The notes under the pieces were generated by a model. That model was not told the origin of the DNA. It ran no database searches and saw nothing but the letters and a program-made list of their open reading frames with translations. Of a stretch of DNA of 64,000 nucleotides, positions 1 to 64,000 are shown one piece after another. A program made the translations under genes and the position numbers. Positions within the stretch are counted from its first letter, which is position 1. Every line of letters begins with the position of its first letter. Source of the stretch: an uncultured bacterium (GTDB lineage Bacteria > Patescibacteriota > Gracilibacteria > Absconditabacterales > Absconditicoccaceae); assembly GCA_903953935.1 (NCBI GenBank), contig CAJBLF010000015.1:1039-65038 (forward strand). Direction: 5' to 3'.

Positions 1-340
1 CTACCCCGATAGAAATTCATCCGAGAATAAGCCCAACCTGTAATCCTACAATACTAAATCCTACAAAAAGGGAAAACACCACCAACACATAAAATATAAT
101 ATCTCCTATCAATGCAGAGACATTCTCAATATCTTTATTTCCTTTGACGATAAAATTTTTGGTAATCTTGCCTTTGAGATACGCTGCTAATATCTTGGAT
201 AATGACATCAAAAACAAACTTAGAACGATTGCCAAAATCACAGAAATTAGCTTCGAGACAAAAGGATTTTCATACATCCTCAATAAGAACCCTCGAAATG
301 TTTCTGTAACCGATCCTGCTGCCGCACCTAAAGTATTCAT
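1..340 (-). CDS. Mechanosensitive channel (MscS-like) membrane protein, N-terminal part; gene runs off the left edge
   Basis: ATG at 338-340. The N-terminus has several hydrophobic helices. The track ORF stops at TGA 17-19, but with TGA=Gly the frame continues (..VGLILGgISIGV) to base 1. The family call rests only on an MscS-like TM3 pattern. Confidence 0.4.
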
Positions 341-350
341 GCTATAGCGC

Positions 351-382
351 TTAAACGACTAAATGATGAAACGACTAAACGA
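351..382. repeat. Tandem 8-mer array (TTAAACGA CTAAATGA TGAAACGA CTAAACGA) just upstream of the minus-strand start codon at 340
   Basis: Read directly. The same 8-mer family recurs at 55229-55268 in front of fusA. Confidence 0.8.
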
Positions 383-743
383 TACTGTAAGCTTTTTAGT
401 CATCTTAGTAATTATAACCAGATTCGTGAAAAATGCAAATTTCCTTCGGAAATTTATGCCTCGGCATAATTCTCTCATCCAAAACTTTTACAAAATTTTG
501 GTGTTCGAAATATCCATTCTTCAACCAAAACTATTGAAACATATTTTTGGAGGAGAATGTACAAATTCCACCATATTTACCTTATTCCGGCGTTAAGATT
601 TGGAGCCGGAATCTATAACTAGAGTACTAAAGCATGGATTCTCTCTTTCAAACCTTGACACGAGCATGAGGTTACCACTGAATTGCCTTGATACTTACTA
701 CAAGATTTATAGTATAGTCGTATTTATCTTTACTCATAAAGAA

Positions 744-1850
744 ATGTGGACACTTATTATCTTATTATCACTTGTTATAGCAATTGTTGTCGTTGTACTT
801 TTTGTGTTTTTTAAAGAAGATAGTAAGGGTATGTTTAATTTTTTCAAAAAACAAGAGAAACCTTCTGACCACCATCACAAAATACATACTAAATATTTCG
901 AAGAAGGACTCGAATTGATTGAATTTCATCATAAAGAACTACAACACCTCAAAGAATCATTACACCTACATATCATAGGCATGGATGGGCTTATCAATGC
1001 TATCATGATCAACATCCTCTGTGGAGGACATGTTTTGGTGGAAGGATTTCCTGGATTGGCCAAGACAAAAACCATCCATGTTTTTTCCCAACTTCTTGGA
1101 CTAGATTTTAAAAGAATACAATTTACTCCAGATCTCCTACCCGCAGATATTCTTGGCGGAGAAATTTATAATAGCAAATCACAAGAATTTGATACCAAAA
1201 TGTGACCAATCATGGCAAACATCATCTTAGCTGATGAAATCAATAGAGCGACCCCAAAAGTACAGTCAGCACTTCTTGAAGCTATGCAGGAACATCAAGT
1301 AACAATAGGAGGAGTAACCCACAAACTTCCTGACCCATTCTTTGTATTAGCTACCCAAAATCCGATAGAACAAGAATGAACCTATCCCCTCCCTGAAGCA
1401 CAAATCGATAGATTTTTGTTTAAGGTATTGGTAAGTTATCCTAGTCTTGCAGATGAAAAGAAAATACTTGATACTATGGAAAAAGAAGATCTGACAAAAA
1501 TAAAGAGTGTAATTTCTCACAGCGAATTAGCAGCGATTAAAAAAACGATCGATGACGTAATTATCTCTGATGAGATTAAACATTATATCACAAAACTCAC
1601 AAGTATCACCAGAAAAGAACACGAATATATTTTATATGGAACATCACCAAGAGGTTCTATAGGATTGATGCAGGCAAGCAAAGCAGTTGCTTTAGCTGAA
1701 TGAAGAGCGTACGTAACGCATGAAGATGTTCAGAGAGTTGCATTACCCGTGTTGAGACATAGGGTCATTTTGAATTATCAGGCAAAATTGTCTGGATTGA
1801 CCGAAGATCAAGTATTGTTGAGTTTATTTGAGACGGTAAGTTTAGTATAA
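744..1850 (+). CDS. MoxR-family AAA+ ATPase with N-terminal TM helix
   Basis: Walker A GFPGLAKT, Walker B ILADEINR, [20 protein letters not shown]. Three in-frame TGA (1203, 1377, 1701) join three track ORFs. TAA at 1848. The start at ATG 744 is a choice and is uncertain. Confidence 0.8.
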
Positions 1851-1909
1851 TTTATTGTATCACATAGAAGCGGTTATAGGACATTTATTTTCTAACGAAA
1901 CAACACAAA

Positions 1910-2419
1910 ATGAAACTTCTTAATCGAAACACTCCCATCATTATGAACGCAATTGCATTTGCTAAAGTTGAATACGAAAAAAATGATCCACTTCATCGTT
2001 GGTCTCATATAGAAAATGTAATGAAAAGAGCTTCGGAAATAGTTGAGAAAATCACAATACCAGTTGATTTGGAGTTATTAAAACTTGCCATAATTTTTCA
2101 TGATATTGATTATAATTCTGAAAAAGATTTTGAAGAAAGTTACAAAAAACATCCAGACAATAGCGTTAAGATTGCAGAAAAATTTTTACATGATCATAAT
2201 TATCCTCAAGAAAGAATCGAAAAAGTAAAAGAAATTATGTTGGATCATTCTACTCCACATAGAAAAATTCGTGGTGAGGCCAAAAGTATAGAAGGCAATA
2301 TTATCTATGATGCAGACAAATCAATAGGTATAGATTGGAGCAATCCCGAACTCTATAATAAATATTTTTCTCAGCTCTATCTTGATGAAACAAAAGAAAT
2401 GGTTAAAGCGACCAAATAA
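1910..2419 (+). CDS. HD-domain phosphohydrolase
   Basis: Intact 169-aa ORF with H..IIFHDIDY, LDHS and YDADK motifs. TAA stop. Confidence 0.7.
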   Translation: MKLLNRNTPIIMNAIAFAKVEYEKNDPLHRWSHIENVMKRASEIVEKITIPVDLELLKLAIIFHDIDYNSEKDFEESYKKHPDNSVKIAEKFLHDHNYPQERIEKVKEIMLDHSTPHRKIRGEAKSIEGNIIYDADKSIGIDWSNPELYNKYFSQLYLDETKEMVKATK

Positions 2420-2487
2420 AAAAATCCATTTCGTAAGAATGTTAAAAAAACAAACATAAAACCCTTCTTTTTAATGGCCATTTTACT

Positions 2488-2525
2488 GAAAAAACTTTTT
2501 GGTAGCATCTATTGTAGCGATAATA
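2488..2525. repeat. Degenerate copy of an intergenic motif family (AAAAAACTTTTTGGTAGCATCTATTGTAGCGATAAT)
   Basis: Shares AAAAAACTTT.TGGTAGCATC with 2657-2699 and 3377-3419. Its 3' part read in reverse (ATCGCTACAATAGAT) resembles the 32-nt core motif at 55412-55443. Confidence 0.6.
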
Positions 2526-2656
2526 TAATAAGACGTTCCTCCTTTACTGAAAGGAGGTGTCCGCATAGGAGGACGGAGGATTTTGTAACTTTAGTAAAAT
2601 CTCCCACCGTTCCGGTCCCCCCTCTTTCAAATAAAGAGGGTACGTTATTTAGTATT

Positions 2657-2699
2657 TTCAAAAAACTTTCTGGTAGCATCCACTATCGAATTAAGATAC
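2657..2699 (+). repeat. 40-nt intergenic motif TTCAAAAAACTTTCTGGTAGCATCCACTATCGAATTAAGAT
   Basis: Near-identical to 3377-3419 (3 mismatches). It sits right after a hairpin (CCCTCTTT-CAAAT-AAAGAGGG) and about 107 nt upstream of the 2806 gene. Confidence 0.75.
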
Positions 2700-2805
2700 T
2701 GCACAAAAACCCATATACACAGCTATTTTTCATAAATTCAGTCTCTATTGACTTTGTCATTATTTTGTATATAGTATACTATACAAATACAAATAAAAAA
2801 TCGAT

Positions 2806-3321
2806 ATGAAAAAACAAATTTATGTGACATTTTGCATCATTGGATGCATATTGTTCCTCGCTTGGGCTGGATTCAGAACTTACCATGGCATTCAATTTGA
2901 CCGCAATTGTGATGGCTTTCTGAAACGTGCCGCCGATGCCAATACGGTTGATCTGGCAAAACAGCAACTCCAGCTTGCAGTAAATTACTGTGACGCTAAT
3001 GGATTTACTGTAAACTCCGGGTATACATCCATATGGTACAATACACCTGATGAAGAAATTGGCTTTTGGTATAAAAACCTGGAAGAATCTCTTATAGGAT
3101 TATCCAAAGTCCCACCTGATGCTAGTGAATTGGAAAAAAGCAACCAGCTGATGAAACTCCGGGAGACTCTATTAGATGACGACAGTGATGGCACTACTGT
3201 GACTTGCCCTGAAGGCATTTCCATATATCCATACAACAATGGGTATTTCTGGTGGGCTATTGTTTCGTTTATCATAGCAGCCCTATTCGGAATTCTCGCC
3301 TATCGCGAAAGTCAGTATTAA
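2806..3321 (+). CDS. Hypothetical membrane-anchored protein (N- and C-terminal TM helices)
   Basis: Intact 171-aa ORF, TAA stop, hydrophobic ends. No family recognised. Confidence 0.55.
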   Translation: MKKQIYVTFCIIGCILFLAWAGFRTYHGIQFDRNCDGFLKRAADANTVDLAKQQLQLAVNYCDANGFTVNSGYTSIWYNTPDEEIGFWYKNLEESLIGLSKVPPDASELEKSNQLMKLRETLLDDDSDGTTVTCPEGISIYPYNNGYFWWAIVSFIIAALFGILAYRESQY

Positions 3322-3344
3322 TATTAAAGCAAAATTTGCTTATT

Positions 3345-3375
3345 GGAGGACCTCATATTGAGGTTCCTTTTTTTT
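3345..3375 (+). terminator. Rho-independent terminator
   Basis: GGAGGACCTCA-TAT-TGAGGTTCC followed by a T8 run, 24 nt after the stop at 3321. Confidence 0.75.
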
Positions 3376-3376
3376 A

Positions 3377-3419
3377 TTCAAAAAACTTTCTAGTAGCGTC
3401 CACTATCGAATCAAGATCA
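3377..3419 (+). repeat. 40-nt intergenic motif, second full copy (TTCAAAAAACTTTCTAGTAGCGTCCACTATCGAATCAAGAT)
   Basis: Direct comparison with 2657-2699. It follows a terminator and points into the 3' end of the convergent GH26-like gene. Confidence 0.75.
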
Positions 3420-3454
3420 GCTTTATCAAATCTCTTATATTTTTTACTTAGCGT

Positions 3455-4687
3455 TCAATTCTTTTGGGTCTCATCAAGAAAATTGAGTTGTTCTGCGAGT
3501 CCTGTGATATAGGTCGTCGTAAAGAGATAGAGATCCTTTACCGGTTTCGCATAATCAGATGTGATTAAATATGTTTTTTTGTTGAGTGTTACACGTTTGA
3601 CATTGAATAGATAATACAAGGCATTGCTTTCGTTGGGCTGTCCTGCTTCATAAACGTCGAGAATTTTATCGTAGAATTTGTTGGAAGCGAAATCTATCAC
3701 GGACCGATCCAATTCCCCGAGCGTTCGATTCTTGAGCCCATTACTGAGATCTACATTGAAATAGATAGCTCCTGCGATTCTCGTCTCTCTGAGGAGAAAG
3801 TCTTTGAGCTGAAGTAGTCGCATGTTTTTGAGTCATGAATTGTTGGCATAGACCTCGAGTGATTTGTTGAAATTATATGCTCAGGTATAATTGACTGCAG
3901 TCGTTCCTACTTCATCTACAAAAATCGGTTTATCAAATTGTTTGAGTCTATCAAGTGTCTTTCGTCATGCAGCATTTACTATCTGATCAGGTGTCCCCCA
4001 TCGTCTGTTGCTATTTCCCTTCCCCCGATTATAAAATGTCACCCCCATAAGATCCACGTAATTATCACCTGGATAATAATCTTCGAAAGTAGCACATTTG
4101 AGTTTTTCTTTAAGATTTTGCTGACATTGAATGAATGTTGCTGTCTGAGCTGGTTTACCACCTTTAGCAGGTAAATCTCGTGCATTTACTGACATATCAA
4201 AAAGAATATTGTCTTGTTGTAATCACTCCTTTCTCGAGAGTTCTCGCACATGAATCCACGCCTTTTTGAATCGATAAGGATTGGAACTTCGCGGATATCG
4301 TCCACCATTCATTTCATGCATCGTACGAAAAATCACTCTAAGATCATTCTTTTTCACATCTTGAAAAAATTGTGTATATTGTTTATCAAACTTTCCCGCA
4401 GCGACTTCCTTTGCGCTAAACATATTTGGAGAAAGTGAAATATGATAGATCTTGTCCTCTCATAACTTACTATTGAGTCCTGACATAAGTTTCTCTACAT
4501 GTGATCCTCGTGGATCGAAAATAAACGAAACTATGGGCAGATCAAGCTTGTATTCTTTTTCTATGCGTTGAATGTTTTCGATACTATTGTCCCATGATTT
4601 CATACCAAAGAGATATGCCTCTGATTTTGCTCACCAAGAAAATATTCCTACAACGAATACTATACCTATCACTATTTTTATTTTCAT
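3455..4687 (-). CDS. Secreted glycoside hydrolase, GH26-like (mannanase/endoglucanase-like)
   Basis: One frame from ATG 4687 to TAA 3455 with six in-frame TGA. N-terminal signal/TM MKIKIVIGIVFVVGIFSW. Motifs FRTMHEMNGG, YYPGDNYVDLMGVTFYN, FVDEVGT. Confidence 0.6.
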
Positions 4688-4696
4688 ACCCATATA

Positions 4697-4746
4697 TAAT
4701 TTTAAATTCTAAATTTAAAATCCGCAATTCTCAACTCTCCACATTA
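4697..4746. repeat. 7-nt periodic array (minus-strand reading GAGAGTT GAGAATT GCGGATT TTAAATT TAGAATT TAAAATT) upstream of the GH26-like gene
   Basis: Read directly. Belongs to the GAGAATT/GAAAATT heptamer family. Confidence 0.75.
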
Positions 4747-5397
4747 TAGCTCAACAACTGTCGTTCCCTTAAATCATTTCTTTTCTCATTTACTTGTCGG
4801 CGTCATTCGGAGTCTAAACATCAGATCAGGTAATTTATCTTGTTTCTTGTATATTATATCCAACAAAGTCGTCTCTATTACTAATGATTCAGGCGTCAGG
4901 TAGATAGCATTTATTTTGCCTATGATAGGACTTATATCAAATTTTCTGTTTCCCAAATGAAATACCATGGATGAAATTGGCTTGGTAATATCTCTCGGAC
5001 TGATATCAAATGTCTCTGGCAATCTAAGATTTTGAATACTCTCTTTTTTTATTTTCTTTCACTTGGTAGTTCATCCATCCCGATAATAATCTATATGTTT
5101 TCCTCATACAGGAATTTGATGTATATCATTTACTCCATGTAATGCCCTTCTGATTCCGTCTTTGAAAATATCCTCGTATGATACCATAGTTTCTAAACTT
5201 TCCGTTGATAGCTCTTTATCTTGATATGATTCAATAGTATTTTGTTGCTGTGATATACCTCAATCCTCACTCTTGATTTGCAGCGATGGAGTCATCAACA
5301 ATACTGCCAATATATATGTGTGTAGTTTGGGCAATACAATAGACTTCTTCTCTTGTTTCTCTCAAGAGATAACATACTCACGATTTCATGCTATCAT
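4744..5397 (-). CDS. Hypothetical protein
   Basis: ATG 5397, preceded by an in-frame TAG at 5413-5415. The frame stays open through several TGA, including the track stop at 4786, to TAA 4744-4746. No family recognised. Confidence 0.45.
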
Positions 5398-5457
5398 CAG
5401 ATTTTTCTCACACTATCAAATAAAAAAAAACAACGGTTACTATTCTTTTTTTGTTTT

Positions 5458-5979
5458 TTATTTGACGAATAGACTGTATGCATTTACCAAAAAATATCCA
5501 GCCATAATGATACTCACGACAAGCTTAAGCAAACTTCATGTAACAAATCACACGAACGATCATCGTGCTGATTTTAATGCGTGGTCATGATTTTTTCCTG
5601 CATATTTTTCTCAGAGATAGGCTCATAAAAATGGTCAACCAATCAGTCATAATAATCCAAATGGTCAGAGCACAATCCCAAAGATAGGAAGTACAATAAC
5701 CGCAACAACTAATCATATATTACTTCCACGAACTCCTCGCTTGGTTCCTCAGAATTTTTTTGTTCCTCGTGATGGAATGATATAATCTAGTACAGTAAGG
5801 AATATAATGATTGCTGCTCGAACAGTAAAAAAAGTCCAACCAAAAGGATGTCCTGAAGTAAGTTGCAAGAGTATGAATGCGACATACGCTAATAATGGAC
5901 CAGGTAAAACTGGCAGTACTGATCCTATGATAGCTACGATACATAGAAGCAATCAGACAATAACTAACACGATATCCAT
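5458..5979 (-). CDS. DUF456-family small membrane protein
   Basis: ATG 5979 to TAA 5458 with about ten in-frame TGA, all inside Gly-rich TM segments (..GPFGLLgLIGgPFLgAYLgEKYAGK..ARgSFVgFVTg..). Confidence 0.55.
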
Positions 5980-6084
5980 ACTTTATAACTAACAACTAAA
6001 AACGAATAATTAACAATTATTGTGTTTTCTTGTTATAAACTATAACGATTCTGTGAAGGCTATCAAGTTTTTTGATATAGAGCA

Positions 6085-6107
6085 AAAGCCCGGAAATTCC
6101 GGGCTTT
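6085..6107. terminator. Stem-loop AAAGCCCGG-AAATT-CCGGGCTTT
   Basis: Perfect 9-bp GC-rich stem. Short U tracts on both strands. It fits as the 3' end of the minus-strand ORF-free unit. Confidence 0.55.
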
Positions 6108-6903
6108 CAATCAAATATCTTGTTTGTTTTGTGTAATGGTCTTACCATCATTGAGGCTCTGCTTCCTCTTGGCTTACAACTTCATAGACTTAGCTATGGT
6201 TATCATCAAAGAATCCTTTTCTTCTAGACAACTATTCCATGTAACGGCGAAGATTTTTATGTCCTGTGGTTGCATATCTGGCATATAGACATTAACTCAA
6301 ATCCTCAAAAGAGTCTTATTGTGCTTGAAGAAGGGCTTGATTATCGGGCCTTCTCTTCCCTTAACTATGGACCATAGATAGCCTCGCTTTCTTTTTTGCT
6401 CGTGGATACCTTTGTGTATTTCTTGTGAAGACCTTACAGGCTTCGTGGAGAACCGTCTCTCTTGCCTCCCATTTTCCGTTAACATCCACGGAAATAGCGA
6501 TTAAACCACGCCCCTGCGTTTTGTTGAGTGTCGGGGATTTTCTGAAAGAAATGGATTGTAGGGAATATGAATTTGGTTATCGGGTCCCTATACCCTTCTA
6601 CTTAAAACATAGTTTTATAGCAAATTTGAGCGTTAAACAATTGATTGAATTGATGTACATGTGTAATCGGCGGTGACCTCCCTGATGTAGGTTCGGATCG
6701 TCCGATGCAAGCGCTCTTCATGGCGCGGTTTTTTTGTTTTTTCATGGCATACAGGTTTTAGGCTGGCTCCCGTTGCGATAGTTGCGGAGCGGCCGGGCCG
6801 GTTACTTAATACAGATCGATTCGATTGACTTTCCCTTGGGGAAAGTCGGAGATGCTCTAATCATGACTTTTGTTTTAGTTAGCACTATTTTTGTTAATTG
6901 TGT
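6085..6903 (-). ncRNA. Candidate large structured RNA (about 0.8 kb), family unknown
   Basis: No credible ORF under table 11 or 25, and visibly GC-richer than the flanks. A consensus promoter lies upstream (6910-6937) and the 6085-6107 hairpin downstream. Contains many local hairpins, e.g. GACTTTCCC-TTG-GGGAAAGTC at 6825-6848. Confidence 0.3.
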
Positions 6904-6909
6904 ATCAAT

Positions 6910-6937
6910 CTTATAATTATTTTATATTAAATGTCAA
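6910..6937 (-). promoter_or_regulatory. Sigma70-like promoter, TTGACA-16 nt-TATAAG
   Basis: On the minus strand, TTGACA is at 6937-6932 and TATAAG at 6915-6910. Confidence 0.55.
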
Positions 6938-6964
6938 GTCTTTTTAATTTTATTTTAGGACAAG

Positions 6965-7315
6965 AAAAAGGAGTAGGTTGAGAGCTATGGAAACCATAGA
7001 TGAACCTGACTCCTTCATTGTTTGGCAGGTAGCTGCTATAGCAATACTGCCAGATGCGGATTTACCGCGATAATGATGATAATAAAAACCGGGCCGATTA
7101 GCGTTGCCCGTATTGCTCTTTTTCTAAGCTGCGGTCGGAACATTACAGATGGGAGCCTAATCCACCTGAACATCTGATATGGACGGCGTGCCTCGCATTG
7201 TGTTGTTCCCATTCCTCTCGTACTAGGGAACTTCATGATATGCATAATGATGCTTAGAAAAAGAATACTGATATCCAAGATGCCAAAGAACAATGAGAAT
7301 TTTGCTACCTAGGAT
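6965..7315 (-). ncRNA. Candidate structured RNA (about 300-350 nt) with a sarcin-ricin-loop-like hairpin; family unknown
   Basis: ORF-free and GC-richer than the flanks. Ends in a long hairpin (6970-7013) followed by TTTTTCTTG on the minus strand. The 5' end is not defined. Confidence 0.3.
7205..7231 (-). other. Hairpin GUUCCC-UAGUACGAGAGGAAU-GGGAAC mimicking 23S rRNA helix 95 (sarcin-ricin loop)
   Basis: 15 consecutive nt (CCUAGUACGAGAGGA, 7213-7227) are identical to the E. coli 23S SRL region. The loop length is the same and is closed by a 6-bp stem. No flanking rRNA similarity. Confidence 0.5.
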
Positions 7316-7376
7316 TGGTGTGTTATATATATTTTAAGCAATAAGACAAGAGATAGTTTTTCGCGTTTATTTCGCT

Positions 7377-8657
7377 CTATAAACTTGGTACAGGAAATTT
7401 TAAACTGATCTCTCTGACTTTATTTCTCAGTTCTGCTAAGACTTCTTCATTATCTTTATTTTTGAATGCTTGATCCATATATTCAACAATTTGTTTTACC
7501 TCTTCTTCTTTCACTCCTCTAGTAGTCATCGCTGGTAGACCAATTCTCAATCCAGATGGGCGAAATGGAGGATTTGGATCGTCGGGTATAGTAGATTTTG
7601 ATGTTGAAATTCAGATTTTATCTAATGTTTTTTCTGCGACAGATCAATCTAATTCAGTACCACTAAAATCAAGAATCACCATGTGATTCTCTGTTCATCC
7701 CGTCACTAGTTTGTATCCAAGAGCCAATAACTCGGACGCTAAAACTTGTGCGTTTTTGAGGGCTTGCTCCGCATATGCTTTGAATGCTGGTGTAGCTGCT
7801 TCATGTAATGCCACAGCGATAGCGGCAATAGTATTCATGTGTGGTCATCATTGCATACCAGGGAATACTGCTCTATCGATTCTCGTAGGAATATTTTCTA
7901 TCGTATCGTCAGGTTTTTTGAGTGGATTGGAAACAACTCATTTACTAAGTATCAACGCTCCTCTGGGTCCACGAAGTGATTTGTGTGTTGTAGTCATCAT
8001 CACATGAAAACCATAATCCAATGGGTTCTTCAAAAGTCATGCAGCGATAAATCCTCCGATATGGGAAACATCAGCGAACGCAATAGCTCACACCTCCTTT
8101 GCTATTTCTACGAATTTTTCATAGTCGAGTTCTCTTGGATATGCAGAGAATCCTGCAAGAATAATTTTTGGTTTGTATTCATGCGCCAATGTACGAACTT
8201 GATCAAAATCAACGGTCCCATCAGCCTTTGTTTTGTATCTCATAAAATTAAATACTTTGGAAAAAAAGGTAACGGGTGCTCCATGAGTCAGGTGTCATCC
8301 ATGAGAAAGATCCATCCCGAGAATAGTGTCTCCAGGATTCATCAATGCAGAATATACACACAAATTTGCTGCTGCACCAGATAATGCTTGCACGTTTGCA
8401 TGGTCCGCATGAAAAATTTCTTTTGCTCTATCGATAGCGAGTTGTTCTATAGTATCAGTATTTTCTTGTCCTCCATAATATCTGCGACCGGGAAATCATT
8501 CAGAATATTTATTGGCAAAAACCGAAGATTGTGCTTCAAGCACTGCAGGAGATTGGTAATTCTCACTTGCAATAAGCTCCATCCCCTCTGACTGCCTTTT
8601 TTGTTCGGCGAGAATCGCTGTGTAAATATCATGATCTACATTTTGGATTTTTTTCAT
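7377..8657 (-). CDS. glyA: Serine hydroxymethyltransferase
   Basis: ATG 8657 to TAG 7377 in one frame. N-terminus [39 protein letters not shown] and LSHGgHLTHG, with TGA at conserved Gly positions. Confidence 0.9.
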
Positions 8658-8661
8658 TGGT

Positions 8662-8696
8662 TACAAATTAGAAATTGAAAATTAGAAATTATATAT
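8662..8696. repeat. Heptamer array TACAAAT TAGAAAT TGAAAAT TAGAAAT TATATAT next to the glyA start
   Basis: Read directly. Confidence 0.8.
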
Positions 8697-8808
8697 TAGT
8701 ATATAGATATTTGGTTTTTGCTATCAAGTAAAGATATAAAAAAACATAAATCATTGTTTATGATTTCACTACTACGTTGAATTTTTAAGAGAACTATCTT
8801 ATAGATAT

Positions 8809-10560
8809 TTATTTTGATTGTGCTATCGCTAACACCTCTTCGATTATCTTTCTTTCAGATGATAACTTAGGTATTTTAGTTTGCCCTCACAATGTTTTTT
8901 TTTGTGACTGTATCCGTTGGTTAAATGTACCTGGAGGGACGATATGTATGATAGGCATTTTGAGTAAGATATCGTTTTTACGCTTTGATTCGTAGTCCGC
9001 ATTTTCCTCTTGTAAATATATATCAAGCTGCTCTGTTAATGCCACTAACGAGCATTGTTTTGGGAGTTCGCCTTCAAGTATCCATTCATGAACCTGAGGA
9101 TTATCATCATTATCTGGTCCGACTGTGTATCATGAAAAATCAGATTGATATAGTTTGTGTATCTTATACAGTGCTCTATTGATATGATCTTCCATCAATT
9201 CCTCTCCTTTGAGATTGATACATTCCTTTGTTCTTCCTACAATTTCAAATCTCCATCACTCATCGACAAAACAAATGACATCACCTATTACATAACGAAA
9301 CAACCCACTATTTGTGGTTATCACCAATGCGAATTTGGTTTTTTGTGAAATATCATGAGCAGTTATTTTTCGAATTGGTTTAACATGTGCTGTAGGCCTG
9401 ACCCTTCATTGATCGAAATTTTCTGGCGTAAATGGAATGAATTCATAAAATACTCAATGATTGATAACAAGCTGATATGGAGCCTGTGCCTGATCATTTT
9501 CATAATGCACAAGATCCTGATATCAAAAATATCATTCGGATGCATTATATGCTCAGATGTGAGATATGCCTAATGTATTGAAATATCTAATATAGGGTCT
9601 TGCACTCACTCATCACCACACTACTAAATCCAAATTTTTGATGAATGATCTAAATTTCTTGGGTGATTTTTTCTTCATATATTGTAGCATCTCACATATC
9701 CGGCTTGTCACACCAAGCATAATGGTATGCTCATTGGGACGAAGTTTTTTTATAAAAAGATTTCTTTTGATATACCAATTTGGCTCTAAAAACACCGACA
9801 ATGGATATTTATATTTTTTTTGTAAAAGACGACTTCTTTCCAAAATCATCAATGCAGACACATCAGCGATAATGCTTCCGTCTTCGAGTTGTTCCTGTAT
9901 AGTACCACCAAGCGGTCGTGAATATGCCCCGAACGCCTGTGTTTCTGGGTATTTCATAGCATAGGTGGCAAAGGTAGCTAATCCCGCTTTATTTATCGAT
10001 TCCAAAGATTCATCGGTCACAGGAATATGTTTTTTTCTGCTTGTCGTCCCCGCAGAAGCTGAAAATCTCTGTATTTTACCTGGCCAAATTATGTCTGACT
10101 CTTTTTTTGCGCGTTCTATTCGATACTTATACTGATCATAGGTGACAATAGGGACATGACTGATAAAATCCTTGTACATATCATCAGAAAAAGACACGAA
10201 ATCATGCTCCTTACCAAATGCTGTTGCCTTTGTTTTGGAAATCAAATAAGATAGAATATCTTTTTGTGTCTGTTCGGCATTTTCTAGAGATTCCTCTATT
10301 GATGGATAGATGAATGACTTTAGATAGGTCACAAATATAAAATTAAATGTCTTGGTCTCTAATAGTAATGATAGTAGCCCTCTTGTATATTCACCCATAT
10401 TTTCTTCTGTAACAAATTTTTCTTCGTGATCAATCGATGCATATCTTTTTATAATACGTGCAATCGTTTTTTTATTATCACCAAAAAGTTCATGTACGGG
10501 GAAAGTCCAGTAGTACACTCTAACAAATATATTTCATAGTCTTTTTCGCATGGGCTTCAT
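8809..10560 (-). CDS. GH3-family (acyl-acid amido synthetase-like) protein, paralog 1
   Basis: One frame across many TGA. Motifs FGKEHDF, SASAGTTSRKKHIP, YNASEgYFgYQD, GLFRYVIGD, GRTKECINLKGEEL, LggQTKIPKL. Starts 3 nt after the stop of paralog 2. Confidence 0.75.
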
Positions 10561-10563
10561 ATC

Positions 10564-12369
10564 TTATGATATATTTATCATACCCAATATCTCGTCAATG
10601 TTTTTTCTATCGTTGGCAACTTTGGGTACCTTATATTGTCCACCAAGTTTGTTTTTTGTTTTCATCCATTCATAAAATGTTCCTGTAGGTGCAGCGTGCA
10701 CTATAGGAAACCCGAGCACTTTCGTAGAATACCTTTCATCAGCATAAAAAGGATTAATCGTTCATAATTCTTGATCCAGCGTCTTGGTAAAGATATTCAT
10801 ATGCTCTGGCTTTTTGATAAATTCTATGATTCGTTCATGAGCACCTCTTGCCTCACGTCATCATTCATATACATGTGGTCATACGGTATATTCTGCTATA
10901 ATAGTATCTGTTTTTTTACATGTTTCCAATATTGCTTTTTCTATATGAGATAAGAACATACGCTCCCCTATCATATCTATAAAATATTTTGTTCTTCCTG
11001 TAATCTTTATCTTTCGTGGAGTAAGATTGGTAAACACAACTACATCTCCTAATATATATCTCCAAAATCCGGAACAATTGGTGATAATGATAACATATTC
11101 TTTCCCCAACTCTACTTCTTGTAAAGAAAGTACGGGAACATTTGTTGTTCCATAATTTTCTAAAGCAATAAACTCATAGAAGGTACCATGATTGGTCAAG
11201 AGCAACATATCGTCTACATCATTTTCATCTTGTATACCAAAAAATCATTCAGAGGCGTTATAGACTTGATAATATTTCATCTTGGGATTTGGTATTAGTT
11301 TTTCAAATTGATCCTTATATAGGGTAATGGGCAATCATCCTCGAAAAAACAATTCCAAATTTGGTCGAACTTCTGATATGTTTTTTTTGCCTGTATATTC
11401 TAATACTCTATATAATACATTCAATAACCATCATGGCTGACCATTGATAGAGGTTATATTTTTATCTACGGTATACTCAACAATGGCATCTAGCTTGTTT
11501 TCTCGATCTTCTATATATGCGATATCATCTTGTGGCTCTTTGAGTATCTTACCAAGCCATGGGGTGTTTTTTTGTAAAATAGCAGAAATGAATCACACAT
11601 TTTCTTCTCCTGTATAGGGATTTGTACTGAGTGCTCCTCAAATAATCAATCATTTACCGTTCAAAAACTGACTTCTTGGATTATTTTTGATATAAAATGT
11701 TAATCCATCAATACTTCCTTTAAAGTGACATTTTCTGAGTCACTCCATAGTAACCGGAAGATATTTTGCAGTAGTCCCGGTAGTTCATGATGAAGTAGCA
11801 AATCGATCTATTTTACCAGGATAGGTTATGTCTTCTCATCATTTGAGCATATAATGTACCCATGGCTCAAAATCATGATAATGAAAAATAGGGACTTGGT
11901 TTTGAAAATCTGCGATAGTTTTTATCTCACTAAATGCATATCTTTTTCCAAACATAGTTTTTTTACATTTGTTGATGAGTCCAATCAATATAGCTTCTTG
12001 ATCCAAAAAACTATTATCACGGAAATCTGCATTCAAGGTAAAAAATGTTTTTACTACCTTATTCAATACACGTACGGGCATATGTAAGAGCTGTTTAGGT
12101 ACCTCAGTAATTTTACCTGGATGTCCCAAAATATCCACGGAAGCATTGATAAGATCAAGCGACATTTCCCATGACATATTCAAAATATCCTTTGGCATAT
12201 TCAAAATAAGCTTTGGTGCTTTCAACACTTTTTTGGATACTCTCAGTACTTTCTTGGGAACCGTAGATACGTGAGCTTTCATAGAACAAGATACGTATAA
12301 AAAATAGGCCAACAATAGTGCGTCTTTTGTATGTATTATACGTATGAATGCAAGAATTTTTATATCCAT
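10564..12369 (-). CDS. GH3-family protein, paralog 2, with a repeat-containing N-terminal insert
   Basis: Motifs FGKRYAF, TSSgTTGTTAKYLP, YNASEgFFGIQD, GFWRYILGD, LGGQYKVPKV. The N-terminus carries about 70 aa of short PK..L repeats. Confidence 0.75.
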
Positions 12370-12518
12370 ATATATAATTCCACAAAAATAGATACCAACA
12401 TTTTCTCTTTTTTTCTCATGAGATTTTGTTATTTATACTTTACTATTAAAATAGTATGAATATTTAGAATATTACAAGATTATGTGTACTAGAAATCTTT
12501 TAATCTTTTAGTTGTAGT

Positions 12519-15074
12519 ATGAAGTATACCTCACCACTCTTGAAAAAATTTATCTCTATCAACGATACACCAGAAAATATCGCGAAGAATCTCATATTGA
12601 AAACCTGTGAAATAGAAGAAGTTCATCATAGAACTATCGCTGAGACAATCGTCATATGATATGTAAAATCTTGTGAACAACATCCTGATGCAGAAAAATT
12701 AAAAGTCTGTATGGTCGATTGCGGAAAGCAATGAGAATACCAGATCATCTGTGGTGGATCAAATGTCGCTGCGGGATTGTATGTCCCTGTCGCATTACCA
12801 GGAACGGTATTTGAAAAAGCTGGGATCACTATCGAGCCGAGAAAGATGAGAGGTATAGTTTCCAATGGTATGATCTGTAGTAAAGAAGAACTATGAATTC
12901 TTGAAGATTTGGAAAAACATTCCATCTGGTCACTGACCGAAGATTTGGAAGACATTTCTGACGCCGATGTGTGAACCGCATTGAGCGCAAAATTTCCTCG
13001 ACTTGAAAGTCGAGTGATGGAAGTCGACAATAAATCATTAACCAATAGACCTGATTTGACTGGGCATTTTGGTGCAGCAACGGAACTTAATGCAATATAT
13101 AGCGTAGTCGAAGGTTGAAAGTCAAAAACCGAAGGTCAGAAAATTAGTTTCAATAAAATCAAAGAATATTATGAACAATGCACACCACAACATATCATGC
13201 AAATATTGGAAAATAGTACAAAACCCGAAAGAAAGGTTATCGGAGAAAGTGATGGTTTGAATTCATATCTTCTCTTACATTTGAAAAATATAGAAGTTCA
13301 ACAAACATCATTTTTTACAAGATTACAGATGTTGGATCTATGATCTAACCCAATTAATAACTGGGTAGACTTTTCTAATTTATTTATGAATATCAGCGGA
13401 CAACCGATTCATTTCTTTGATGCAGAAAAAGTAGATGGAGATATTATCGTAAGAAACGCCAAAGACGGAGAGAAATTTACTGATCTGTTTGAAACTCAAC
13501 ATATATTGAAAGCAGCTGATGTCGTGATAGCTGATAAAAAGAAGATACTTGCACTTGCGGGAGTTGTCTGAGGACTTGAAAGTTGAATTACTGAAAGCAC
13601 AAAAAATATTTTGGTAGAAATCGCAAATTTCGATCCAGTAGCAGTCAGAAAGACATGAACAAGATTGAGCCTCAGAACTGATGCAGAATTGAGATTTGAA
13701 AAAAATATCAATCCACGATACACTTTATTTTGTCTGATTCTTTTCTTGGATGAATTAAATTATTATAAAAAAGACCTTGGAAATTTCGAGATCGGATGAT
13801 TATCTTATTTTATTAACGACCAACTCAAAACTCAAAATTCAAAGCAGATAGATATAGATATAAAAGTCATGGAACAATTCATTCTTGGACAAAAAGCAAA
13901 AGGATTTGATAAAACAACAGAAGAAATTTTGAAGGGATTATGATTTACATGAGTAGGTGGTTTAAAATTAGAAATTGAAAATTGAAAATTACATGTAGTT
14001 TGTCCTTTACGAAGAGGTCCCGACGATCTCAATATCCCAGAAGATATCTATGAAGAAGTAGCAAGAATCTATGGATATGATCAGATAGAAAATCTTCCTT
14101 TATTGGGAGATACTAGCTATGTCCCCTACACTGACTATGTCGCGATCCAAAGAAAACTAGAAGATGTTCTTGTAAGAACTATTGGTTGTAATCAAACAGA
14201 AACGTATCCACGAATTAGTGAAAAAACACTGAAAGAGCTTGGAAGAAACAAAGACCACATGTATATGTTACAAAATCCTGTAAATCCTGAAGCACCCTAT
14301 ATGAGAGATGATATGGTTTATGGTCTACTCGCACACACCGCGAAAAATAGCAAATTCTTTGATACATGCAAAATATTTGATATTGGAAAAATATGGAGAA
14401 AGGATGGTGCAGTAAAAAAAGATTCACCATTCGCTTCAGATTTCGTCAATGAACAGACAGAACTCTGAGTAATGCTCTATCAAAAAAACATAGACCAATG
14501 GAACAAAGACCCTATCTTGGAAGCTAAAAAAATCGTACAAGTGATTGCCAAAGAATTGGAACTCGGAAAAATTACGTTTGAAAAACCTGATGTTTCCCGA
14601 TTTCGGCTCCACCCAAAAAAACAAGCACTCATCAAAATTGGTGATCTTGTTATAGGATTTGTCGGTTCGTTACATCCATTAATTTTACAAAGCAATAAAA
14701 TCGGAGAAATCAGTGGTGTGGGATATCTCTCATTAAATATCACTACTATTATAGAGCATACTAAGAAAACTAGTGAACACATATATACCTATGAATCCTT
14801 ACAAGATCAAATCATCCGGAGAGATTTATGTTTCGTTGTAGAGAGTACTAATAGTTTTGATGCTATAATCACAGCAGTAAAACATGTTGCCGAAATCAAA
14901 GAAGTAGAAGTCTTTGATGTGTATGCAGGAAAAAATTTGGGTGAAGACAAAAAATCAGTTTCCATTAAGATAAAAATGGTCGGTGACTGAACGATGACTA
15001 CAGAACAAATCAATGACGTAATGAACAAAGCCATCAAAGCCGCAGAAGGTGCTGGTGGAACTTTAAGAGCATAA
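12519..15074 (+). CDS. pheT: Phenylalanine--tRNA ligase beta subunit
   Basis: tRNA-binding domain ([35 protein letters not shown]), B5 region ([14 protein letters not shown]), C-terminal domain. All fragments share the frame of ATG 12519. TAA at 15072. Confidence 0.9.
13962..13989 (+). repeat. Heptamer array (TTAAAAT TAGAAAT TGAAAAT TGAAAAT) inside pheT
   Basis: In frame it encodes [11 protein letters not shown]. The TGA at 13983 is in frame. Confidence 0.85.
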
Positions 15075-15090
15075 AAACATCATAGAGAAA

Positions 15091-15121
15091 ACTGAGATAT
15101 ATTTGTTGTCTCAGTTTTTTT
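15091..15121 (+). terminator. Rho-independent terminator after pheT
   Basis: ACTGAGA-loop-TCTCAGT followed by a T7 run. Confidence 0.7.
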
Positions 15122-15183
15122 ATTTAATTGACTTTTTATATTAAATCAATATGGTATTTTACATAATCATAAACAAAAACCAT

Positions 15184-15525
15184 ATGCCAGCAATTATGCT
15201 CTTAGGTGTTCCTAAGGAACAACGAACCATCAAATTTACTACCGCACTCCAACAAAGAGTGTGTGGTATGGACGTCCTTCATCTCACAGAAAATGATGTT
15301 TCTCCCTTTTTTATGCCCGCAGAGGGTCCTGTGGGAGAAATCATGATTTTAATTGCGTTCTTTTTTGATCTGCCCGAACGCACTCCAGAAGTCCGTCAAC
15401 TCCTTGTAGAAAGATTGCGCGATTGTACAAAAAAATTCTGTCCTGATGCTACACTGATTGAATGTGGTTATCTACCCTTTGATCAGACACTTGGATTTGC
15501 AAGATTTGCTAAACCCATAGAATAA
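15184..15525 (+). CDS. Hypothetical protein (GC-richer, no TGA)
   Basis: Intact ORF. ATG 15184 (MPAIMLLG..) is preferred over ATG 15151, which lies in AT-rich sequence. TAA stop. Confidence 0.45.
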   Translation: MPAIMLLGVPKEQRTIKFTTALQQRVCGMDVLHLTENDVSPFFMPAEGPVGEIMILIAFFFDLPERTPEVRQLLVERLRDCTKKFCPDATLIECGYLPFDQTLGFARFAKPIE

Positions 15526-15550
15526 TACCTTGCCTTACTCGCCTACTCTA

Positions 15551-15576
15551 CTGCCGGATACTCCGGCAGTTTTTTT
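15551..15576 (+). terminator. Rho-independent terminator
   Basis: CTGCCGGA-TAC-TCCGGCAG followed by a T7 run. Confidence 0.8.
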
Positions 15577-15580
15577 GATT

Positions 15581-15608
15581 AAAAAAAAATCCCTCTTTCG
15601 AGGGATTT
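15581..15608 (-). terminator. Rho-independent terminator of the convergent minus-strand gene
   Basis: AAATCCCTC-TTTC-GAGGGATTT, with a T9 run on the minus strand. Confidence 0.75.
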
Positions 15609-15616
15609 CTATCTTT

Positions 15617-16180
15617 TTACTTGGGCTTCGAACCATCAGGATCTTCTTCATATCATGTAATAATTTCTTCTACATCACTATCAGTATAATCACTAGTATT
15701 CTTTTCGGGTACAAATTTACTTGTCGGGGGCATATCGGTTCATTGATTTATGAATGCTTTCAATGCAGGCAATTCTGCCAATAAGTCATTGTTCGAGACA
15801 TTCTTCAATTCATAAAGCACATCACCCTCGTCGGAATTGAGACGTATATTAAGATTGCCAGCAGGCGTTACTGTGACTATCATTTGTCATTCTCCGAGAA
15901 CAGTTTTTCACTGTATAGGAGTCAATGGTCGTCAGGTCAATTGCACAACGATATCTTTTCTAGCAATATGATAGACACGAAATCCTTCTTTTTTAAGAAA
16001 ATTATAGTCCGTTCAGAATGCTTCTTTCAGAATATCTGCCGTTTTATTGGCTTTATCTTTAGCTTCTTTCGCCAATAAAGCTTTTGCAAGAGCCGCTCTC
16101 TGTGGCGCAGTATTTCCTCTTTGAAAATTGGCAGACTCCCTTCTCATTTCATGCTCTTCTTTGCTATAACGTTTTTCCAT
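15617..16180 (-). CDS. Hypothetical protein
   Basis: ATG 16180 to TAA 15617 in one frame with several TGA (..KEAFgTDYNF.., ..VLGEgQMIV..). The plus-strand track ORFs here are antisense artefacts. Confidence 0.5.
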
Positions 16181-16363
16181 GATACTCAGTATGATTATGT
16201 AAAATGTATTCTACTATTTTTAGTGTATATATTATAATTATTTAAACATCTTTGTCAATCATATCTTATCTAAATTATCTCTTGTATTTCATCAGGAATA
16301 CCATATACTCTTTATTGGAGATAGAAATCTACTCCAAATTTTATTCATTACCAATATTATTCA

Positions 16364-16579
16364 ATGACAACTGGTATCGTTAAGTTCTTCAACAGAACTA
16401 AAAACTTCGGATTCATTACTCCAGAAGATGGAAGTAAAGATGTATTCGTACACGGAACAAATGTAATTGGTGAATCTATCGCTGATGGTGACACTGTAGA
16501 ATTTGAACTCGGAGAAGGAAGAAAAGGTCCTGAAGCTAAAAACGTAACAAAGACTGGTTCAGGCGCTATGGCTGACTAA
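16364..16579 (+). CDS. Cold-shock domain protein (CspA family)
   Basis: [27 protein letters not shown] contains the RNP1/RNP2 motifs. 71 aa with no TGA despite many Gly. Confidence 0.9.
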
Positions 16580-16670
16580 TCATGTTACCAACAAAAAGAT
16601 CTTAACATATTATAGAACATATAATACCAATTATATACCATATAATACATAAAGACTTTTTTGGGAAAAA

Positions 16671-16693
16671 CACCGCAGTACTGCGGTGTTTTT
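16671..16693 (+). terminator. Rho-independent terminator after the cold-shock gene
   Basis: CACCGCAG-TA-CTGCGGTG followed by a T5 run. Confidence 0.75.
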
Positions 16694-16725
16694 CTTTATT
16701 AAAAAAATATTTTGAATATATTTTT

Positions 16726-17136
16726 TTAGGTATTGGAAAAGAAAAAATTGTTCACCTCATTTCCGTTATCGTCACAAGAAACATATTTTTCTCCATCAAA
16801 ATATACATACCCACGATCGTACATAAGGTAATCATGTGTTTTAAAAGGCACCAGTTCCCCTGTCCTTTCATTATATACGAAAAAATCACTCTGCGTATTT
16901 CTTTTAGATAGTTTCACTTTATTTTCTTTATTCAATTGTATGGTTTCTTCTTTTGTTTTGAAAGAAAAATCCGACCAACAATTACGACCTTCTTCCTTTT
17001 TTCCAATATACAGAATATCTTCAAGCTCACCATTAGTTATGGTGATAAGTTCCTGTATATTTTTGAAATGATAGGCTTTGCTTGTGTTTGTGGAGTCTTG
17101 CTGTACTATCGGTGTTTTCATGCGACACAATGACAT
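16726..17136 (-). CDS. Hypothetical protein
   Basis: Intact 136-aa ORF beginning 3 nt after the PilB-like stop. TAA stop. Confidence 0.5.
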   Translation of the reverse strand: MSLCRMKTPIVQQDSTNTSKAYHFKNIQELITITNGELEDILYIGKKEEGRNCWSDFSFKTKEETIQLNKENKVKLSKRNTQSDFFVYNERTGELVPFKTHDYLMYDRGYVYFDGEKYVSCDDNGNEVNNFFFSNT

Positions 17137-17139
17137 AAT

Positions 17140-18723
17140 TTATAAAACTCTTCTAAGCTCATCCAAGGTAGTTTCCCCTTGGAGCATCTTTATGATACCA
17201 TCTTCTTGAATTGTTAAAAATCAATTTTCTCTAGCTTTGGCATATAAGTCGACCCCAATTTTTCCATCTACAATCATCTTTCTGAGATCATCAGTTATTT
17301 CAAATGTTTCAATAATTGCCATTCTTCCCTTATATCAACTTCCATTACATTCGTCACATCCCACGATTGCAGGTACTTTCCCATCAAATGGTAGAATTAA
17401 TTTAGAATCGATGTCAGTTATTTTTTTGATAATATCTTTTATTTCAGCTTGTTCTCAATAATCTGCATCCCTTTTCGTTCCACAACGAGGACAAATTCTT
17501 CTGACTAATCTCTGTGCTACAATAAGGTTCAACGCTGGTGCCAACATGTATGGTTTGATTTCCATACTCGATAATCTCGGAATAGATTCTATTGCAGAAT
17601 TCGTATGTAATGTTGTAAATACCAAATGTCCTGTCAATGCTGCGTTTATCGCTATTTCTGCTGTTTCCTTTGATCTCGTCTCTCAGATAAGAATAATATC
17701 CGGATCATGTCTCAGAATTGATTTGAGTCCAACTTCATAGGTATATCATTTGCCATAATTGATCTGTGATTGTTGAATTCATTTTATCTCATATTCGATA
17801 GGATCTTCAAGAGTAATAATCTTTCTTTTTCCATCATTGAGATATCCCAAAATTGTATACAGGGTCGTTGTTTTTCATGAACCTGTAGGTCAAGTAAATA
17901 CCGTAATTCCTGTGTTTTTTTGTATATTTCTTTTGAGTATATTATATGTTCTTTCTGAAAATCCTATTTTCTCAAATGTAGTTATACCCCTTGTCGGATC
18001 TAAGAATCTGAGTACAGTACTTTCCGACCCCACTCCAGGCATGAAGTTTACTCTGACATCAATCTTTCTTTCTAATCCATTCACATCAGTTGCTTCAAAT
18101 ACAAACCTTCCATCCTGAGGAAGATAATCTATATTCATTTTGGTTCCTGATATAAATTTTATTTTCTGAAGATATTTTCTAAAATCAGCGTGAGTAAATT
18201 CGAGTAACTCTTGCAATACTCCATCTATTCTTATCCTTACAATCACCCCATCTTCTTGTGACTGAAAATGAAGATCTGATGCTCATGTCTGAAATGCTAA
18301 TCTTATAAATTCCATGATAAAATCTCCGGGCTCCATAGCATCTCTTTGTTCATATATTTTCTGAATCATTGCAATCGCCCCTTTTCCTGCAGCTTTTTTT
18401 TGTTCTGAATCAGATTTTCTCTTCTGTATTGCTATACCTTCCATGTCGTCATACCAACTCATTGCATAAGCAAATCATTGTGATGACGTATAAAATACCT
18501 CATATTTATATCCTTTGTCTTCTAGATTTTTAAGCAACGCTTTGAGTCATTCAGGAAAATTATTTGTGGTAAGCACTTTGAATGTATTTTTATCTTTCGA
18601 GAAAATTAATGTCTCTATTTTTTGAGCGGTCTCTTGAGCAATAATTTTGATTTGCTCAAAATTGGGACTTATTCCTTGTAAGTCATCAATTTCTAAAATA
18701 CTTTTACTTAACGTTGTTGGCAT
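17140..18723 (-). CDS. pilB: Type II/IV secretion-family ATPase (PilB/GspE-like)
   Basis: [15 protein letters not shown], Walker A gPTGSgKTTT, Walker B DPDIILIgE, His box [12 protein letters not shown], Cys cluster CPRC..CDEC. One frame from ATG 18723 to TAA 17140. Confidence 0.85.
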
Positions 18724-18877
18724 ATCCGCTTTCGTGTTCCAAGTTAAATGTTTGTGCCATAAAACAAGTATATCCTCAATCGCTATTTTTTCAAAGTTTT
18801 AACGACTCTTTCACCTAATTTTACTTGACTTTTTTATTCTTTTGGATATAAAAAATAAATAAACAAAATACATTCTT

Positions 18878-19369
18878 ATGAACGACAAAACCACAAAAAC
18901 CAAACTCACAGAATTGGGATCAGATCCATCTCATGAAAAAGCTACGCCTGGCAATTTTCGTGCCTGTGTTATGCTCGATTCATGTATATACCAAATCGGG
19001 GAAGATGTACCCGCCCGTGAAGATGCATTCACCCTTTGTTCAGAATACAGAGGTATGGACGCACCTATCCAGATTTTCGATGATCAGGGCAAGGAACACA
19101 TCATCAATGGGCAGCTCAAAATGGGCAAAGACAATTCATTCTTCCACAATGCTTCGTCATATTTTGACAAGTTGATGAACCAGACCTACGTCAGCAAATC
19201 AGAGATTCTTTCTTTGAAAAAAAAGCTCAAAGTACTCAAAGAATCTGGCTCATCAACAAGCTACAACAATATTTTAAACAGAGTTACTGGACTTTCTGCC
19301 AAGGCCAAGGGTAAAAATCCTGTTGAACTCTTAAAAGAAGTATATGATGATTTCAAACAGATCTCTTAA
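18878..19369 (+). CDS. Hypothetical protein
   Basis: Intact 163-aa ORF, TAA stop, followed by a terminator. Confidence 0.5.
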   Translation: MNDKTTKTKLTELGSDPSHEKATPGNFRACVMLDSCIYQIGEDVPAREDAFTLCSEYRGMDAPIQIFDDQGKEHIINGQLKMGKDNSFFHNASSYFDKLMNQTYVSKSEILSLKKKLKVLKESGSSTSYNNILNRVTGLSAKAKGKNPVELLKEVYDDFKQIS

Positions 19370-19383
19370 TGTATTTCTCTGGC

Positions 19384-19411
19384 GTTCCCGATATATCGGG
19401 AACATTTTTTT
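19384..19411 (+). terminator. Rho-independent terminator
   Basis: GTTCCCGAT-AT-ATCGGGAAC followed by a T7 run. Confidence 0.8.
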
Positions 19412-19460
19412 GAAATAACAAAAAAGTATAATGGAACAATGTTGTGTTCTACCTTCAAAC

Positions 19461-19877
19461 CTATAAAAAAAGCCGCCTAATATAGGCAGCAATACTACAA
19501 TACGTTTCATATCAATCTCTTTCTTCAAAGGTACTCCGAATACGGAAATATTCTTTGGTTTGTCCGGGATTTTTGCCAAGTATCTCTACATAAAGCTCAG
19601 TGCGCATAGCATCTTTTGCCACTTCGTAGAAATTGACTATTTCCTCAGAATACACCTTTTTGTACAGAAAAATGATATTTTTTTCTTTTCTCGATGGTGT
19701 TCCTACTCGATACCCATCATTGTTTTCATCATCCGGATTAGATGGTATCGTCTCTACTTTATACACCACCATAGCGTTGTTTTCATCATCCGGAAATGAG
19801 TTGATAAACTCCTGAACAGTTGATGTCATTTTGAGACGTTCCTTGATGAGTTTTTTTAATGATTCTATCTCTTCCAT
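19461..19877 (-). CDS. Hypothetical protein
   Basis: ATG 19877. The track stop at 19512 is TGA, so with table 25 the frame runs on to TAG 19461-19463, through a GCTGCC/GGCGGC hairpin. Confidence 0.45.
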
Positions 19878-20051
19878 AGCAATATGTATTAATGATTTTA
19901 TTTTTTTTCCTTATATCTAAATACTTTACATTTTCAATAGTTTATATCTAATTAACGGACAAATCGTTTTTTTTATTTATAGTTGAATTTCAGAGACTAA
20001 TTTATACAAATAAATTATGCATTTTTACTTATTAGTTGATCGTTGGTATAC

Positions 20052-22754
20052 ATGGCATTTACTCCAGCAATTATCCAATATCTTGATATCAAGAAAGAAC
20101 ATGAAGATTGTATCTTATTTTTTCGTATGGGAGATTTTTATGAGACTTTTTTTGAAGATGCAAAAACCTGTAGTAAAGTCTTGGATATCGTTCTAACGAG
20201 CAAGAATAAAAATTCTGAGAATTCCGTGCCTATGGCAGGTATTCCCTATCATAGTGCAGACAAATACATAACAAAACTTATCAATCATGGGTATAAAGTC
20301 GCTATTGCCGAACAAACTAGTGAACCTATTCCCGGAAAAATTGTAGAAAGAGAGGTCGTAAATATCATAACCCCAGGAACCTATATCCAAGAGACCAAGA
20401 AGGAATTTACATATACGATGGCGCTAACGTTTCTCCCCCATACTACGTGACAAAACTACCACATCGCTTGGGGTGATTTTAGTATCGGTGAGTATTGGAC
20501 TAAGAGCTTCGCTGATATCGCTGAGATGCAAAAATTCATCCTCACTATCAAACCCGTAGAGCTTATTTTTGATGTTGATTTTCCAGAAAAAGAAATGGTC
20601 ACTCTACCCGTCCAACACTATTTAAAATGTCTTATTTCCGTATGGGACTTACCCCCTGATCCAGAAAAATTTCTTGCATGAACGACGGGAGTACAACATA
20701 GCGCAAGTTATGGAAAGGCCATTGAAGAGTGAAGACTAGGTACGATCGCACTCCTCCTCTATTATTTGAAACACACCCAAAAACATGCACTGACCAATAT
20801 CACGAAAATCTCCTTTCATAGTCAGGATACCTATCTTATTTTGGATGAAGTCACGATAAAGAATTTGGAAATACTGTCGTCTACCTATGAGAGCAATGAA
20901 AAATATAGTTTATTGAATATTATAGATACTACCCAAACAGCTGGTGGTGCAAGACTTCTTCGTTATGTTATTACTAATCCTATCAAAGACAAACAACAAC
21001 TTGAACGAAGACTCACTACCATAGAAAAATACATGAACGATGAAACAATGGAACGATTGATTGATGGAAACATATATAGAGAGCATATTAGCAAACGCAT
21101 TCATCAGATGTTGAGTCATGTTCGTGATATTCCAAAAATTATAAGCATACTCTTATACAAGAAACTATTGCCAAATACTTTTATCAAGCTCAGAGCAACC
21201 TTGAGAATTTTTTTCGAAAATAAATTTTTGCTTGATGAATTAAGCTACTTGTGACTCAATGAAACTATCCAGTGACATGTACAACACATATACAACCATC
21301 TCGAACAACTTTTGAAAAACGATGAAGAATATAAAGATGATATAGATTTCATCCGTGATGGGTATCAAGAAAAAATAGATGAACTCAGAAAGATAGCATA
21401 TCACAGCGATGAGCTTCTCATGCAGTATCAACAAGAATTGGCAAGAGTCTGATGAATACCAAACGTAAAAGTAAAATACGTATTGAATCAGTGATATTTT
21501 CTTGAGGTAACGAATAAAGACATTGAGACTTTTGAAACAAAGATCTCAAATTCAGAATTGAGAATGCAGAATGCAGAATGAAAATTTGAAATAGTTCGTA
21601 GAAATACGCTGAAATGAGGTCAGAGATATTCTTCTCCGTACCTGGAAAATCTAGAAGTACATATATTGCAAGCAAAAGACGATTTACGCAGTTTGGAGTT
21701 TACATTACTCCAGCAAGCACAAGAAAAAATAGCATGATGAGTAAAAGAGTTGAATGAGTTTGCTGAACGAATAGCTCGGTTGGATCTATTTGTTTCTCAG
21801 GCACTATTAGCAAAAGAAAAATCTTTTGTAAAACCCGAATTTATTTCATGAGACAGTTTAACTATTATCGAATGAAGACATCCCGTAATCGAAAAATACC
21901 TTCCCCTTGATCAACAATTTATACCAAATGACCTTATACTAAATGGAGAATTGAATATTGACGTATCTTCGAATGAGGGAAATTGAAAATTAGAAATTGA
22001 AAAATCTGATTTTCTACATATCATTACATGACCAAATATGTGAGGTAAATCAACCTATCTGAGACAGAATGCACTTATTGTTTTGATGGCACATTGTGGA
22101 TTATTTGTACCTGCAAAAGTATGCAAAATAGGAATAGTAGATGCGATTTTTGCGCGTATCGGTAGTGGTGATATCATCGCAAAAAATCAATCTACGTTTA
22201 TGACAGAAATGATTGAAGTAGCAAACATATTAAATAATGCGAGTAAAAAATCATTCATCATTTTCGATGAATTATGACGTTGAACAGCAACGTATGATGG
22301 TCTTGCATTAACCAAAGCAATACTAGAATATCTCGTCACGAATATCGAGGCAAAAACATTGATAGCGACACATTATCATGAATTAATTCAGTTGGAAGAG
22401 ACTCTGCCTGGAGTAAAAAACTTTTCCGTCAGTGTCTATGAAACAGAAAAAGAAGTTGTCTTTATGAAAAAGATCGTCAGATGATGAGCGAGCAAGAGTT
22501 ATGGTCTCGACGTAGCAAAACTCGCATGAATACCAGCGACTATAGTAGAAAGAGCAAAATATAATCTCGAACATCTTGAACAAAACACAAAAAACACAGG
22601 ACAAGAAAACACTCCTATACCTTTGACCATTGATCTTCCACCTTCAAAAAATTATGAGAAAGTACATACCATACTCCAGAGCTATGATTTAAATAGCATC
22701 ACTCCTCTGCAAGCATTACAGATTTTAGACAAAATCAAAGACGAATTGCTGTAA
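20052..22754 (+). CDS. mutS: DNA mismatch repair protein MutS
   Basis: [17 protein letters not shown]-loop [15 protein letters not shown], DELgRgTATYDG, THYHEL. About 900 codons in one frame. TAA at 22752. Confidence 0.9.
21551..21592 (+). repeat. Heptamer array (TTCAGAA TTGAGAA TGCAGAA TGCAGAA TGAAAAT TTGAAAT) inside mutS
   Basis: In frame it encodes [15 protein letters not shown]. Confidence 0.8.
21977..22004 (+). repeat. Heptamer array (GGGAAAT TGAAAAT TAGAAAT TGAAAAA) inside mutS, just before the P-loop
   Basis: In frame it encodes EGNgKLEIEKS. Confidence 0.8.
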
Positions 22755-22777
22755 ATTTTTATATATCATTGTATCGT

Positions 22778-23563
22778 ATGAAAAAGGGAGAGATATATAT
22801 AGATCTAAACATCCAAGATCCCAACTGCACCATGCTATGTCCAGGATATATATATTTGGAAGATAAAGATGGATTTCGCACACGCGATAAAAAAGAGCGA
22901 GATCCTGACAATCTTCTTAAACTTGAACATATGATATCTACCCGTATGCAAAAACGCTATCAAGAAGAACTTTTGGACACACTCAATAAAAACACACCGA
23001 TATTATACATTGATTGTTCACAAAAATGAGAAGATGATATCATGCTATTTATTTTTAAAGAATATATCAAACAATCACAAGCACACAACAAAAACAATAT
23101 CGTGAGTAATGCTATTTGAAGACATACTATTGTAACAGAAAGCAAAGAACAATGGGACAAACATATTAAAGAAAATAATTTAACTCTTGATGGAATATTA
23201 CACTATTATAGTGAATCACTCAAAACATTATTACAAAAAAATACTGATGAAGAACGAAGAAATAGACTTTTGAATTTTGAAAGTGATATTACCTTCAATG
23301 GACTAGGTCAACTCATGGAAGATGAATGACATACCCACATAACACTCTATCTTGATAGAGTACAATCACTCAGTATAGAGGAACAACAGCGCATCAATAT
23401 GCTTCTTTTTACGAGATGAAACATCCCCCAAAACAAACGAATCAGACTCAAGATAAACGATGGCCAATGATCATGGAAAACATGGAGAACTATGTCTGGA
23501 CATAGAACCGAAGCAACTCATGATTATTCTGAAATAACTATACGTGAAAATGAATTGGAATAA
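22778..23563 (+). CDS. Hypothetical protein
   Basis: ATG 22778, one frame through five TGA to TAA 23561. This stop abuts the stop of the convergent gene. Confidence 0.5.
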
Positions 23564-24250
23564 TTATTTTTCAAGAATTTTCCATTCACCTGCTTTCAAA
23601 TCTCCTAAACTATATTTTCCTTCACGTACTCTTTCGATATCCATCACACGGTATCCGATAGTCTTAAACATTCTACGGATATGTCTTTTTTTGCCTTCAT
23701 TAAGCGTTATAGTATAATGATACTTTTTTTTGTTCTTAGTAATCTTTATTGCTCTAAGCATTTCATCCTCGTCTTTGACTCAGGAGAGTGCTCTCTGGAT
23801 ATCTTTGGATTCCAATTCCATATCAAGTTCTACTATATATTCTTTTTCTATACCATGTTTTGGATGTTCGTATTCGTTGACCAATGCAGGATCATCAGTC
23901 AGAAGAAGTAATCAATGAGAATTCTTGTCCAGTCTTCAGATATAATAATAATTTGTATATTCTGGAGGAAGTATTTCATAAATTGTTTTGTTGTGTGGAT
24001 CAGATTTGGAAGCAACATAACCAAGAGGTTTATTTAGCAAAATAAGTGTAGAGGATGTTTGTTTTTCTTCGATAATCTCATCTATCTTAAAATTTGGTGC
24101 TTTGATAGAAAGCTTATCACCAGTTATGACTTCTTGCGTATATGAGGTGATTTTTTTTCCATTTATAGAAACATATTCTTTGTTTACCATTGCAACAAAG
24201 TTTCTTCTAGATAGTTGATGACGTGTTTGTATATAAGTAAGTAAGCGCAT
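23564..24250 (-). CDS. rRNA pseudouridine synthase, RsuA/RluB family
   Basis: N-terminal S4-like domain. Catalytic motif gRLDKNSHgLLLLTDD. C-terminal GKKRHIRRMF. Confidence 0.8.
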
Positions 24251-24334
24251 ATTTTTTTATAACGATAAAAAGAGAACCTTACGATCCCCTTTCTACTACT
24301 TTGTCAGCGGATTTCAACCTATCTATGTAGGGAA

Positions 24335-24550
24335 TTATTCTGCTGTAGGTGTTGGAGCAACTTCTGTAGTTGGAGCTTCTACTGTTCCAGTCACTGTTGT
24401 GTCTGTTGTAGGTGCAACTTCTACTACTGGAGTTGTTGTTTCTTCTACTACTGGAGTTGTTGTTTCTTCAGTTGTTGCAGGCTTATCCATGCATCCAGCA
24501 AAAAGAGCAACACCAGCTACTAGAGCTCCTAGAGTTAGTAATTTTTTCAT
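24335..24550 (-). CDS. Small Thr/Pro-rich lipoprotein
   Basis: Signal peptide with lipobox LFAGC. A perfect 24-nt tandem duplication at 24421-24468 encodes EETTTPVV twice. Confidence 0.65.
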   Translation of the reverse strand: MKKLLTLGALVAGVALFAGCMDKPATTEETTTPVVEETTTPVVEVAPTTDTTVTGTVEAPTTEVAPTPTAE

Positions 24551-24752
24551 AGTAACACATTTTAATTATATAAAAAAATATTTAATGCAACCGGTGTATA
24601 AAAAAATCTGGCACAATTGCAAGAGGATTGTTGACATTTTTTTATGAACACTTTTTTTGATTGTGCCTAATAAAGATTATTTTGACAAATAGGAACAAAA
24701 AGAATATACTTATTATCATAAGCAAATACTTTATTGTAAGAGTTTATATAGT

Positions 24753-26918
24753 ATGGATACACTTCAAACAAAAATCATAAACAGCTACAAGAAGATATCG
24801 GGTTTTATCTTTCATTATCTAATTTTTCTTGTTGCCTTCATTATTGCTGTATTCATCTTCCAAAGAATACTCTCGCAAGCATCCTCCATACGCGTATTTC
24901 AATCTAACAATATTCTTTCACTACAAAAAACAAAGCTGATTACAGAATTTACTACGTTTCTAAAACAATATACACAAGGAAACGACATTCAGATTACCAT
25001 TCTCCAATGAGATTTCCAAGCCTGAAAAGAATCCATAACATCGGTAAACAACCTTATCACCTACAAAGGCTTTGTTGTACCGAGATACTTTTCTATGGAT
25101 ACCACTATGACTATTAAGCCTCTCAGCTATTTTTCCTGAGAAACCTATGACACCGCTGAATTAGAACATTTCATAAATACTTTCCTCTTTACCAAAAAAG
25201 CATCGGTTTCTCAATCTGTAGCCCGCTCCCAATTACCGATATCAAAATCATTGGTCGACGACTTCAATCTCTCTTGTCTCTTTGAAAAAAAATTTTCCAC
25301 AAGTACATGTGATTATTATCTCAATACATTCCTAGATAGTTTTTTTGTCTATGACATCTCCTCAGATTATTCTGGACTCAAAAACATTTTCAACGCACTC
25401 ATTACCTCCCCTACCAAAAAAAACAACATATGTGAATGATTGTCAAAATATTCTCTGTATGCTAACAATCAACACGACACCATCAAGGAGTTATTGAATA
25501 TGTGTGGAAAAACATATTGAGATATTTTCACAAGAACTACCTTTTTTATAGAGATACAAAAAACATTGGAAAATCAAATATTCGATAAAACCACCTATAA
25601 AGATCCTATACTCAACACCTATAAGTTACTTTCCTACCAACAACAAATATATCAGGACTTTCTTATCAATAAGACCGATACCTACAAGATAAGTACCTAT
25701 TTGGATTTCGTCAGAGAGTTGCTCAAAAAACAAACTATTGACCCATTTTATATGGATGAAATATATCGATATAACAATAACTATCTTGATATAACGCTTG
25801 AACAACTCACCTATCAATCAAGCAACTTTAGTCAAAACTTATGAAGCAGTAAATTCACTCCAATTATTATCAGCATCAAAACACTTAACGAATGAGATGC
25901 TATGCTCGGCTTCTCTTGACTAACCAAACTCATCAAAAACACATCACTTATCGTACAAAGAGAATCACTTACCTGAACGATTAATGATATGAATCAATCA
26001 GAAAAAATCCAAAAAAAACTCCAAAGCATCTATTATTTAACCATAGAAAAACAAAGCGTCCTCGAAAACACTATTGATATCATAGGATATATAAAATTTT
26101 TCTCTAAGGATAAAAATGAAACCATAAAAACACATATCATCATGGAATACAAAAATGACACACTTCTTGTAAAAAATATAGAACTCCAAAACAAACCTGA
26201 GATGAATGATGTCATCAAAAACCTTCTCATAATCCAGGATTTCCCTATCGGAGAACTATATAGCTATATCTCCAAAAATCTTGTCTTTTATGAACAAACC
26301 GACATACCTACAGACCTCTGCCCTTGATTACAATCACTTAGATCTATATCTGTCATCTCATGTACGCCTATTTCAGCGATACTAGAACAAAAAGCCATAC
26401 GCTATGAATTTACCCTCAAAAATGGCGGTATAGAAAGCATCAATATCTCTGACAAAACACTGGAAGGTCTTATTAAATCTTCATATGGTACCATCGTTTC
26501 CAATGTATTCTCACTTATAGATACTATCCAAACAATATTGAATTATGAACTACCTACACAAGTACATGAAGGAACCACCAACGCTATTGTTGTTTTTGAA
26601 AAAATTCAACAATATATGTGAATCAAAACAAACGATATTGCTGACAAGAGTTGAAAGGTTCTTGTAGATATCTCATTTGGATGAATCAATTTTATAGTAA
26701 ATTACGTCCTAAAAACTAATACGCTCGGACCCCGATATTTCAAAGATATATTATCAAATAACAAACCATATTTGATACAAAATTTCAATTTAACGCTTGA
26801 TGATGCTAACCAAAACACTATAAACGCTTTTGTCATGGATCCTTTGGCTGCAATCAAAAATTCTGACATCACTGCATGGCAGAATTACCAAGCCTTCATA
26901 CAACAAAAAAAGAAATAA
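24753..26918 (+). CDS. Large hypothetical protein (721 aa) with N-terminal TM helix
   Basis: Track ORFs at 24753, 25251, 25566 and 25989 share one frame and are linked only by TGA. TAA at 26916. No family recognised. Confidence 0.55.
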
Positions 26919-26963
26919 TCCGGATTTTTTCCATGCACAATTTATACTTTGTATTTTTTGTAT

Positions 26964-27959
26964 ATGTATAAAAGATTTACTCTTGATGAACTCAAAACGG
27001 TACAAAATACCTTTATCAGTAATTTTTATGGTATCCTCAAAAAAGAACACTGCATGATGGCTATCGATCTTTTTAAAAAGATATTTAAGGAAGGCAATGA
27101 AATCTATTATATGTATAGAGGAGACTTTACTTTTAGATTTCAAAAAAACAATTCGGAGTATGTCCTTATGGATGAAAAAGAGAAAATTCAAGTAGTGCTC
27201 AACGAGCAGGACACAAGAGAATTTCAGTGAATGGTCAAAAATTTCATACTCAAAAAAGAAAAAATAACCTGACAAAAAACTATAGAACAGATACTTCTAG
27301 ACGAATTTCATACGGGAAAATATTCCACGCTCTGATGAAAAAATTATATGGTCTATGATATCGAAACAGATACTAATATCGAAAATCTCAAAGAAACAAA
27401 ATTTCTCCTTGCATATGCTATGTATCCCACCACAGGAAACAAAATGACATACGAATATGTCGACCAAGAATGATTACAGGATTTCGTAAAAAAAATGTTA
27501 GATTTTGATGGATATATTGTTGGATTCAATAGTATTGCATTCGATAATATAGTATCCGTATATAACGTAGGAGGAAATGACGATGATATCCAAAAATTAC
27601 ATGATAAAAGTATTGATCTATTCCTTTTTGTACGAGCTATGACTGGCAAAAGATTATGATTGAACAAGATAGCTGAAGCATTAGTCAATGTAAGTAAAAC
27701 ACTTACCTCATGAGCCGAATGAGAAATATTATATAAAAAATATATCGAAGAACATGATCTTGATGCGTTGGAGGAATTTAAAAAATATTGTAAAAACGAC
27801 GTAAGAATGACCATGCTTATCTTTCTCTATTTCATGCATTTCAAAAAAATATTTATAGAAGGAGATGAGATTACCTTTACACTTGAAGATTTACAACATC
27901 AATCTCGTCAAGCAGCAAAAGAAACAGGTCGTATGGTTTGACAGAATATGTTTGAATAA
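26964..27959 (+). CDS. RNase H-fold 3'-5' exonuclease (PolB-exo-like) with unassigned N-terminal domain
   Basis: Exo motifs YDIETD, GFNSIAFD, YCKNDVRM. One frame through several TGA. The minus-strand track ORFs here are artefacts. Confidence 0.6.
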
Positions 27960-27966
27960 AAATTTA

Positions 27967-28001
27967 TTGAGAATTGAGGATTGAGAGTTAAGGATTAAAT
28001 A
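27967..28001. repeat. Heptamer array TTGAGAA TTGAGGA TTGAGAG TTAAGGA TTAAATA
   Basis: Begins 8 nt after the stop at 27959. Confidence 0.8.
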
Positions 28002-28009
28002 TTGTTTTT

Positions 28010-28041
28010 ATTATAGACTGTTCTAATTTACAATAATTCAT
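28010..28041 (+). promoter_or_regulatory. Conserved intergenic core motif, copy A (ATTATAGACTGTTCTAATTTACAATAATTCAT); possible -10 TACAAT
   Basis: 25/32 identical to copy B (42527-42558). Lies about 48 nt upstream of ATG 28082. Confidence 0.4.
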
Positions 28042-28081
28042 ACAAATCAAATCAATTCATTCATCATTCATTATTTGAAAA

Positions 28082-28864
28082 ATGGATATCAAAGACAGCC
28101 TTAGAAAATTCTATGATGCTAATGCAGAAAAGTATTATCAGACAAGAAACAAACATCGATCCGATGCAGATATTTTTTTGGAAGAAATAAAAAATAGCGA
28201 AAAAAAAACAGTACACATATTGGAATTTGGTTGTGGAAGTGGGAGACTTCTTGCATACCTACTCACGCTCAAATGAATCACTATACATTATACTGGGGTC
28301 GATATCTCCAAAAATCTTCTGACTTTTGCAAAAAAGCAACTCACCAACAAAACAACCGCTAAACATATCAAAGCTACATTCATCTGTGATGATATATCAC
28401 ATTACCTCAGATGACCAAAACAGGAATCTTTCGACTTTGTCATCGGCGTAGCAAGTTTTCAACATATTCCAACGAGTAAAGAAAGATTTTTTGTTATGAA
28501 AAGCATCTATAGAATATTACAATACGATGGTAAACTCATTATGACCAACCGGTCATTCTCTCTACGATTTCTTAGAAAATATCAACAAGATTTTTTACGT
28601 TCATTGGGGAAATATATCATCTCATTGGGCAAACATCAATGGAATGATCTTATGATACCCCGACAAGATGGCAAAACTACCCATAAGAGATTCTATCATA
28701 TCTATACCCTGACTGAATTGAAAAAAATAGCATCTCTCAGTGGTTTCGTCATCAAACAATTGGGATATATCAACAAATGAATACTTAGCTACACATGGAA
28801 ACAGTCACAAAACTCCCTCATTATAGCACAAAAAAGCATATTCTTGCAAAATACCCCAAATTAA
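28082..28864 (+). CDS. SAM-dependent methyltransferase
   Basis: Motif I ILEFGCGSGRL, VDIS, FQHIP. Three in-frame TGA, including the track stop at 28778. TAA at 28862. Confidence 0.7.
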
Positions 28865-28953
28865 GTATCATACATGCAACATATCAAAAAGCATTGAAAA
28901 TACGCTACACCGCAACTTATTCTAAGGTTTTATCGTCTTACCCCTCTTGGATT

Positions 28954-29532
28954 ATGAAAAAAACTTTTTCTTTTATGTTAGTCATGAGTCTATTCTTCCT
29001 TTTGGGATGTACAAAACAAAGTTCGCCTACTATCGTACCTACAGCTCCTACCACTCCGACCACTAGTCTTGAAGAAAACATTCCTGCTCGACAGACCTAC
29101 GAGAGCAAAATTGATGGTTTCCTCATCCAATTTCCTTCCACTTGGACTGCTCAAGAAAAAGTCTATGGATCATCTGTTACCTTTAATTCTCCCACCAACG
29201 AAACTGATAAAATCAAAGAGAACGTAGCCATTAATACATCAAAATTAAATAACACATACACCATCGATGAATATTTTACTGCCAATAAAGAGAGATTAAT
29301 TACACAGACTTGATATGTAGAAATCGAAAATAGTACTATCAAAATCAATGAGATGGATGCAAAAAAAATCATATTCAAAAGCATATACAAAGACTATAAA
29401 CTTCAATTTGAAGAAGTATTCATCATTAAAAATACCACACTCTATACAATAACCTATACAGCTACTGAAGCTACCTTCAATGACTTTGCCCAACAAGTAA
29501 ATGAAATGATTGCAACATTTGAAATCAAATAA
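28954..29532 (+). CDS. Lipoprotein, hypothetical
   Basis: MKKTFSFMLVMSLFFLLGC lipobox followed by a Pro/Thr linker. One TGA. TAA at 29530. Confidence 0.6.
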
Positions 29533-29562
29533 TACCATAAAGATATTTTCACTATAAAAAAA

Positions 29563-29583
29563 GCCCGGGGAAATACCCGGGTC
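29563..29583. terminator. Bidirectional stem-loop GCCCGGG-GAAATA-CCCGGGTC between convergent genes
   Basis: A-run upstream and T-run downstream. Confidence 0.7.
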
Positions 29584-29604
29584 CTTTTGTAGTAAAACTA
29601 CAGA

Positions 29605-30111
29605 TTAATCTTCTTTCTCCTCAGAAAAACCACTCTCTTTTCTTGTCTTGGGGTCCATGACCTCTATCTCGACTTCATCCAGCCTGGGAATATCATAGAG
29701 GAATCCACCGGCATACTGCATATCATCCATTATGAGTCTTCCGAGACTGACAACCATGATAGGCCTGAAAAAATCGGTTTTGGTCTGAATAAAAATCTCC
29801 AGTGCTTCACTGATGGTCACTCCCGCTTCTGTCTTATGCAGATCAGGAAACAATTCAGTAATACGGAAGAGTTTAAGCGTTTTCCGTCCTTTCTTGCGAA
29901 CGATGAAGAAGATGGCGCGAAGCTCATTTTCTGCATCATCCTTGGTCAAGATAGTCTTATCGAGCAACGATTTGGGGTTTTTTGATTCAACAGCCCAATA
30001 CAACATCTGACGATCCGGATTTACAGGAAGGATTCCGAATTTCTTAAACATTCCCTCAAGAAGAGGCACACACTGACTGTGTTTTTCTGATAAATTGGTA
30101 ATTTTTGCCAT
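29605..30111 (-). CDS. Hypothetical protein (no TGA)
   Basis: ATG 30111 (MAKITNLSEK..) is preferred. The longer track ORF would overlap the upstream gene's 3' end. TAA stop. Confidence 0.5.
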   Translation of the reverse strand: MAKITNLSEKHSQCVPLLEGMFKKFGILPVNPDRQMLYWAVESKNPKSLLDKTILTKDDAENELRAIFFIVRKKGRKTLKLFRITELFPDLHKTEAGVTISEALEIFIQTKTDFFRPIMVVSLGRLIMDDMQYAGGFLYDIPRLDEVEIEVMDPKTRKESGFSEEKED

Positions 30112-30181
30112 ACGCAGAATTATTATTTTATTATTATTTTGTATATATACCATACATATTTTACACAAAATAGCAAGCTTT

Positions 30182-30643
30182 TTATATGGAAGAAATTTGA
30201 TTACATGCTCGCATGAAAATAGCCGAACTCTGGCCCACATTGAGCGATTCCTTGATTCCACACATGGGAATATGCACGACCTTCTCCACTAATTTCAATG
30301 TTGAATCCAACACCCCATCGACTTCGTTTCAGAAAATTATGGCTATACCTATATGTTCTCCCTTTTTTAATGTTGCTAGAGAAACTGATGTCTCTGTTAT
30401 TTCAGCTGCAATCACTAGTAATCATGCTTTTTTTGCATACTCGATAGCTTCTGGTGTATGCCCAAATTGCTTCAATCCAACATTGGTTTCAGCACCAAGC
30501 GATGTCTTTACCACTTTTTGCGTATCTTCTGGCGATGGTGTATATCCAGTTAGTCGGACCTGCCATCCCAGTGCATCAGCAGTACGAATAATATTTCCTA
30601 CATTGTAGGCAGAACGAATATTTTCGAGAATCACTACATTCAT
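30182..30643 (-). CDS. SpoU/TrmH-family RNA 2'-O-methyltransferase
   Basis: NVGNIIRTADALG, IIFgNEVDGV, IPMCGIKESLNV. TAA at 30182. Confidence 0.75.
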
Positions 30644-30669
30644 ACTATATACTTATATCGTAAAAAGCT

Positions 30670-31407
30670 TTATTCCTTATGTAGACAAAATACCAAGTAT
30701 TTATCCTTTTGATCGTATTCGACATGATATCATGATATCAAAAGATTATCCAGTGTGCTAATAATTTCATCTGAATGACTTGAAATATTATGAACCCCCA
30801 TGATTTTTCATCATGATTTGGTTATGAAAAATGCACTTTGTAATGCTTTCCTCATCTCCTCTATCACCAGAGCATTATCTCCTTTATAGAGTTTATCCAA
30901 AACAAAATTAAAAAACACCACATCCTGACTATTAGAATCAATTCATTGTATATCTTGAGCAAATGATGGATTACGTACTATCTTTTGATCTGTACTAATA
31001 TCATAGTGTTGTCGTCTTTCTATGCCCGTATATATCTCTTTTTGAGCAAGTAATATATGTGCTACATTTTTTGCGGTGGATTGTTGGGTCTGGAGTAATC
31101 TGTTTCATGCTCTTTCTTTTTCCTGTTCCAAGATGTCATTGAAATTTTCAGAAGCAAATATGGGATCTACTATTATTAATTTTTTTGCACTTGCATACAG
31201 TTCAAAAGCTAAATTACTAAGTCATCATCAGACATCTGTCACCTGTTTATCTACGATTTCCGGATATATATCTCCTTGTTTTTTTAGTCACAAAAGATCC
31301 AATGCTTTGGATCCAGATATTTGTGGAGCAACCAATATACCGTTGTTCAAACCATTATACACATATTTTTCTTCATATAAATCTTTCACTGATTGTTGCT
31401 TGTTCAT
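30670..31407 (-). CDS. SAM-dependent methyltransferase-like protein
   Basis: Motif I VTDVgggLSNLA, encoded with three consecutive TGA (31222-31230), then KKLIIVDP. One frame from ATG 31407 to TAA 30670. Confidence 0.55.
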
Positions 31408-31429
31408 CACATTCCTACAAAAGTAAAAT

Positions 31430-32002
31430 TTATACTATTGTCTTATAATATATCTTTTGTGCTTCTGTCGAAAATAATGTCCTTTTACTTACTCAAGATT
31501 TTTTGGTCGCATCATATATCTGAGGATATCCATTTTTGTTTCCTGCAAAAATAGCAACATGACCACAGAAATTTTTTTTATCAACAAAAAACAATACTGA
31601 TCCGGGAATAATATCAGAATTTTGGAGTATACCATTATCTCCGAAACGTAAGGTTTGTGTAGGCTTTTCTTTTTTAAACATATTTGGTGTCGCATACACT
31701 CATTCAAATGTTTTTTTTCCTGCGTCTGCAAATACTTTTTTTACAAAAGTATCGCAAACATATTTATTTCTACCTACTCAGTATCCATAATTTTTATGTG
31801 TCATCTCCTCTGCTCTGTTAAGAATTTCATCCATACTTTCTTCTACTTTTTGTTCGTTTTGTGCAATAATTTGCTCTCACAAATCACTTCGTTCTTTTTG
31901 TGATGCATCCAAGATATCTGCCACCTCTTTTTGATCATAGTTTAAAATTTCCATATACATCAACAACAAAATAAAACATCTGTGTATACGTTTTTGCTCC
32001 AT
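31430..32002 (-). CDS. NlpC/P60-family cell-wall hydrolase
   Basis: YGYgVGRNKYVCDTF (catalytic Cys) and GHVAIFAG (His). The frame reads through the TGA at 31493 to TAA 31430. Confidence 0.65.
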
Positions 32003-32088
32003 TTTTTCAATAACGATTGATTTGTTTTAGAATTTCTTTAGAGTATTTTGTGCTTCATTATCAACGTTTATACTCTCTATGTATTGAT

Positions 32089-32448
32089 ATGAATAAGCAT
32101 ACAACACTACTCATTACTACAGCCATCGTCGGAGGATTAACAACATCGTCTTGTGAAAAGGAACAATATATCATTCCTGATAGTAAAAAAAACCTTACTC
32201 CATCTACAGTCATCATCACACCTGACACTGTACAAAAGCCATACGACAATCATCCCAACTATGAAAACACCTATGAAGAACTTCTAAAGATTCTTGATCC
32301 TACTAGTAAATCTTTTACTAAAAATGCATCTCAAACTACAGATACTACCATGGAAAAAAAAGCAACAATAAATAAATCAATTCCATCAAAAACCAACCAA
32401 TCAAAAAAAAATATTATTGAAAAAATCTGGTCTATTTTCCAGGATTAA
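32089..32448 (+). CDS. Lipoprotein, hypothetical
   Basis: MNKHTTLLITTAIVGGLTTSSC lipobox-like signal. TAA stop. Confidence 0.55.
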   Translation: MNKHTTLLITTAIVGGLTTSSCEKEQYIIPDSKKNLTPSTVIITPDTVQKPYDNHPNYENTYEELLKILDPTSKSFTKNASQTTDTTMEKKATINKSIPSKTNQSKKNIIEKIWSIFQD

Positions 32449-32537
32449 TGCTACTTCCAGCTCCTCCTATACTATTTTCTCTATCATGTACATCACAAAA
32501 TCTCTTACAACCTATACGGTAAGAATAAACATAGTAT

Positions 32538-33284
32538 TTATTTTTTTATTTCATTTATAAAATTTTTATCTTCTTTCTCTTTTTTTAGTTTATTAATTCC
32601 ACTACTAATAGCACTTTTTCTCTTAGCTAACACATAACTGCGCAAATGATCCTGATAATATCTTGGATTGGGGAGAATAGCCGCAAGTAAAGCAGATTGG
32701 CTTTTGGTTAATTTATCTGCAGAAGTATCAAAGTAATAGTGTGCTGCTTGGTCGATACCGTAAATACCATCACCAAATTCTACGATATTGAGATAGACTT
32801 CAAGGATTCTTTGTTTGCTTCGTCAGATTTCCATAAGCACAGTAAAATAAGATTCTAATATTTTTCTAAAGATGGAACGACCTTGTCGAAGGAATAAATT
32901 TTTTGCCGTCTGTTGGGTTATAGTACTTCATCACACACTCACTGATTGATTTTTGATATTGATTTCTAGAGCATTTCGAATTGCATCGAAATCAAAACCA
33001 TAATGATTAAGAAATTTCTGATCCTCTCCTGCCATAACAGCATACATACCATAATCAGATATCGCCTCAATAGGCACCCAAGTATATTTGAGAACTATAG
33101 GTCTATTGTCTGCGACTTGTTCTATAAATCTCGTCACCATCAATGGCGTCATTCATGGATTCTGCCATTTGTAGAGAAGAACAAAATATATTGATGTAAT
33201 GAAAAAAATAAACAGTAAGGATCTAAATCGTCCTTCCAGTTTTCGAAACCAATATTCTAATCGTCGTGATAGTCTATGTCTCAT
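32538..33284 (-). CDS. mtgA: Monofunctional peptidoglycan glycosyltransferase (GT51)
   Basis: N-terminal TM helix, then [12 protein letters not shown], [15 protein letters not shown] (TGA-TGA at 32928-32933) and RKILE. Confidence 0.85.
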
Positions 33285-33619
33285 GCCGAAACTATATATT
33301 TTATGGAGTAAAAAACAATGAATTTTGGTTTCAAATATATTTTACATTATTATATTTCCTTCGGAGACATACTTTTTTTATCATTGCCATAAAAAAAGTA
33401 TGCAAAAAAACCTCTAGCCAGATGCAAATACAACGAACTGTCATTTCATTATATACGACTTATTTATCTCACCTTGTTCGCACACATTCGTGTGACTCAC
33501 ATCAGTTCGATTATACTGATTGTTTCAAATTTGGGGAGTGTCTGGCATGCATCTTGCTTGGATACTATAGTAAAATTAAAACGTAAATAATTTTTTTGCT
33601 GGAAAATTCTTCTTGATAC

Positions 33620-33646
33620 AAAAAAGACGACACGATACGGTCGTCT
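33620..33646 (-). terminator. Rho-independent terminator
   Basis: On the minus strand, GACGAC-loop-GTCGTC followed by a T6 run. Confidence 0.75.
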
Positions 33647-33669
33647 CCCCATATGAGATAAAGTATATC

Positions 33670-33936
33670 CTATGGTAATTGGGGTTGGTGTTTACCGGGA
33701 GCGCAACGAATTCGTCGCACCTCACAGTGGGCTCTGTACTGATCAACATCTTCATCGATCTCCGTGTTGTATGGATTGACCTGTGGCCACGCATCACCAC
33801 GAAAGTGATCACACATCGGCGTGACTTGTGGGTGCAATTTCCCTGCCTCAATCTTAAAGACCTGATACACTCTCCTAGGATTCAAGTCGAAGTCGAACCT
33901 CCGCTTTCCTTGGTTAACTTTTGCTTTGATTGCCAT
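33670..33936 (-). CDS. Small GC-rich hypothetical protein (88 aa, basic, no TGA)
   Basis: ATG 33936 (MAIKAKVNQGKRRF..) to TAG 33670. Bracketed by two strong terminators. Composition is clearly GC-richer than the neighbours. Confidence 0.4.
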   Translation of the reverse strand: MAIKAKVNQGKRRFDFDLNPRRVYQVFKIEAGKLHPQVTPMCDHFRGDAWPQVNPYNTEIDEDVDQYRAHCEVRRIRCAPGKHQPQLP

Positions 33937-34015
33937 AAATTTTTTGTTTATGTGAGATTTTTTTATAATAATTATATTTAAAAAGTCAACATTACTACCA
34001 ATTTGTTTTTCTCTT

Positions 34016-34043
34016 AAAAAAAACCGTATCTCATACGATACGG
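34016..34043 (-). terminator. Rho-independent terminator
   Basis: CCGTATC-TCATAC-GATACGG, with a T8 run on the minus strand. Confidence 0.75.
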
Positions 34044-34046
34044 CTT

Positions 34047-34487
34047 CTATAGGTCTTGAGATACTATACCCTGTCAATTGGCATAGGTTACAAAGTAATG
34101 TCCTTTATTAAAAAATCCTCTGATAGCATCTTCAATCGCTTCGACCGTTTCTCCATGTTCCTTTAAGAATGTCCTGATGGCATCTTCGTTGAACAATGTT
34201 ATCGGGTATTCTCCCGGCAATAAACTGCCTGTACGTAGGAAATACTTAATTTTTTCAATAGTCACTGTTTTGAAGTTTTCATCGGATGGTCTGGGAGTAT
34301 CCACTCTCTTGAACAGCAACGGTGAGATTTGATACGTCGGACGGATAAGTTGTTCCTCAAATTTTGAATAGTTTTGACCAGGAGGATCAATTCTCCTCTC
34401 AGATTCATACACATCAGTCTTTACTGTTTCGAAACTTTTTATGAACTTGATGATGCTAGCAATCATCATAAAAAACAGATTTTTCAT
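34047..34487 (-). CDS. Hypothetical protein
   Basis: ATG 34487. The track stop at 34074 is TGA, and the frame continues 9 codons to TAG 34047. Confidence 0.5.
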
Positions 34488-34620
34488 TGGTTGCGTTTTT
34501 GTATTTGTTTTACATTTATATATATTTTATATAATATGTCAATACCAAGTAATAATTTTTTTGCTGGTAATTTTTGAGGCTTTCCTTACATTTATATGGA
34601 ATTTAACATTCCATATTCTC

Positions 34621-35682
34621 ATGATACTAGGTTTAGCACCCATGGACTGATTTACCGATTGTGCTTTTCGCCAAATAACGAAAGAAATTTTTGATGTATA
34701 TGGAGAAAAAGAGAAATATACCTTATGATTATGGACTGAATTTATGAACGCTGATGGCTATATTATCAATCCGACATGAGTAATTAAGCACTTATTAACT
34801 GACACAGACCAGTCTCCTGTAATCGCACAAATCTTTTGAGCAAATGAGGGAATGATAATGAAATGTTTCGATGATATTCAGAGTAAATATTTTCATCATT
34901 GAAAATTGAAAATTGAAAATTGAAAATTCAGCTTTGCGGGTATCGAATTGAATATGGGTTGTCCTGCAAGAAACGTCATGAATACCTGATGATGAAGTGC
35001 ATTGTTGAAAGAAAGAAAACAGACATTAGCTATCATAAAAAAACTTTCATGAATTATGAAGATACCATTGAGTATCAAGACAAGAACCGGTAGAGATGAA
35101 CACGATCTCAAAGAACAAATGAATTTTTTGATCGAAATAAGTACCTATGTCAGCATGATCACTATCCACGGAAGAACTGTAAAACAGTGATATTCTGCAG
35201 ATAGTAACTGGGATTTTATCTACAAACTAAAACATAAAGCAGATAAAAAATGTAAGATACTCTGAAATGGTGGAATAAAAAACTATGAAGATATAGCATC
35301 ATTGGCAAAAAATCTAGATGGAGTTATGATTGGTCAAGCAGCTATTGGGAACCCACGAATCTTTACGCCACACACTCCAAGTAGAGAAGAAATAAAAGAA
35401 ACCATTCTGAAACATCTCGACTATATGATTAGCTATGAAAACTATTTTCAAGACCAAAAAGCGAGCTATCAAGATATGTTGTCGATGCCAGAACATTTAC
35501 CTATGAATATCAGAAATCCACAAGCTATTACGCTTGCAGAATTTAGAAAACATTTGTTCCAATATGTAAAATGAATTCCATGATCCAAAGAATTTAAGCA
35601 GAAAGTAAGCACGATAAGTGAATATAATCCGCTCGTACAAGAGATTCAGAAATTTTTTGAAAATGGTGACCAAAATGAATAA
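34621..35682 (+). CDS. tRNA-dihydrouridine synthase (Dus family)
   Basis: LAPMDgFTD, IELNMGCPARNV, NTgggSALL (three consecutive TGA at 34987-34995), TIHGRT, MIGQAAIGNP. Confidence 0.85.
34899..34926 (+). repeat. Perfect 4x TTGAAAA heptamer array inside the dus gene
   Basis: In frame it encodes HHgKLKIENgKF, just before the NMGCP active-site region. Confidence 0.9.
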
Positions 35683-35784
35683 ATATTCTGCTGATAAACT
35701 CTAATTTCTATATCATTCCGACCATTTGAGATTGAGTCTCAATTAAAAAAATCTGGCAAGAATACCTTACCAGACATACTATTG

Positions 35785-36285
35785 TTAGTGCAATCACGTG
35801 AATATTCGTTTAAATACTGTCACGACATTTGCGAAAAGCGAACTTTTGCTTACTCGATGAACATTTGATGTAAAGGATGTATTGATGCTATTCCAGTGCA
35901 TCTCAAGCAAAAAGATACCGAGAGGCGTGTAGTTTAACACTTCGTTTTTCATCTCATTGTTGTTCATGTTCACTTCTCCCTGAGGAGTACTCATGAACAG
36001 TCCCTTCTCATCGGGATCGACATTTTCTTCAGCGATTTTTTTCAGCAAGGACCCCTGGAGCATTTCAATACTGTATGATAAAACACTGAGTGTCTCATCA
36101 TCAAGCGTATCGAAATCCACTACTGCAGTAATCTTTCCCGTTTTTTCATCTGTAGTAAACGTCCAGATTTGCGCTCCTATGCTTTTAAGATGTTGGAGAT
36201 CTTCAATAGCTGTTTTTTGCATCGCTCCGACAAGAGAGGCTAGACTAATTTGCTGTTCTTTTGTTATGTTTTTAAAGTCTATCAT
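35785..36285 (-). CDS. Hypothetical protein
   Basis: ATG 36285. The only TGA lies 3 codons before TAA 35785. Confidence 0.5.
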
Positions 36286-36421
36286 AATGTCTTTTTTTTG
36301 TTTTTTATATGTATTTATCTAAATAAGTCAATCTTATCTACATTAGCACACAATAGACAGTACTCGTTACCTAACAGCAGAAAAAAAATGAATAAATATG
36401 TTTTAATCATATCTTATATTT

Positions 36422-36446
36422 AAAAAAATACCAGGAATATCCTGGC
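36422..36446 (-). terminator. Rho-independent terminator
   Basis: CCAGG-AATAT-CCTGG, with a T7 run on the minus strand. Confidence 0.65.
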
Positions 36447-36473
36447 ATCTTAGTTGTTTGTACTGAGATCATG

Positions 36474-36734
36474 TTACTGAATGACTTCGTGTCCGAGTTC
36501 GGTATATTTTTCGAGCACGGCAGACACCATAGTACTAACACAACCGCTATGGACAAGATTAGCAAATGCAATATAGAGACTTTCTGTATCAACGGTGGTG
36601 ATTTCTGCCGCCATCTTAGCCTGTTTTGGTCTTTCAAGATCCCTTAATAAGAGCTCAAGAGACTCGTTTGCACCTTCTTCTCTGCTAAAACATTTTGCAG
36701 CAGCCAAAATTCCGATAAGCGTGAATTGTTTCAT
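36474..36734 (-). CDS. Hypothetical small protein (85 aa)
   Basis: Intact ORF from ATG 36734 to TAA 36474. Confidence 0.45.
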   Translation of the reverse strand: MKQFTLIGILAAAKCFSREEGANESLELLLRDLERPKQAKMAAEITTVDTESLYIAFANLVHSGCVSTMVSAVLEKYTELGHEVIQ

Positions 36735-36858
36735 ACCTGTACTTTTTTATGTGTTTTGTACTTATTTTATATACTTATAAATAAAAAAGTCAATAGATAT
36801 TGATTTCAGAACATAAATATATACTCTATCACTCTAAAACACATATAAATATACACAT

Positions 36859-37623
36859 ATGCAAATAGAAAATCAAAACACAATCGCCACTATCAGCGAT
36901 GACTTCCCTACTATTACCGCATGGAAAGTAGATGGAATGGATATCTTATTTCCTGAACGAATCCTGCCTATAGATGGTAAACAAAGAAAACGAGGCGGAA
37001 TACCTATCTGTTTTCCTAACTTTGGAATACCTGTCAACTACAAAGGAGCACAAATTCCTCAGCATGGATTCTTGCGGGACACAAAAAAAGCTCTCTATGT
37101 ATCCGAGACGGCAAGTGATTTCATTGTTATGAGCGGCATCATAGATGCCTATGACGTATCCTATGAAATGACTATCAAAATGCAGGTGCATCATCAATTC
37201 AACACGCCTACTCTGACACAGACACTCTCCGTGTGGTCCGGCAATCCCTCGGAGGTAATGCCACTTTGTCTCGGATTTCACCCCTATTTCAAAGTAAACA
37301 GAAAATATTTAAATTTTCTGCGGGATGGGAAAGCTATGAATATGGACATCTTTTCTGACGAAAATCTTCTCCGTGCTCAAACCTTTGACTTCAGAAATGT
37401 GTTCGAAGTCCAGCTTGATGAGAAGCTATCTGTCATTATGGTCTGTCTGGGCGATTTCGAAACAGATCGTCAACGAGTCTGTATCTGGTCTGACAATCCT
37501 GATGAATATATCTGTATTGAACCTATCATCCATGATAGCACGCTTTTCGGAACCCCACAAGGACATTTCGTAGGAAACAAAAAACAAGAATTCCATGTTT
37601 CCTATGCGTGTAAAACATGGTAA
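36859..37623 (+). CDS. Aldose 1-epimerase superfamily protein (glucose-6-phosphate 1-epimerase-like)
   Basis: RGGIPICFPNFG, PQHGFLR, LGFHPYF. 254 aa with 15 Gly and no TGA. GC-richer than the neighbours. Confidence 0.7.
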   Translation: MQIENQNTIATISDDFPTITAWKVDGMDILFPERILPIDGKQRKRGGIPICFPNFGIPVNYKGAQIPQHGFLRDTKKALYVSETASDFIVMSGIIDAYDVSYEMTIKMQVHHQFNTPTLTQTLSVWSGNPSEVMPLCLGFHPYFKVNRKYLNFLRDGKAMNMDIFSDENLLRAQTFDFRNVFEVQLDEKLSVIMVCLGDFETDRQRVCIWSDNPDEYICIEPIIHDSTLFGTPQGHFVGNKKQEFHVSYACKTW

Positions 37624-37853
37624 AACAAGAAAATAAAATAAGACGCCGAAACTTCCAAAAGAAGTTCAACGTCGTTTTTATCCAGCTTTGCTGAATAGGA
37701 ATTGTTTTGAAATTCCTATGTGACAAGCATGACCCAGCGGAATATTTTCGCTGGTTTTTTTGTTTTCGAGCATTTTATACAATTATAATTTGAATCTCAG
37801 TGAAATTTCCATACTAATTCGTTTATGAATTACGAACGCTTTGACCACAACAT

Positions 37854-37895
37854 ACCTAAACTAACAACTAACAACTTAGAGTGAACAACTAAAAA
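37854..37895. repeat. Heptamer array ACCTAAA CTAACAA CTAACAA CTTAGAG TGAACAA CTAAAAA in the priA-like leader
   Basis: Read directly. Confidence 0.75.
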
Positions 37896-37914
37896 GTCTA
37901 TTTTTCTTGTCAAT

Positions 37915-38904
37915 ATGAGCAAAGAGATTACTTCATATTTTTCGCAATTGGCCAGTGATGGTATAGAAAAATATCTCAATCAATGAAAGAAAATCTGAAT
38001 TCTTGTAAATAAAAAATGATATTCTGGGGGCATAATCTGTCACGAATGCTGAAGTATTCCAAAATGTAAAAATTGTTCGATAAGCATTAGCTATCATAAG
38101 CTATCTTCTTGAGACACTATCTGACTCTGTCACATCTGTAAGACCCAATACACTGTTCCCACAACGTGTCCTACCTGTCGTAGCACGAAAATCAAAGAAT
38201 TCTGATTGGGAACCCAAAAAGTCGCTGAATACCTAAAAAACCAATATGGAAAAGATGCCCTTATCATCGAATCAGAAACAGTTAATTCTCCTAATAAAAT
38301 CAAAAAAATCACAGAACAAATATCTCAACACCAAATCATTATCTGAACCTCTCTCCTCGCTACCCCGCCAAGCAAAATTAATTTTGACCTCGTCATATTT
38401 CTCAATGCAGACTTGGGATTAAATGTACCCGATTATACATCGGCAGAAAGAAATTTTTATTTTCTCTATGAAGCTTTTGTAAAACACCCTACAGCAAATT
38501 TTATTGTACAATCATTTAACCCAGATCAGTACAGCATTCGTAACGCATGTAGAATGAGTAAAGAAAAATTTTATGAAGAAGACAATATTTTTAGAAAGAT
38601 AAATTGATATCCTCCCTTTGGTGAACTTTGTATAATTTTATACAAAAACGAAATTGAAGAATCGCTCTATACCAAAGTTGATACCTTACATAAAGATCTC
38701 CTCTATCTCAAAGAAAAATATCAGTTGAAAGATATTGAAATCTATTCTACCCCACCACTGATTTACAAAATGTTTGGAAAATATAGATATAATATCATCC
38801 TAAAATGACCTACTGTTAGACAATTTATGGATATTGTTTTCACAAAATTGAATATAGCCAAGAAGGGATTTAAGATAGACTGGATGGCTGAAAGTATTGT
38901 ATAA
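37915..38904 (+). CDS. priA: PriA-like protein, C-terminal half only (helicase lobe 2, Cys-rich region, C-terminal domain)
   Basis: Aligns by eye to E. coli PriA from about residue 415 onward: ILVNKKgYSGGIICHECgSIPKCKNC..LCHIC..CPTCRS..FgLGTQKV, IIIgTSLLA. There is no Walker A/B region upstream, and motif VI (GRAGR) is not conserved. Confidence 0.7.
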
Positions 38905-38964
38905 TACATACTTTCGACGTCGTAAAAAACCTCAATTTTTCGGCTTTTTATTGCGTCTCAATTT

Positions 38965-39003
38965 AAAAAAACTCTCCCGAAGATATCGAGAGAATCACGT
39001 ATA
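38965..39003 (-). terminator. Terminator module, copy 1 (39-nt exact repeat)
   Basis: On the minus strand, CTCTCGATATCTTCGGGAGAG followed by a T7 run. Identical to 39456-39494. Confidence 0.7.
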
Positions 39004-39014
39004 ACGTATGCGTA

Positions 39015-39392
39015 CTATTTTTCTTTTTGTATCGTGTCACAAGGACATGGAACATTTGGTTCAAAGTATACAAAATAACCAGATGTCTTACCGTATCCCG
39101 TACGATCATTAGGAGCAAAAGCAACCATACGTAATTCTGTATGCTGCCGTATAAATGATGATAAATGGGTTCCGAAATCACTCTGGTGATACTTAAAGTA
39201 ATACACCCCATTACCAAAATCAGTAATTTCATCAGCTTGAATGGTAGGCGAAACCTTTTGAGGTAAGGAATCTACCACAACATATTGCTTTCCGTCTTGA
39301 CCGGTAATGGTTTTTGTATTCTGTTTTTGTTCGTTTCCACAACCAGCAACAATAATCATCATAATTATTGCTAAGAAAATTTTTGTTTTCAT
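39015..39392 (-). CDS. Lipoprotein, hypothetical (no TGA)
   Basis: MKTKIFLAIIMMIIVAGC lipobox. TAG stop. Confidence 0.6.
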   Translation of the reverse strand: MKTKIFLAIIMMIIVAGCGNEQKQNTKTITGQDGKQYVVVDSLPQKVSPTIQADEITDFGNGVYYFKYHQSDFGTHLSSFIRQHTELRMVAFAPNDRTGYGKTSGYFVYFEPNVPCPCDTIQKEK

Positions 39393-39455
39393 GTTTTTAA
39401 CATTTATTTTTTGTATTGTATTTATATATATTTATATGTAATTGTCAATACAATA

Positions 39456-39494
39456 AAAAAAACTCTCCCGAAGATATCGAGAGAATCACGTATA
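39456..39494 (-). terminator. Terminator module, copy 2 (39-nt exact repeat)
   Basis: AAAAAAACTCTCCCGAAGATATCGAGAGAATCACGTATA is identical to copy 1. Confidence 0.7.
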
Positions 39495-39509
39495 CGTGTA
39501 TTGGCTATA

Positions 39510-39854
39510 TTACCATGCGATAGCGATATATTCTTTTTTGACTATTGTCTTACACAAAGCTACCCGTCCGGCAATTGCCGCATTAGTCCCCAAAGCAGAT
39601 ACTGGTGGGGTTTCTGGAATTTTGAATCCATACAGATTTACAACAATGGTGCTGTTATCTTTTCTTATGTCTATAGGCAATGGATTTTCATATCCATACC
39701 TTTCGGAAGCATAGAACTGTTCTTTGAGTGTGTGCCAATTACCGTATTGTGTCGGCACGTACCCAGCATATTCTGGCAATTCATTCCAATGCTCCCCAAA
39801 TCCGAAATGAGAGGCAATTTCTTCTTTTGTTTCCATGTACTTACTTTTTTTCAT
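39510..39854 (-). CDS. Hypothetical protein (114 aa, no TGA)
   Basis: Intact ORF. Its start overlaps the upstream gene's end by 14 nt. Confidence 0.5.
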   Translation of the reverse strand: MKKSKYMETKEEIASHFGFGEHWNELPEYAGYVPTQYGNWHTLKEQFYASERYGYENPLPIDIRKDNSTIVVNLYGFKIPETPPVSALGTNAAIAGRVALCKTIVKKEYIAIAW

Positions 39855-40260
39855 GGTTATTTTTACTCATTATCCCGTGCACTACAGGGAGAAAATCAAA
39901 ATGGCTCTTCAGCGGGACAATTTCCCTTCTTTTGACGTTTTCACCCCAGTTTTCAAGTGCTGCTTCTATACTGTTTGCCCATACGATTACTTTTGTATGC
40001 CTTTTGTGTTCAAAGAACTTTCTGTAAATTGCCTGTCCAATCTGTGAATCTGGCACCTCAAAATGTCCGTGACTATACATGTTTGGCTGTATGATTACAA
40101 TGTCATAATGAAAACTCGACATAGTACTCAGTTGAAAAAATTTGTGTATAGATGAACAACAATCTACCGCATAATACTGTTTCAATTTCTCATAATATCC
40201 CATATGCGAATGATATCCTGCATCAAGGATCAGAATCTTTTTTTTGTTTTTTTTTGACAT
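39841..40260 (-). CDS. Hypothetical protein, flavodoxin/receiver-like fold suspected (139 aa, no TGA)
   Basis: The KKILILDAG...YDIVIIQPN pattern is the only basis for the fold guess. Intact ORF. Confidence 0.4.
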   Translation of the reverse strand: MSKKNKKKILILDAGYHSHMGYYEKLKQYYAVDCCSSIHKFFQLSTMSSFHYDIVIIQPNMYSHGHFEVPDSQIGQAIYRKFFEHKRHTKVIVWANSIEAALENWGENVKRREIVPLKSHFDFLPVVHGIMSKNNHEKK

Positions 40261-40448
40261 ATTTTTCTATGTGTTTTTATTTACACACCTATATGTATTT
40301 ACAACCACAAGTCAACAAGTATTAGATATTTTTTTATTTGTCAATCTTAAATAGCGATACTACGGGGTGTTTTTTTGCTTCTTATAGTACGCTGAGTATA
40401 CTTACATGGAGCAAATTAAGGTATATTTAGCACTTAGCATTATAAATT

Positions 40449-42497
40449 ATGGAAGTCATCCAAAACGTAGTGTATGATACCGACTATAGCGCATATGTCG
40501 CTGACGGCGGATATCCACTCTTTCAAGCTTCTGCTACAACAGAAAAGCTATGATTTTTCGATAAAATATTATCCAACATATTTCCTAATCTTTATGCAAA
40601 AAAATGATGAACAACAAGTACAGGTAACGCAGGCAACAAAGCAAAAGATGTCTTACCTGAAAATGTCGCCATTAAAGATAAAACATTGAGGGATCAGGTA
40701 AAATACCTCCTAGAACTTCCCGATAACGAATATAATGACAAACTACTTACGAGCAAACTCAGACAATACATCTCCGAAACAGAAAAAGAATATGCATCTG
40801 TTATTAATGATTACAAGACTCATATAGCCCCTTCCTACTGGGAATTTAAATCCACACATTATAATGTGTCTGGAATCTTCTGAAAAACGTATTACGCACA
40901 AAGCTATCCTTCGTATATCGACGCACTTTGGACAAGAGATATTTTTGGTTTACATGCAAAACGAGATATGAGCCGATTCATTTTCCCTGAAGATGACGCA
41001 GCTATTCAGTCGATGTTAAAAAATAGAGCAACTCAACTGAAAGCAGAAGTAAAAGATGCCATGCAAAAAGGAATCACCCTCGATATGGAAATAGAACAGC
41101 AATATAGAGACGTAGAGATGATTAGAGAAAAACTTACCACACGCGAGGAAAGATATTTTGAAAATTCTTTCTACATCAATGTTTACGATGATGACGAAGA
41201 AAAACTCAAAGAAACGGGAAAAAAGATTGAACAAAAAATATCAGGATATGGAATAAGAATCAAAAGTGCAATCCAAAGAATGGATGAATGATTTGTTTCA
41301 TGATTACCACTCTGTACTGATGAACTTGCTATCAGCAGGAGCTCAGTCACTTCATCACTTGCTGGAGGATTTCCATTTATTTCCAACGATATGGTTAGTG
41401 ACACAGGAATTCTTTATGGCGTCAACTTACATACTGGATGATTAGTAATTTTTGATAGATACAATCAAAAACTACCAAACATGAATGGTGTTATACTTGC
41501 TACATCATGAGCTGGAAAATCCTTTACGGTAAAACTTGAGGTTTTGAGATATCTCATCAACGGTATCGATGTTATCATCATTGATCCAGAAAACGAATAT
41601 AAGGCACTCTGTCAGAAAGTAGGCGGTACCTATGTAAACATCGCAACAAATTCACAACAATATCTCAATCCTTTTGATATTCCGCCGAAAATAGAAGATG
41701 TAGAATATGGAAAATGAGATCTTTTGAGAAGTCAGATTATGAGTTTGATATGAATGATTCAGATTCTTATCTGAGGATGTACGCCAGAAGAAGAAGCATT
41801 GTTGGATAAGGCGCTACAAAATACGTATTCATTGAAATGATTTTCCCTAGATGCCGATAATTATGAAGGCAAACAACCACCAATCATGGGAGATCTTATG
41901 AATGTACTCGAAGGCATGGAAGGATGAGATAGACTAGCATTAAGATTAAGTAAATATGTAACCTGAACCTTTGGAAAAGTATTCAACAACTACACCAATA
42001 TCGACATCAACAATAGACTTACCGTAATAAGTATTAGAGATTTGGAAGATGCACTAAAAACTCCTGCCATGTTCAATGTACTCAACTGGATCTGGACTAA
42101 AGTAAGATCCCACAAGAAAAAGAGAATGCTCGCTTGCGATGAAGCATGGATTATGTTCCAAAATGAGACATCAGCAGAATTTCTTTTTGGACTCACTAAA
42201 AGAGCAAGAAAGTATGGATTATGAATCACCGTTATCTCGCAAGATATCGAAGATTTCGTAAAAAGCAAATACGGTAAACCAATCATATCCAACTGTGCTC
42301 TGCAAATATTATTAAAACAATCTACGACTTCGATCAGAGTATTAAATGAACTTTTGTGACTTTCTGATGCTGAGCAGAAAAGACTGGTCTCGGCAGGCAT
42401 ATGAGAATGATTGATTTTTGCTGGTAATCAGCATGTGGGAGTAAAAATACTAGCTTCCCCAGAAGAGAAAGCATTTATCACGACTGACGTAATATAA
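40449..42497 (+). CDS. virB4: VirB4/TraC-like type IV secretion ATPase
   Basis: Walker A GVILATSgAGKSFTVK, IIIDPENEY, Walker B MLACDEAW, GLgITVISQD. About 682 codons in one frame from ATG 40449 to TAA 42495. Confidence 0.75.
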
Positions 42498-42526
42498 CAA
42501 AACAACTACCAACGAATGAATTGTAC

Positions 42527-42558
42527 TTTACAGACTATAGCAATTTACAATAGTTCAT
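42527..42558 (+). promoter_or_regulatory. Conserved intergenic core motif, copy B (TTTACAGACTATAGCAATTTACAATAGTTCAT)
   Basis: 28/32 identical to copy C (55412-55443). Lies about 62 nt upstream of ATG 42613 and is flanked by short-period repeats. Confidence 0.45.
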
Positions 42559-42612
42559 CAACAAACCAAGTCCTAAATTATTCATTTTTACTTATTACTT
42601 ATTCATTCATTT

Positions 42613-43641
42613 ATGATGGAAGAAATGAAAGCAGTTGATACCAACACCAAAACTCAGCTTTCGCTTGCAGCAGCGTTGTTTTTTTCTCCATTGGTACAAA
42701 ACATACTCAACAAAAGCACATGGGATCTCACCGATAAAGATAAAGACTTCGTTCGTGGATACATCAAATTCTGATATATAACCCTCTTGTTTTGACTTAT
42801 TACCATTGCAACTTGAATTCTAAATTATGTATTTACTCTAAATATTCTAAGCGTCATTTACACGGTCAGTATATTTATTTTAATTTTCTTGTTGGTTATA
42901 AGTATAGTCAGTATTCTTTCTGATATTAGCCTCGTCAAATGAGGTGACTATCAGATTAAAACATATACTGTCGAAGGCAACAAAAAAGATATTATATTCA
43001 AATATCTCCCTCTCTACAACATCTATCTCCGATATAACATACATAGCTTTAATAAACCCAATCGATGGATTAAAGAGTCTCTCTTACTCTGGACTATTTT
43101 TTTCTTAGTAAGTATTTTGGGCAATGTTTTTCTCAGCAGCACTATGCTTATTATCATAATATTTAGAGTTGCAGCATTGATGTCTGATATCGATTTTCTC
43201 AATATGAATATCAAACAACATCTCAACGCTTTGTTTTTCAAAAATCCTGAAGAAATCATCTGATATATTACTGGGTCTGTTAGTTACCTTATAAAATCAA
43301 TCACCCATACGATATTTACCATGCAACCATATTCCCTAACAACAGAGATTACCAAGGAAAAGGAAGCATATAGCCATATCATTATTATCAGAGGCAATAC
43401 TTTTCTCATCATAGAATATATTCTCTGAATACTTTTGGCGAGTGGATTGATATATTTTATACACCCAAATTTTAGCATTCGAACGTATTATGCTAGCATA
43501 TGATTATTCATATCAAGATATGTAATTATGGCAGCACAACTTCAACATCTTCCCCATCTTCCTATCGCAAGAGAACTCTTGTTGCTTGTATATACTATCA
43601 TACCATACCTTAAAAGAAAATCTTTTATAAAAAATCCATAA
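42613..43641 (+). CDS. Polytopic membrane protein, hypothetical
   Basis: 342 aa with at least 6 hydrophobic helices. One frame with several TGA. The next gene's ATG begins 5 nt after its stop. Confidence 0.55.
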
Positions 43642-43645
43642 TAAG

Positions 43646-46306
43646 ATGACGTACAGACACAGACTGACTACTGGCATAGCAAAAATCATTGGTTCATGCA
43701 TGATGATGTTTTTTGCGCTTGTAGCATTTGCTCATGGACAAAATTGTACACTTCTCCCATGATGGAATCCTTCTGTTCTTATTGATGGACAATCCAAAAC
43801 CGGATATCAGGTACCTGAAGCAACATTTACTCAAAGTTGTACTGGATCAGTAGGCGTCATTACCTGTATAAGTGGTAGTATTGCTAACGGTAATGTCTTT
43901 AAATATCAATCATGCATTCCCCATACTCGAGCAAATTGTACCACACCTACGTGAGCTAATCATTTGGAATACAGAACATTATATAAGCTTGCTCAATCGA
44001 CATACACACAAACATGCCAGCAGTTAAGCCAAAATCTACAATGTCTCAATGGTATATTTACCTGATGAATAACGCCCAATCTCTTTACTCATGCGACATG
44101 CGTAGATCCCAACCGAACACAATGTATTGATGTTTGGACCAATAGTTACAAAGATCACGGTGAAATGCTTGTATGATATACCGCCAATCATCCATCTATA
44201 GGACAAATGTGTTCTACGATGCAAAAAACACTTACCTGCACCAATGGTACCTGGGCATGAAACGGAACCCAATGACAAGCTTGACTTGTTACCGGCTGTA
44301 CTAATCCACCAGTATTTTCTTGATGTCTAAATATCCGAACAAATACTACTCTTCCTCATTGATCGTCTTTGGGCGCATATCTCTATCCTAGTGGTATATG
44401 TAGCAACTTATATTATCCCCTTCTTTGTATCAATGGTTTGCGAAGCGGTGGAAATCAAATTTCATTATATTCATGATGCGCGAATACAAATACACAATCA
44501 TGTCCAAACATCATAACTAATTCTGGTACACTTCCTCATTTATCAGTAATCACCAAATATTCCCAAAAATTCGCTTTTGGAATGAATAATGATTATTGTA
44601 GTGATTTCGCTAAAATACTACAATGCACCAATGGCATCCGATCAGGTAATGTAGCAGGTCTCTTTACTTGATGCTTAAATATCGAATCATGAGCATGTTT
44701 AGATACTTCAACCAATATATATACACCAAATCTCCACTCTATAACAAAATATACTATTGCTCAAGCAACCTCTACCCAATCATGTGAAGAATCTCAAGTA
44801 CAATTTACCTGTGTAAACAGTGTACGATCTGGCGGTAATCCAAGTTCATATCCTTTCTCGTGATGTTGATGATGTAAACTTCCTTCAGCACGATGAGTCG
44901 CTGTCAGTGAATGACGACAAGGCTATTGATACTCCGTAACATGAGCGATATTTCCAAAAACATGTAATGATTATTCTACTTTACTTTCATGTACCAGTGG
45001 AATTTTGAATGGAAACCGACAAACCTACAAATATCCAAGTTCCCAATGTCAAAATAGTTGAGCGTTGGTTACTGGTATAGATCTCGCTATCGATTGATCA
45101 CCAGGAATTCCTGGACAGGAGAATATCAGTGGCGCTGTAATTGCCCAATGATCAAGTCCGCAAATGACTATTCTCATCCAAAATAAATGAACAGATCTCG
45201 TCAATCAACCTATCAATACTTCTGGGTTTCTCACCTGTAGACGAGCACAACAAAATCTTATCGTCTATACCTCTAAACCGATAACCAATTTTGTTGTTAA
45301 TCCTGGAACGAAAGTAGGAGTAAGTATCAGAATTAAATCACTCTTTACTCAAGCATTGGGTACAAAAACGCTAATATGCAAAATAGATACTAGCCTACTC
45401 TGAGGAAGTATTGTAGGCCCTGGTAATGATACACGATCAGGAACCTTTGAAATCGTACAAGCAGATAGATTTGATCTCGCTCTCAGTAAAAGTATTCAAA
45501 CAATAAGTCAAAATCTTGAGGCTGCTGAATGAGCCAAAGGTGTACAGTGAGTACAAAACTTTTTGTATAATAAAATCATGAATGTTCTTGTTCCTCTCAT
45601 AGTCATCATTGGAATTCTTTCTGCGATTCTCTGATTCTATAAGATTATGTTCTCCAGTGAAGATGCTGCTACTAAAGAATGAGTTAACTATATTATTTAT
45701 TGAGTGATAGGTATTATTGTAATTATGAGTGCTAAATTTATTGGACAAAATATTTTCGATTTACTCAATCCTCAAGGCGGTCAAATTCAATGATATACTA
45801 TAGCCAGTGGACTCTATGATAAGGTTATCTATCCCTTCATTAAATTTGCTATCTATCTTGTACTTGGTGCTATGTTTATCATCTTGATATCTCGTGTTAT
45901 CACCTTTCTCTTCGGTAGCGATACTGATGCACAGAAAAAGGCATGAACATTAATCTGATGGAATATAGTTTCTATGTTGATTATCATCTGAGCCAAACAA
46001 ATTGTTGAAGCTATCTATGGTAAACAAGATCAAGTAGTAAGAGATATAACTAATCTTGGGGATATCGGTTCATGAATTCTCGCCGATAGAAACATACCAA
46101 TTCTCTATCAAGTCATCAATTATGCACTTGGCATAGCATCACTAGTTATCCTGGTTATTATTATCATCCAGACCATTCAACTCCTCACGAAACCAGATGA
46201 TCCTGCGCAAATAAAAAGTATTAAGAATAGTCTGCTCTATATGCTTATAGGAATTCTTATTCTTGGAGCTGGTTATCTGATAGTCAACTTTGCTATTATC
46301 AACTAA
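43646..46306 (+). CDS. Secreted Cys-rich repeat protein with C-terminal multi-TM TrbC/VirB2-like region
   Basis: Signal peptide, then about seven repeats of roughly 55-60 aa built on ..C..NG..(S/T)G.. (CISGSIANGN, CLNGIFTgg, CTNGTWAgNG, CINGLRSGGN, CTNGIRSGNV, CVNSVRSGGN, CTSGILNGNR), then 4-5 TM helices. 886 codons. TAA at 46304. Confidence 0.55.
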
Positions 46307-46343
46307 AAAACTTATAGATTACTATTCATCTACATACATGAAT

Positions 46344-46375
46344 AACGGTTGCCGAAAGGTCGCCGTTCTTCCTTT
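46344..46375 (+). terminator. Probable terminator
   Basis: AACGGTTGCC-GAAA-GGTCGCCGTT (imperfect stem) followed by a T-rich tract. Confidence 0.5.
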
Positions 46376-46486
46376 TTGGAATACCTTTCACGAATATGTA
46401 TCAGTTTTCATGTTTTTTATCTCGTGTTGCTTTTTTTGGGTAGATTTATATAAAGTAAATCACTTTATTTTTTGTTATTATAAAAA

Positions 46487-46711
46487 ATGCGTACGCTCTT
46501 GATTATCGTACTTATCCTTGTGTGAATAATATTTATAGGATCAGTGTTATTGATGTCTCCAAAATGATGACTATGATTGGGTATTGGCTGAATGGCTTGA
46601 TGAAATGAATACGGAAGCAAAAAAACTCTCGAAACGAAACTAAAGAAAGTTGCCCTCATTACTGGTGTCATCTTTGTAATCATATCGCTTGTTTTACCGT
46701 ATACCAAGTAA
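46487..46711 (+). CDS. secG: Preprotein translocase subunit SecG
   Basis: 74 aa with two TM helices around the Gly-rich loop SPKggLgLGIGgMAggNEYGSKKTLE. Seven TGA codons. Confidence 0.75.
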
Positions 46712-46714
46712 GCA

Positions 46715-48709
46715 ATGATCACCATTAAAATGAAAATAATAAGAGATATCCTTAGATATGTCTTTTTCTTGTCTTTATTCTGACGAGTATTGATTAGTAT
46801 CTATATATGATATCAATATGTCTGGTGATCCTCCACTCAAGTTAGCAACAAATGAGGAACTTTCGTAGAAGGTATTTTTGGGAATACTTCATATCTCCCC
46901 TACCTTCGCAACGATACCCAAAGTAATTTTTATCAATGATTGCTGTTTAATTCTTGTCTCAAACCCTCATACGATAAAAATGCTCCAACCTATGTGCCCG
47001 ATCTCTGTGCTATTACAACAAATGATAACCTAAATTATACTATCGCACTGAACAAGTGATTTATTCGATCTGATTGAACCCCCCTTTCTATAGAGGACAT
47101 CTATTTTACTTACAATGAAATCCTTCGTGGCAATATGCGAGACATCCCTAGCTTAAGCCAATATTCATCTCTGACGGTAGCCAAAGATACCAACAATACC
47201 ATTAAAGTAACTTTCCCTATCGCATCCCCATACAATAATCTTTTTTTCACTAATTATATCCTCCCTAAACATGTGTTAATAAATGCAGAACTTCGTGATT
47301 ATACATCATTATTTGCATTCAAACCCGTATACACCAACTGTTCTAATCTCGTCTCTCAATCCAATGATGAATACAGTCTTGTATTCAATCTTGTTAATTG
47401 CAATCAAACTAACCTTAACTTCTACCAGGTAAAGAATATGGTATCTTTCGATGCCTTTAAAAATACTATCAACAACTGATGAGATTCAATTATTGATGCG
47501 TATATTGGTGATGAAAACCTACGTTGATATCAAGCAAAAAAAATATTAACCAACCAGCTTATTACGGTTTTTTTCAATACTCGCTCTGATAGGCTCAGCG
47601 TAAGAGGAAGAAGAGTCCTTTGATGATTAATTAAACATAATTTTTATGATAGCTGATATGAAGACTATTTCAAAAAAAATGATGATGGTCTTTTTGATGT
47701 TTTCCAATCCACATGAGGTGATGTAAAAAACCTACTTAATCGTGATTATACCAATAATATGATTACCAAAAGCGATCTTGAAGATAGTGATATCAAACCA
47801 TTACCAAAATCTATCTCACTTCAATGAGAGAATCAAAAATTGGTATATTTCATAGAGACATGAGCATTAGTTTCTACAGAATTCACCTTCGATAAAGGAC
47901 ATGATAAAGTCACTATGGATTACAGATGAAAGTCATATACCCCCAAACACTTCGTCAAATGAGGTAAATCATGATGGTTTACGTTCTGAGTTACAGAAAA
48001 TAATTTTGCAAGCTGATTGAATAAATATAGTATTTATGGATACGATAAAAACAAAAAAACACTGCTTGCTTCCTTAGATATCTACAATGTAATACCTGAA
48101 ATCACTACGGAAGATGTTGTGGTAGGAGAACCCGTAAAATTTACTGTAATATATTATAGTGATTATATTAATGATTTCGTGATGACGAGAATGCAAAAGA
48201 TATTTAATGATGCTGATATCGGCCAAAACTTTACCTTCGAAAAAATCACTACCCCACAAGAACTACAATGAAGACTTATGGTTGGCGATTACGATCTCTT
48301 AATCAATACGGTAGATATGTGACTCAAAAAGGACCTCACCAAACTCTTTAGTACTGACAAATCCGATATCAATCCCTCACAATATCAGAACCAAAAATTT
48401 ACTACGCTACTCAAACAATATATTGCTGCTGATGAAAAAAGCAAAAAAAAATCTCTTATAGAGATTAATAGCATCTACTCTAAGGATATGCCTTTTGTTG
48501 TCCTTGGAAAAGAATATCTCACGATAAACTTCAAACCCGATATCATGGAAAAATTATTCGCTTCATGACATTACTGAGATATGGATGAATATGGTCGAAG
48601 AAATTACATCTATAAAAATCTTAAACTCGTAAATAATGTCCAAATTGATGGAAAAAGAATATGGAATTTTGATAACTTTTCAAAATTTTTGACTAATGCG
48701 ATAAAGTAA
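46715..48709 (+). CDS. Extracellular solute-binding protein, family 5 (OppA/DppA-like)
   Basis: N-terminal TM/signal. YTIALNKgFIRSDgTPLSIEDIYFTYNEIL is typical of SBP_bac_5. 664 codons in one frame. No permease gene is adjacent. Confidence 0.6.
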
Positions 48710-48728
48710 CTATTAGAGAACAAAAGTA

Positions 48729-48763
48729 TGGAGAATTGAGAATTGAGAGTGGAGGGTGGAAAG
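48729..48763. repeat. Heptamer array TGGAGAA TTGAGAA TTGAGAG TGGAGGG TGGAAAG
   Basis: Begins 20 nt after the stop at 48709. Confidence 0.8.
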
Positions 48764-48812
48764 TATCCTTCAAGACAAAAATGTTAAAAACTTTATATTT
48801 GAATACCATCAT

Positions 48813-49448
48813 ATGTGAATACTTGAGATAATTCAGTTAGCCATTATATTAGCGGTTTCCATATGAATGCACGAATATGCGCATGCATATGTTTCATATC
48901 GCTTATGAGATCCAACACCAAAACTTCAATGAAGACTCACACCCAATCCCATAAAACATATCGATCCCATAGGATTTCTTATGGTCTTTGTAGCACATTT
49001 CTGACGAGGAAAACCAGTACAGGTTAATCCGCTCTATTATAAAAATCCTCGTAAATGAGAACTAATGGTAGCACTTGCATGACCAGCAACGAATCTTGTC
49101 TTAGCAATCATAGGAATCTTTGTAATACTTATCTATGTAAAGCTTATGGGCTGAACTCCCAATGACATATACCTCAATACCACTGATTTGATGATTGAAT
49201 TTTGGAAAAACTTTATATGACTCAATATCGGTCTCGCTATCTTCAACCTCATCCCTATTGCGCCACTTGATGGATACAGACTCATCAAGATTCGATGGTA
49301 TAAATGAGCTGAATGGATGGAAAAAAACTCACGTTTCGGCGTTATTTTTGTCATAGCACTCGTCTATATCGCAAGTCCTGTTTTCGTTACTGTTATTAAT
49401 TTCATATTCAACTTTTTGTTTACTATCATAGGACAAATGTTTTACTAA
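48813..49448 (+). CDS. Site-2 protease family (peptidase M50-like) membrane metalloprotease
   Basis: HEYAHA zinc motif and NLIPIAPLDGYR motif, with multiple TM helices. The start ATG 48813 is uncertain. TAA at 49446. Confidence 0.7.
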
Positions 49449-49513
49449 CGAAATATAATGTTTTACTGTAAGACAGATTCATAACTCTGTCCTACGAATT
49501 CATTTTATTTTTT

Positions 49514-50596
49514 ATGATACATACGATGTTAGATAAATTGGCCAGTATAGAAAAAAAATACCTTGAGCTCAGAGAACAAATGATGAATCCTGAAATTATT
49601 TCTGATAACAAAAAATCTATCCAGCTCAGCAAAGATGTCTCTGGAATGCAGGAGATTTATGATCTCTATCAAGCATATAAGAAGGCACATCAGCAAAAAC
49701 AGGAAGCACAAGACATGATAGATACTGAACAGGATCCCGAAATGCTCGATATGGCAAAGGAACAACTCAAAGAATCTGAAACACTTATCGACGAATTGGA
49801 TGCAAAAATAAAGATTTCCCTCCTTCCCAAAGATCCGAATGACGATAAAAATATCTTTCTAGAAATTAGACCAGCTGCATGAGGAGATGAAGCGTGATTA
49901 TTCGCTACAGAACTTTTGAAAATGTATCTCTGATACGCAACAAAAAAATGATGGAAACCAGAAATTACCGAAGAACAACTCTCAGATATCGGTGGAATTA
50001 AATTCGTGATGGTAAAAATCAGTGGAAATAGCGTTTATTCTATTATGAAATTTGAAAGTGGAGTACATAGAGTACAAAGAATACCTTCAACAGAATCACA
50101 AGGAAGAGTTCATACTTCGACAGTTACTGTAGCTATCATGCCAGAAGCTGAAGATATAGACTTTGTTATTGATCCAAAAGACGTAGAAATGGATACCTAT
50201 GCTGCCTCTAGTAGTTGAGGTCAGAATGCCAATAAGAATCAAACATGAGTAAGATTACGCCATATACCAAGCGGATTAATTGTTAATATCTGAGACAGTA
50301 AATCACAATTACAAAACAAAGATAGAGCATGGTCAGTCCTCAAGGCAAGATTGTATCAAATAGAACTCGATAAAAAAACTGCTGAAACTAAATCACTCAG
50401 AGGAGATCAGATTGGTGGTGGTGATAGATCAGAAAAAATCAGAACATATAATTATCCTCAAGATAGAATAACCGATCATCGTATCCATCAATCATGGTCA
50501 AACTTACCGGTCTTTATGACATGAGAAATTGATGATATGATCAATGCGCTAGTACTCGAAAACCAGACAAGACTCTTGGAAGAAAGCATGAAATAA
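49514..50596 (+). CDS. prfA: Peptide chain release factor 1
   Basis: [17 protein letters not shown] (RF1-type PxT tripeptide) and SSgGQNANK (the first Gly of GGQ is TGA at 50216). Confidence 0.9.
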
Positions 50597-50620
50597 TAGG
50601 ATAGAATTATAAAAAAATCA

Positions 50621-50648
50621 TTTACACCATAATTTCACCATGTAAAAT
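50621..50648 (+). promoter_or_regulatory. Sigma70-like promoter TTTACA-16 nt-TAAAAT upstream of pyrG
   Basis: Read directly. It would give a leader of roughly 165 nt. Confidence 0.45.
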
Positions 50649-50720
50649 CAAACAGTAAAGAAGCATTTTACAAAAATCATTTGTAAATCAAAAAACAATC
50701 TATACCTATCATAGTATATT

Positions 50721-50800
50721 AGACTAAAAAAAAACCCTTCATTTTTGATGGTTACCATAGAATATCAGGTACCATACGGCGTTCTCTTTAGTCTTTTTTT
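50721..50800 (+). promoter_or_regulatory. Terminator-like leader structure (candidate attenuator) 20 nt before the pyrG ATG
   Basis: AGACTAAA (50721-50728) pairs with TTTAGTCT (50787-50794) and is followed by a T6 run. Inner pairing ATGGTTACC/GGTACCAT. Confidence 0.4.
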
Positions 50801-50820
50801 ATTTTTTTTAAAAAAATATC

Positions 50821-52428
50821 ATGAAATTGATTTTCGTTACGTGAGGGGTGATTTCCGGTCTAGGAAAATGAATAATGGCTGCATCTATGGGTAAGCTACT
50901 GAAAGCGTGTGGATACAAAATCAATATCATGAAGATGGATCCCTATCTCCAAATTGATGCAGGGACGATGTCTCCTTTTGAGCATGGAGAGACCTTTGTT
51001 ACTACTGATGGATTCGAAACTGATCTTGATCTCTGACACTACGAAAGATTTATTGATCAAAGTATGACCAGCAAAAGCAGCGTAACTTCAGGACAGATTT
51101 ATCTTTCTGTCATTGAAAAAGAAAGGAAGGGCGATTATCTTGGGAAAACAGTCCAAGTAATCCCACACATCACCAATGAGATTAAAGAAAGAATAACCTC
51201 ATTTGCAGCAGACAATGATGCTACCATAGTAGAAATAGGAGGAACCGTGTGAGATATAGAATGATTACATTTTATCGAGGCTATCAGACAACTACGTCAG
51301 GAATTGGGAAAAGAAAATGTAATGATTGTCCATGTTGTACCTATGATTTCTGTCTCTACTTCTGGAGAAATGAAATCCAAAGCTATCCAGCATTCTGTTA
51401 TAAAGCTCAGAGAATTGTGACTCCACCCCAGCATACTCGCTTGCAGAACACCGCGTCCTATGGATCAAGAACTTAAAGATAAATTATCTATGTTTACCGA
51501 TATAGATACTGATCATATTATAGAGGTCCTTGATCAAAAATCTATTTATCAAGTACCAATAGCCCTACAACAACAAGATATTCACCTCTTGATACAGAGA
51601 AGACTGTTTGGTGAATTCAGAGAACCAGATATGTCAAATCGAGAAGCATTGGTAGAAAAAATAATGCAACCAAAGCAAACACTTAATATTGCACTTGCAT
51701 GAAAATACACTCATCTCACCGACAGTTACATGAGTGTTATAGAAGCATTGAAACATGCATGAGTACAATTCGATAGTGCTATCAATGTACATTTGCTCGA
51801 TATGGAATCGTTTGAATGACAAGATCGAGAAACTACATTATCTTCATATATCAATGAACATAATATCAAAGGTGTTGTCGTACCTGGTGGGTTTGGTTCA
51901 AGATGAATAGAAGGTAAAATCAATATTGCACATTACTGTAGAACCCACGATGTACCCTATCTCTGATTATGTCTTGGGTTACAGATTGCTGTGATCTCTT
52001 TTGCAAGAAATATATGCTGAATCTCCACCGCAAACTCTACTGAATTCAACGAAGAAACACTGCATCCCGTAATAGATATCATGGAAGAACAAAAGCATAT
52101 CAACCAAAAATGATGAACTATGCGTTTAGGAGCATATGAAGCGATTTTGAAACCATGAAGCAAGATCCAAGCGTTATATAATCAAGATAGTATCCAAGAA
52201 AGACATCGTCATAGATATGAGGTCAATCCAGCATATCATGAACTCTTAGAAAACAATGGTATGGTTATCAGCTGAATGTCTCCTGATAGAAAATTGGTAG
52301 AATATATAGAACTACCTAACCACCCGTATTATACAGCCACGCAATCACATCCAGAATTCAATTCTAGACTAGATAAACCACACCCCCTCTTTCTATGATT
52401 GATCAAGGCATGCTTACCACAACTATAA
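50821..52428 (+). CDS. pyrG: CTP synthase
   Basis: [13 protein letters not shown], [10 protein letters not shown], IEIGGTVgDIE, GFGSRgIEGK, Lg[14 protein letters not shown]. 17 in-frame TGA. TAA at 52426. Confidence 0.9.
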
Positions 52429-52433
52429 AACTG

Positions 52434-52518
52434 TGGAAATTGGAGAGTGGAGAGTGGAGAATTGAAAAATAAAAAAGGCACATTTTCATTCTCCCTCATC
52501 AATTCTCAATTCTCCACA
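52434..52518. terminator. Long imperfect hairpin formed by two inverted heptamer arrays between convergent genes
   Basis: TGGAAAT TGGAGAG TGGAGAG TGGAGAA TTGAAAA ... TTTTCAT TCTCCCT CATCAAT TCTCAAT TCTCCAC. Confidence 0.6.
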
Positions 52519-52523
52519 TTTTA

Positions 52524-53027
52524 TTATATCTTCCTCGCGTCGTACGCTCGATGAAGCACTGCTTGTCTTTGTCTTTTTCTACACTCCCAATCTAAGGGAT
52601 AACAATTATTTCTGATTGCCTTTACGTGTCTCACCATATTTTTTCGGCGTTTGATCTGACGTTCATCATCCGGTCCCCTCCTTCCCATATAATATCTACA
52701 ATATCGTTGAAACCGTCCTCTTGGATCTTCTTCATATATTCGTCATTTTTCTTGTCGGATTTTTAATGACTGCGAAGCATTTACTTTGAAAAAATTAAGT
52801 TTCGGATTTTTTTTGTCGGGAGAAAGTTTGGCGTTAGTAAATCGGTCAGTAGGAAATTCATCTCTACAATCTGTCATATATTTTCCTCAAAATATGCCCA
52901 TCTCGAGCATCTCTTGCGGGGTCAATTCCGGATGAAATATCGGAGAAAAATTCTGTCCCATGGGTTGAGTCAGATAATAGGTATAATTTTTTTGTAGAGT
53001 ATCGTTGACGATTATTTTTTTATTCAT
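52524..53027 (-). CDS. DUF4385-like protein
   Basis: LTPQEMLEMGIFgGKY and DPRGRFQRYCRYYMGRRGPDDERQIKR resemble the DUF4385 pattern as recalled from memory. Confidence 0.5.
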
Positions 53028-53063
53028 AACTAAAATATAGTACTTGAAGCTTTTTTTGCAAGC

Positions 53064-53091
53064 AAAAAAGCTCCGCTTTGCAGCAGAGCTC
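53064..53091 (-). terminator. Rho-independent terminator after fusA
   Basis: On the minus strand, AGCTCTGC-TGCAAA-GCGGAGCT followed by a T6 run. Confidence 0.7.
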
Positions 53092-53124
53092 TTTCATATG
53101 TTCGTCATTGGTAATTCGTAATTA

Positions 53125-55224
53125 TTATTCCGCGTCCATAGCTTTGATTTTTCCAGATCTTTCTTCGATAATTTTCTTTGCAACATTTTCTGGAACTTTC
53201 TCGTATGATGCGAAGCTCATAGATGATTGAGCTCTTCCTTGGGTATTTGATCTCAAATCTGTGGTATATCCAAACATCTCAGACAATGGAACTTTAGCTT
53301 TGATAACTGCTGCATTTCCTCTCTTGTCTTGTCCCTGGATCATTCCTCTTCTAGAAGACAAATCTCCCATTACATCTCCAACATAATCTTCTGGAGTCAC
53401 TACTTCTACATCCATAATAGGTTCCAAGATACATGGACCTGCTTTCATAAACGCGTCTTTGAATGCTCTATATGTTGCGATTTTAAACGCTATTTCTGAT
53501 GAATCCACATCATGATATGATCCATCGTATGCGATTACTCTTACATTGATGATAGGATATCCTGCCAATACTCCTTGAGCAACAGTTTCTTTTGCTCCTT
53601 TATCGATAGCTGGAATAAACTCTTTTGGAATCGTACCTCCTGTCACTTCATCTTTGAATTCATATTCTTTTTCCATATTTTTTTCTAATCTCAACAATAC
53701 ATGTCCAAATTGTCCTCTACCTCCTGTCTGTCTCTTGAAGATTCCTTCTCCCTTAGCATTTTGGGTAATTGTTTCTCTGTAAGCAACTTGTGGTTTACCT
53801 GTATTTACTTCTACTTTATGTTCTCTCTTGAGTCTATCTACAATAATTTCTAGATGCAACTCTCCCATACCTGCAATGATAGTTTGATTGCTTTCTGGGT
53901 CAGAAAAATATTTGAATGAAGGATCTTCGTATGCAAGTTTAGAAAGTGCTATACCCATTCTTTCTTGATCAGATTTAGTCTTTGGTTCGATAGCGATATC
54001 GATAACTGGTATAGGGAACGTCATCTTTTCTAGAATGATAGGATTTTTCATATCACAAAGTGTGTGTCCTGTTCTTGTGTCTTTGAGTCCAAGGAACGCA
54101 CAGATATGTCCTGCATGTATTTCTGAAATTTCTTCTCTCTTGTTTGCGTGCATAAGCAACAACCTTCCCACTCTTTCTTTTTGTCTTGTAAGTGGATTGA
54201 GCAATGTATCTCCTGTCTTAATGATACCTGAATATACTCTTACGAAGGTAAGTGTACCTACGAATGGATCAGTAGCGATTTTGAAAGCGATAGCTGAAAC
54301 TGGATCAGTATCGTTTGGTTGTCTCTCAAGTGTTTTAGTTTCATCATCTGGATCAAGTCCCTTCATTGTTCCTCTATCAAGTGGAGTTGGTAAGAAATCA
54401 ATTACCGCATCAAGCACTAATTGTACTCACTTGTTTCCAAGTGCAGAACCACATAAAATAGGATATAAATCACTCTTTATCGTTCCTGCTCTGATAGCTT
54501 TTTTGATAAGTTCAATGGATGGTTCTTCTCCTGCGAGAAATTTTTCTGCTAATTCATCATCAAACATAGATACCTTATCGATCATTTCTTCTCTATATTT
54601 CTTTGATTTTTCAAGCATATCAGCTGGAATTTCTTCTTCATGTACTTCAATACCTTTATCTCCTGAGAACGTATACATTTTCATAGTAAGCAAATCGATG
54701 ATTGCTTTGAATTCGTCAGCTTGTCCTACAGGAATCTGAAGAACGACTCCTTTGTCTGTAATTCTAGATTTGATAGAATCTACGGACATATAGAAATCAG
54801 CTCCAAGTTTATCCATCTTGTTTGCAAAGATGATTCTTGGCACACCATATTTATCAGCTTGTCTCCAAACTGTTTCTGTCTGTGGTTCAACTCCTTGTGA
54901 ACTATCGAGCAATGCTACTGCACCATCGAGAACTCTCAATGATCTTTCTACTTCAACAGTAAAATCCACGTGTCCTGGGGTATCAATAATATTGATTTGA
55001 CAATCATGCCAAAAACACGTTGTCGCAGCAGAGGTAATAGTAATTCCCCTTTCTTTTTCTTGTTCCATCCAGTCCATTTCTGCAGCACCATCATGTACTT
55101 CTCAGATTTTGTGTTTCTTTCCTGTATAAAACAACACTCTTTCAGTGGTAGTAGTCTTACCTGCATCAATGTGAGCCATGATTCCAATGTTTCTCACATG
55201 TAACAGGTCTTTTCGCTCGGCCAT
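53125..55224 (-). CDS. fusA: Elongation factor G
   Basis: AHIDAGKTT, [25 protein letters not shown], [12 protein letters not shown], [12 protein letters not shown]. 699 codons with only two TGA. Confidence 0.95.
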
Positions 55225-55228
55225 AATT

Positions 55229-55268
55229 ATAAACGATTAAACGATAAAATGATGAAATGATAAAACGA
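55229..55268. repeat. Tandem 8-mer array (ATAAACGA TTAAACGA TAAAATGA TGAAATGA TAAAACGA) abutting the fusA start
   Basis: Same family as 351-382. Confidence 0.8.
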
Positions 55269-55322
55269 TGTATATGCGTTTTACTGGATTTTTCTTGTAT
55301 AAAAAAAACTCCTATTGGACTC

Positions 55323-55350
55323 TATATAGGCAATCGCCGGTTTATTTCAA
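55323..55350 (-). promoter_or_regulatory. Sigma70-like promoter TTGAAA-16 nt-TATATA for fusA
   Basis: On the minus strand, TTGAAA is at 55350-55345 and TATATA at 55328-55323. Confidence 0.45.
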
Positions 55351-55360
55351 GAGAAACTAC

Positions 55361-55395
55361 TAAATTAACTAATAACTAATAGTTAACAACTAACA
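55361..55395. repeat. Heptamer array TAAATTA ACTAATA ACTAATA GTTAACA ACTAACA
   Basis: Read directly. Flanks core motif copy C on the left. Confidence 0.75.
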
Positions 55396-55411
55396 ATGAT
55401 GGAATTATTTA

Positions 55412-55443
55412 TTTACTGACTATCGCAATCTACAATAGTCCAT
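55412..55443 (+). promoter_or_regulatory. Conserved intergenic core motif, copy C (TTTACTGACTATCGCAATCTACAATAGTCCAT)
   Basis: 28/32 identical to copy B. Here it points into the 3' end of gatC, i.e. antisense. Confidence 0.4.
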
Positions 55444-55459
55444 ATTAAAGCAAATCTCT

Positions 55460-55494
55460 CACTGTTCACTGTTAGTTATTCACTGTTCACTGAT
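55460..55494. repeat. Heptamer array CACTGTT CACTGTT AGTTATT CACTGTT CACTGAT
   Basis: Read directly. Flanks core motif copy C on the right and ends 1 nt before the gatC stop. Confidence 0.8.
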
Positions 55495-55495
55495 T

Positions 55496-55789
55496 TTAAG
55501 ATAATACTGATTTTATAACTATGGAATTATTGACCAACTCATGTTTCACATTTTTCAAGATTTTTTTACCATCTGAACTTTCTTTATTTCCCGTAATAGT
55601 TCTAAGCGTAAACTTCTCTTCCGCAATTTTCAATTTTCAATTCTCAATTTTCAATTTTGGTTCTGGGAGCTGTCCAAGAAATCCTATAATATCGCTGAGT
55701 TGTGCTCAAAGTTTCTCTTCTTGCTGAGGAGAAAGTGCAATACAAGAAAGCTTCTGAAGACGTTTTATTTCTTGAGTAAAATCAACCAT
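55496..55789 (-). CDS. gatC: Asp/Glu-tRNA amidotransferase subunit C
   Basis: 97 aa: ..IKRLQKLSCIALSPQQEEKLgAQLSDIIGFLGQL..LRTITGN..ILKNVKHELVNNSIVIKSVLS. TAA at 55496. Confidence 0.7.
55625..55659 (-). repeat. Heptamer array (plus-strand reading AATTTTC AATTTTC AATTCTC AATTTTC AATTTTG) inside gatC
   Basis: In frame on the minus strand it encodes PKLKIENgKLKI. Confidence 0.85.
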
Positions 55790-55844
55790 CGGTAGAATAA
55801 AGATAAAGTGATTTGAGTATATCAAAACGACACATAGTTTCAAC

Positions 55845-56070
55845 AAAAAAAGTCCTCTAAAATTTGCACATCATCCTCCAAAAGTATATTTCATGATTTT
55901 GGTTGAATGATGGGTAAAATTCACATAAAAAAAGTCCTCTAAAATTTACAATCATCCTTCAAAAATATATTTCATTGTTTTTGAGTGAATTATGGATCAA
56001 ATTTGATCATATAAAAAAGTCTCTCAAAATTTGACAAAATACCACCCACCCTATATACTTATTATACGAT
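55845..56070 (+). repeat. Three tandem direct repeats of 82-86 nt, each starting AAAAAAGTC(C/T)CT(A/C)AAAATTT(G/A)(C)A
   Basis: Units start at 55845, 55927 and 56013. The third is truncated and carries the best promoter. Confidence 0.75.
56031..56059 (+). promoter_or_regulatory. Sigma70-like promoter TTGACA-17 nt-TATACT (in repeat unit 3)
   Basis: Read directly. Units 1 and 2 have TTGCAC/TTTACA with only a 15-nt spacer to TATATT. Confidence 0.55.
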
Positions 56071-56181
56071 GAACAATCGGGAATGATATTTAAGAATGCT
56101 TAGCATTCCTTAAATTCTACTATCTACCAAAATGGGGGTGTGATAGACTACACAAAAAACTACCTTTGAGGTAGTTTTTTT
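56066..56181 (+). ncRNA. Candidate small RNA (about 115 nt) between the promoter and a bidirectional terminator
   Basis: Internal hairpin GAATGCT-T-AGCATTC. Terminator TACCT-TTG-AGGTA followed by a T7 run at 56161-56181. The only reading frame is about 14 codons. Confidence 0.3.
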
Positions 56182-56207
56182 GTTAACGATATTTTTACTT
56201 TATCCAA

Positions 56208-57290
56208 CTATTTTTTTTCGGTGTGATGTTGGTGATGAGGATCATGTGGATGATGTATATGGTGCGGATGATGTGCTTCGTGTGCATGTGTATGATGAGC
56301 ATGATGTACCGCTCTCTTCTTTCTTCTTTTTTTCTCCTGTGACAACAACATTATTATACCGCCAAAGAGGATAATAAGCATAACTACAACATATCAGATC
56401 ACCTTTCACATTCAAATTACCGTTTCCTGTTGTATCGTTCAATTAACCTGTGCTGGAGTATCGAAACTAAATGGCGTATTGTTGATGGTGAATTTTATTT
56501 TTAAATTGTATGGTTGAACCTCTCAAATGTTTTTGGTGATTACTAGTAATTCTCCATTGAGAATTTTACGAGATTCTACAAACGTATCATTGTATCATAA
56601 AATATTAGAGATATCTCATGTAATCATAACATCTTGTTCTACTGATGAGACATTGTGAATTTTAATCTGAACAACATAGGTATTGTCCGTAGTGTCTTTG
56701 TAAATTCTGACTTTGGGATCATTGGAAATATTTTCTCCGTCCGCATTACTAAACTCTTCCAACACTATTCCTGTCCCTTGCACGATAGTTTTAAGATTAC
56801 CGAGAAACACGTCTATAAATTTTGCTTTGCGCATAATAATAGTAAACCCTGATATTGTATTTGGTTTATCTTCTACCAAAGAATATACTATACATCCATG
56901 AAACAATCCATTCATGCCCGTGGCATATAACAGTTTAGCCTCTCTTTTGACCGTTTCTCATCCTTTCAAAGCAACAATTTGACCACTATTGGTCACATAT
57001 TTTCCAAACTTTTCTACATCATCATCACTAAGACATGCTTTATTCTGCTGTTGATCATTGGTAAACGTACCATCGATAAATCATACTTTTACCTTAACGG
57101 ACGCATCTGAAGCATTTGTTATAGTATAACAAATCCCTGTCGTGACACCTGAATCTAGATGATAAGTCAGCGTACTTTCTTTAGTAGTACAAAAATCGAG
57201 AGAAATGTTGGCTAAATTAGCAGCATGTGTTCGTCCAACAAATAGCCCTACAAGTGGCAATGTCCAGAGAAATTTTTTCATAGCGAACAT
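56208..57290 (-). CDS. Secreted surface protein with C-terminal TM anchor and His-rich cytoplasmic tail
   Basis: Track ORFs at 57081 and 56616 and the tail share one frame, linked by TGA. Signal peptide MKKFLWTLPLVGLFVGRTHA. C-terminus YVVVMLIILFGGIIMLLSQEKKRRKKRAVHHAHHTHAHEAHHPHHIHHPHDPHHQHHTEKK. TAG at 56208. Confidence 0.6.
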
Positions 57291-57396
57291 AAAAAAATAA
57301 AGAACTATGTGATGTGATTTTTTATAGGAAACTCCATTTCATATTCAACTCAAATATACATTTGATATTTCATGTATTCTTTGGATAGTCGAGTAT

Positions 57397-57422
57397 AAAA
57401 AAATCTCCAGAATACCTGGAGA
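57397..57422 (-). terminator. Rho-independent terminator
   Basis: TCTCCAG-AATAC-CTGGAGA, with a T7 run on the minus strand. Confidence 0.75.
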
Positions 57423-57431
57423 CCTATCGTT

Positions 57432-58076
57432 TTATAGATGTTTTTTTGTCTGGTATTCTTCCCATTCCATAATCATAGTACCGAATGATCTTTCAAACAG
57501 TATAATATACTGTCCGTTTTCTTCAACAATACCCCCATTATAGACAACGTTTATACGTTTCTCAGGAAACAGCGTACACAATGCAAATGCCATACCCAGC
57601 TCGATATGTGTCGCATACAGTCGCTTAGGATGATACTCTATAGGAATAATTTCCTTTCGCATCATCTCTTCAAGCTTCTTGAACCATGCATTATATCCTC
57701 CGAACTTTTCATCAAAAATCCTCTGCAAATGCAGTATATTCAAAGGATCATCAGCGGAATATGCAATCATATGAAACAGCTTCTCCGGATGTAGATAAAT
57801 ATCTACGAATTTCACTCCGATATCAAAGTGAGAACCTTCGGATTTTCCATCATAAAATACGTGTGTTTCTGCAGCAGCAATATTTACTGTAGTGTTTTGT
57901 ACACATATTTCATGTCCGCTTCCGGATTGGTTTGTATCCAAATGAGGAAGATGGACTTTATATCCTTGTGATTCTAACTTTTGTTTGTATGCTACCAATT
58001 CCTGTCGTGTAGCATCATCTGCTTTTCTTACCGAACAGATGATAAATACCGATTTTTTTTCTGTTTTTGGTTCCAT
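57432..58076 (-). CDS. Nucleoside 2-deoxyribosyltransferase/DNPH1-like protein (no TGA)
   Basis: VFIICSVRKADDATRQELVAYKQKLESQGYKVHLP and SEGSHFDIG resemble the Rcl/DNPH1 pattern (CGSIRGG.., S.G.G.E.G). A second, degenerate half has HIELGMAFAL. Confidence 0.4.
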   Translation of the reverse strand: MEPKTEKKSVFIICSVRKADDATRQELVAYKQKLESQGYKVHLPHLDTNQSGSGHEICVQNTTVNIAAAETHVFYDGKSEGSHFDIGVKFVDIYLHPEKLFHMIAYSADDPLNILHLQRIFDEKFGGYNAWFKKLEEMMRKEIIPIEYHPKRLYATHIELGMAFALCTLFPEKRINVVYNGGIVEENGQYIILFERSFGTMIMEWEEYQTKKHL

Positions 58077-58109
58077 ATATTTCTATGTTTGTGTTTGTTA
58101 CTATTAGTG

Positions 58110-60488
58110 TTATTTTACTTTTATTGTGATTGTTCCATCAATAGTTGGCTGATCTTTATATACTACTGCAGACCTTACCAAATATGTACCTGCTTGGGCA
58201 TACACATGCGTTATTGAAGCACATTCTTGTCTGGTATTACATGTCATTGTTTTCCCATCACCAAAATCCCAACGGATCTCTGATGGCAATCCATTGAATT
58301 CTATAGAAAATCCTACTCTATCTCAGATGTTCGCTACTTGCGCTGGATAATCGGGTATACTTATGATCAATTTCTGAATTGCTCTTTTGACTATAATATC
58401 ATTTTCTGGTGATACAGAAATCTCACGACCTTTTTTTGTTTTGATAATAACTACTGGATGGTAGTTTCCGTTATTGGTCTTGGTATCATATCTATAGGTA
58501 TGAGAAATAATAGATTCGGAAGAATTTTTGATCATCGATCCTGTTCCATCGCCAAAATCCCACGTGAATGACACCAATTCATCACCAGTATCGTTGAGTA
58601 CTGTCGTCGATGCATCAAATTTCACGGTAAATGGATCCATACCTACAGTATCAGGTGTCACCACTAATTTTCCTACAATATCGGCTCTATTGATACTAAC
58701 TGGGAGTTTTGTTTCTGTCTTAGCACCACTCTGCTTATCTTCCACTACTATCAAAACCTCATGGTCTGCACTATCATCAATAGTAAATTCAAACGTATTT
58801 CCATCTACAGAGATTATCTGCTTAGCATCTACAAAAATCTTCTTGGTAGCTGTCGGTGTATTTGGCACAATCTGATTAATCTGAATTTTGATGATAGTAG
58901 GAATCTCTGTCAACACCAATTCTCCTGAAACCATTGAGACAATACCTTGAGTACCTACTTTCTGAAATTGTGGTGATTGAGATGACTTAAAATACGTATC
59001 GTAATTTATCTGAAAATCACTCACTCCAATTTGCACATCATCACTCTCACATTGTCCTTGTTTATCATCTTCTGTGATGAAGGTATTTTGGATTGCATAT
59101 AAACCTGCACTATTAAATTGATAGCTAAATGTTCCGTTATTGTTTTTTATCGTATCAATAGATACATCCTTCTTATTTCTATCAAGCACATCAAACTGAT
59201 ATGTTGTTATATTTATAGTTTTATCAAAGAAATTTGTAGTCACCGTATAATTTTTTCCCTCACTTTTGGTGACAATAACTTCACATACAGGGACATCTGA
59301 TTGCTCTACCCTAACAGGAAATGTATAAATATACTCATTGAGCGCTGGAAACCTAACAAATACATTATATAATTTTGCCTCATTGTATACAAAGGTAGTC
59401 GATACATTATTTTGCTTGTCTGGCGTACCATCACCATCAAAATCCCAGATAATGTTATAATCACTAAGTCCGAGATCTTTGAATACTGCACTTGCATCAA
59501 ACATCACTTTACTTGGGGCTTTGCCCAAAACCATTTCTGTCTTTGCATCATTGAAAGATAAATCCATTTTGGTTGGACTTATAGTTATTTCAGAATCGAA
59601 TATGATAGATCATCCAGAAAATGTTTTTTGAAGTCTTTCTGATGTAGGGATGTTTGTATAACTAGTATCTAAATTGAGGAGATATTCGCCTTTTTTGAAA
59701 TACACGCAATATCCATCAAATTCTGACGTGGTAAAATTCAGAGTAAGTTTTTGTCCATTTCCACAGTCCAAAAGTATCTCAGTAAAATTTGCCTGACCGA
59801 GTGAAGGAAGTATTTGTGAATTGAAGTAATTGGTATTGAGCTTGTAGTACAAAGTTGCCGGTGCTATGAGATTGAGATTTGGCGTGGTGCGGGTATATTT
59901 GGTCCCATCCTTCAATTGTAGGTATGGCATAATTAATTTGTCACTGTCTAGAATATTATCCACAGAAAAATTACGCACCATGGTGATTACTCTCGCTCAC
60001 AAAACAATGGCGAAAATAAAAATCAAAAATCAAAACATAGTACCTATGATATATCATATTTTTGATTTATTCTTGACGCTAATCAATCTATAGAGATTGG
60101 TAACAAACAATCCTATACCCAAAAACGTCAACAGTCCAAAAAACAATACAGAAAATGTCTGCAACAGTGTTTTTGTAGTATTGGGATCCAATCCTACACT
60201 TGTCAACTGAGTTGGATTATTGATAAGATTGTAGAATACGAGTGCTAATCACCCTACAACGAACATAAACAATACACCACATCAGATTAGCACGGTCTTT
60301 ATAGACATCTTTGAGGTAGGTTTGGTAATATTTGCTGTCTGTTGGGGACGGACGGGAGCTTGCTGTACCGGCGCTTGTTGAAATGGAAATTGCGGAGCTG
60401 GTGGTGGTGTTCCCATTGGTGGCATCTGAGGATTTGCCTGAGGTTGTACTCATTGAGGAGAAACTGTTTGTGGAATCTGATCGACCAT
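58110..60488 (-). CDS. Membrane protein with Pro/Gln-rich N-terminus, TM helices and PKD-repeat ectodomain
   Basis: 792 codons in one frame from ATG 60488 to TAA 58110. PKD signatures IWDFDGDGTPD, TWDFGDGTG, RWDFGDGKT. N-terminus MVDQIPQTVSPQgVQPQANPQMPPMGTPPPAPQFPFQQAP. Confidence 0.7.
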
Positions 60489-60722
60489 TTCATAAAACTA
60501 ATGATAAATACTCATTAACAGATACTGCATTATTTCAGCTTTGAACTTTATGCTTTCGGCTAAAATATAACATTTGAGGGGTAAAATTCAACAGTAGTTG
60601 TATGGTAGTTGTGTGTCACCTACCACATCATTTTTTTCTAAAAAAACAAGTTAAAATTACCGCATATCTTGGAATATTTGCAAATCTTTTTGTTGGGCTA
60701 TATAATAGTAGATAAGTACTTT

Positions 60723-63700
60723 ATGTTACTCAAAAAACCAATCATGGAACAAGAAAAGCAAGCATTCTTTCCAAAACTCATTAGCATTCTCTTGATAGCT
60801 ATGGGAATCTTTCTAGGTTTCTACGCCTTTTTTGCTAATGCTACTACGCGGACTTTGCCTGGATGAGCAACATGGAACAATAAGAACTATCTCACATGAT
60901 TGTTTCGAGACAACGCCCCAACCACTGGCGATATTATCACTGCACTGTATGGAAGTGGCGCAGAAGCAACTGCTTACACCAAAAATCGATCTTCAAATGT
61001 TTGCGATCCTGCTGCCATGGTAGTAGATTATATATATCCTGGGCCAGATACTATTCCACAATCATTGATACATAACACCATATACGTACTAGCATCATGA
61101 AATTATGTATTATCTCAGTGAATTACCACAGACACATCTTGTGTTGCTATAATTGGTAATTGAAACGTAAAATTGTATTCAAGTGGTTATCTCGATGCTA
61201 TGATTTGGATGGATGTACAACCAAATGCGATATTTGACAACATTGATATAGATGGGACAAATAATGGTTTATGAGTCAACCATACTCCTAATAATTATTG
61301 AATAAAGTATCAGGGTTGAACACATTCACACACAATAAACAATATAAAAGCACATCATAATAATTTTTGAATATATTATAGTGATGCTACTCGTGACACC
61401 ATAAGCAATAGTCAAATTTACAACAATTCTTACTGAATAGTTTTTGATGGAGCTTCTTACAACAATGTAAATACTAGTCAAATATATAACAATAGTGAGT
61501 GAATATATTTAGAAAATATATCAAACTATAATACTATTGCCGATGCTCATATTTACAATAATGATAATTGAATAAACATATCTAGTGGCCATAATACCAA
61601 CAACAATATACACACATCTCAGATTCATAACAATCAAGATAAATGAATTTATTTAAACAGTTGATCTAGCAATAGTATTGTTGACTCTCAAATTTACAAT
61701 AATGATAATTGAATTTATTTAGACAATAGTACCAATAACAACATCAATAATGCTATTATTTATAACAACAATGGCAATTGAATACTTTTCAATAATTCCT
61801 CATATAACAGCATCAACAATTCTCAAATCTATAATAGCCAAAATGGAATATATTTAAATTCTAGTCCAAACAACATTATCAACAATTCTCAAGTCCATAA
61901 TAACAACAATGGAATACCTTTATTTACCAATTCCAATAATAATATATTACATAAGGTAGAATCATATAATAATAATTTTTGAATTTGGATAAGCAATTCT
62001 ACTAATACTAGATATTATGATACCCTCTTATTATTTTGAAATTGAACTAATATTGTTGGACCTTGAACAGCAATCATTTCATGATCTAATAGTGACATTA
62101 CAGGTTCTATGCTTTCATTAAACGATTGAGTATTAAGTACCTGATGAACTATGGATTGCTCTCGAATCACCAATCCCACTACCTGATGAATATATTTACA
62201 GACATGAGATTTATGTACTAGCACATGACAAGTAGTATCATGGATATGAAACACAGCGAACAATTATAGATACTGAAGCAATGTACTTGCACAGAAACGT
62301 CCTGCACACCGAAGCTGATGAACTATCGCATTATATTGAATACTATGATCAGACTATGATACCGGCAGATATATCTGACAATACTGACCAATCGGATGAA
62401 CATTCAACATCAACAACAATACTGGTATAACATATACAACGAATGTTACTTTTTACAATACCGTTACTTGAGGAAGCAGCGTAACAGTTACTGATCTAGA
62501 ACATTGGGAGTTTATGAGCGAAAGTTATTGACCATCATTTAGTTATCTTCTTTACTGAGGCACAACCTGATTAAAAACAATTTATGCAGATTTTTCTGGC
62601 ACAAATTGAACCTTTATGGCCATGGATACTATCATTTATGATATTCCTGATACTACTCCGAATCAATTTAACTTTACTGCAATGACTGGAGTAGAATTAA
62701 ACACATTATATACATCTAATGTTATTACCATAACTTGAATAACTCCATGATTTTTTACTTGAGTATCTATAAATACTTGAAGTTTATTTAAAAATTGAAT
62801 CAATATTAATCAATCTTGAACTGGTTGAAATGGAGATCAATTTTATATAACATTACAATCTAGTGATACCTATTACACAAAAACAATTTCAACGATAAAT
62901 ATATGATGAGTAACTGGAAATTTTGAAATAGAGACTATTATGGATACTCCCATTCCTCCTTCTTGAGGTTGAATGGTACGAGAAAACAATAATTTTATTG
63001 ATAGTACTTTTTGGTCACAATCCCCAACATCTTGAGATATTATAATTGCTTTATATGGTATAAATACTTGAGACGAAACAGCATATACACAAAATCGATT
63101 TAACAACAATTGTAATCCAGCATATATAAACCTAGTATATAAGGATCCATGAACAAACACGCTACCCCAACAACTAAGTAATAATACCATCTATATCCTC
63201 AATTCTGGTAATTATACTATAAGTTATGTTAATTGATTATGGATGAGTGGATGTACTGCTATAGTTTGATCCGGTAATGTCACTATATATAGTACGGGAA
63301 CATTAAATTCTTATGCTATGATTTATGCTAGCTGAAGACAAAACAATATCATAGACAACATAATGATAGACTGACTATCCAATGGAAGTGGAGGTACTCA
63401 CACAAAAAACAATCACTGAATTTATTTAGAACATTCTTCAGGCAATAGTATCAACAATTCTCAATTCTATAATAATGGTAGTTCATTATCCTTGTACAAT
63501 AGTTCAAACAATAGCATTAGCAATTCTCAAGCTTACAATAATACGTATTATTGAATATATATTTGAAATAGTTCAAATAATAGCATTAGTTATTCTCAAG
63601 CTTACAACAATAATTCTGCCTGAATATACCTCTATAATTGCTCAAATAATAGTATTAGCTACTCTCAATCATACAACAACATAAATGATTGAATATATTT

Positions 63701-64000
63701 ATCAACTAATTCGAACAACAATAATATAAACAATTCTCAAACTTACAATAACACTAGTGCTTGAATACATTTAGTATCTAGTTCAAACAACAATAGCATA
63801 AATAACTCTCAAGCTTATAACAACATGAGTTATTGAATATATTTGGTAGCTAGTTCAAGTAATAATAGTATAAACAACTCTCAATCCTATAATAATCCAT
63901 ATTGAATATATCTACAGTCTAGTTCAAATAATAATAGCATAAACAACTCTCAATTCTATAATAATCTCTATTGGATTTATATAACTAGCTCTACGGGTAA
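60723..64000 (+). CDS. Giant right-handed beta-helix (PbH1-type) repeat surface protein, 5' part; runs off the right edge
   Basis: N-terminal TM/signal. Repeats of about 22-24 aa of the form S.NNSI.NSQ.YNN..gIYL. More than 1090 codons in one frame with no TAA or TAG. The minus- and plus-strand track ORFs inside it are artefacts. Confidence 0.7.

Follow-up and report, generated by a model that had tools for sequence, protein, structure and literature searches.

Relaxase-less chromosomal type IV secretion systems (T4SSs) with VirB2-like pilins are already known from Patescibacteria, where they were published between 2020 and 2025. This class of T4SS has been described in Saccharibacteria TM7x and Southlakia epibionticum ML1 and surveyed in 3,035 genomes (PMC7427843; PMC10633639; PMC12102498). 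The VirB4 proteins of Patescibacteria group in one clade inside MPF_FATA, VirB2-like pilins are found near virB4, and most genomes have no relaxases (PMC12102498). Southlakia, a member of the Saccharibacteria, cannot grow epibiotically without its T4SS cluster and the pilin array of that cluster; neither a coupling protein nor a relaxase is recognisable there (PMC10633639). A review proposed that a pilus-like conduit mediates exchange with the host, and reported that deletion of comEC in Southlakia ends competence but leaves the cells viable, the T4SS still being essential (PMC12857230), indicating that the essential role of the T4SS there is not DNA acquisition through ComEC. Here, we analysed a 64-kb stretch of DNA (the window) with a three-gene locus that very probably represents the native chromosomal core of a Patescibacteria-type T4SS, in the form found in Absconditabacterales (SR1). 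A sequence-only reading had proposed a compact T4SS-like module, and this was borne out by a VirB4 above its family cutoff, by pilin hairpins matching T4SS_pilin and by conservation of the trio.

The three genes are encoded on the + strand, to which all coordinates below refer: gene 1 (virB4, 40449–42497, 682 aa), gene 2 (42613–43641, 342 aa) and gene 3 (43646–46306, 886 aa). Genes 1 and 2 are 115 nt apart and genes 2 and 3 only 4 nt, the ATG of gene 3 being the fifth base past the stop of gene 2; our recount thus matched the positions, shared direction and spacing that had been claimed. With TGA read as a sense codon, the ORFs of 100 aa or more sum to 109,515 nt and the longest has 1,119 aa; under table 11, the sum is 37,320 nt and the longest has 434 aa. 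Heavy use of TGA as Gly, also claimed before, was found in all three genes (18, 7 and 35 codons, 60 in-frame codons altogether). When the virB4 product was aligned to the non-recoded Thermoanaerobacter VirB4 (PDB 4ag5), 12 TGA codons could be compared, of which six fell on Gly, including G354 of the Walker A motif, and none on Trp. The GC content of the trio is in line with that of its flanks. Downstream, 38 nt 3′ of the gene 3 stop, a terminator-like RNA stem-loop followed by a T-rich tract (46344..46378; −15.2 kcal/mol, z = −2.66 against shuffled sequences) possibly marks the end of an operon; it was not called by a consensus terminator scan.

Gene 1 encodes a true VirB4-type T4SS ATPase of the monoderm (CD1110/MPF_FATA-like) type. 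It scored 364.3 bits against the monoderm CD1110 VirB4 family (NCBIfam NF045971, cutoff 325, E = 1.3e-108) and 96 bits against Pfam P-loop_TraG, with further matches to DUF87 and AAA_10, and its residues 319–678 matched the VirB4 structure 4ag5 (E = 1.1e-48). Both motifs noticed before could be located by reading the sequence: Walker A ATSGAGKS (aa 351–358, 41499..41522; the codon of G354 is TGA) and the Walker B region MLACDEAW (aa 560–567, 42126..42149), which aligns to VLVVDEAW of 4ag5. As gene 1 passes the curated NCBIfam cutoff for CD1110 VirB4-like proteins, it is more than merely HerA/FtsK-like; an ATPase of HerA/FtsK type only was one half of the outcome that the sequence-only reading had named as speaking against its proposal.

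Gene 3 was described before as a pilin-like fusion with several transmembrane (TM) helices at its C-terminus, and proved more specific than that: three tandem hairpins follow an ectodomain of Cys-rich repeats and an Ig-like domain. The protein begins with a signal or anchor helix and carries six TM helices towards its C-terminus. Its signal peptide or N-terminal anchor (aa 1–30, MTYRHRLTTGIAKIIGSCMMMFFALVAFAHG, 43646..43735) contains a hydrophobic segment at aa 11–29; minimal orthologs of gene 3 all begin with a leader of the type MKK...hydrophobic...A-x-A, and we infer that the leader is cleaved. Seven tandem repeats of about 58 aa with four Cys each (C-x25-31-C-x8-C-xNG-x15-19-C) occupy aa 34–468 (43745..45049), as defined by cysteine periodicity and repeat alignment. 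They have no meaningful Pfam match, were modelled by AF2 as small beta units (pLDDT about 65–82), and range in number from 0 to 7 among orthologs. The Ig-like beta-sandwich domain (aa 469–620, 45050..45505) is the most confident region of the AF2 model (pLDDT 80–90) and was found in 25 of the 45 orthologs. It has no Pfam match, and Foldseek related it to RhoGDI, PapD-like/ASH and NBR1 beta-sandwiches (E about 1e-4 to 1e-3). Repeats and Ig-like domain would together form an adhesin-like surface part that faces outward.

The C-terminus of gene 3 is, by its sequence, VirB2/TrbC-type pilin-like and consists of three tandem hairpins. Searched on their own, hairpin 1 (aa 625–712, 45518..45781) and hairpin 3 (aa 800–886, with the stop codon 46043..46306) reached 29.9 and 28.9 bits against Pfam T4SS_pilin (cutoff 26.6); hairpin 1 also scored 22.1 bits against TrbC, which is below cutoff. 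Hairpin 2 (aa 715–800, 45788..46045) had no Pfam match alone; hhalign linked it with hairpin 1 at 96% (E = 5e-9) and with hairpin 3 at 92% (E = 7e-7). Among divergent gene 3 orthologs, 18 of 18 matched T4SS_pilin (best 2e-18) and 9 of 18 matched TrbC/VirB2 (best 2e-10). Over the hairpins, the confidence of the AF2 model is low (pLDDT about 50–65), and neither Foldseek nor a PDB profile search recovered a pilin structure for gene 3.

Gene 2 encodes a lineage-restricted polytopic membrane protein, whose conserved N-terminal module with two TM helices is what accompanies virB4. This module (aa 1–108, 42613..42936) carries the motif KTQLSLAAALFFSPLV...FVxGYIKFGY ahead of its helices, and in six related loci an hmmsearch of code-25 ORFs also found it downstream of virB4 as a stand-alone protein of about 105–155 aa. 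The C-terminal extension (aa 109–342, 42937..43641) adds four to five membrane helices, evolves faster and is missing in some lineages. The earlier estimate of at least six TM helices agrees with the AF2 model of a 91% identical homolog, which is all-helical with 6–7 long helices (pLDDT 75.7); four segments are strongly hydrophobic on the Kyte–Doolittle scale. Sequence and profile searches of Pfam, NCBIfam and PDB returned no match for gene 2, and Foldseek of the homolog model against PDB gave a best E of 2.9. No signal for VirB3, PrgI or TraL was obtained in profile searches with gene 2 and 51 family members. A relation to VirB6/TrbL, for which the sequence-only reading had suggested a search, found no support: in the tests run, neither sequence nor profile nor fold tied gene 2 to VirB6/TrbL, VirB3 or any other family. 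Its putative role is suggested by position and topology.

The genomes of about 45 related species show the same succession of virB4, gene 2 and a triple-hairpin gene, amid housekeeping genes. A triple-hairpin gene was present 3′ of virB4 in 45 of the 84 loci examined; these 45 belong to the closer VirB4 relatives (SR1/Absconditabacterales), and none of the more distant Gracilibacteria loci had it. Between the two genes, gene 2 was full-length in 33 loci, a count that missed the L005 copy, and short in six. The synteny check that had been proposed came out in favour of the trio, as an order and orientation kept in dozens of other genomes are no chance event. Gene 1 shares 59–90% identity with its orthologs (42 loci). 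Median identities were 94% for the VirB4 ATPase domain, 80% for the hairpins and 77% for the gene 2 N-module, and 58%, 54% and 53% for the gene 2 C-part, the Cys repeats and the Ig domain, a gradient that fits a machine core with a variable exposed surface.

The locus has a half-PriA gene on its upstream side and is flanked downstream by SecG, an SBP_bac_5-like gene (Pfam score just below cutoff), an M50 peptidase, RF1 and a putative CTP-synthase-like gene, and the housekeeping flanks are syntenic in distant relatives. As had been noticed, no relaxase, coupling protein, VirB8/9/10 or integrase was found in Pfam and NCBIfam scans of about 30 window proteins; the scan took in most proteins within about 25 kb of virB4, apart from genes at 666–15074 and a few obvious housekeeping genes. 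This absence of relaxase, coupling protein and integrase argues for native core machinery rather than a mobile element, and with the heavy TGA=Gly use and the conserved housekeeping synteny the trio is native to the recoded lineage, chromosomal and not recently imported, as previously supposed. Homologs of VirB6, VirB3/PrgI, VirB8, VirB1 and T4CP were likewise not recognised in the window, so what can be seen of the apparatus in this 64-kb part of the genome falls short of the canonical set of components.

The system descends from monoderm MPF_FATA conjugation machinery. Gene 1 is the VirB4 motor ATPase, and gene 3 a Sec-exported membrane protein with a conserved core of three VirB2-like hairpins, covalently joined and diverged from one another, preceded in this lineage by the Ig-like domain and seven disulfide-rich repeats. 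We propose the following mechanism. Gene 3 may insert such that its N-terminus lies outside and the hairpin loops, which contain lysine, point towards the cytoplasm. VirB4 would dock at the membrane via gene 2, possibly with other unlinked parts, and spend ATP on assembling the pilin modules into a short lipid-associated fibre or stalk of fixed 1:1:1 paralog stoichiometry; that the fused pilins polymerise is speculation. The variable ectodomain on the outer face of the fibre would touch the host cell, and the structure could serve as attachment and transfer conduit for an epibiotic lifestyle, not as a conjugation pore. Function is here extrapolated from Saccharimonadia, another class than this lineage, and we consider the case for a non-conjugative host-interaction role evenly balanced; towards the explanation as a whole, mechanism included, we lean slightly. 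To our knowledge, three non-identical, covalently linked hairpins with a 600-aa ectodomain are without precedent among polymerising VirB2 pilins.

The same T4SS could also be assigned its parts differently, with the triple-hairpin module as a VirB6-like platform or channel (about 300 aa, six TM, VirB2-like repeats, "extended" ectodomain) and the gene 2 N-module as a VirB3-like anchor of VirB4. VirB6 homologs are reported absent from the class Gracilibacteria, "suggesting extreme sequence divergence" (PMC12102498), and the minimal gene 3 orthologs (310–345 aa, signal peptide, six TM, beside virB4) have the size and position of VirB6, whose N-terminal region, like that of CedA, is reported as homologous to the VirB2/CedA1 pilin (PMC9905601). 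Moreover, the hairpins are ancient distinct paralogs at fixed 1:1:1, which would be easier to explain in a defined membrane complex than in a homopolymer, and the short gene 2 forms adjoining virB4 resemble VirB3 in size and topology. However, Pfam TrbL/VirB6 matched none of the 18 gene 3 orthologs that all matched pilin families, a profile search of PDB sequences that included R388 VirB6/TrwI found nothing, and the gene 2 family gave no VirB3, PrgI or TraL signal. "Extended VirB6" proteins with large hydrophilic domains do exist, but there the domain is central or C-proximal, not N-terminal (PMC12857230). We regard this assignment as rather unlikely.

A bacterial analogue of archaeal Ced/Ted, that is, a domesticated minimal T4SS importing DNA from attached host cells for nucleotides or recombination, seems improbable. 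DNA uptake had been suggested by the sequence-only reading, and Ced/Ted, a DNA importer, has the same composition: a VirB4-like ATPase, a 6–7 TM protein, a VirB2-like pilin and no relaxase (PMC9905601). CPR bacteria cannot make nucleotides de novo (PMC10633639), and in many loci virB4 is closely preceded by a conserved gene for the C-terminal half of PriA; this half-PriA is without the Walker A/B helicase lobe, though, and may be no more than a syntenic neighbour of the T4SS. Against this reading, the ATPase is a bacterial VirB4 of the CD1110 family and gave just 42.9 bits for CedB (cutoff 700) and 26.8 for CedD, no nuclease, HerA or Rad50 genes adjoin the trio, and the Southlakia comEC result argues against it. 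Finally, it is very hard to sustain that the genes are what decay has left of a conjugative element integrated from a Gram-positive donor and no longer work as a system: the best VirB4 family match is a Clostridioides ICE-type conjugal ATPase and T4CP, relaxase, VirB6 and VirB8 were not found among the proteins scanned, but all three ORFs are intact and conserved in dozens of species with the VirB4 identities given above, their housekeeping surroundings are stable, the TGA=Gly codons and flank-like GC are unlike a recent import from a standard-code donor, and no integrase, nor any tRNA gene in the window, was found.

Returning to the preferred reading of a Patescibacteria-type T4SS core, the locus shares with the described Patescibacteria systems a monoderm, MPF_FATA-like VirB4, a VirB2-like pilin (PF18895) adjoining virB4, although monoderm T4SSs normally have no pilins, a native chromosomal position with no relaxase or coupling protein nearby, and an ultra-small, host-dependent carrier. 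It differs in having three genes instead of the Southlakia cluster SEML1_0006–0019, in a recoded genome (TGA=Gly), and in joining three hairpins in one polypeptide, in this lineage fused to the Ig-like domain and seven Cys-rich repeats, where the known systems have an array of separate small pilin genes. In Saccharimonadia, VirB6, VirB3/PrgI, TrsD and VirB1 lie near virB4, whereas here they are unrecognisable and an orphan membrane protein is found instead. Neither the three-pilin fusion with its variable ectodomain nor the modular partner encoded by gene 2 was found in the published Patescibacteria T4SS literature (2020–2025). With the CD1110/MPF_FATA conjugative T4SSs of Firmicutes ICEs and plasmids (CTn2, pCF10, pIP501) the locus has in common a VirB4 above the CD1110 cutoff, whose C-terminal domain aligns end to end with 4ag5; in contrast to them, it has a pilin, lies off mobile elements, and shows no recognised relaxase, T4CP (PcfC/VirD4), PrgH/VirB6, PrgI/VirB3, PrgL/VirB8 or PrgK/VirB1. 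Archaeal Ced/Ted (PMC9905601) is likewise a minimal, domesticated chromosomal T4SS derivative, but the ATPase here is not of CedB type and no sequence link of gene 2 to CedA/VirB6 was found. As in VirB2/TrbC/TraA pilins (PF04956, PF18895), a signal peptide precedes two-helix hydrophobic hairpins with a lysine-containing loop, and gene 3 profile matches exceed the PF18895 cutoff; whereas the canonical pilin is a single homopolymerising hairpin of about 70–130 aa, gene 3, as predicted from its sequence, joins three diverged hairpins to an ectodomain of about 600 aa.

Only when TGA is taken as a sense codon can the window (64 kb, 34% GC) be read in a meaningful way: ORFs of 100 aa or more then cover 109,515 nt, as opposed to 37,320 nt under table 11. 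The locus comprises three genes: gene 1, which is virB4 (40449-42497, +; 682 aa, 18 in-frame TGA codons); gene 2, encoding an orphan polytopic membrane protein (42613-43641, +; 342 aa, 7 TGA codons); and gene 3, encoding a protein with pilin hairpins (43646-46306, +; 886 aa, 35 TGA codons). The intergenic gaps are 115 nt (gene 1/gene 2) and 4 nt (gene 2/gene 3). The ORF calls confirmed in every detail the coordinates, sizes and spacing reported in the sequence-only reading, and the heavy use of TGA as glycine that it described in all three genes also held. When virB4 was aligned to the standard-code Thermoanaerobacter VirB4, 12 TGA codons could be placed; six of them fell on glycine, among them the first Walker A glycine, and none on tryptophan. 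A tRNA scan found no suppressor-type tRNA-Gly(UCA) in the window.

The identity of the motor was clear. Gene 1 matched NCBIfam NF045971, the CD1110 family of VirB4-like conjugal ATPases, with 364.3 bits against a cutoff of 325 (E=1e-108), and scored far under the cutoffs of the remaining VirB4, TraC, TrbE and CedB models. Pfam assigned P-loop_TraG (96 bits) as well as DUF87 and AAA_10. The C-terminal 360 residues aligned along their full length with 4ag5, a crystal structure of VirB4 (E=1e-48). Walker A (aa 351-358) and Walker B (aa 560-567) are both intact, so that gene 1 encodes a VirB4-family ATPase above the curated threshold, the defining part of a type IV secretion system (T4SS). The VirB4/TraC-type ATPase proposed earlier is thus well founded, and the possibility that it would class only with HerA/FtsK-type proteins did not materialize, given the match to the VirB4 CD1110 family. 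The 80 best genomic relatives found by VirB4 were nearly all labelled as lineages of the Patescibacteria (CPR), with one contig labelled Oceanicoccus.

Gene 3 turned out to be more structured than the sequence-only reading could see. A signal-peptide-like leader (aa 1-30) is followed by seven tandem repeats of ~58 aa with four cysteines each (C-x25-31-C-x8-C-xNG-x15-19-C; aa 34-468), a beta-sandwich domain (aa 469-620) and six TM helices arranged as three hairpins (aa 625-886), the Cys repeats and the beta-sandwich forming the ectodomain. The AF2 model was at its most confident in the beta-sandwich, which resembles generic Ig-like folds (RhoGDI, PapD-like/ASH, NBR1); confidence was low over the hairpin region. 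This model was headed by P0106, a correctly translated, 64%-identical ortholog, and its alignment contains artefacts of translation with code 4. A Foldseek search of the full model against the PDB recovered the Ig-like domain alone, and the profile of the hairpin module found nothing among PDB sequences.

The pilin identity of the hairpins rests on family profiles. Pfam T4SS_pilin (PF18895, cutoff 26.6) matched the whole protein with 31.0 bits, hairpin 1 alone with 29.9 and hairpin 3 alone with 28.9, hence above the gathering threshold, which places a VirB2-like pilin two genes downstream of virB4. Hairpin 2 alone fell under the threshold, and profile-profile comparison tied it to hairpin 1 (96%) and hairpin 3 (92%). 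TrbC/VirB2 (PF04956, cutoff 27.9) gave just 19-22 bits for the protein of the window. Among 18 divergent orthologs, all matched T4SS_pilin (best 2e-18) and nine matched PF04956 (best 2e-10), in agreement with the TrbC/VirB2-type multi-TM pilin region that had been suspected at the C-terminus. The inter-hairpin linkers are conserved (e.g. NLGDIGSGILAD), and the hairpin loops carry lysines, which fits a VirB2-like topology, N-out and loop-in. Gene 3 is not a small single-hairpin pilin with a cleavable leader: it encodes 886 aa with three hairpins and an ectodomain, and even the minimal orthologs have ~310 aa and three hairpins.

For gene 2, the sequence-only reading had proposed a polytopic membrane protein and a check against VirB6/TrbL. 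The first part stood, as the AF2 model (pLDDT 75.7, built from a homolog with 7 Gly-to-Trp translation artefacts) was all-helical with 6-7 long helices; the profile check gave no match. Gene 2 does have the general aspect of such a component, being polytopic (at least 5 TM helices), 342 aa long where ~300 aa would be expected, and located 115 nt downstream of virB4, a position found in ~33 loci. Nevertheless, Pfam and NCBIfam returned nothing for it at E<=1, including TrbL/VirB6/PrgH and VirB3/PrgI/TraL. When 1.84 billion representatives were searched exhaustively with an HMM, only 250 clusters were retrieved, essentially one family (~300-350 aa), that of gene 2 itself, and no Pfam family recurred among 51 diverse members. 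The family profile gave only noise against PDB sequences, Foldseek of the model against the PDB gave unrelated proteins (best E=2.9) and no match to the solved VirB6 (R388 TrwI), and hhalign showed gene 2 to be unrelated to the pilin hairpins (0.3% probability). We therefore rejected VirB6/TrbL, VirB3/PrgI and other known families as assignments, since all sequence, profile and fold searches were negative.

The family is modular. In six loci (L020, L036, L041, L049, L051 and L052), the gene right after virB4 encodes a short protein (105-155 aa, 2 TM helices) whose match to the gene 2 profile is confined to positions 1 to ~105, which we call the N-module. The N-module is also the better conserved part (median identity of 77%, versus 58% for the rest of gene 2). 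In six other loci (L033, L034, L038, L044, L046 and L048), virB4 is followed directly by the triple-hairpin gene, and the fetched region contains no homolog of gene 2.

The comparison was based on 84 loci, 80 from GTDB species representatives retrieved with VirB4 as query and four from metagenomes, in which ORFs were called with code 25 and scored with HMMs built for this analysis. A protein with the triple hairpin was encoded just downstream of virB4 in 45 of the 84, a positive outcome of the synteny check that the sequence-only reading had suggested. These were the loci with the closer VirB4 relatives (SR1/Absconditabacterales); the protein was absent from all more distant Gracilibacteria loci (VirB4 ~40-55% identical). 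Orthologs consisted of the hairpins only in 20 loci (~310-390 aa), of the hairpins plus the Ig-like domain in eight (~300-440 aa), and of both plus 1-7 Cys repeats in 17 (500-980 aa), the maximum of seven repeats being found in the window. This stepwise variation between lineages makes the ectodomain a candidate host-recognition domain. Median identities were 94% for the VirB4 ATPase domain, 80% for the hairpins and 77% for the N-module, and 53-58% for the C-terminal part of gene 2, the Ig domain and the Cys repeats, a gradient that would be expected for a conserved machine with a variable exposed surface.

Two SR1-labelled genomes carry a different T4SS subtype (L016, 2346-6488; L027, 12073-16534). 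There, virB4 is followed by a gene for a secreted protein of 1,123-1,148 aa and then by two or three tandem single-hairpin pilin genes (85-133 aa). We discarded the idea that these loci are 'unfused' versions of gene 3, as a giant secreted protein with classical tandem single-hairpin pilins represents another subtype. The secreted protein contains an HSMGG motif that looks like the nucleophile site of an alpha/beta-hydrolase, a candidate reading.

Going beyond the identity of the parts, we infer how they might work together. The gene 3 protein would be inserted by Sec with its ectodomain outside, and VirB4 would be brought to the membrane by gene 2, perhaps also by unlinked components. VirB4 would then drive assembly of the pilin modules into a short fibre or stalk on which the Cys-rich and Ig-like domains are displayed to contact the host, so that the whole structure would serve as a conduit for attachment and transfer and not as a conjugation pore. 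The covalent fusion argues that distinct pilin paralogs co-assemble, implying a fixed stoichiometry with the termini outside; this limits the models of pilin assembly in CPR bacteria and has consequences for the interpretation of the essential pilin arrays found in other members. A farther-reaching proposal, which we consider rather unlikely, would use the fusion as a 'Rosetta stone' to decipher the arrays in which CPR bacteria encode divergent VirB2-like pilins, essential in Southlakia; the paralogs would be non-equivalent subunits at a fixed 1:1:1 ratio and not interchangeable, host-specific variants. The six-helix unit would then be either the repeating block of a new kind of hetero-pilin fibre with a host-binding domain on display or a VirB6-like channel made of VirB2 repeats; if true, the latter would be a surviving intermediate in favour of a shared ancestor of VirB2 and VirB6. 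No form met in this analysis was more compact than the SR1 locus, with its motor, a single orphan membrane protein and a single protein derived from pilins. It is therefore attractive as a minimal system for structural studies, and its fused architecture is useful for understanding the function of CPR T4SS 'pilins'.

The main alternative to a fibre or stalk is that the ~300-aa six-helix module of gene 3 could be the missing VirB6-like platform, with the N-module of gene 2 as a VirB3-like anchor. The N-termini of VirB6 and CedA are reported to be homologous to VirB2 and CedA1 (PMC9905601), in line with this idea; TrbL/VirB6 matched none of the 18 divergent gene 3 orthologs, and the VirB3/PrgI/TraL profile matched neither gene 2 nor the four short family members scanned. 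The N-module resembles VirB3 superficially in size, topology and adjacency, as full-length gene 2 resembles VirB6, and homology found no support in either case. DNA import of the Ced/Ted kind, for which the composition of the trio is attractive, is weakened as an explanation by the ATPase, because gene 1 scored only 42.9 bits with CedB (NF041017, cutoff 700) and 26.8 with CedD (cutoff 600), far below its VirB4 CD1110 score, and we rejected a CedB/TedB-type assignment. The comEC result in Southlakia also counts against such a role (PMC12857230).

The surroundings of the trio are those of a chromosomal housekeeping region. Upstream of virB4 lie genes for a SpoU methylase, Dus and the C-terminal half of PriA, and downstream of gene 3 those for SecG, an SBP_bac_5-like protein (Pfam just under cutoff), an M50 peptidase, RF1 and a CTP-synthase-like protein, the RF1 and CTP synthase assignments being transferred from the annotated, syntenic locus L001 and not based on scans of the window. 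This gene order is shared by relatives whose gene 2 is just 41% identical, and the GC content of the trio is no different from that of the flanks. Pfam and NCBIfam scans of ~30 predicted proteins of the window found no relaxase, coupling protein, VirB8/9/10 or integrase, as had been noted by eye, and recognised no TrsD, PrgI/VirB3, PrgH/VirB6 or VirB1-like hydrolase near virB4; there are no tRNA genes and no tRNA integration site. These absences refer to the 64-kb window, within which the context is chromosomal. The best family model for gene 1 is of the monoderm integrative conjugative element (ICE) type; a remnant of an ICE is very unlikely. The linked relaxase, coupling protein and integrase or replication module of an ICE or conjugative plasmid did not turn up among the scanned window proteins, and the locus is stably syntenic. 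The locus is native core machinery, neither a recent import nor an ICE remnant. Together with the VirB4 and pilin matches, the synteny, the GC content and the use of TGA support the earlier interpretation overall, including its view of the genes as native.

Several neighbouring features deserve mention. The SecG gene (46487-46711, +; 74 aa, Pfam SecG 44.9 bits) separates gene 3 from the SBP_bac_5-like gene, and related loci such as L001 and L002 have it in the same place; the longest-ORF gene map places a spurious 86-aa antisense ORF (46465-46725) over it. Downstream of gene 3 we manually spotted a hairpin with a moderately good fold, and a promoter/terminator scan of the locus gave fewer promoter-like sites than shuffled sequence. 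The half-PriA gene (37825-38904, +; 359 aa; also L001 4061-5113 and L003 6606-7625) matches only residues ~410-723 of the ~732 of PriA (E=3e-20 to 6dcr), spanning helicase lobe 2, the Cys-rich region and the C-terminal domain. The N-terminal half with Walker A/B is not found upstream of it, where the neighbour is an aldose epimerase, and many Absconditabacterales loci keep half-PriA upstream of virB4, at a distance of one or two genes. Also upstream of virB4 are genes for a lipoprotein-like protein of 125 aa with a ...VAGC lipobox (39015-39392, -) and a 114-aa protein (39510-39854, -). The same stretch was called in L001 as one 346-aa ORF, probably a read-through artefact given the true TAA/TAG stops that split the window copy; the alignment shows two separate small genes, and we dismissed a fragmented pseudogene.

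Farther away, ~22 kb upstream, a PilB/GspE-type secretion ATPase (17140-18723, -; Pfam T2SSE 348 bits) is presumably part of a type IV pilus or T2SS-like machinery, which is typical of CPR bacteria. A weak NlpC/P60- or C92-like peptidase (31430-32002, -; 21-25 bits, below cutoffs) and a monofunctional peptidoglycan transglycosylase (32538-33284, -; 170 bits), 7-9 kb upstream of virB4, are possible partners of the T4SS in cell-wall remodelling, the task of VirB1-type functions in other T4SSs. Three further genes, which form a cluster, encode probable surface proteins: one product (360 aa; 56208-57290, -) combines a signal peptide with a C-terminal TM helix and a tail rich in histidine (HHAHHTHAHEAHHPHHIHHPHDPHHQHH), another (792 aa; 58110-60488, -) has PKD domains, and a third, whose gene runs off the window (60642-63998, +; >1,118 aa, 68 TGA codons), is built of NNS/NSQ-rich repeats with a beta-helix-like look.

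Public homologs of genes 2 and 3 were mostly translated with code 4 (TGA=Trp), which puts dozens of false tryptophans at glycine positions. The database entry P0097 differs from the window's gene 3 product only in 35 Gly-to-Trp changes, which fall on the TGA codons, and in three further substitutions, and P0001, a homolog of gene 2, carries 7 Gly-to-Trp substitutions of the same origin. Tryptophan makes up ~4% of residues in code-4 entries versus 0.5% in the correct translation. In recoded CPR lineages, such artefacts can make profile searches less sensitive and predicted structures less reliable, and they may be the reason that surveys see components as 'absent' from Gracilibacteria. Every named homolog was a 'hypothetical protein', apart from one mis-annotated as an MnhB antiporter subunit.

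Systems of this kind are already known from earlier T4SS papers on Patescibacteria. In 2020, homologs of VirB4, VirB6 and VirB2 were described from a T4SS-like region of Saccharibacteria (PMC7427843). Few machines have been shown to be indispensable to CPR bacteria living as epibionts, and chromosomal T4SSs are among them. In Southlakia epibionticum, a T4SS cluster and a pilin gene array are essential for epibiotic growth, and a non-DNA role was proposed as the cluster has no recognisable coupling protein or relaxase (PMC10633639). A 2025 review describes the patescibacterial systems as unique among monoderms in being essential and possibly pilus-producing (PMC12857230). In a 2025 survey of 3,035 genomes, VirB4 occurred in 18 of 20 classes and made up a clade nested in MPF_FATA, and VirB2-like pilins were located near virB4 in 1,135 assemblies, with relaxases in just 103 genomes; in Gracilibacteria, VirB6 homologs were absent and VirB3 and TrsD rarely linked to virB4 (PMC12102498). 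The window resembles these Gracilibacteria, as PrgI/VirB3, TrsD and VirB6 were likewise unrecognised near its virB4. The survey supplement gives VirB2 matches by Pfam coverage only, without lengths or fusions (PMC12102498). In the text and searchable supplement of these four papers (PMC7427843, PMC10633639, PMC12102498, PMC12857230) we found no covalent fusion of three pilins, no stepwise elaboration of its ectodomain and no orphan modular partner protein. The three-pilin fusion with its ectodomain is apparently an undescribed architectural variant of a known system.
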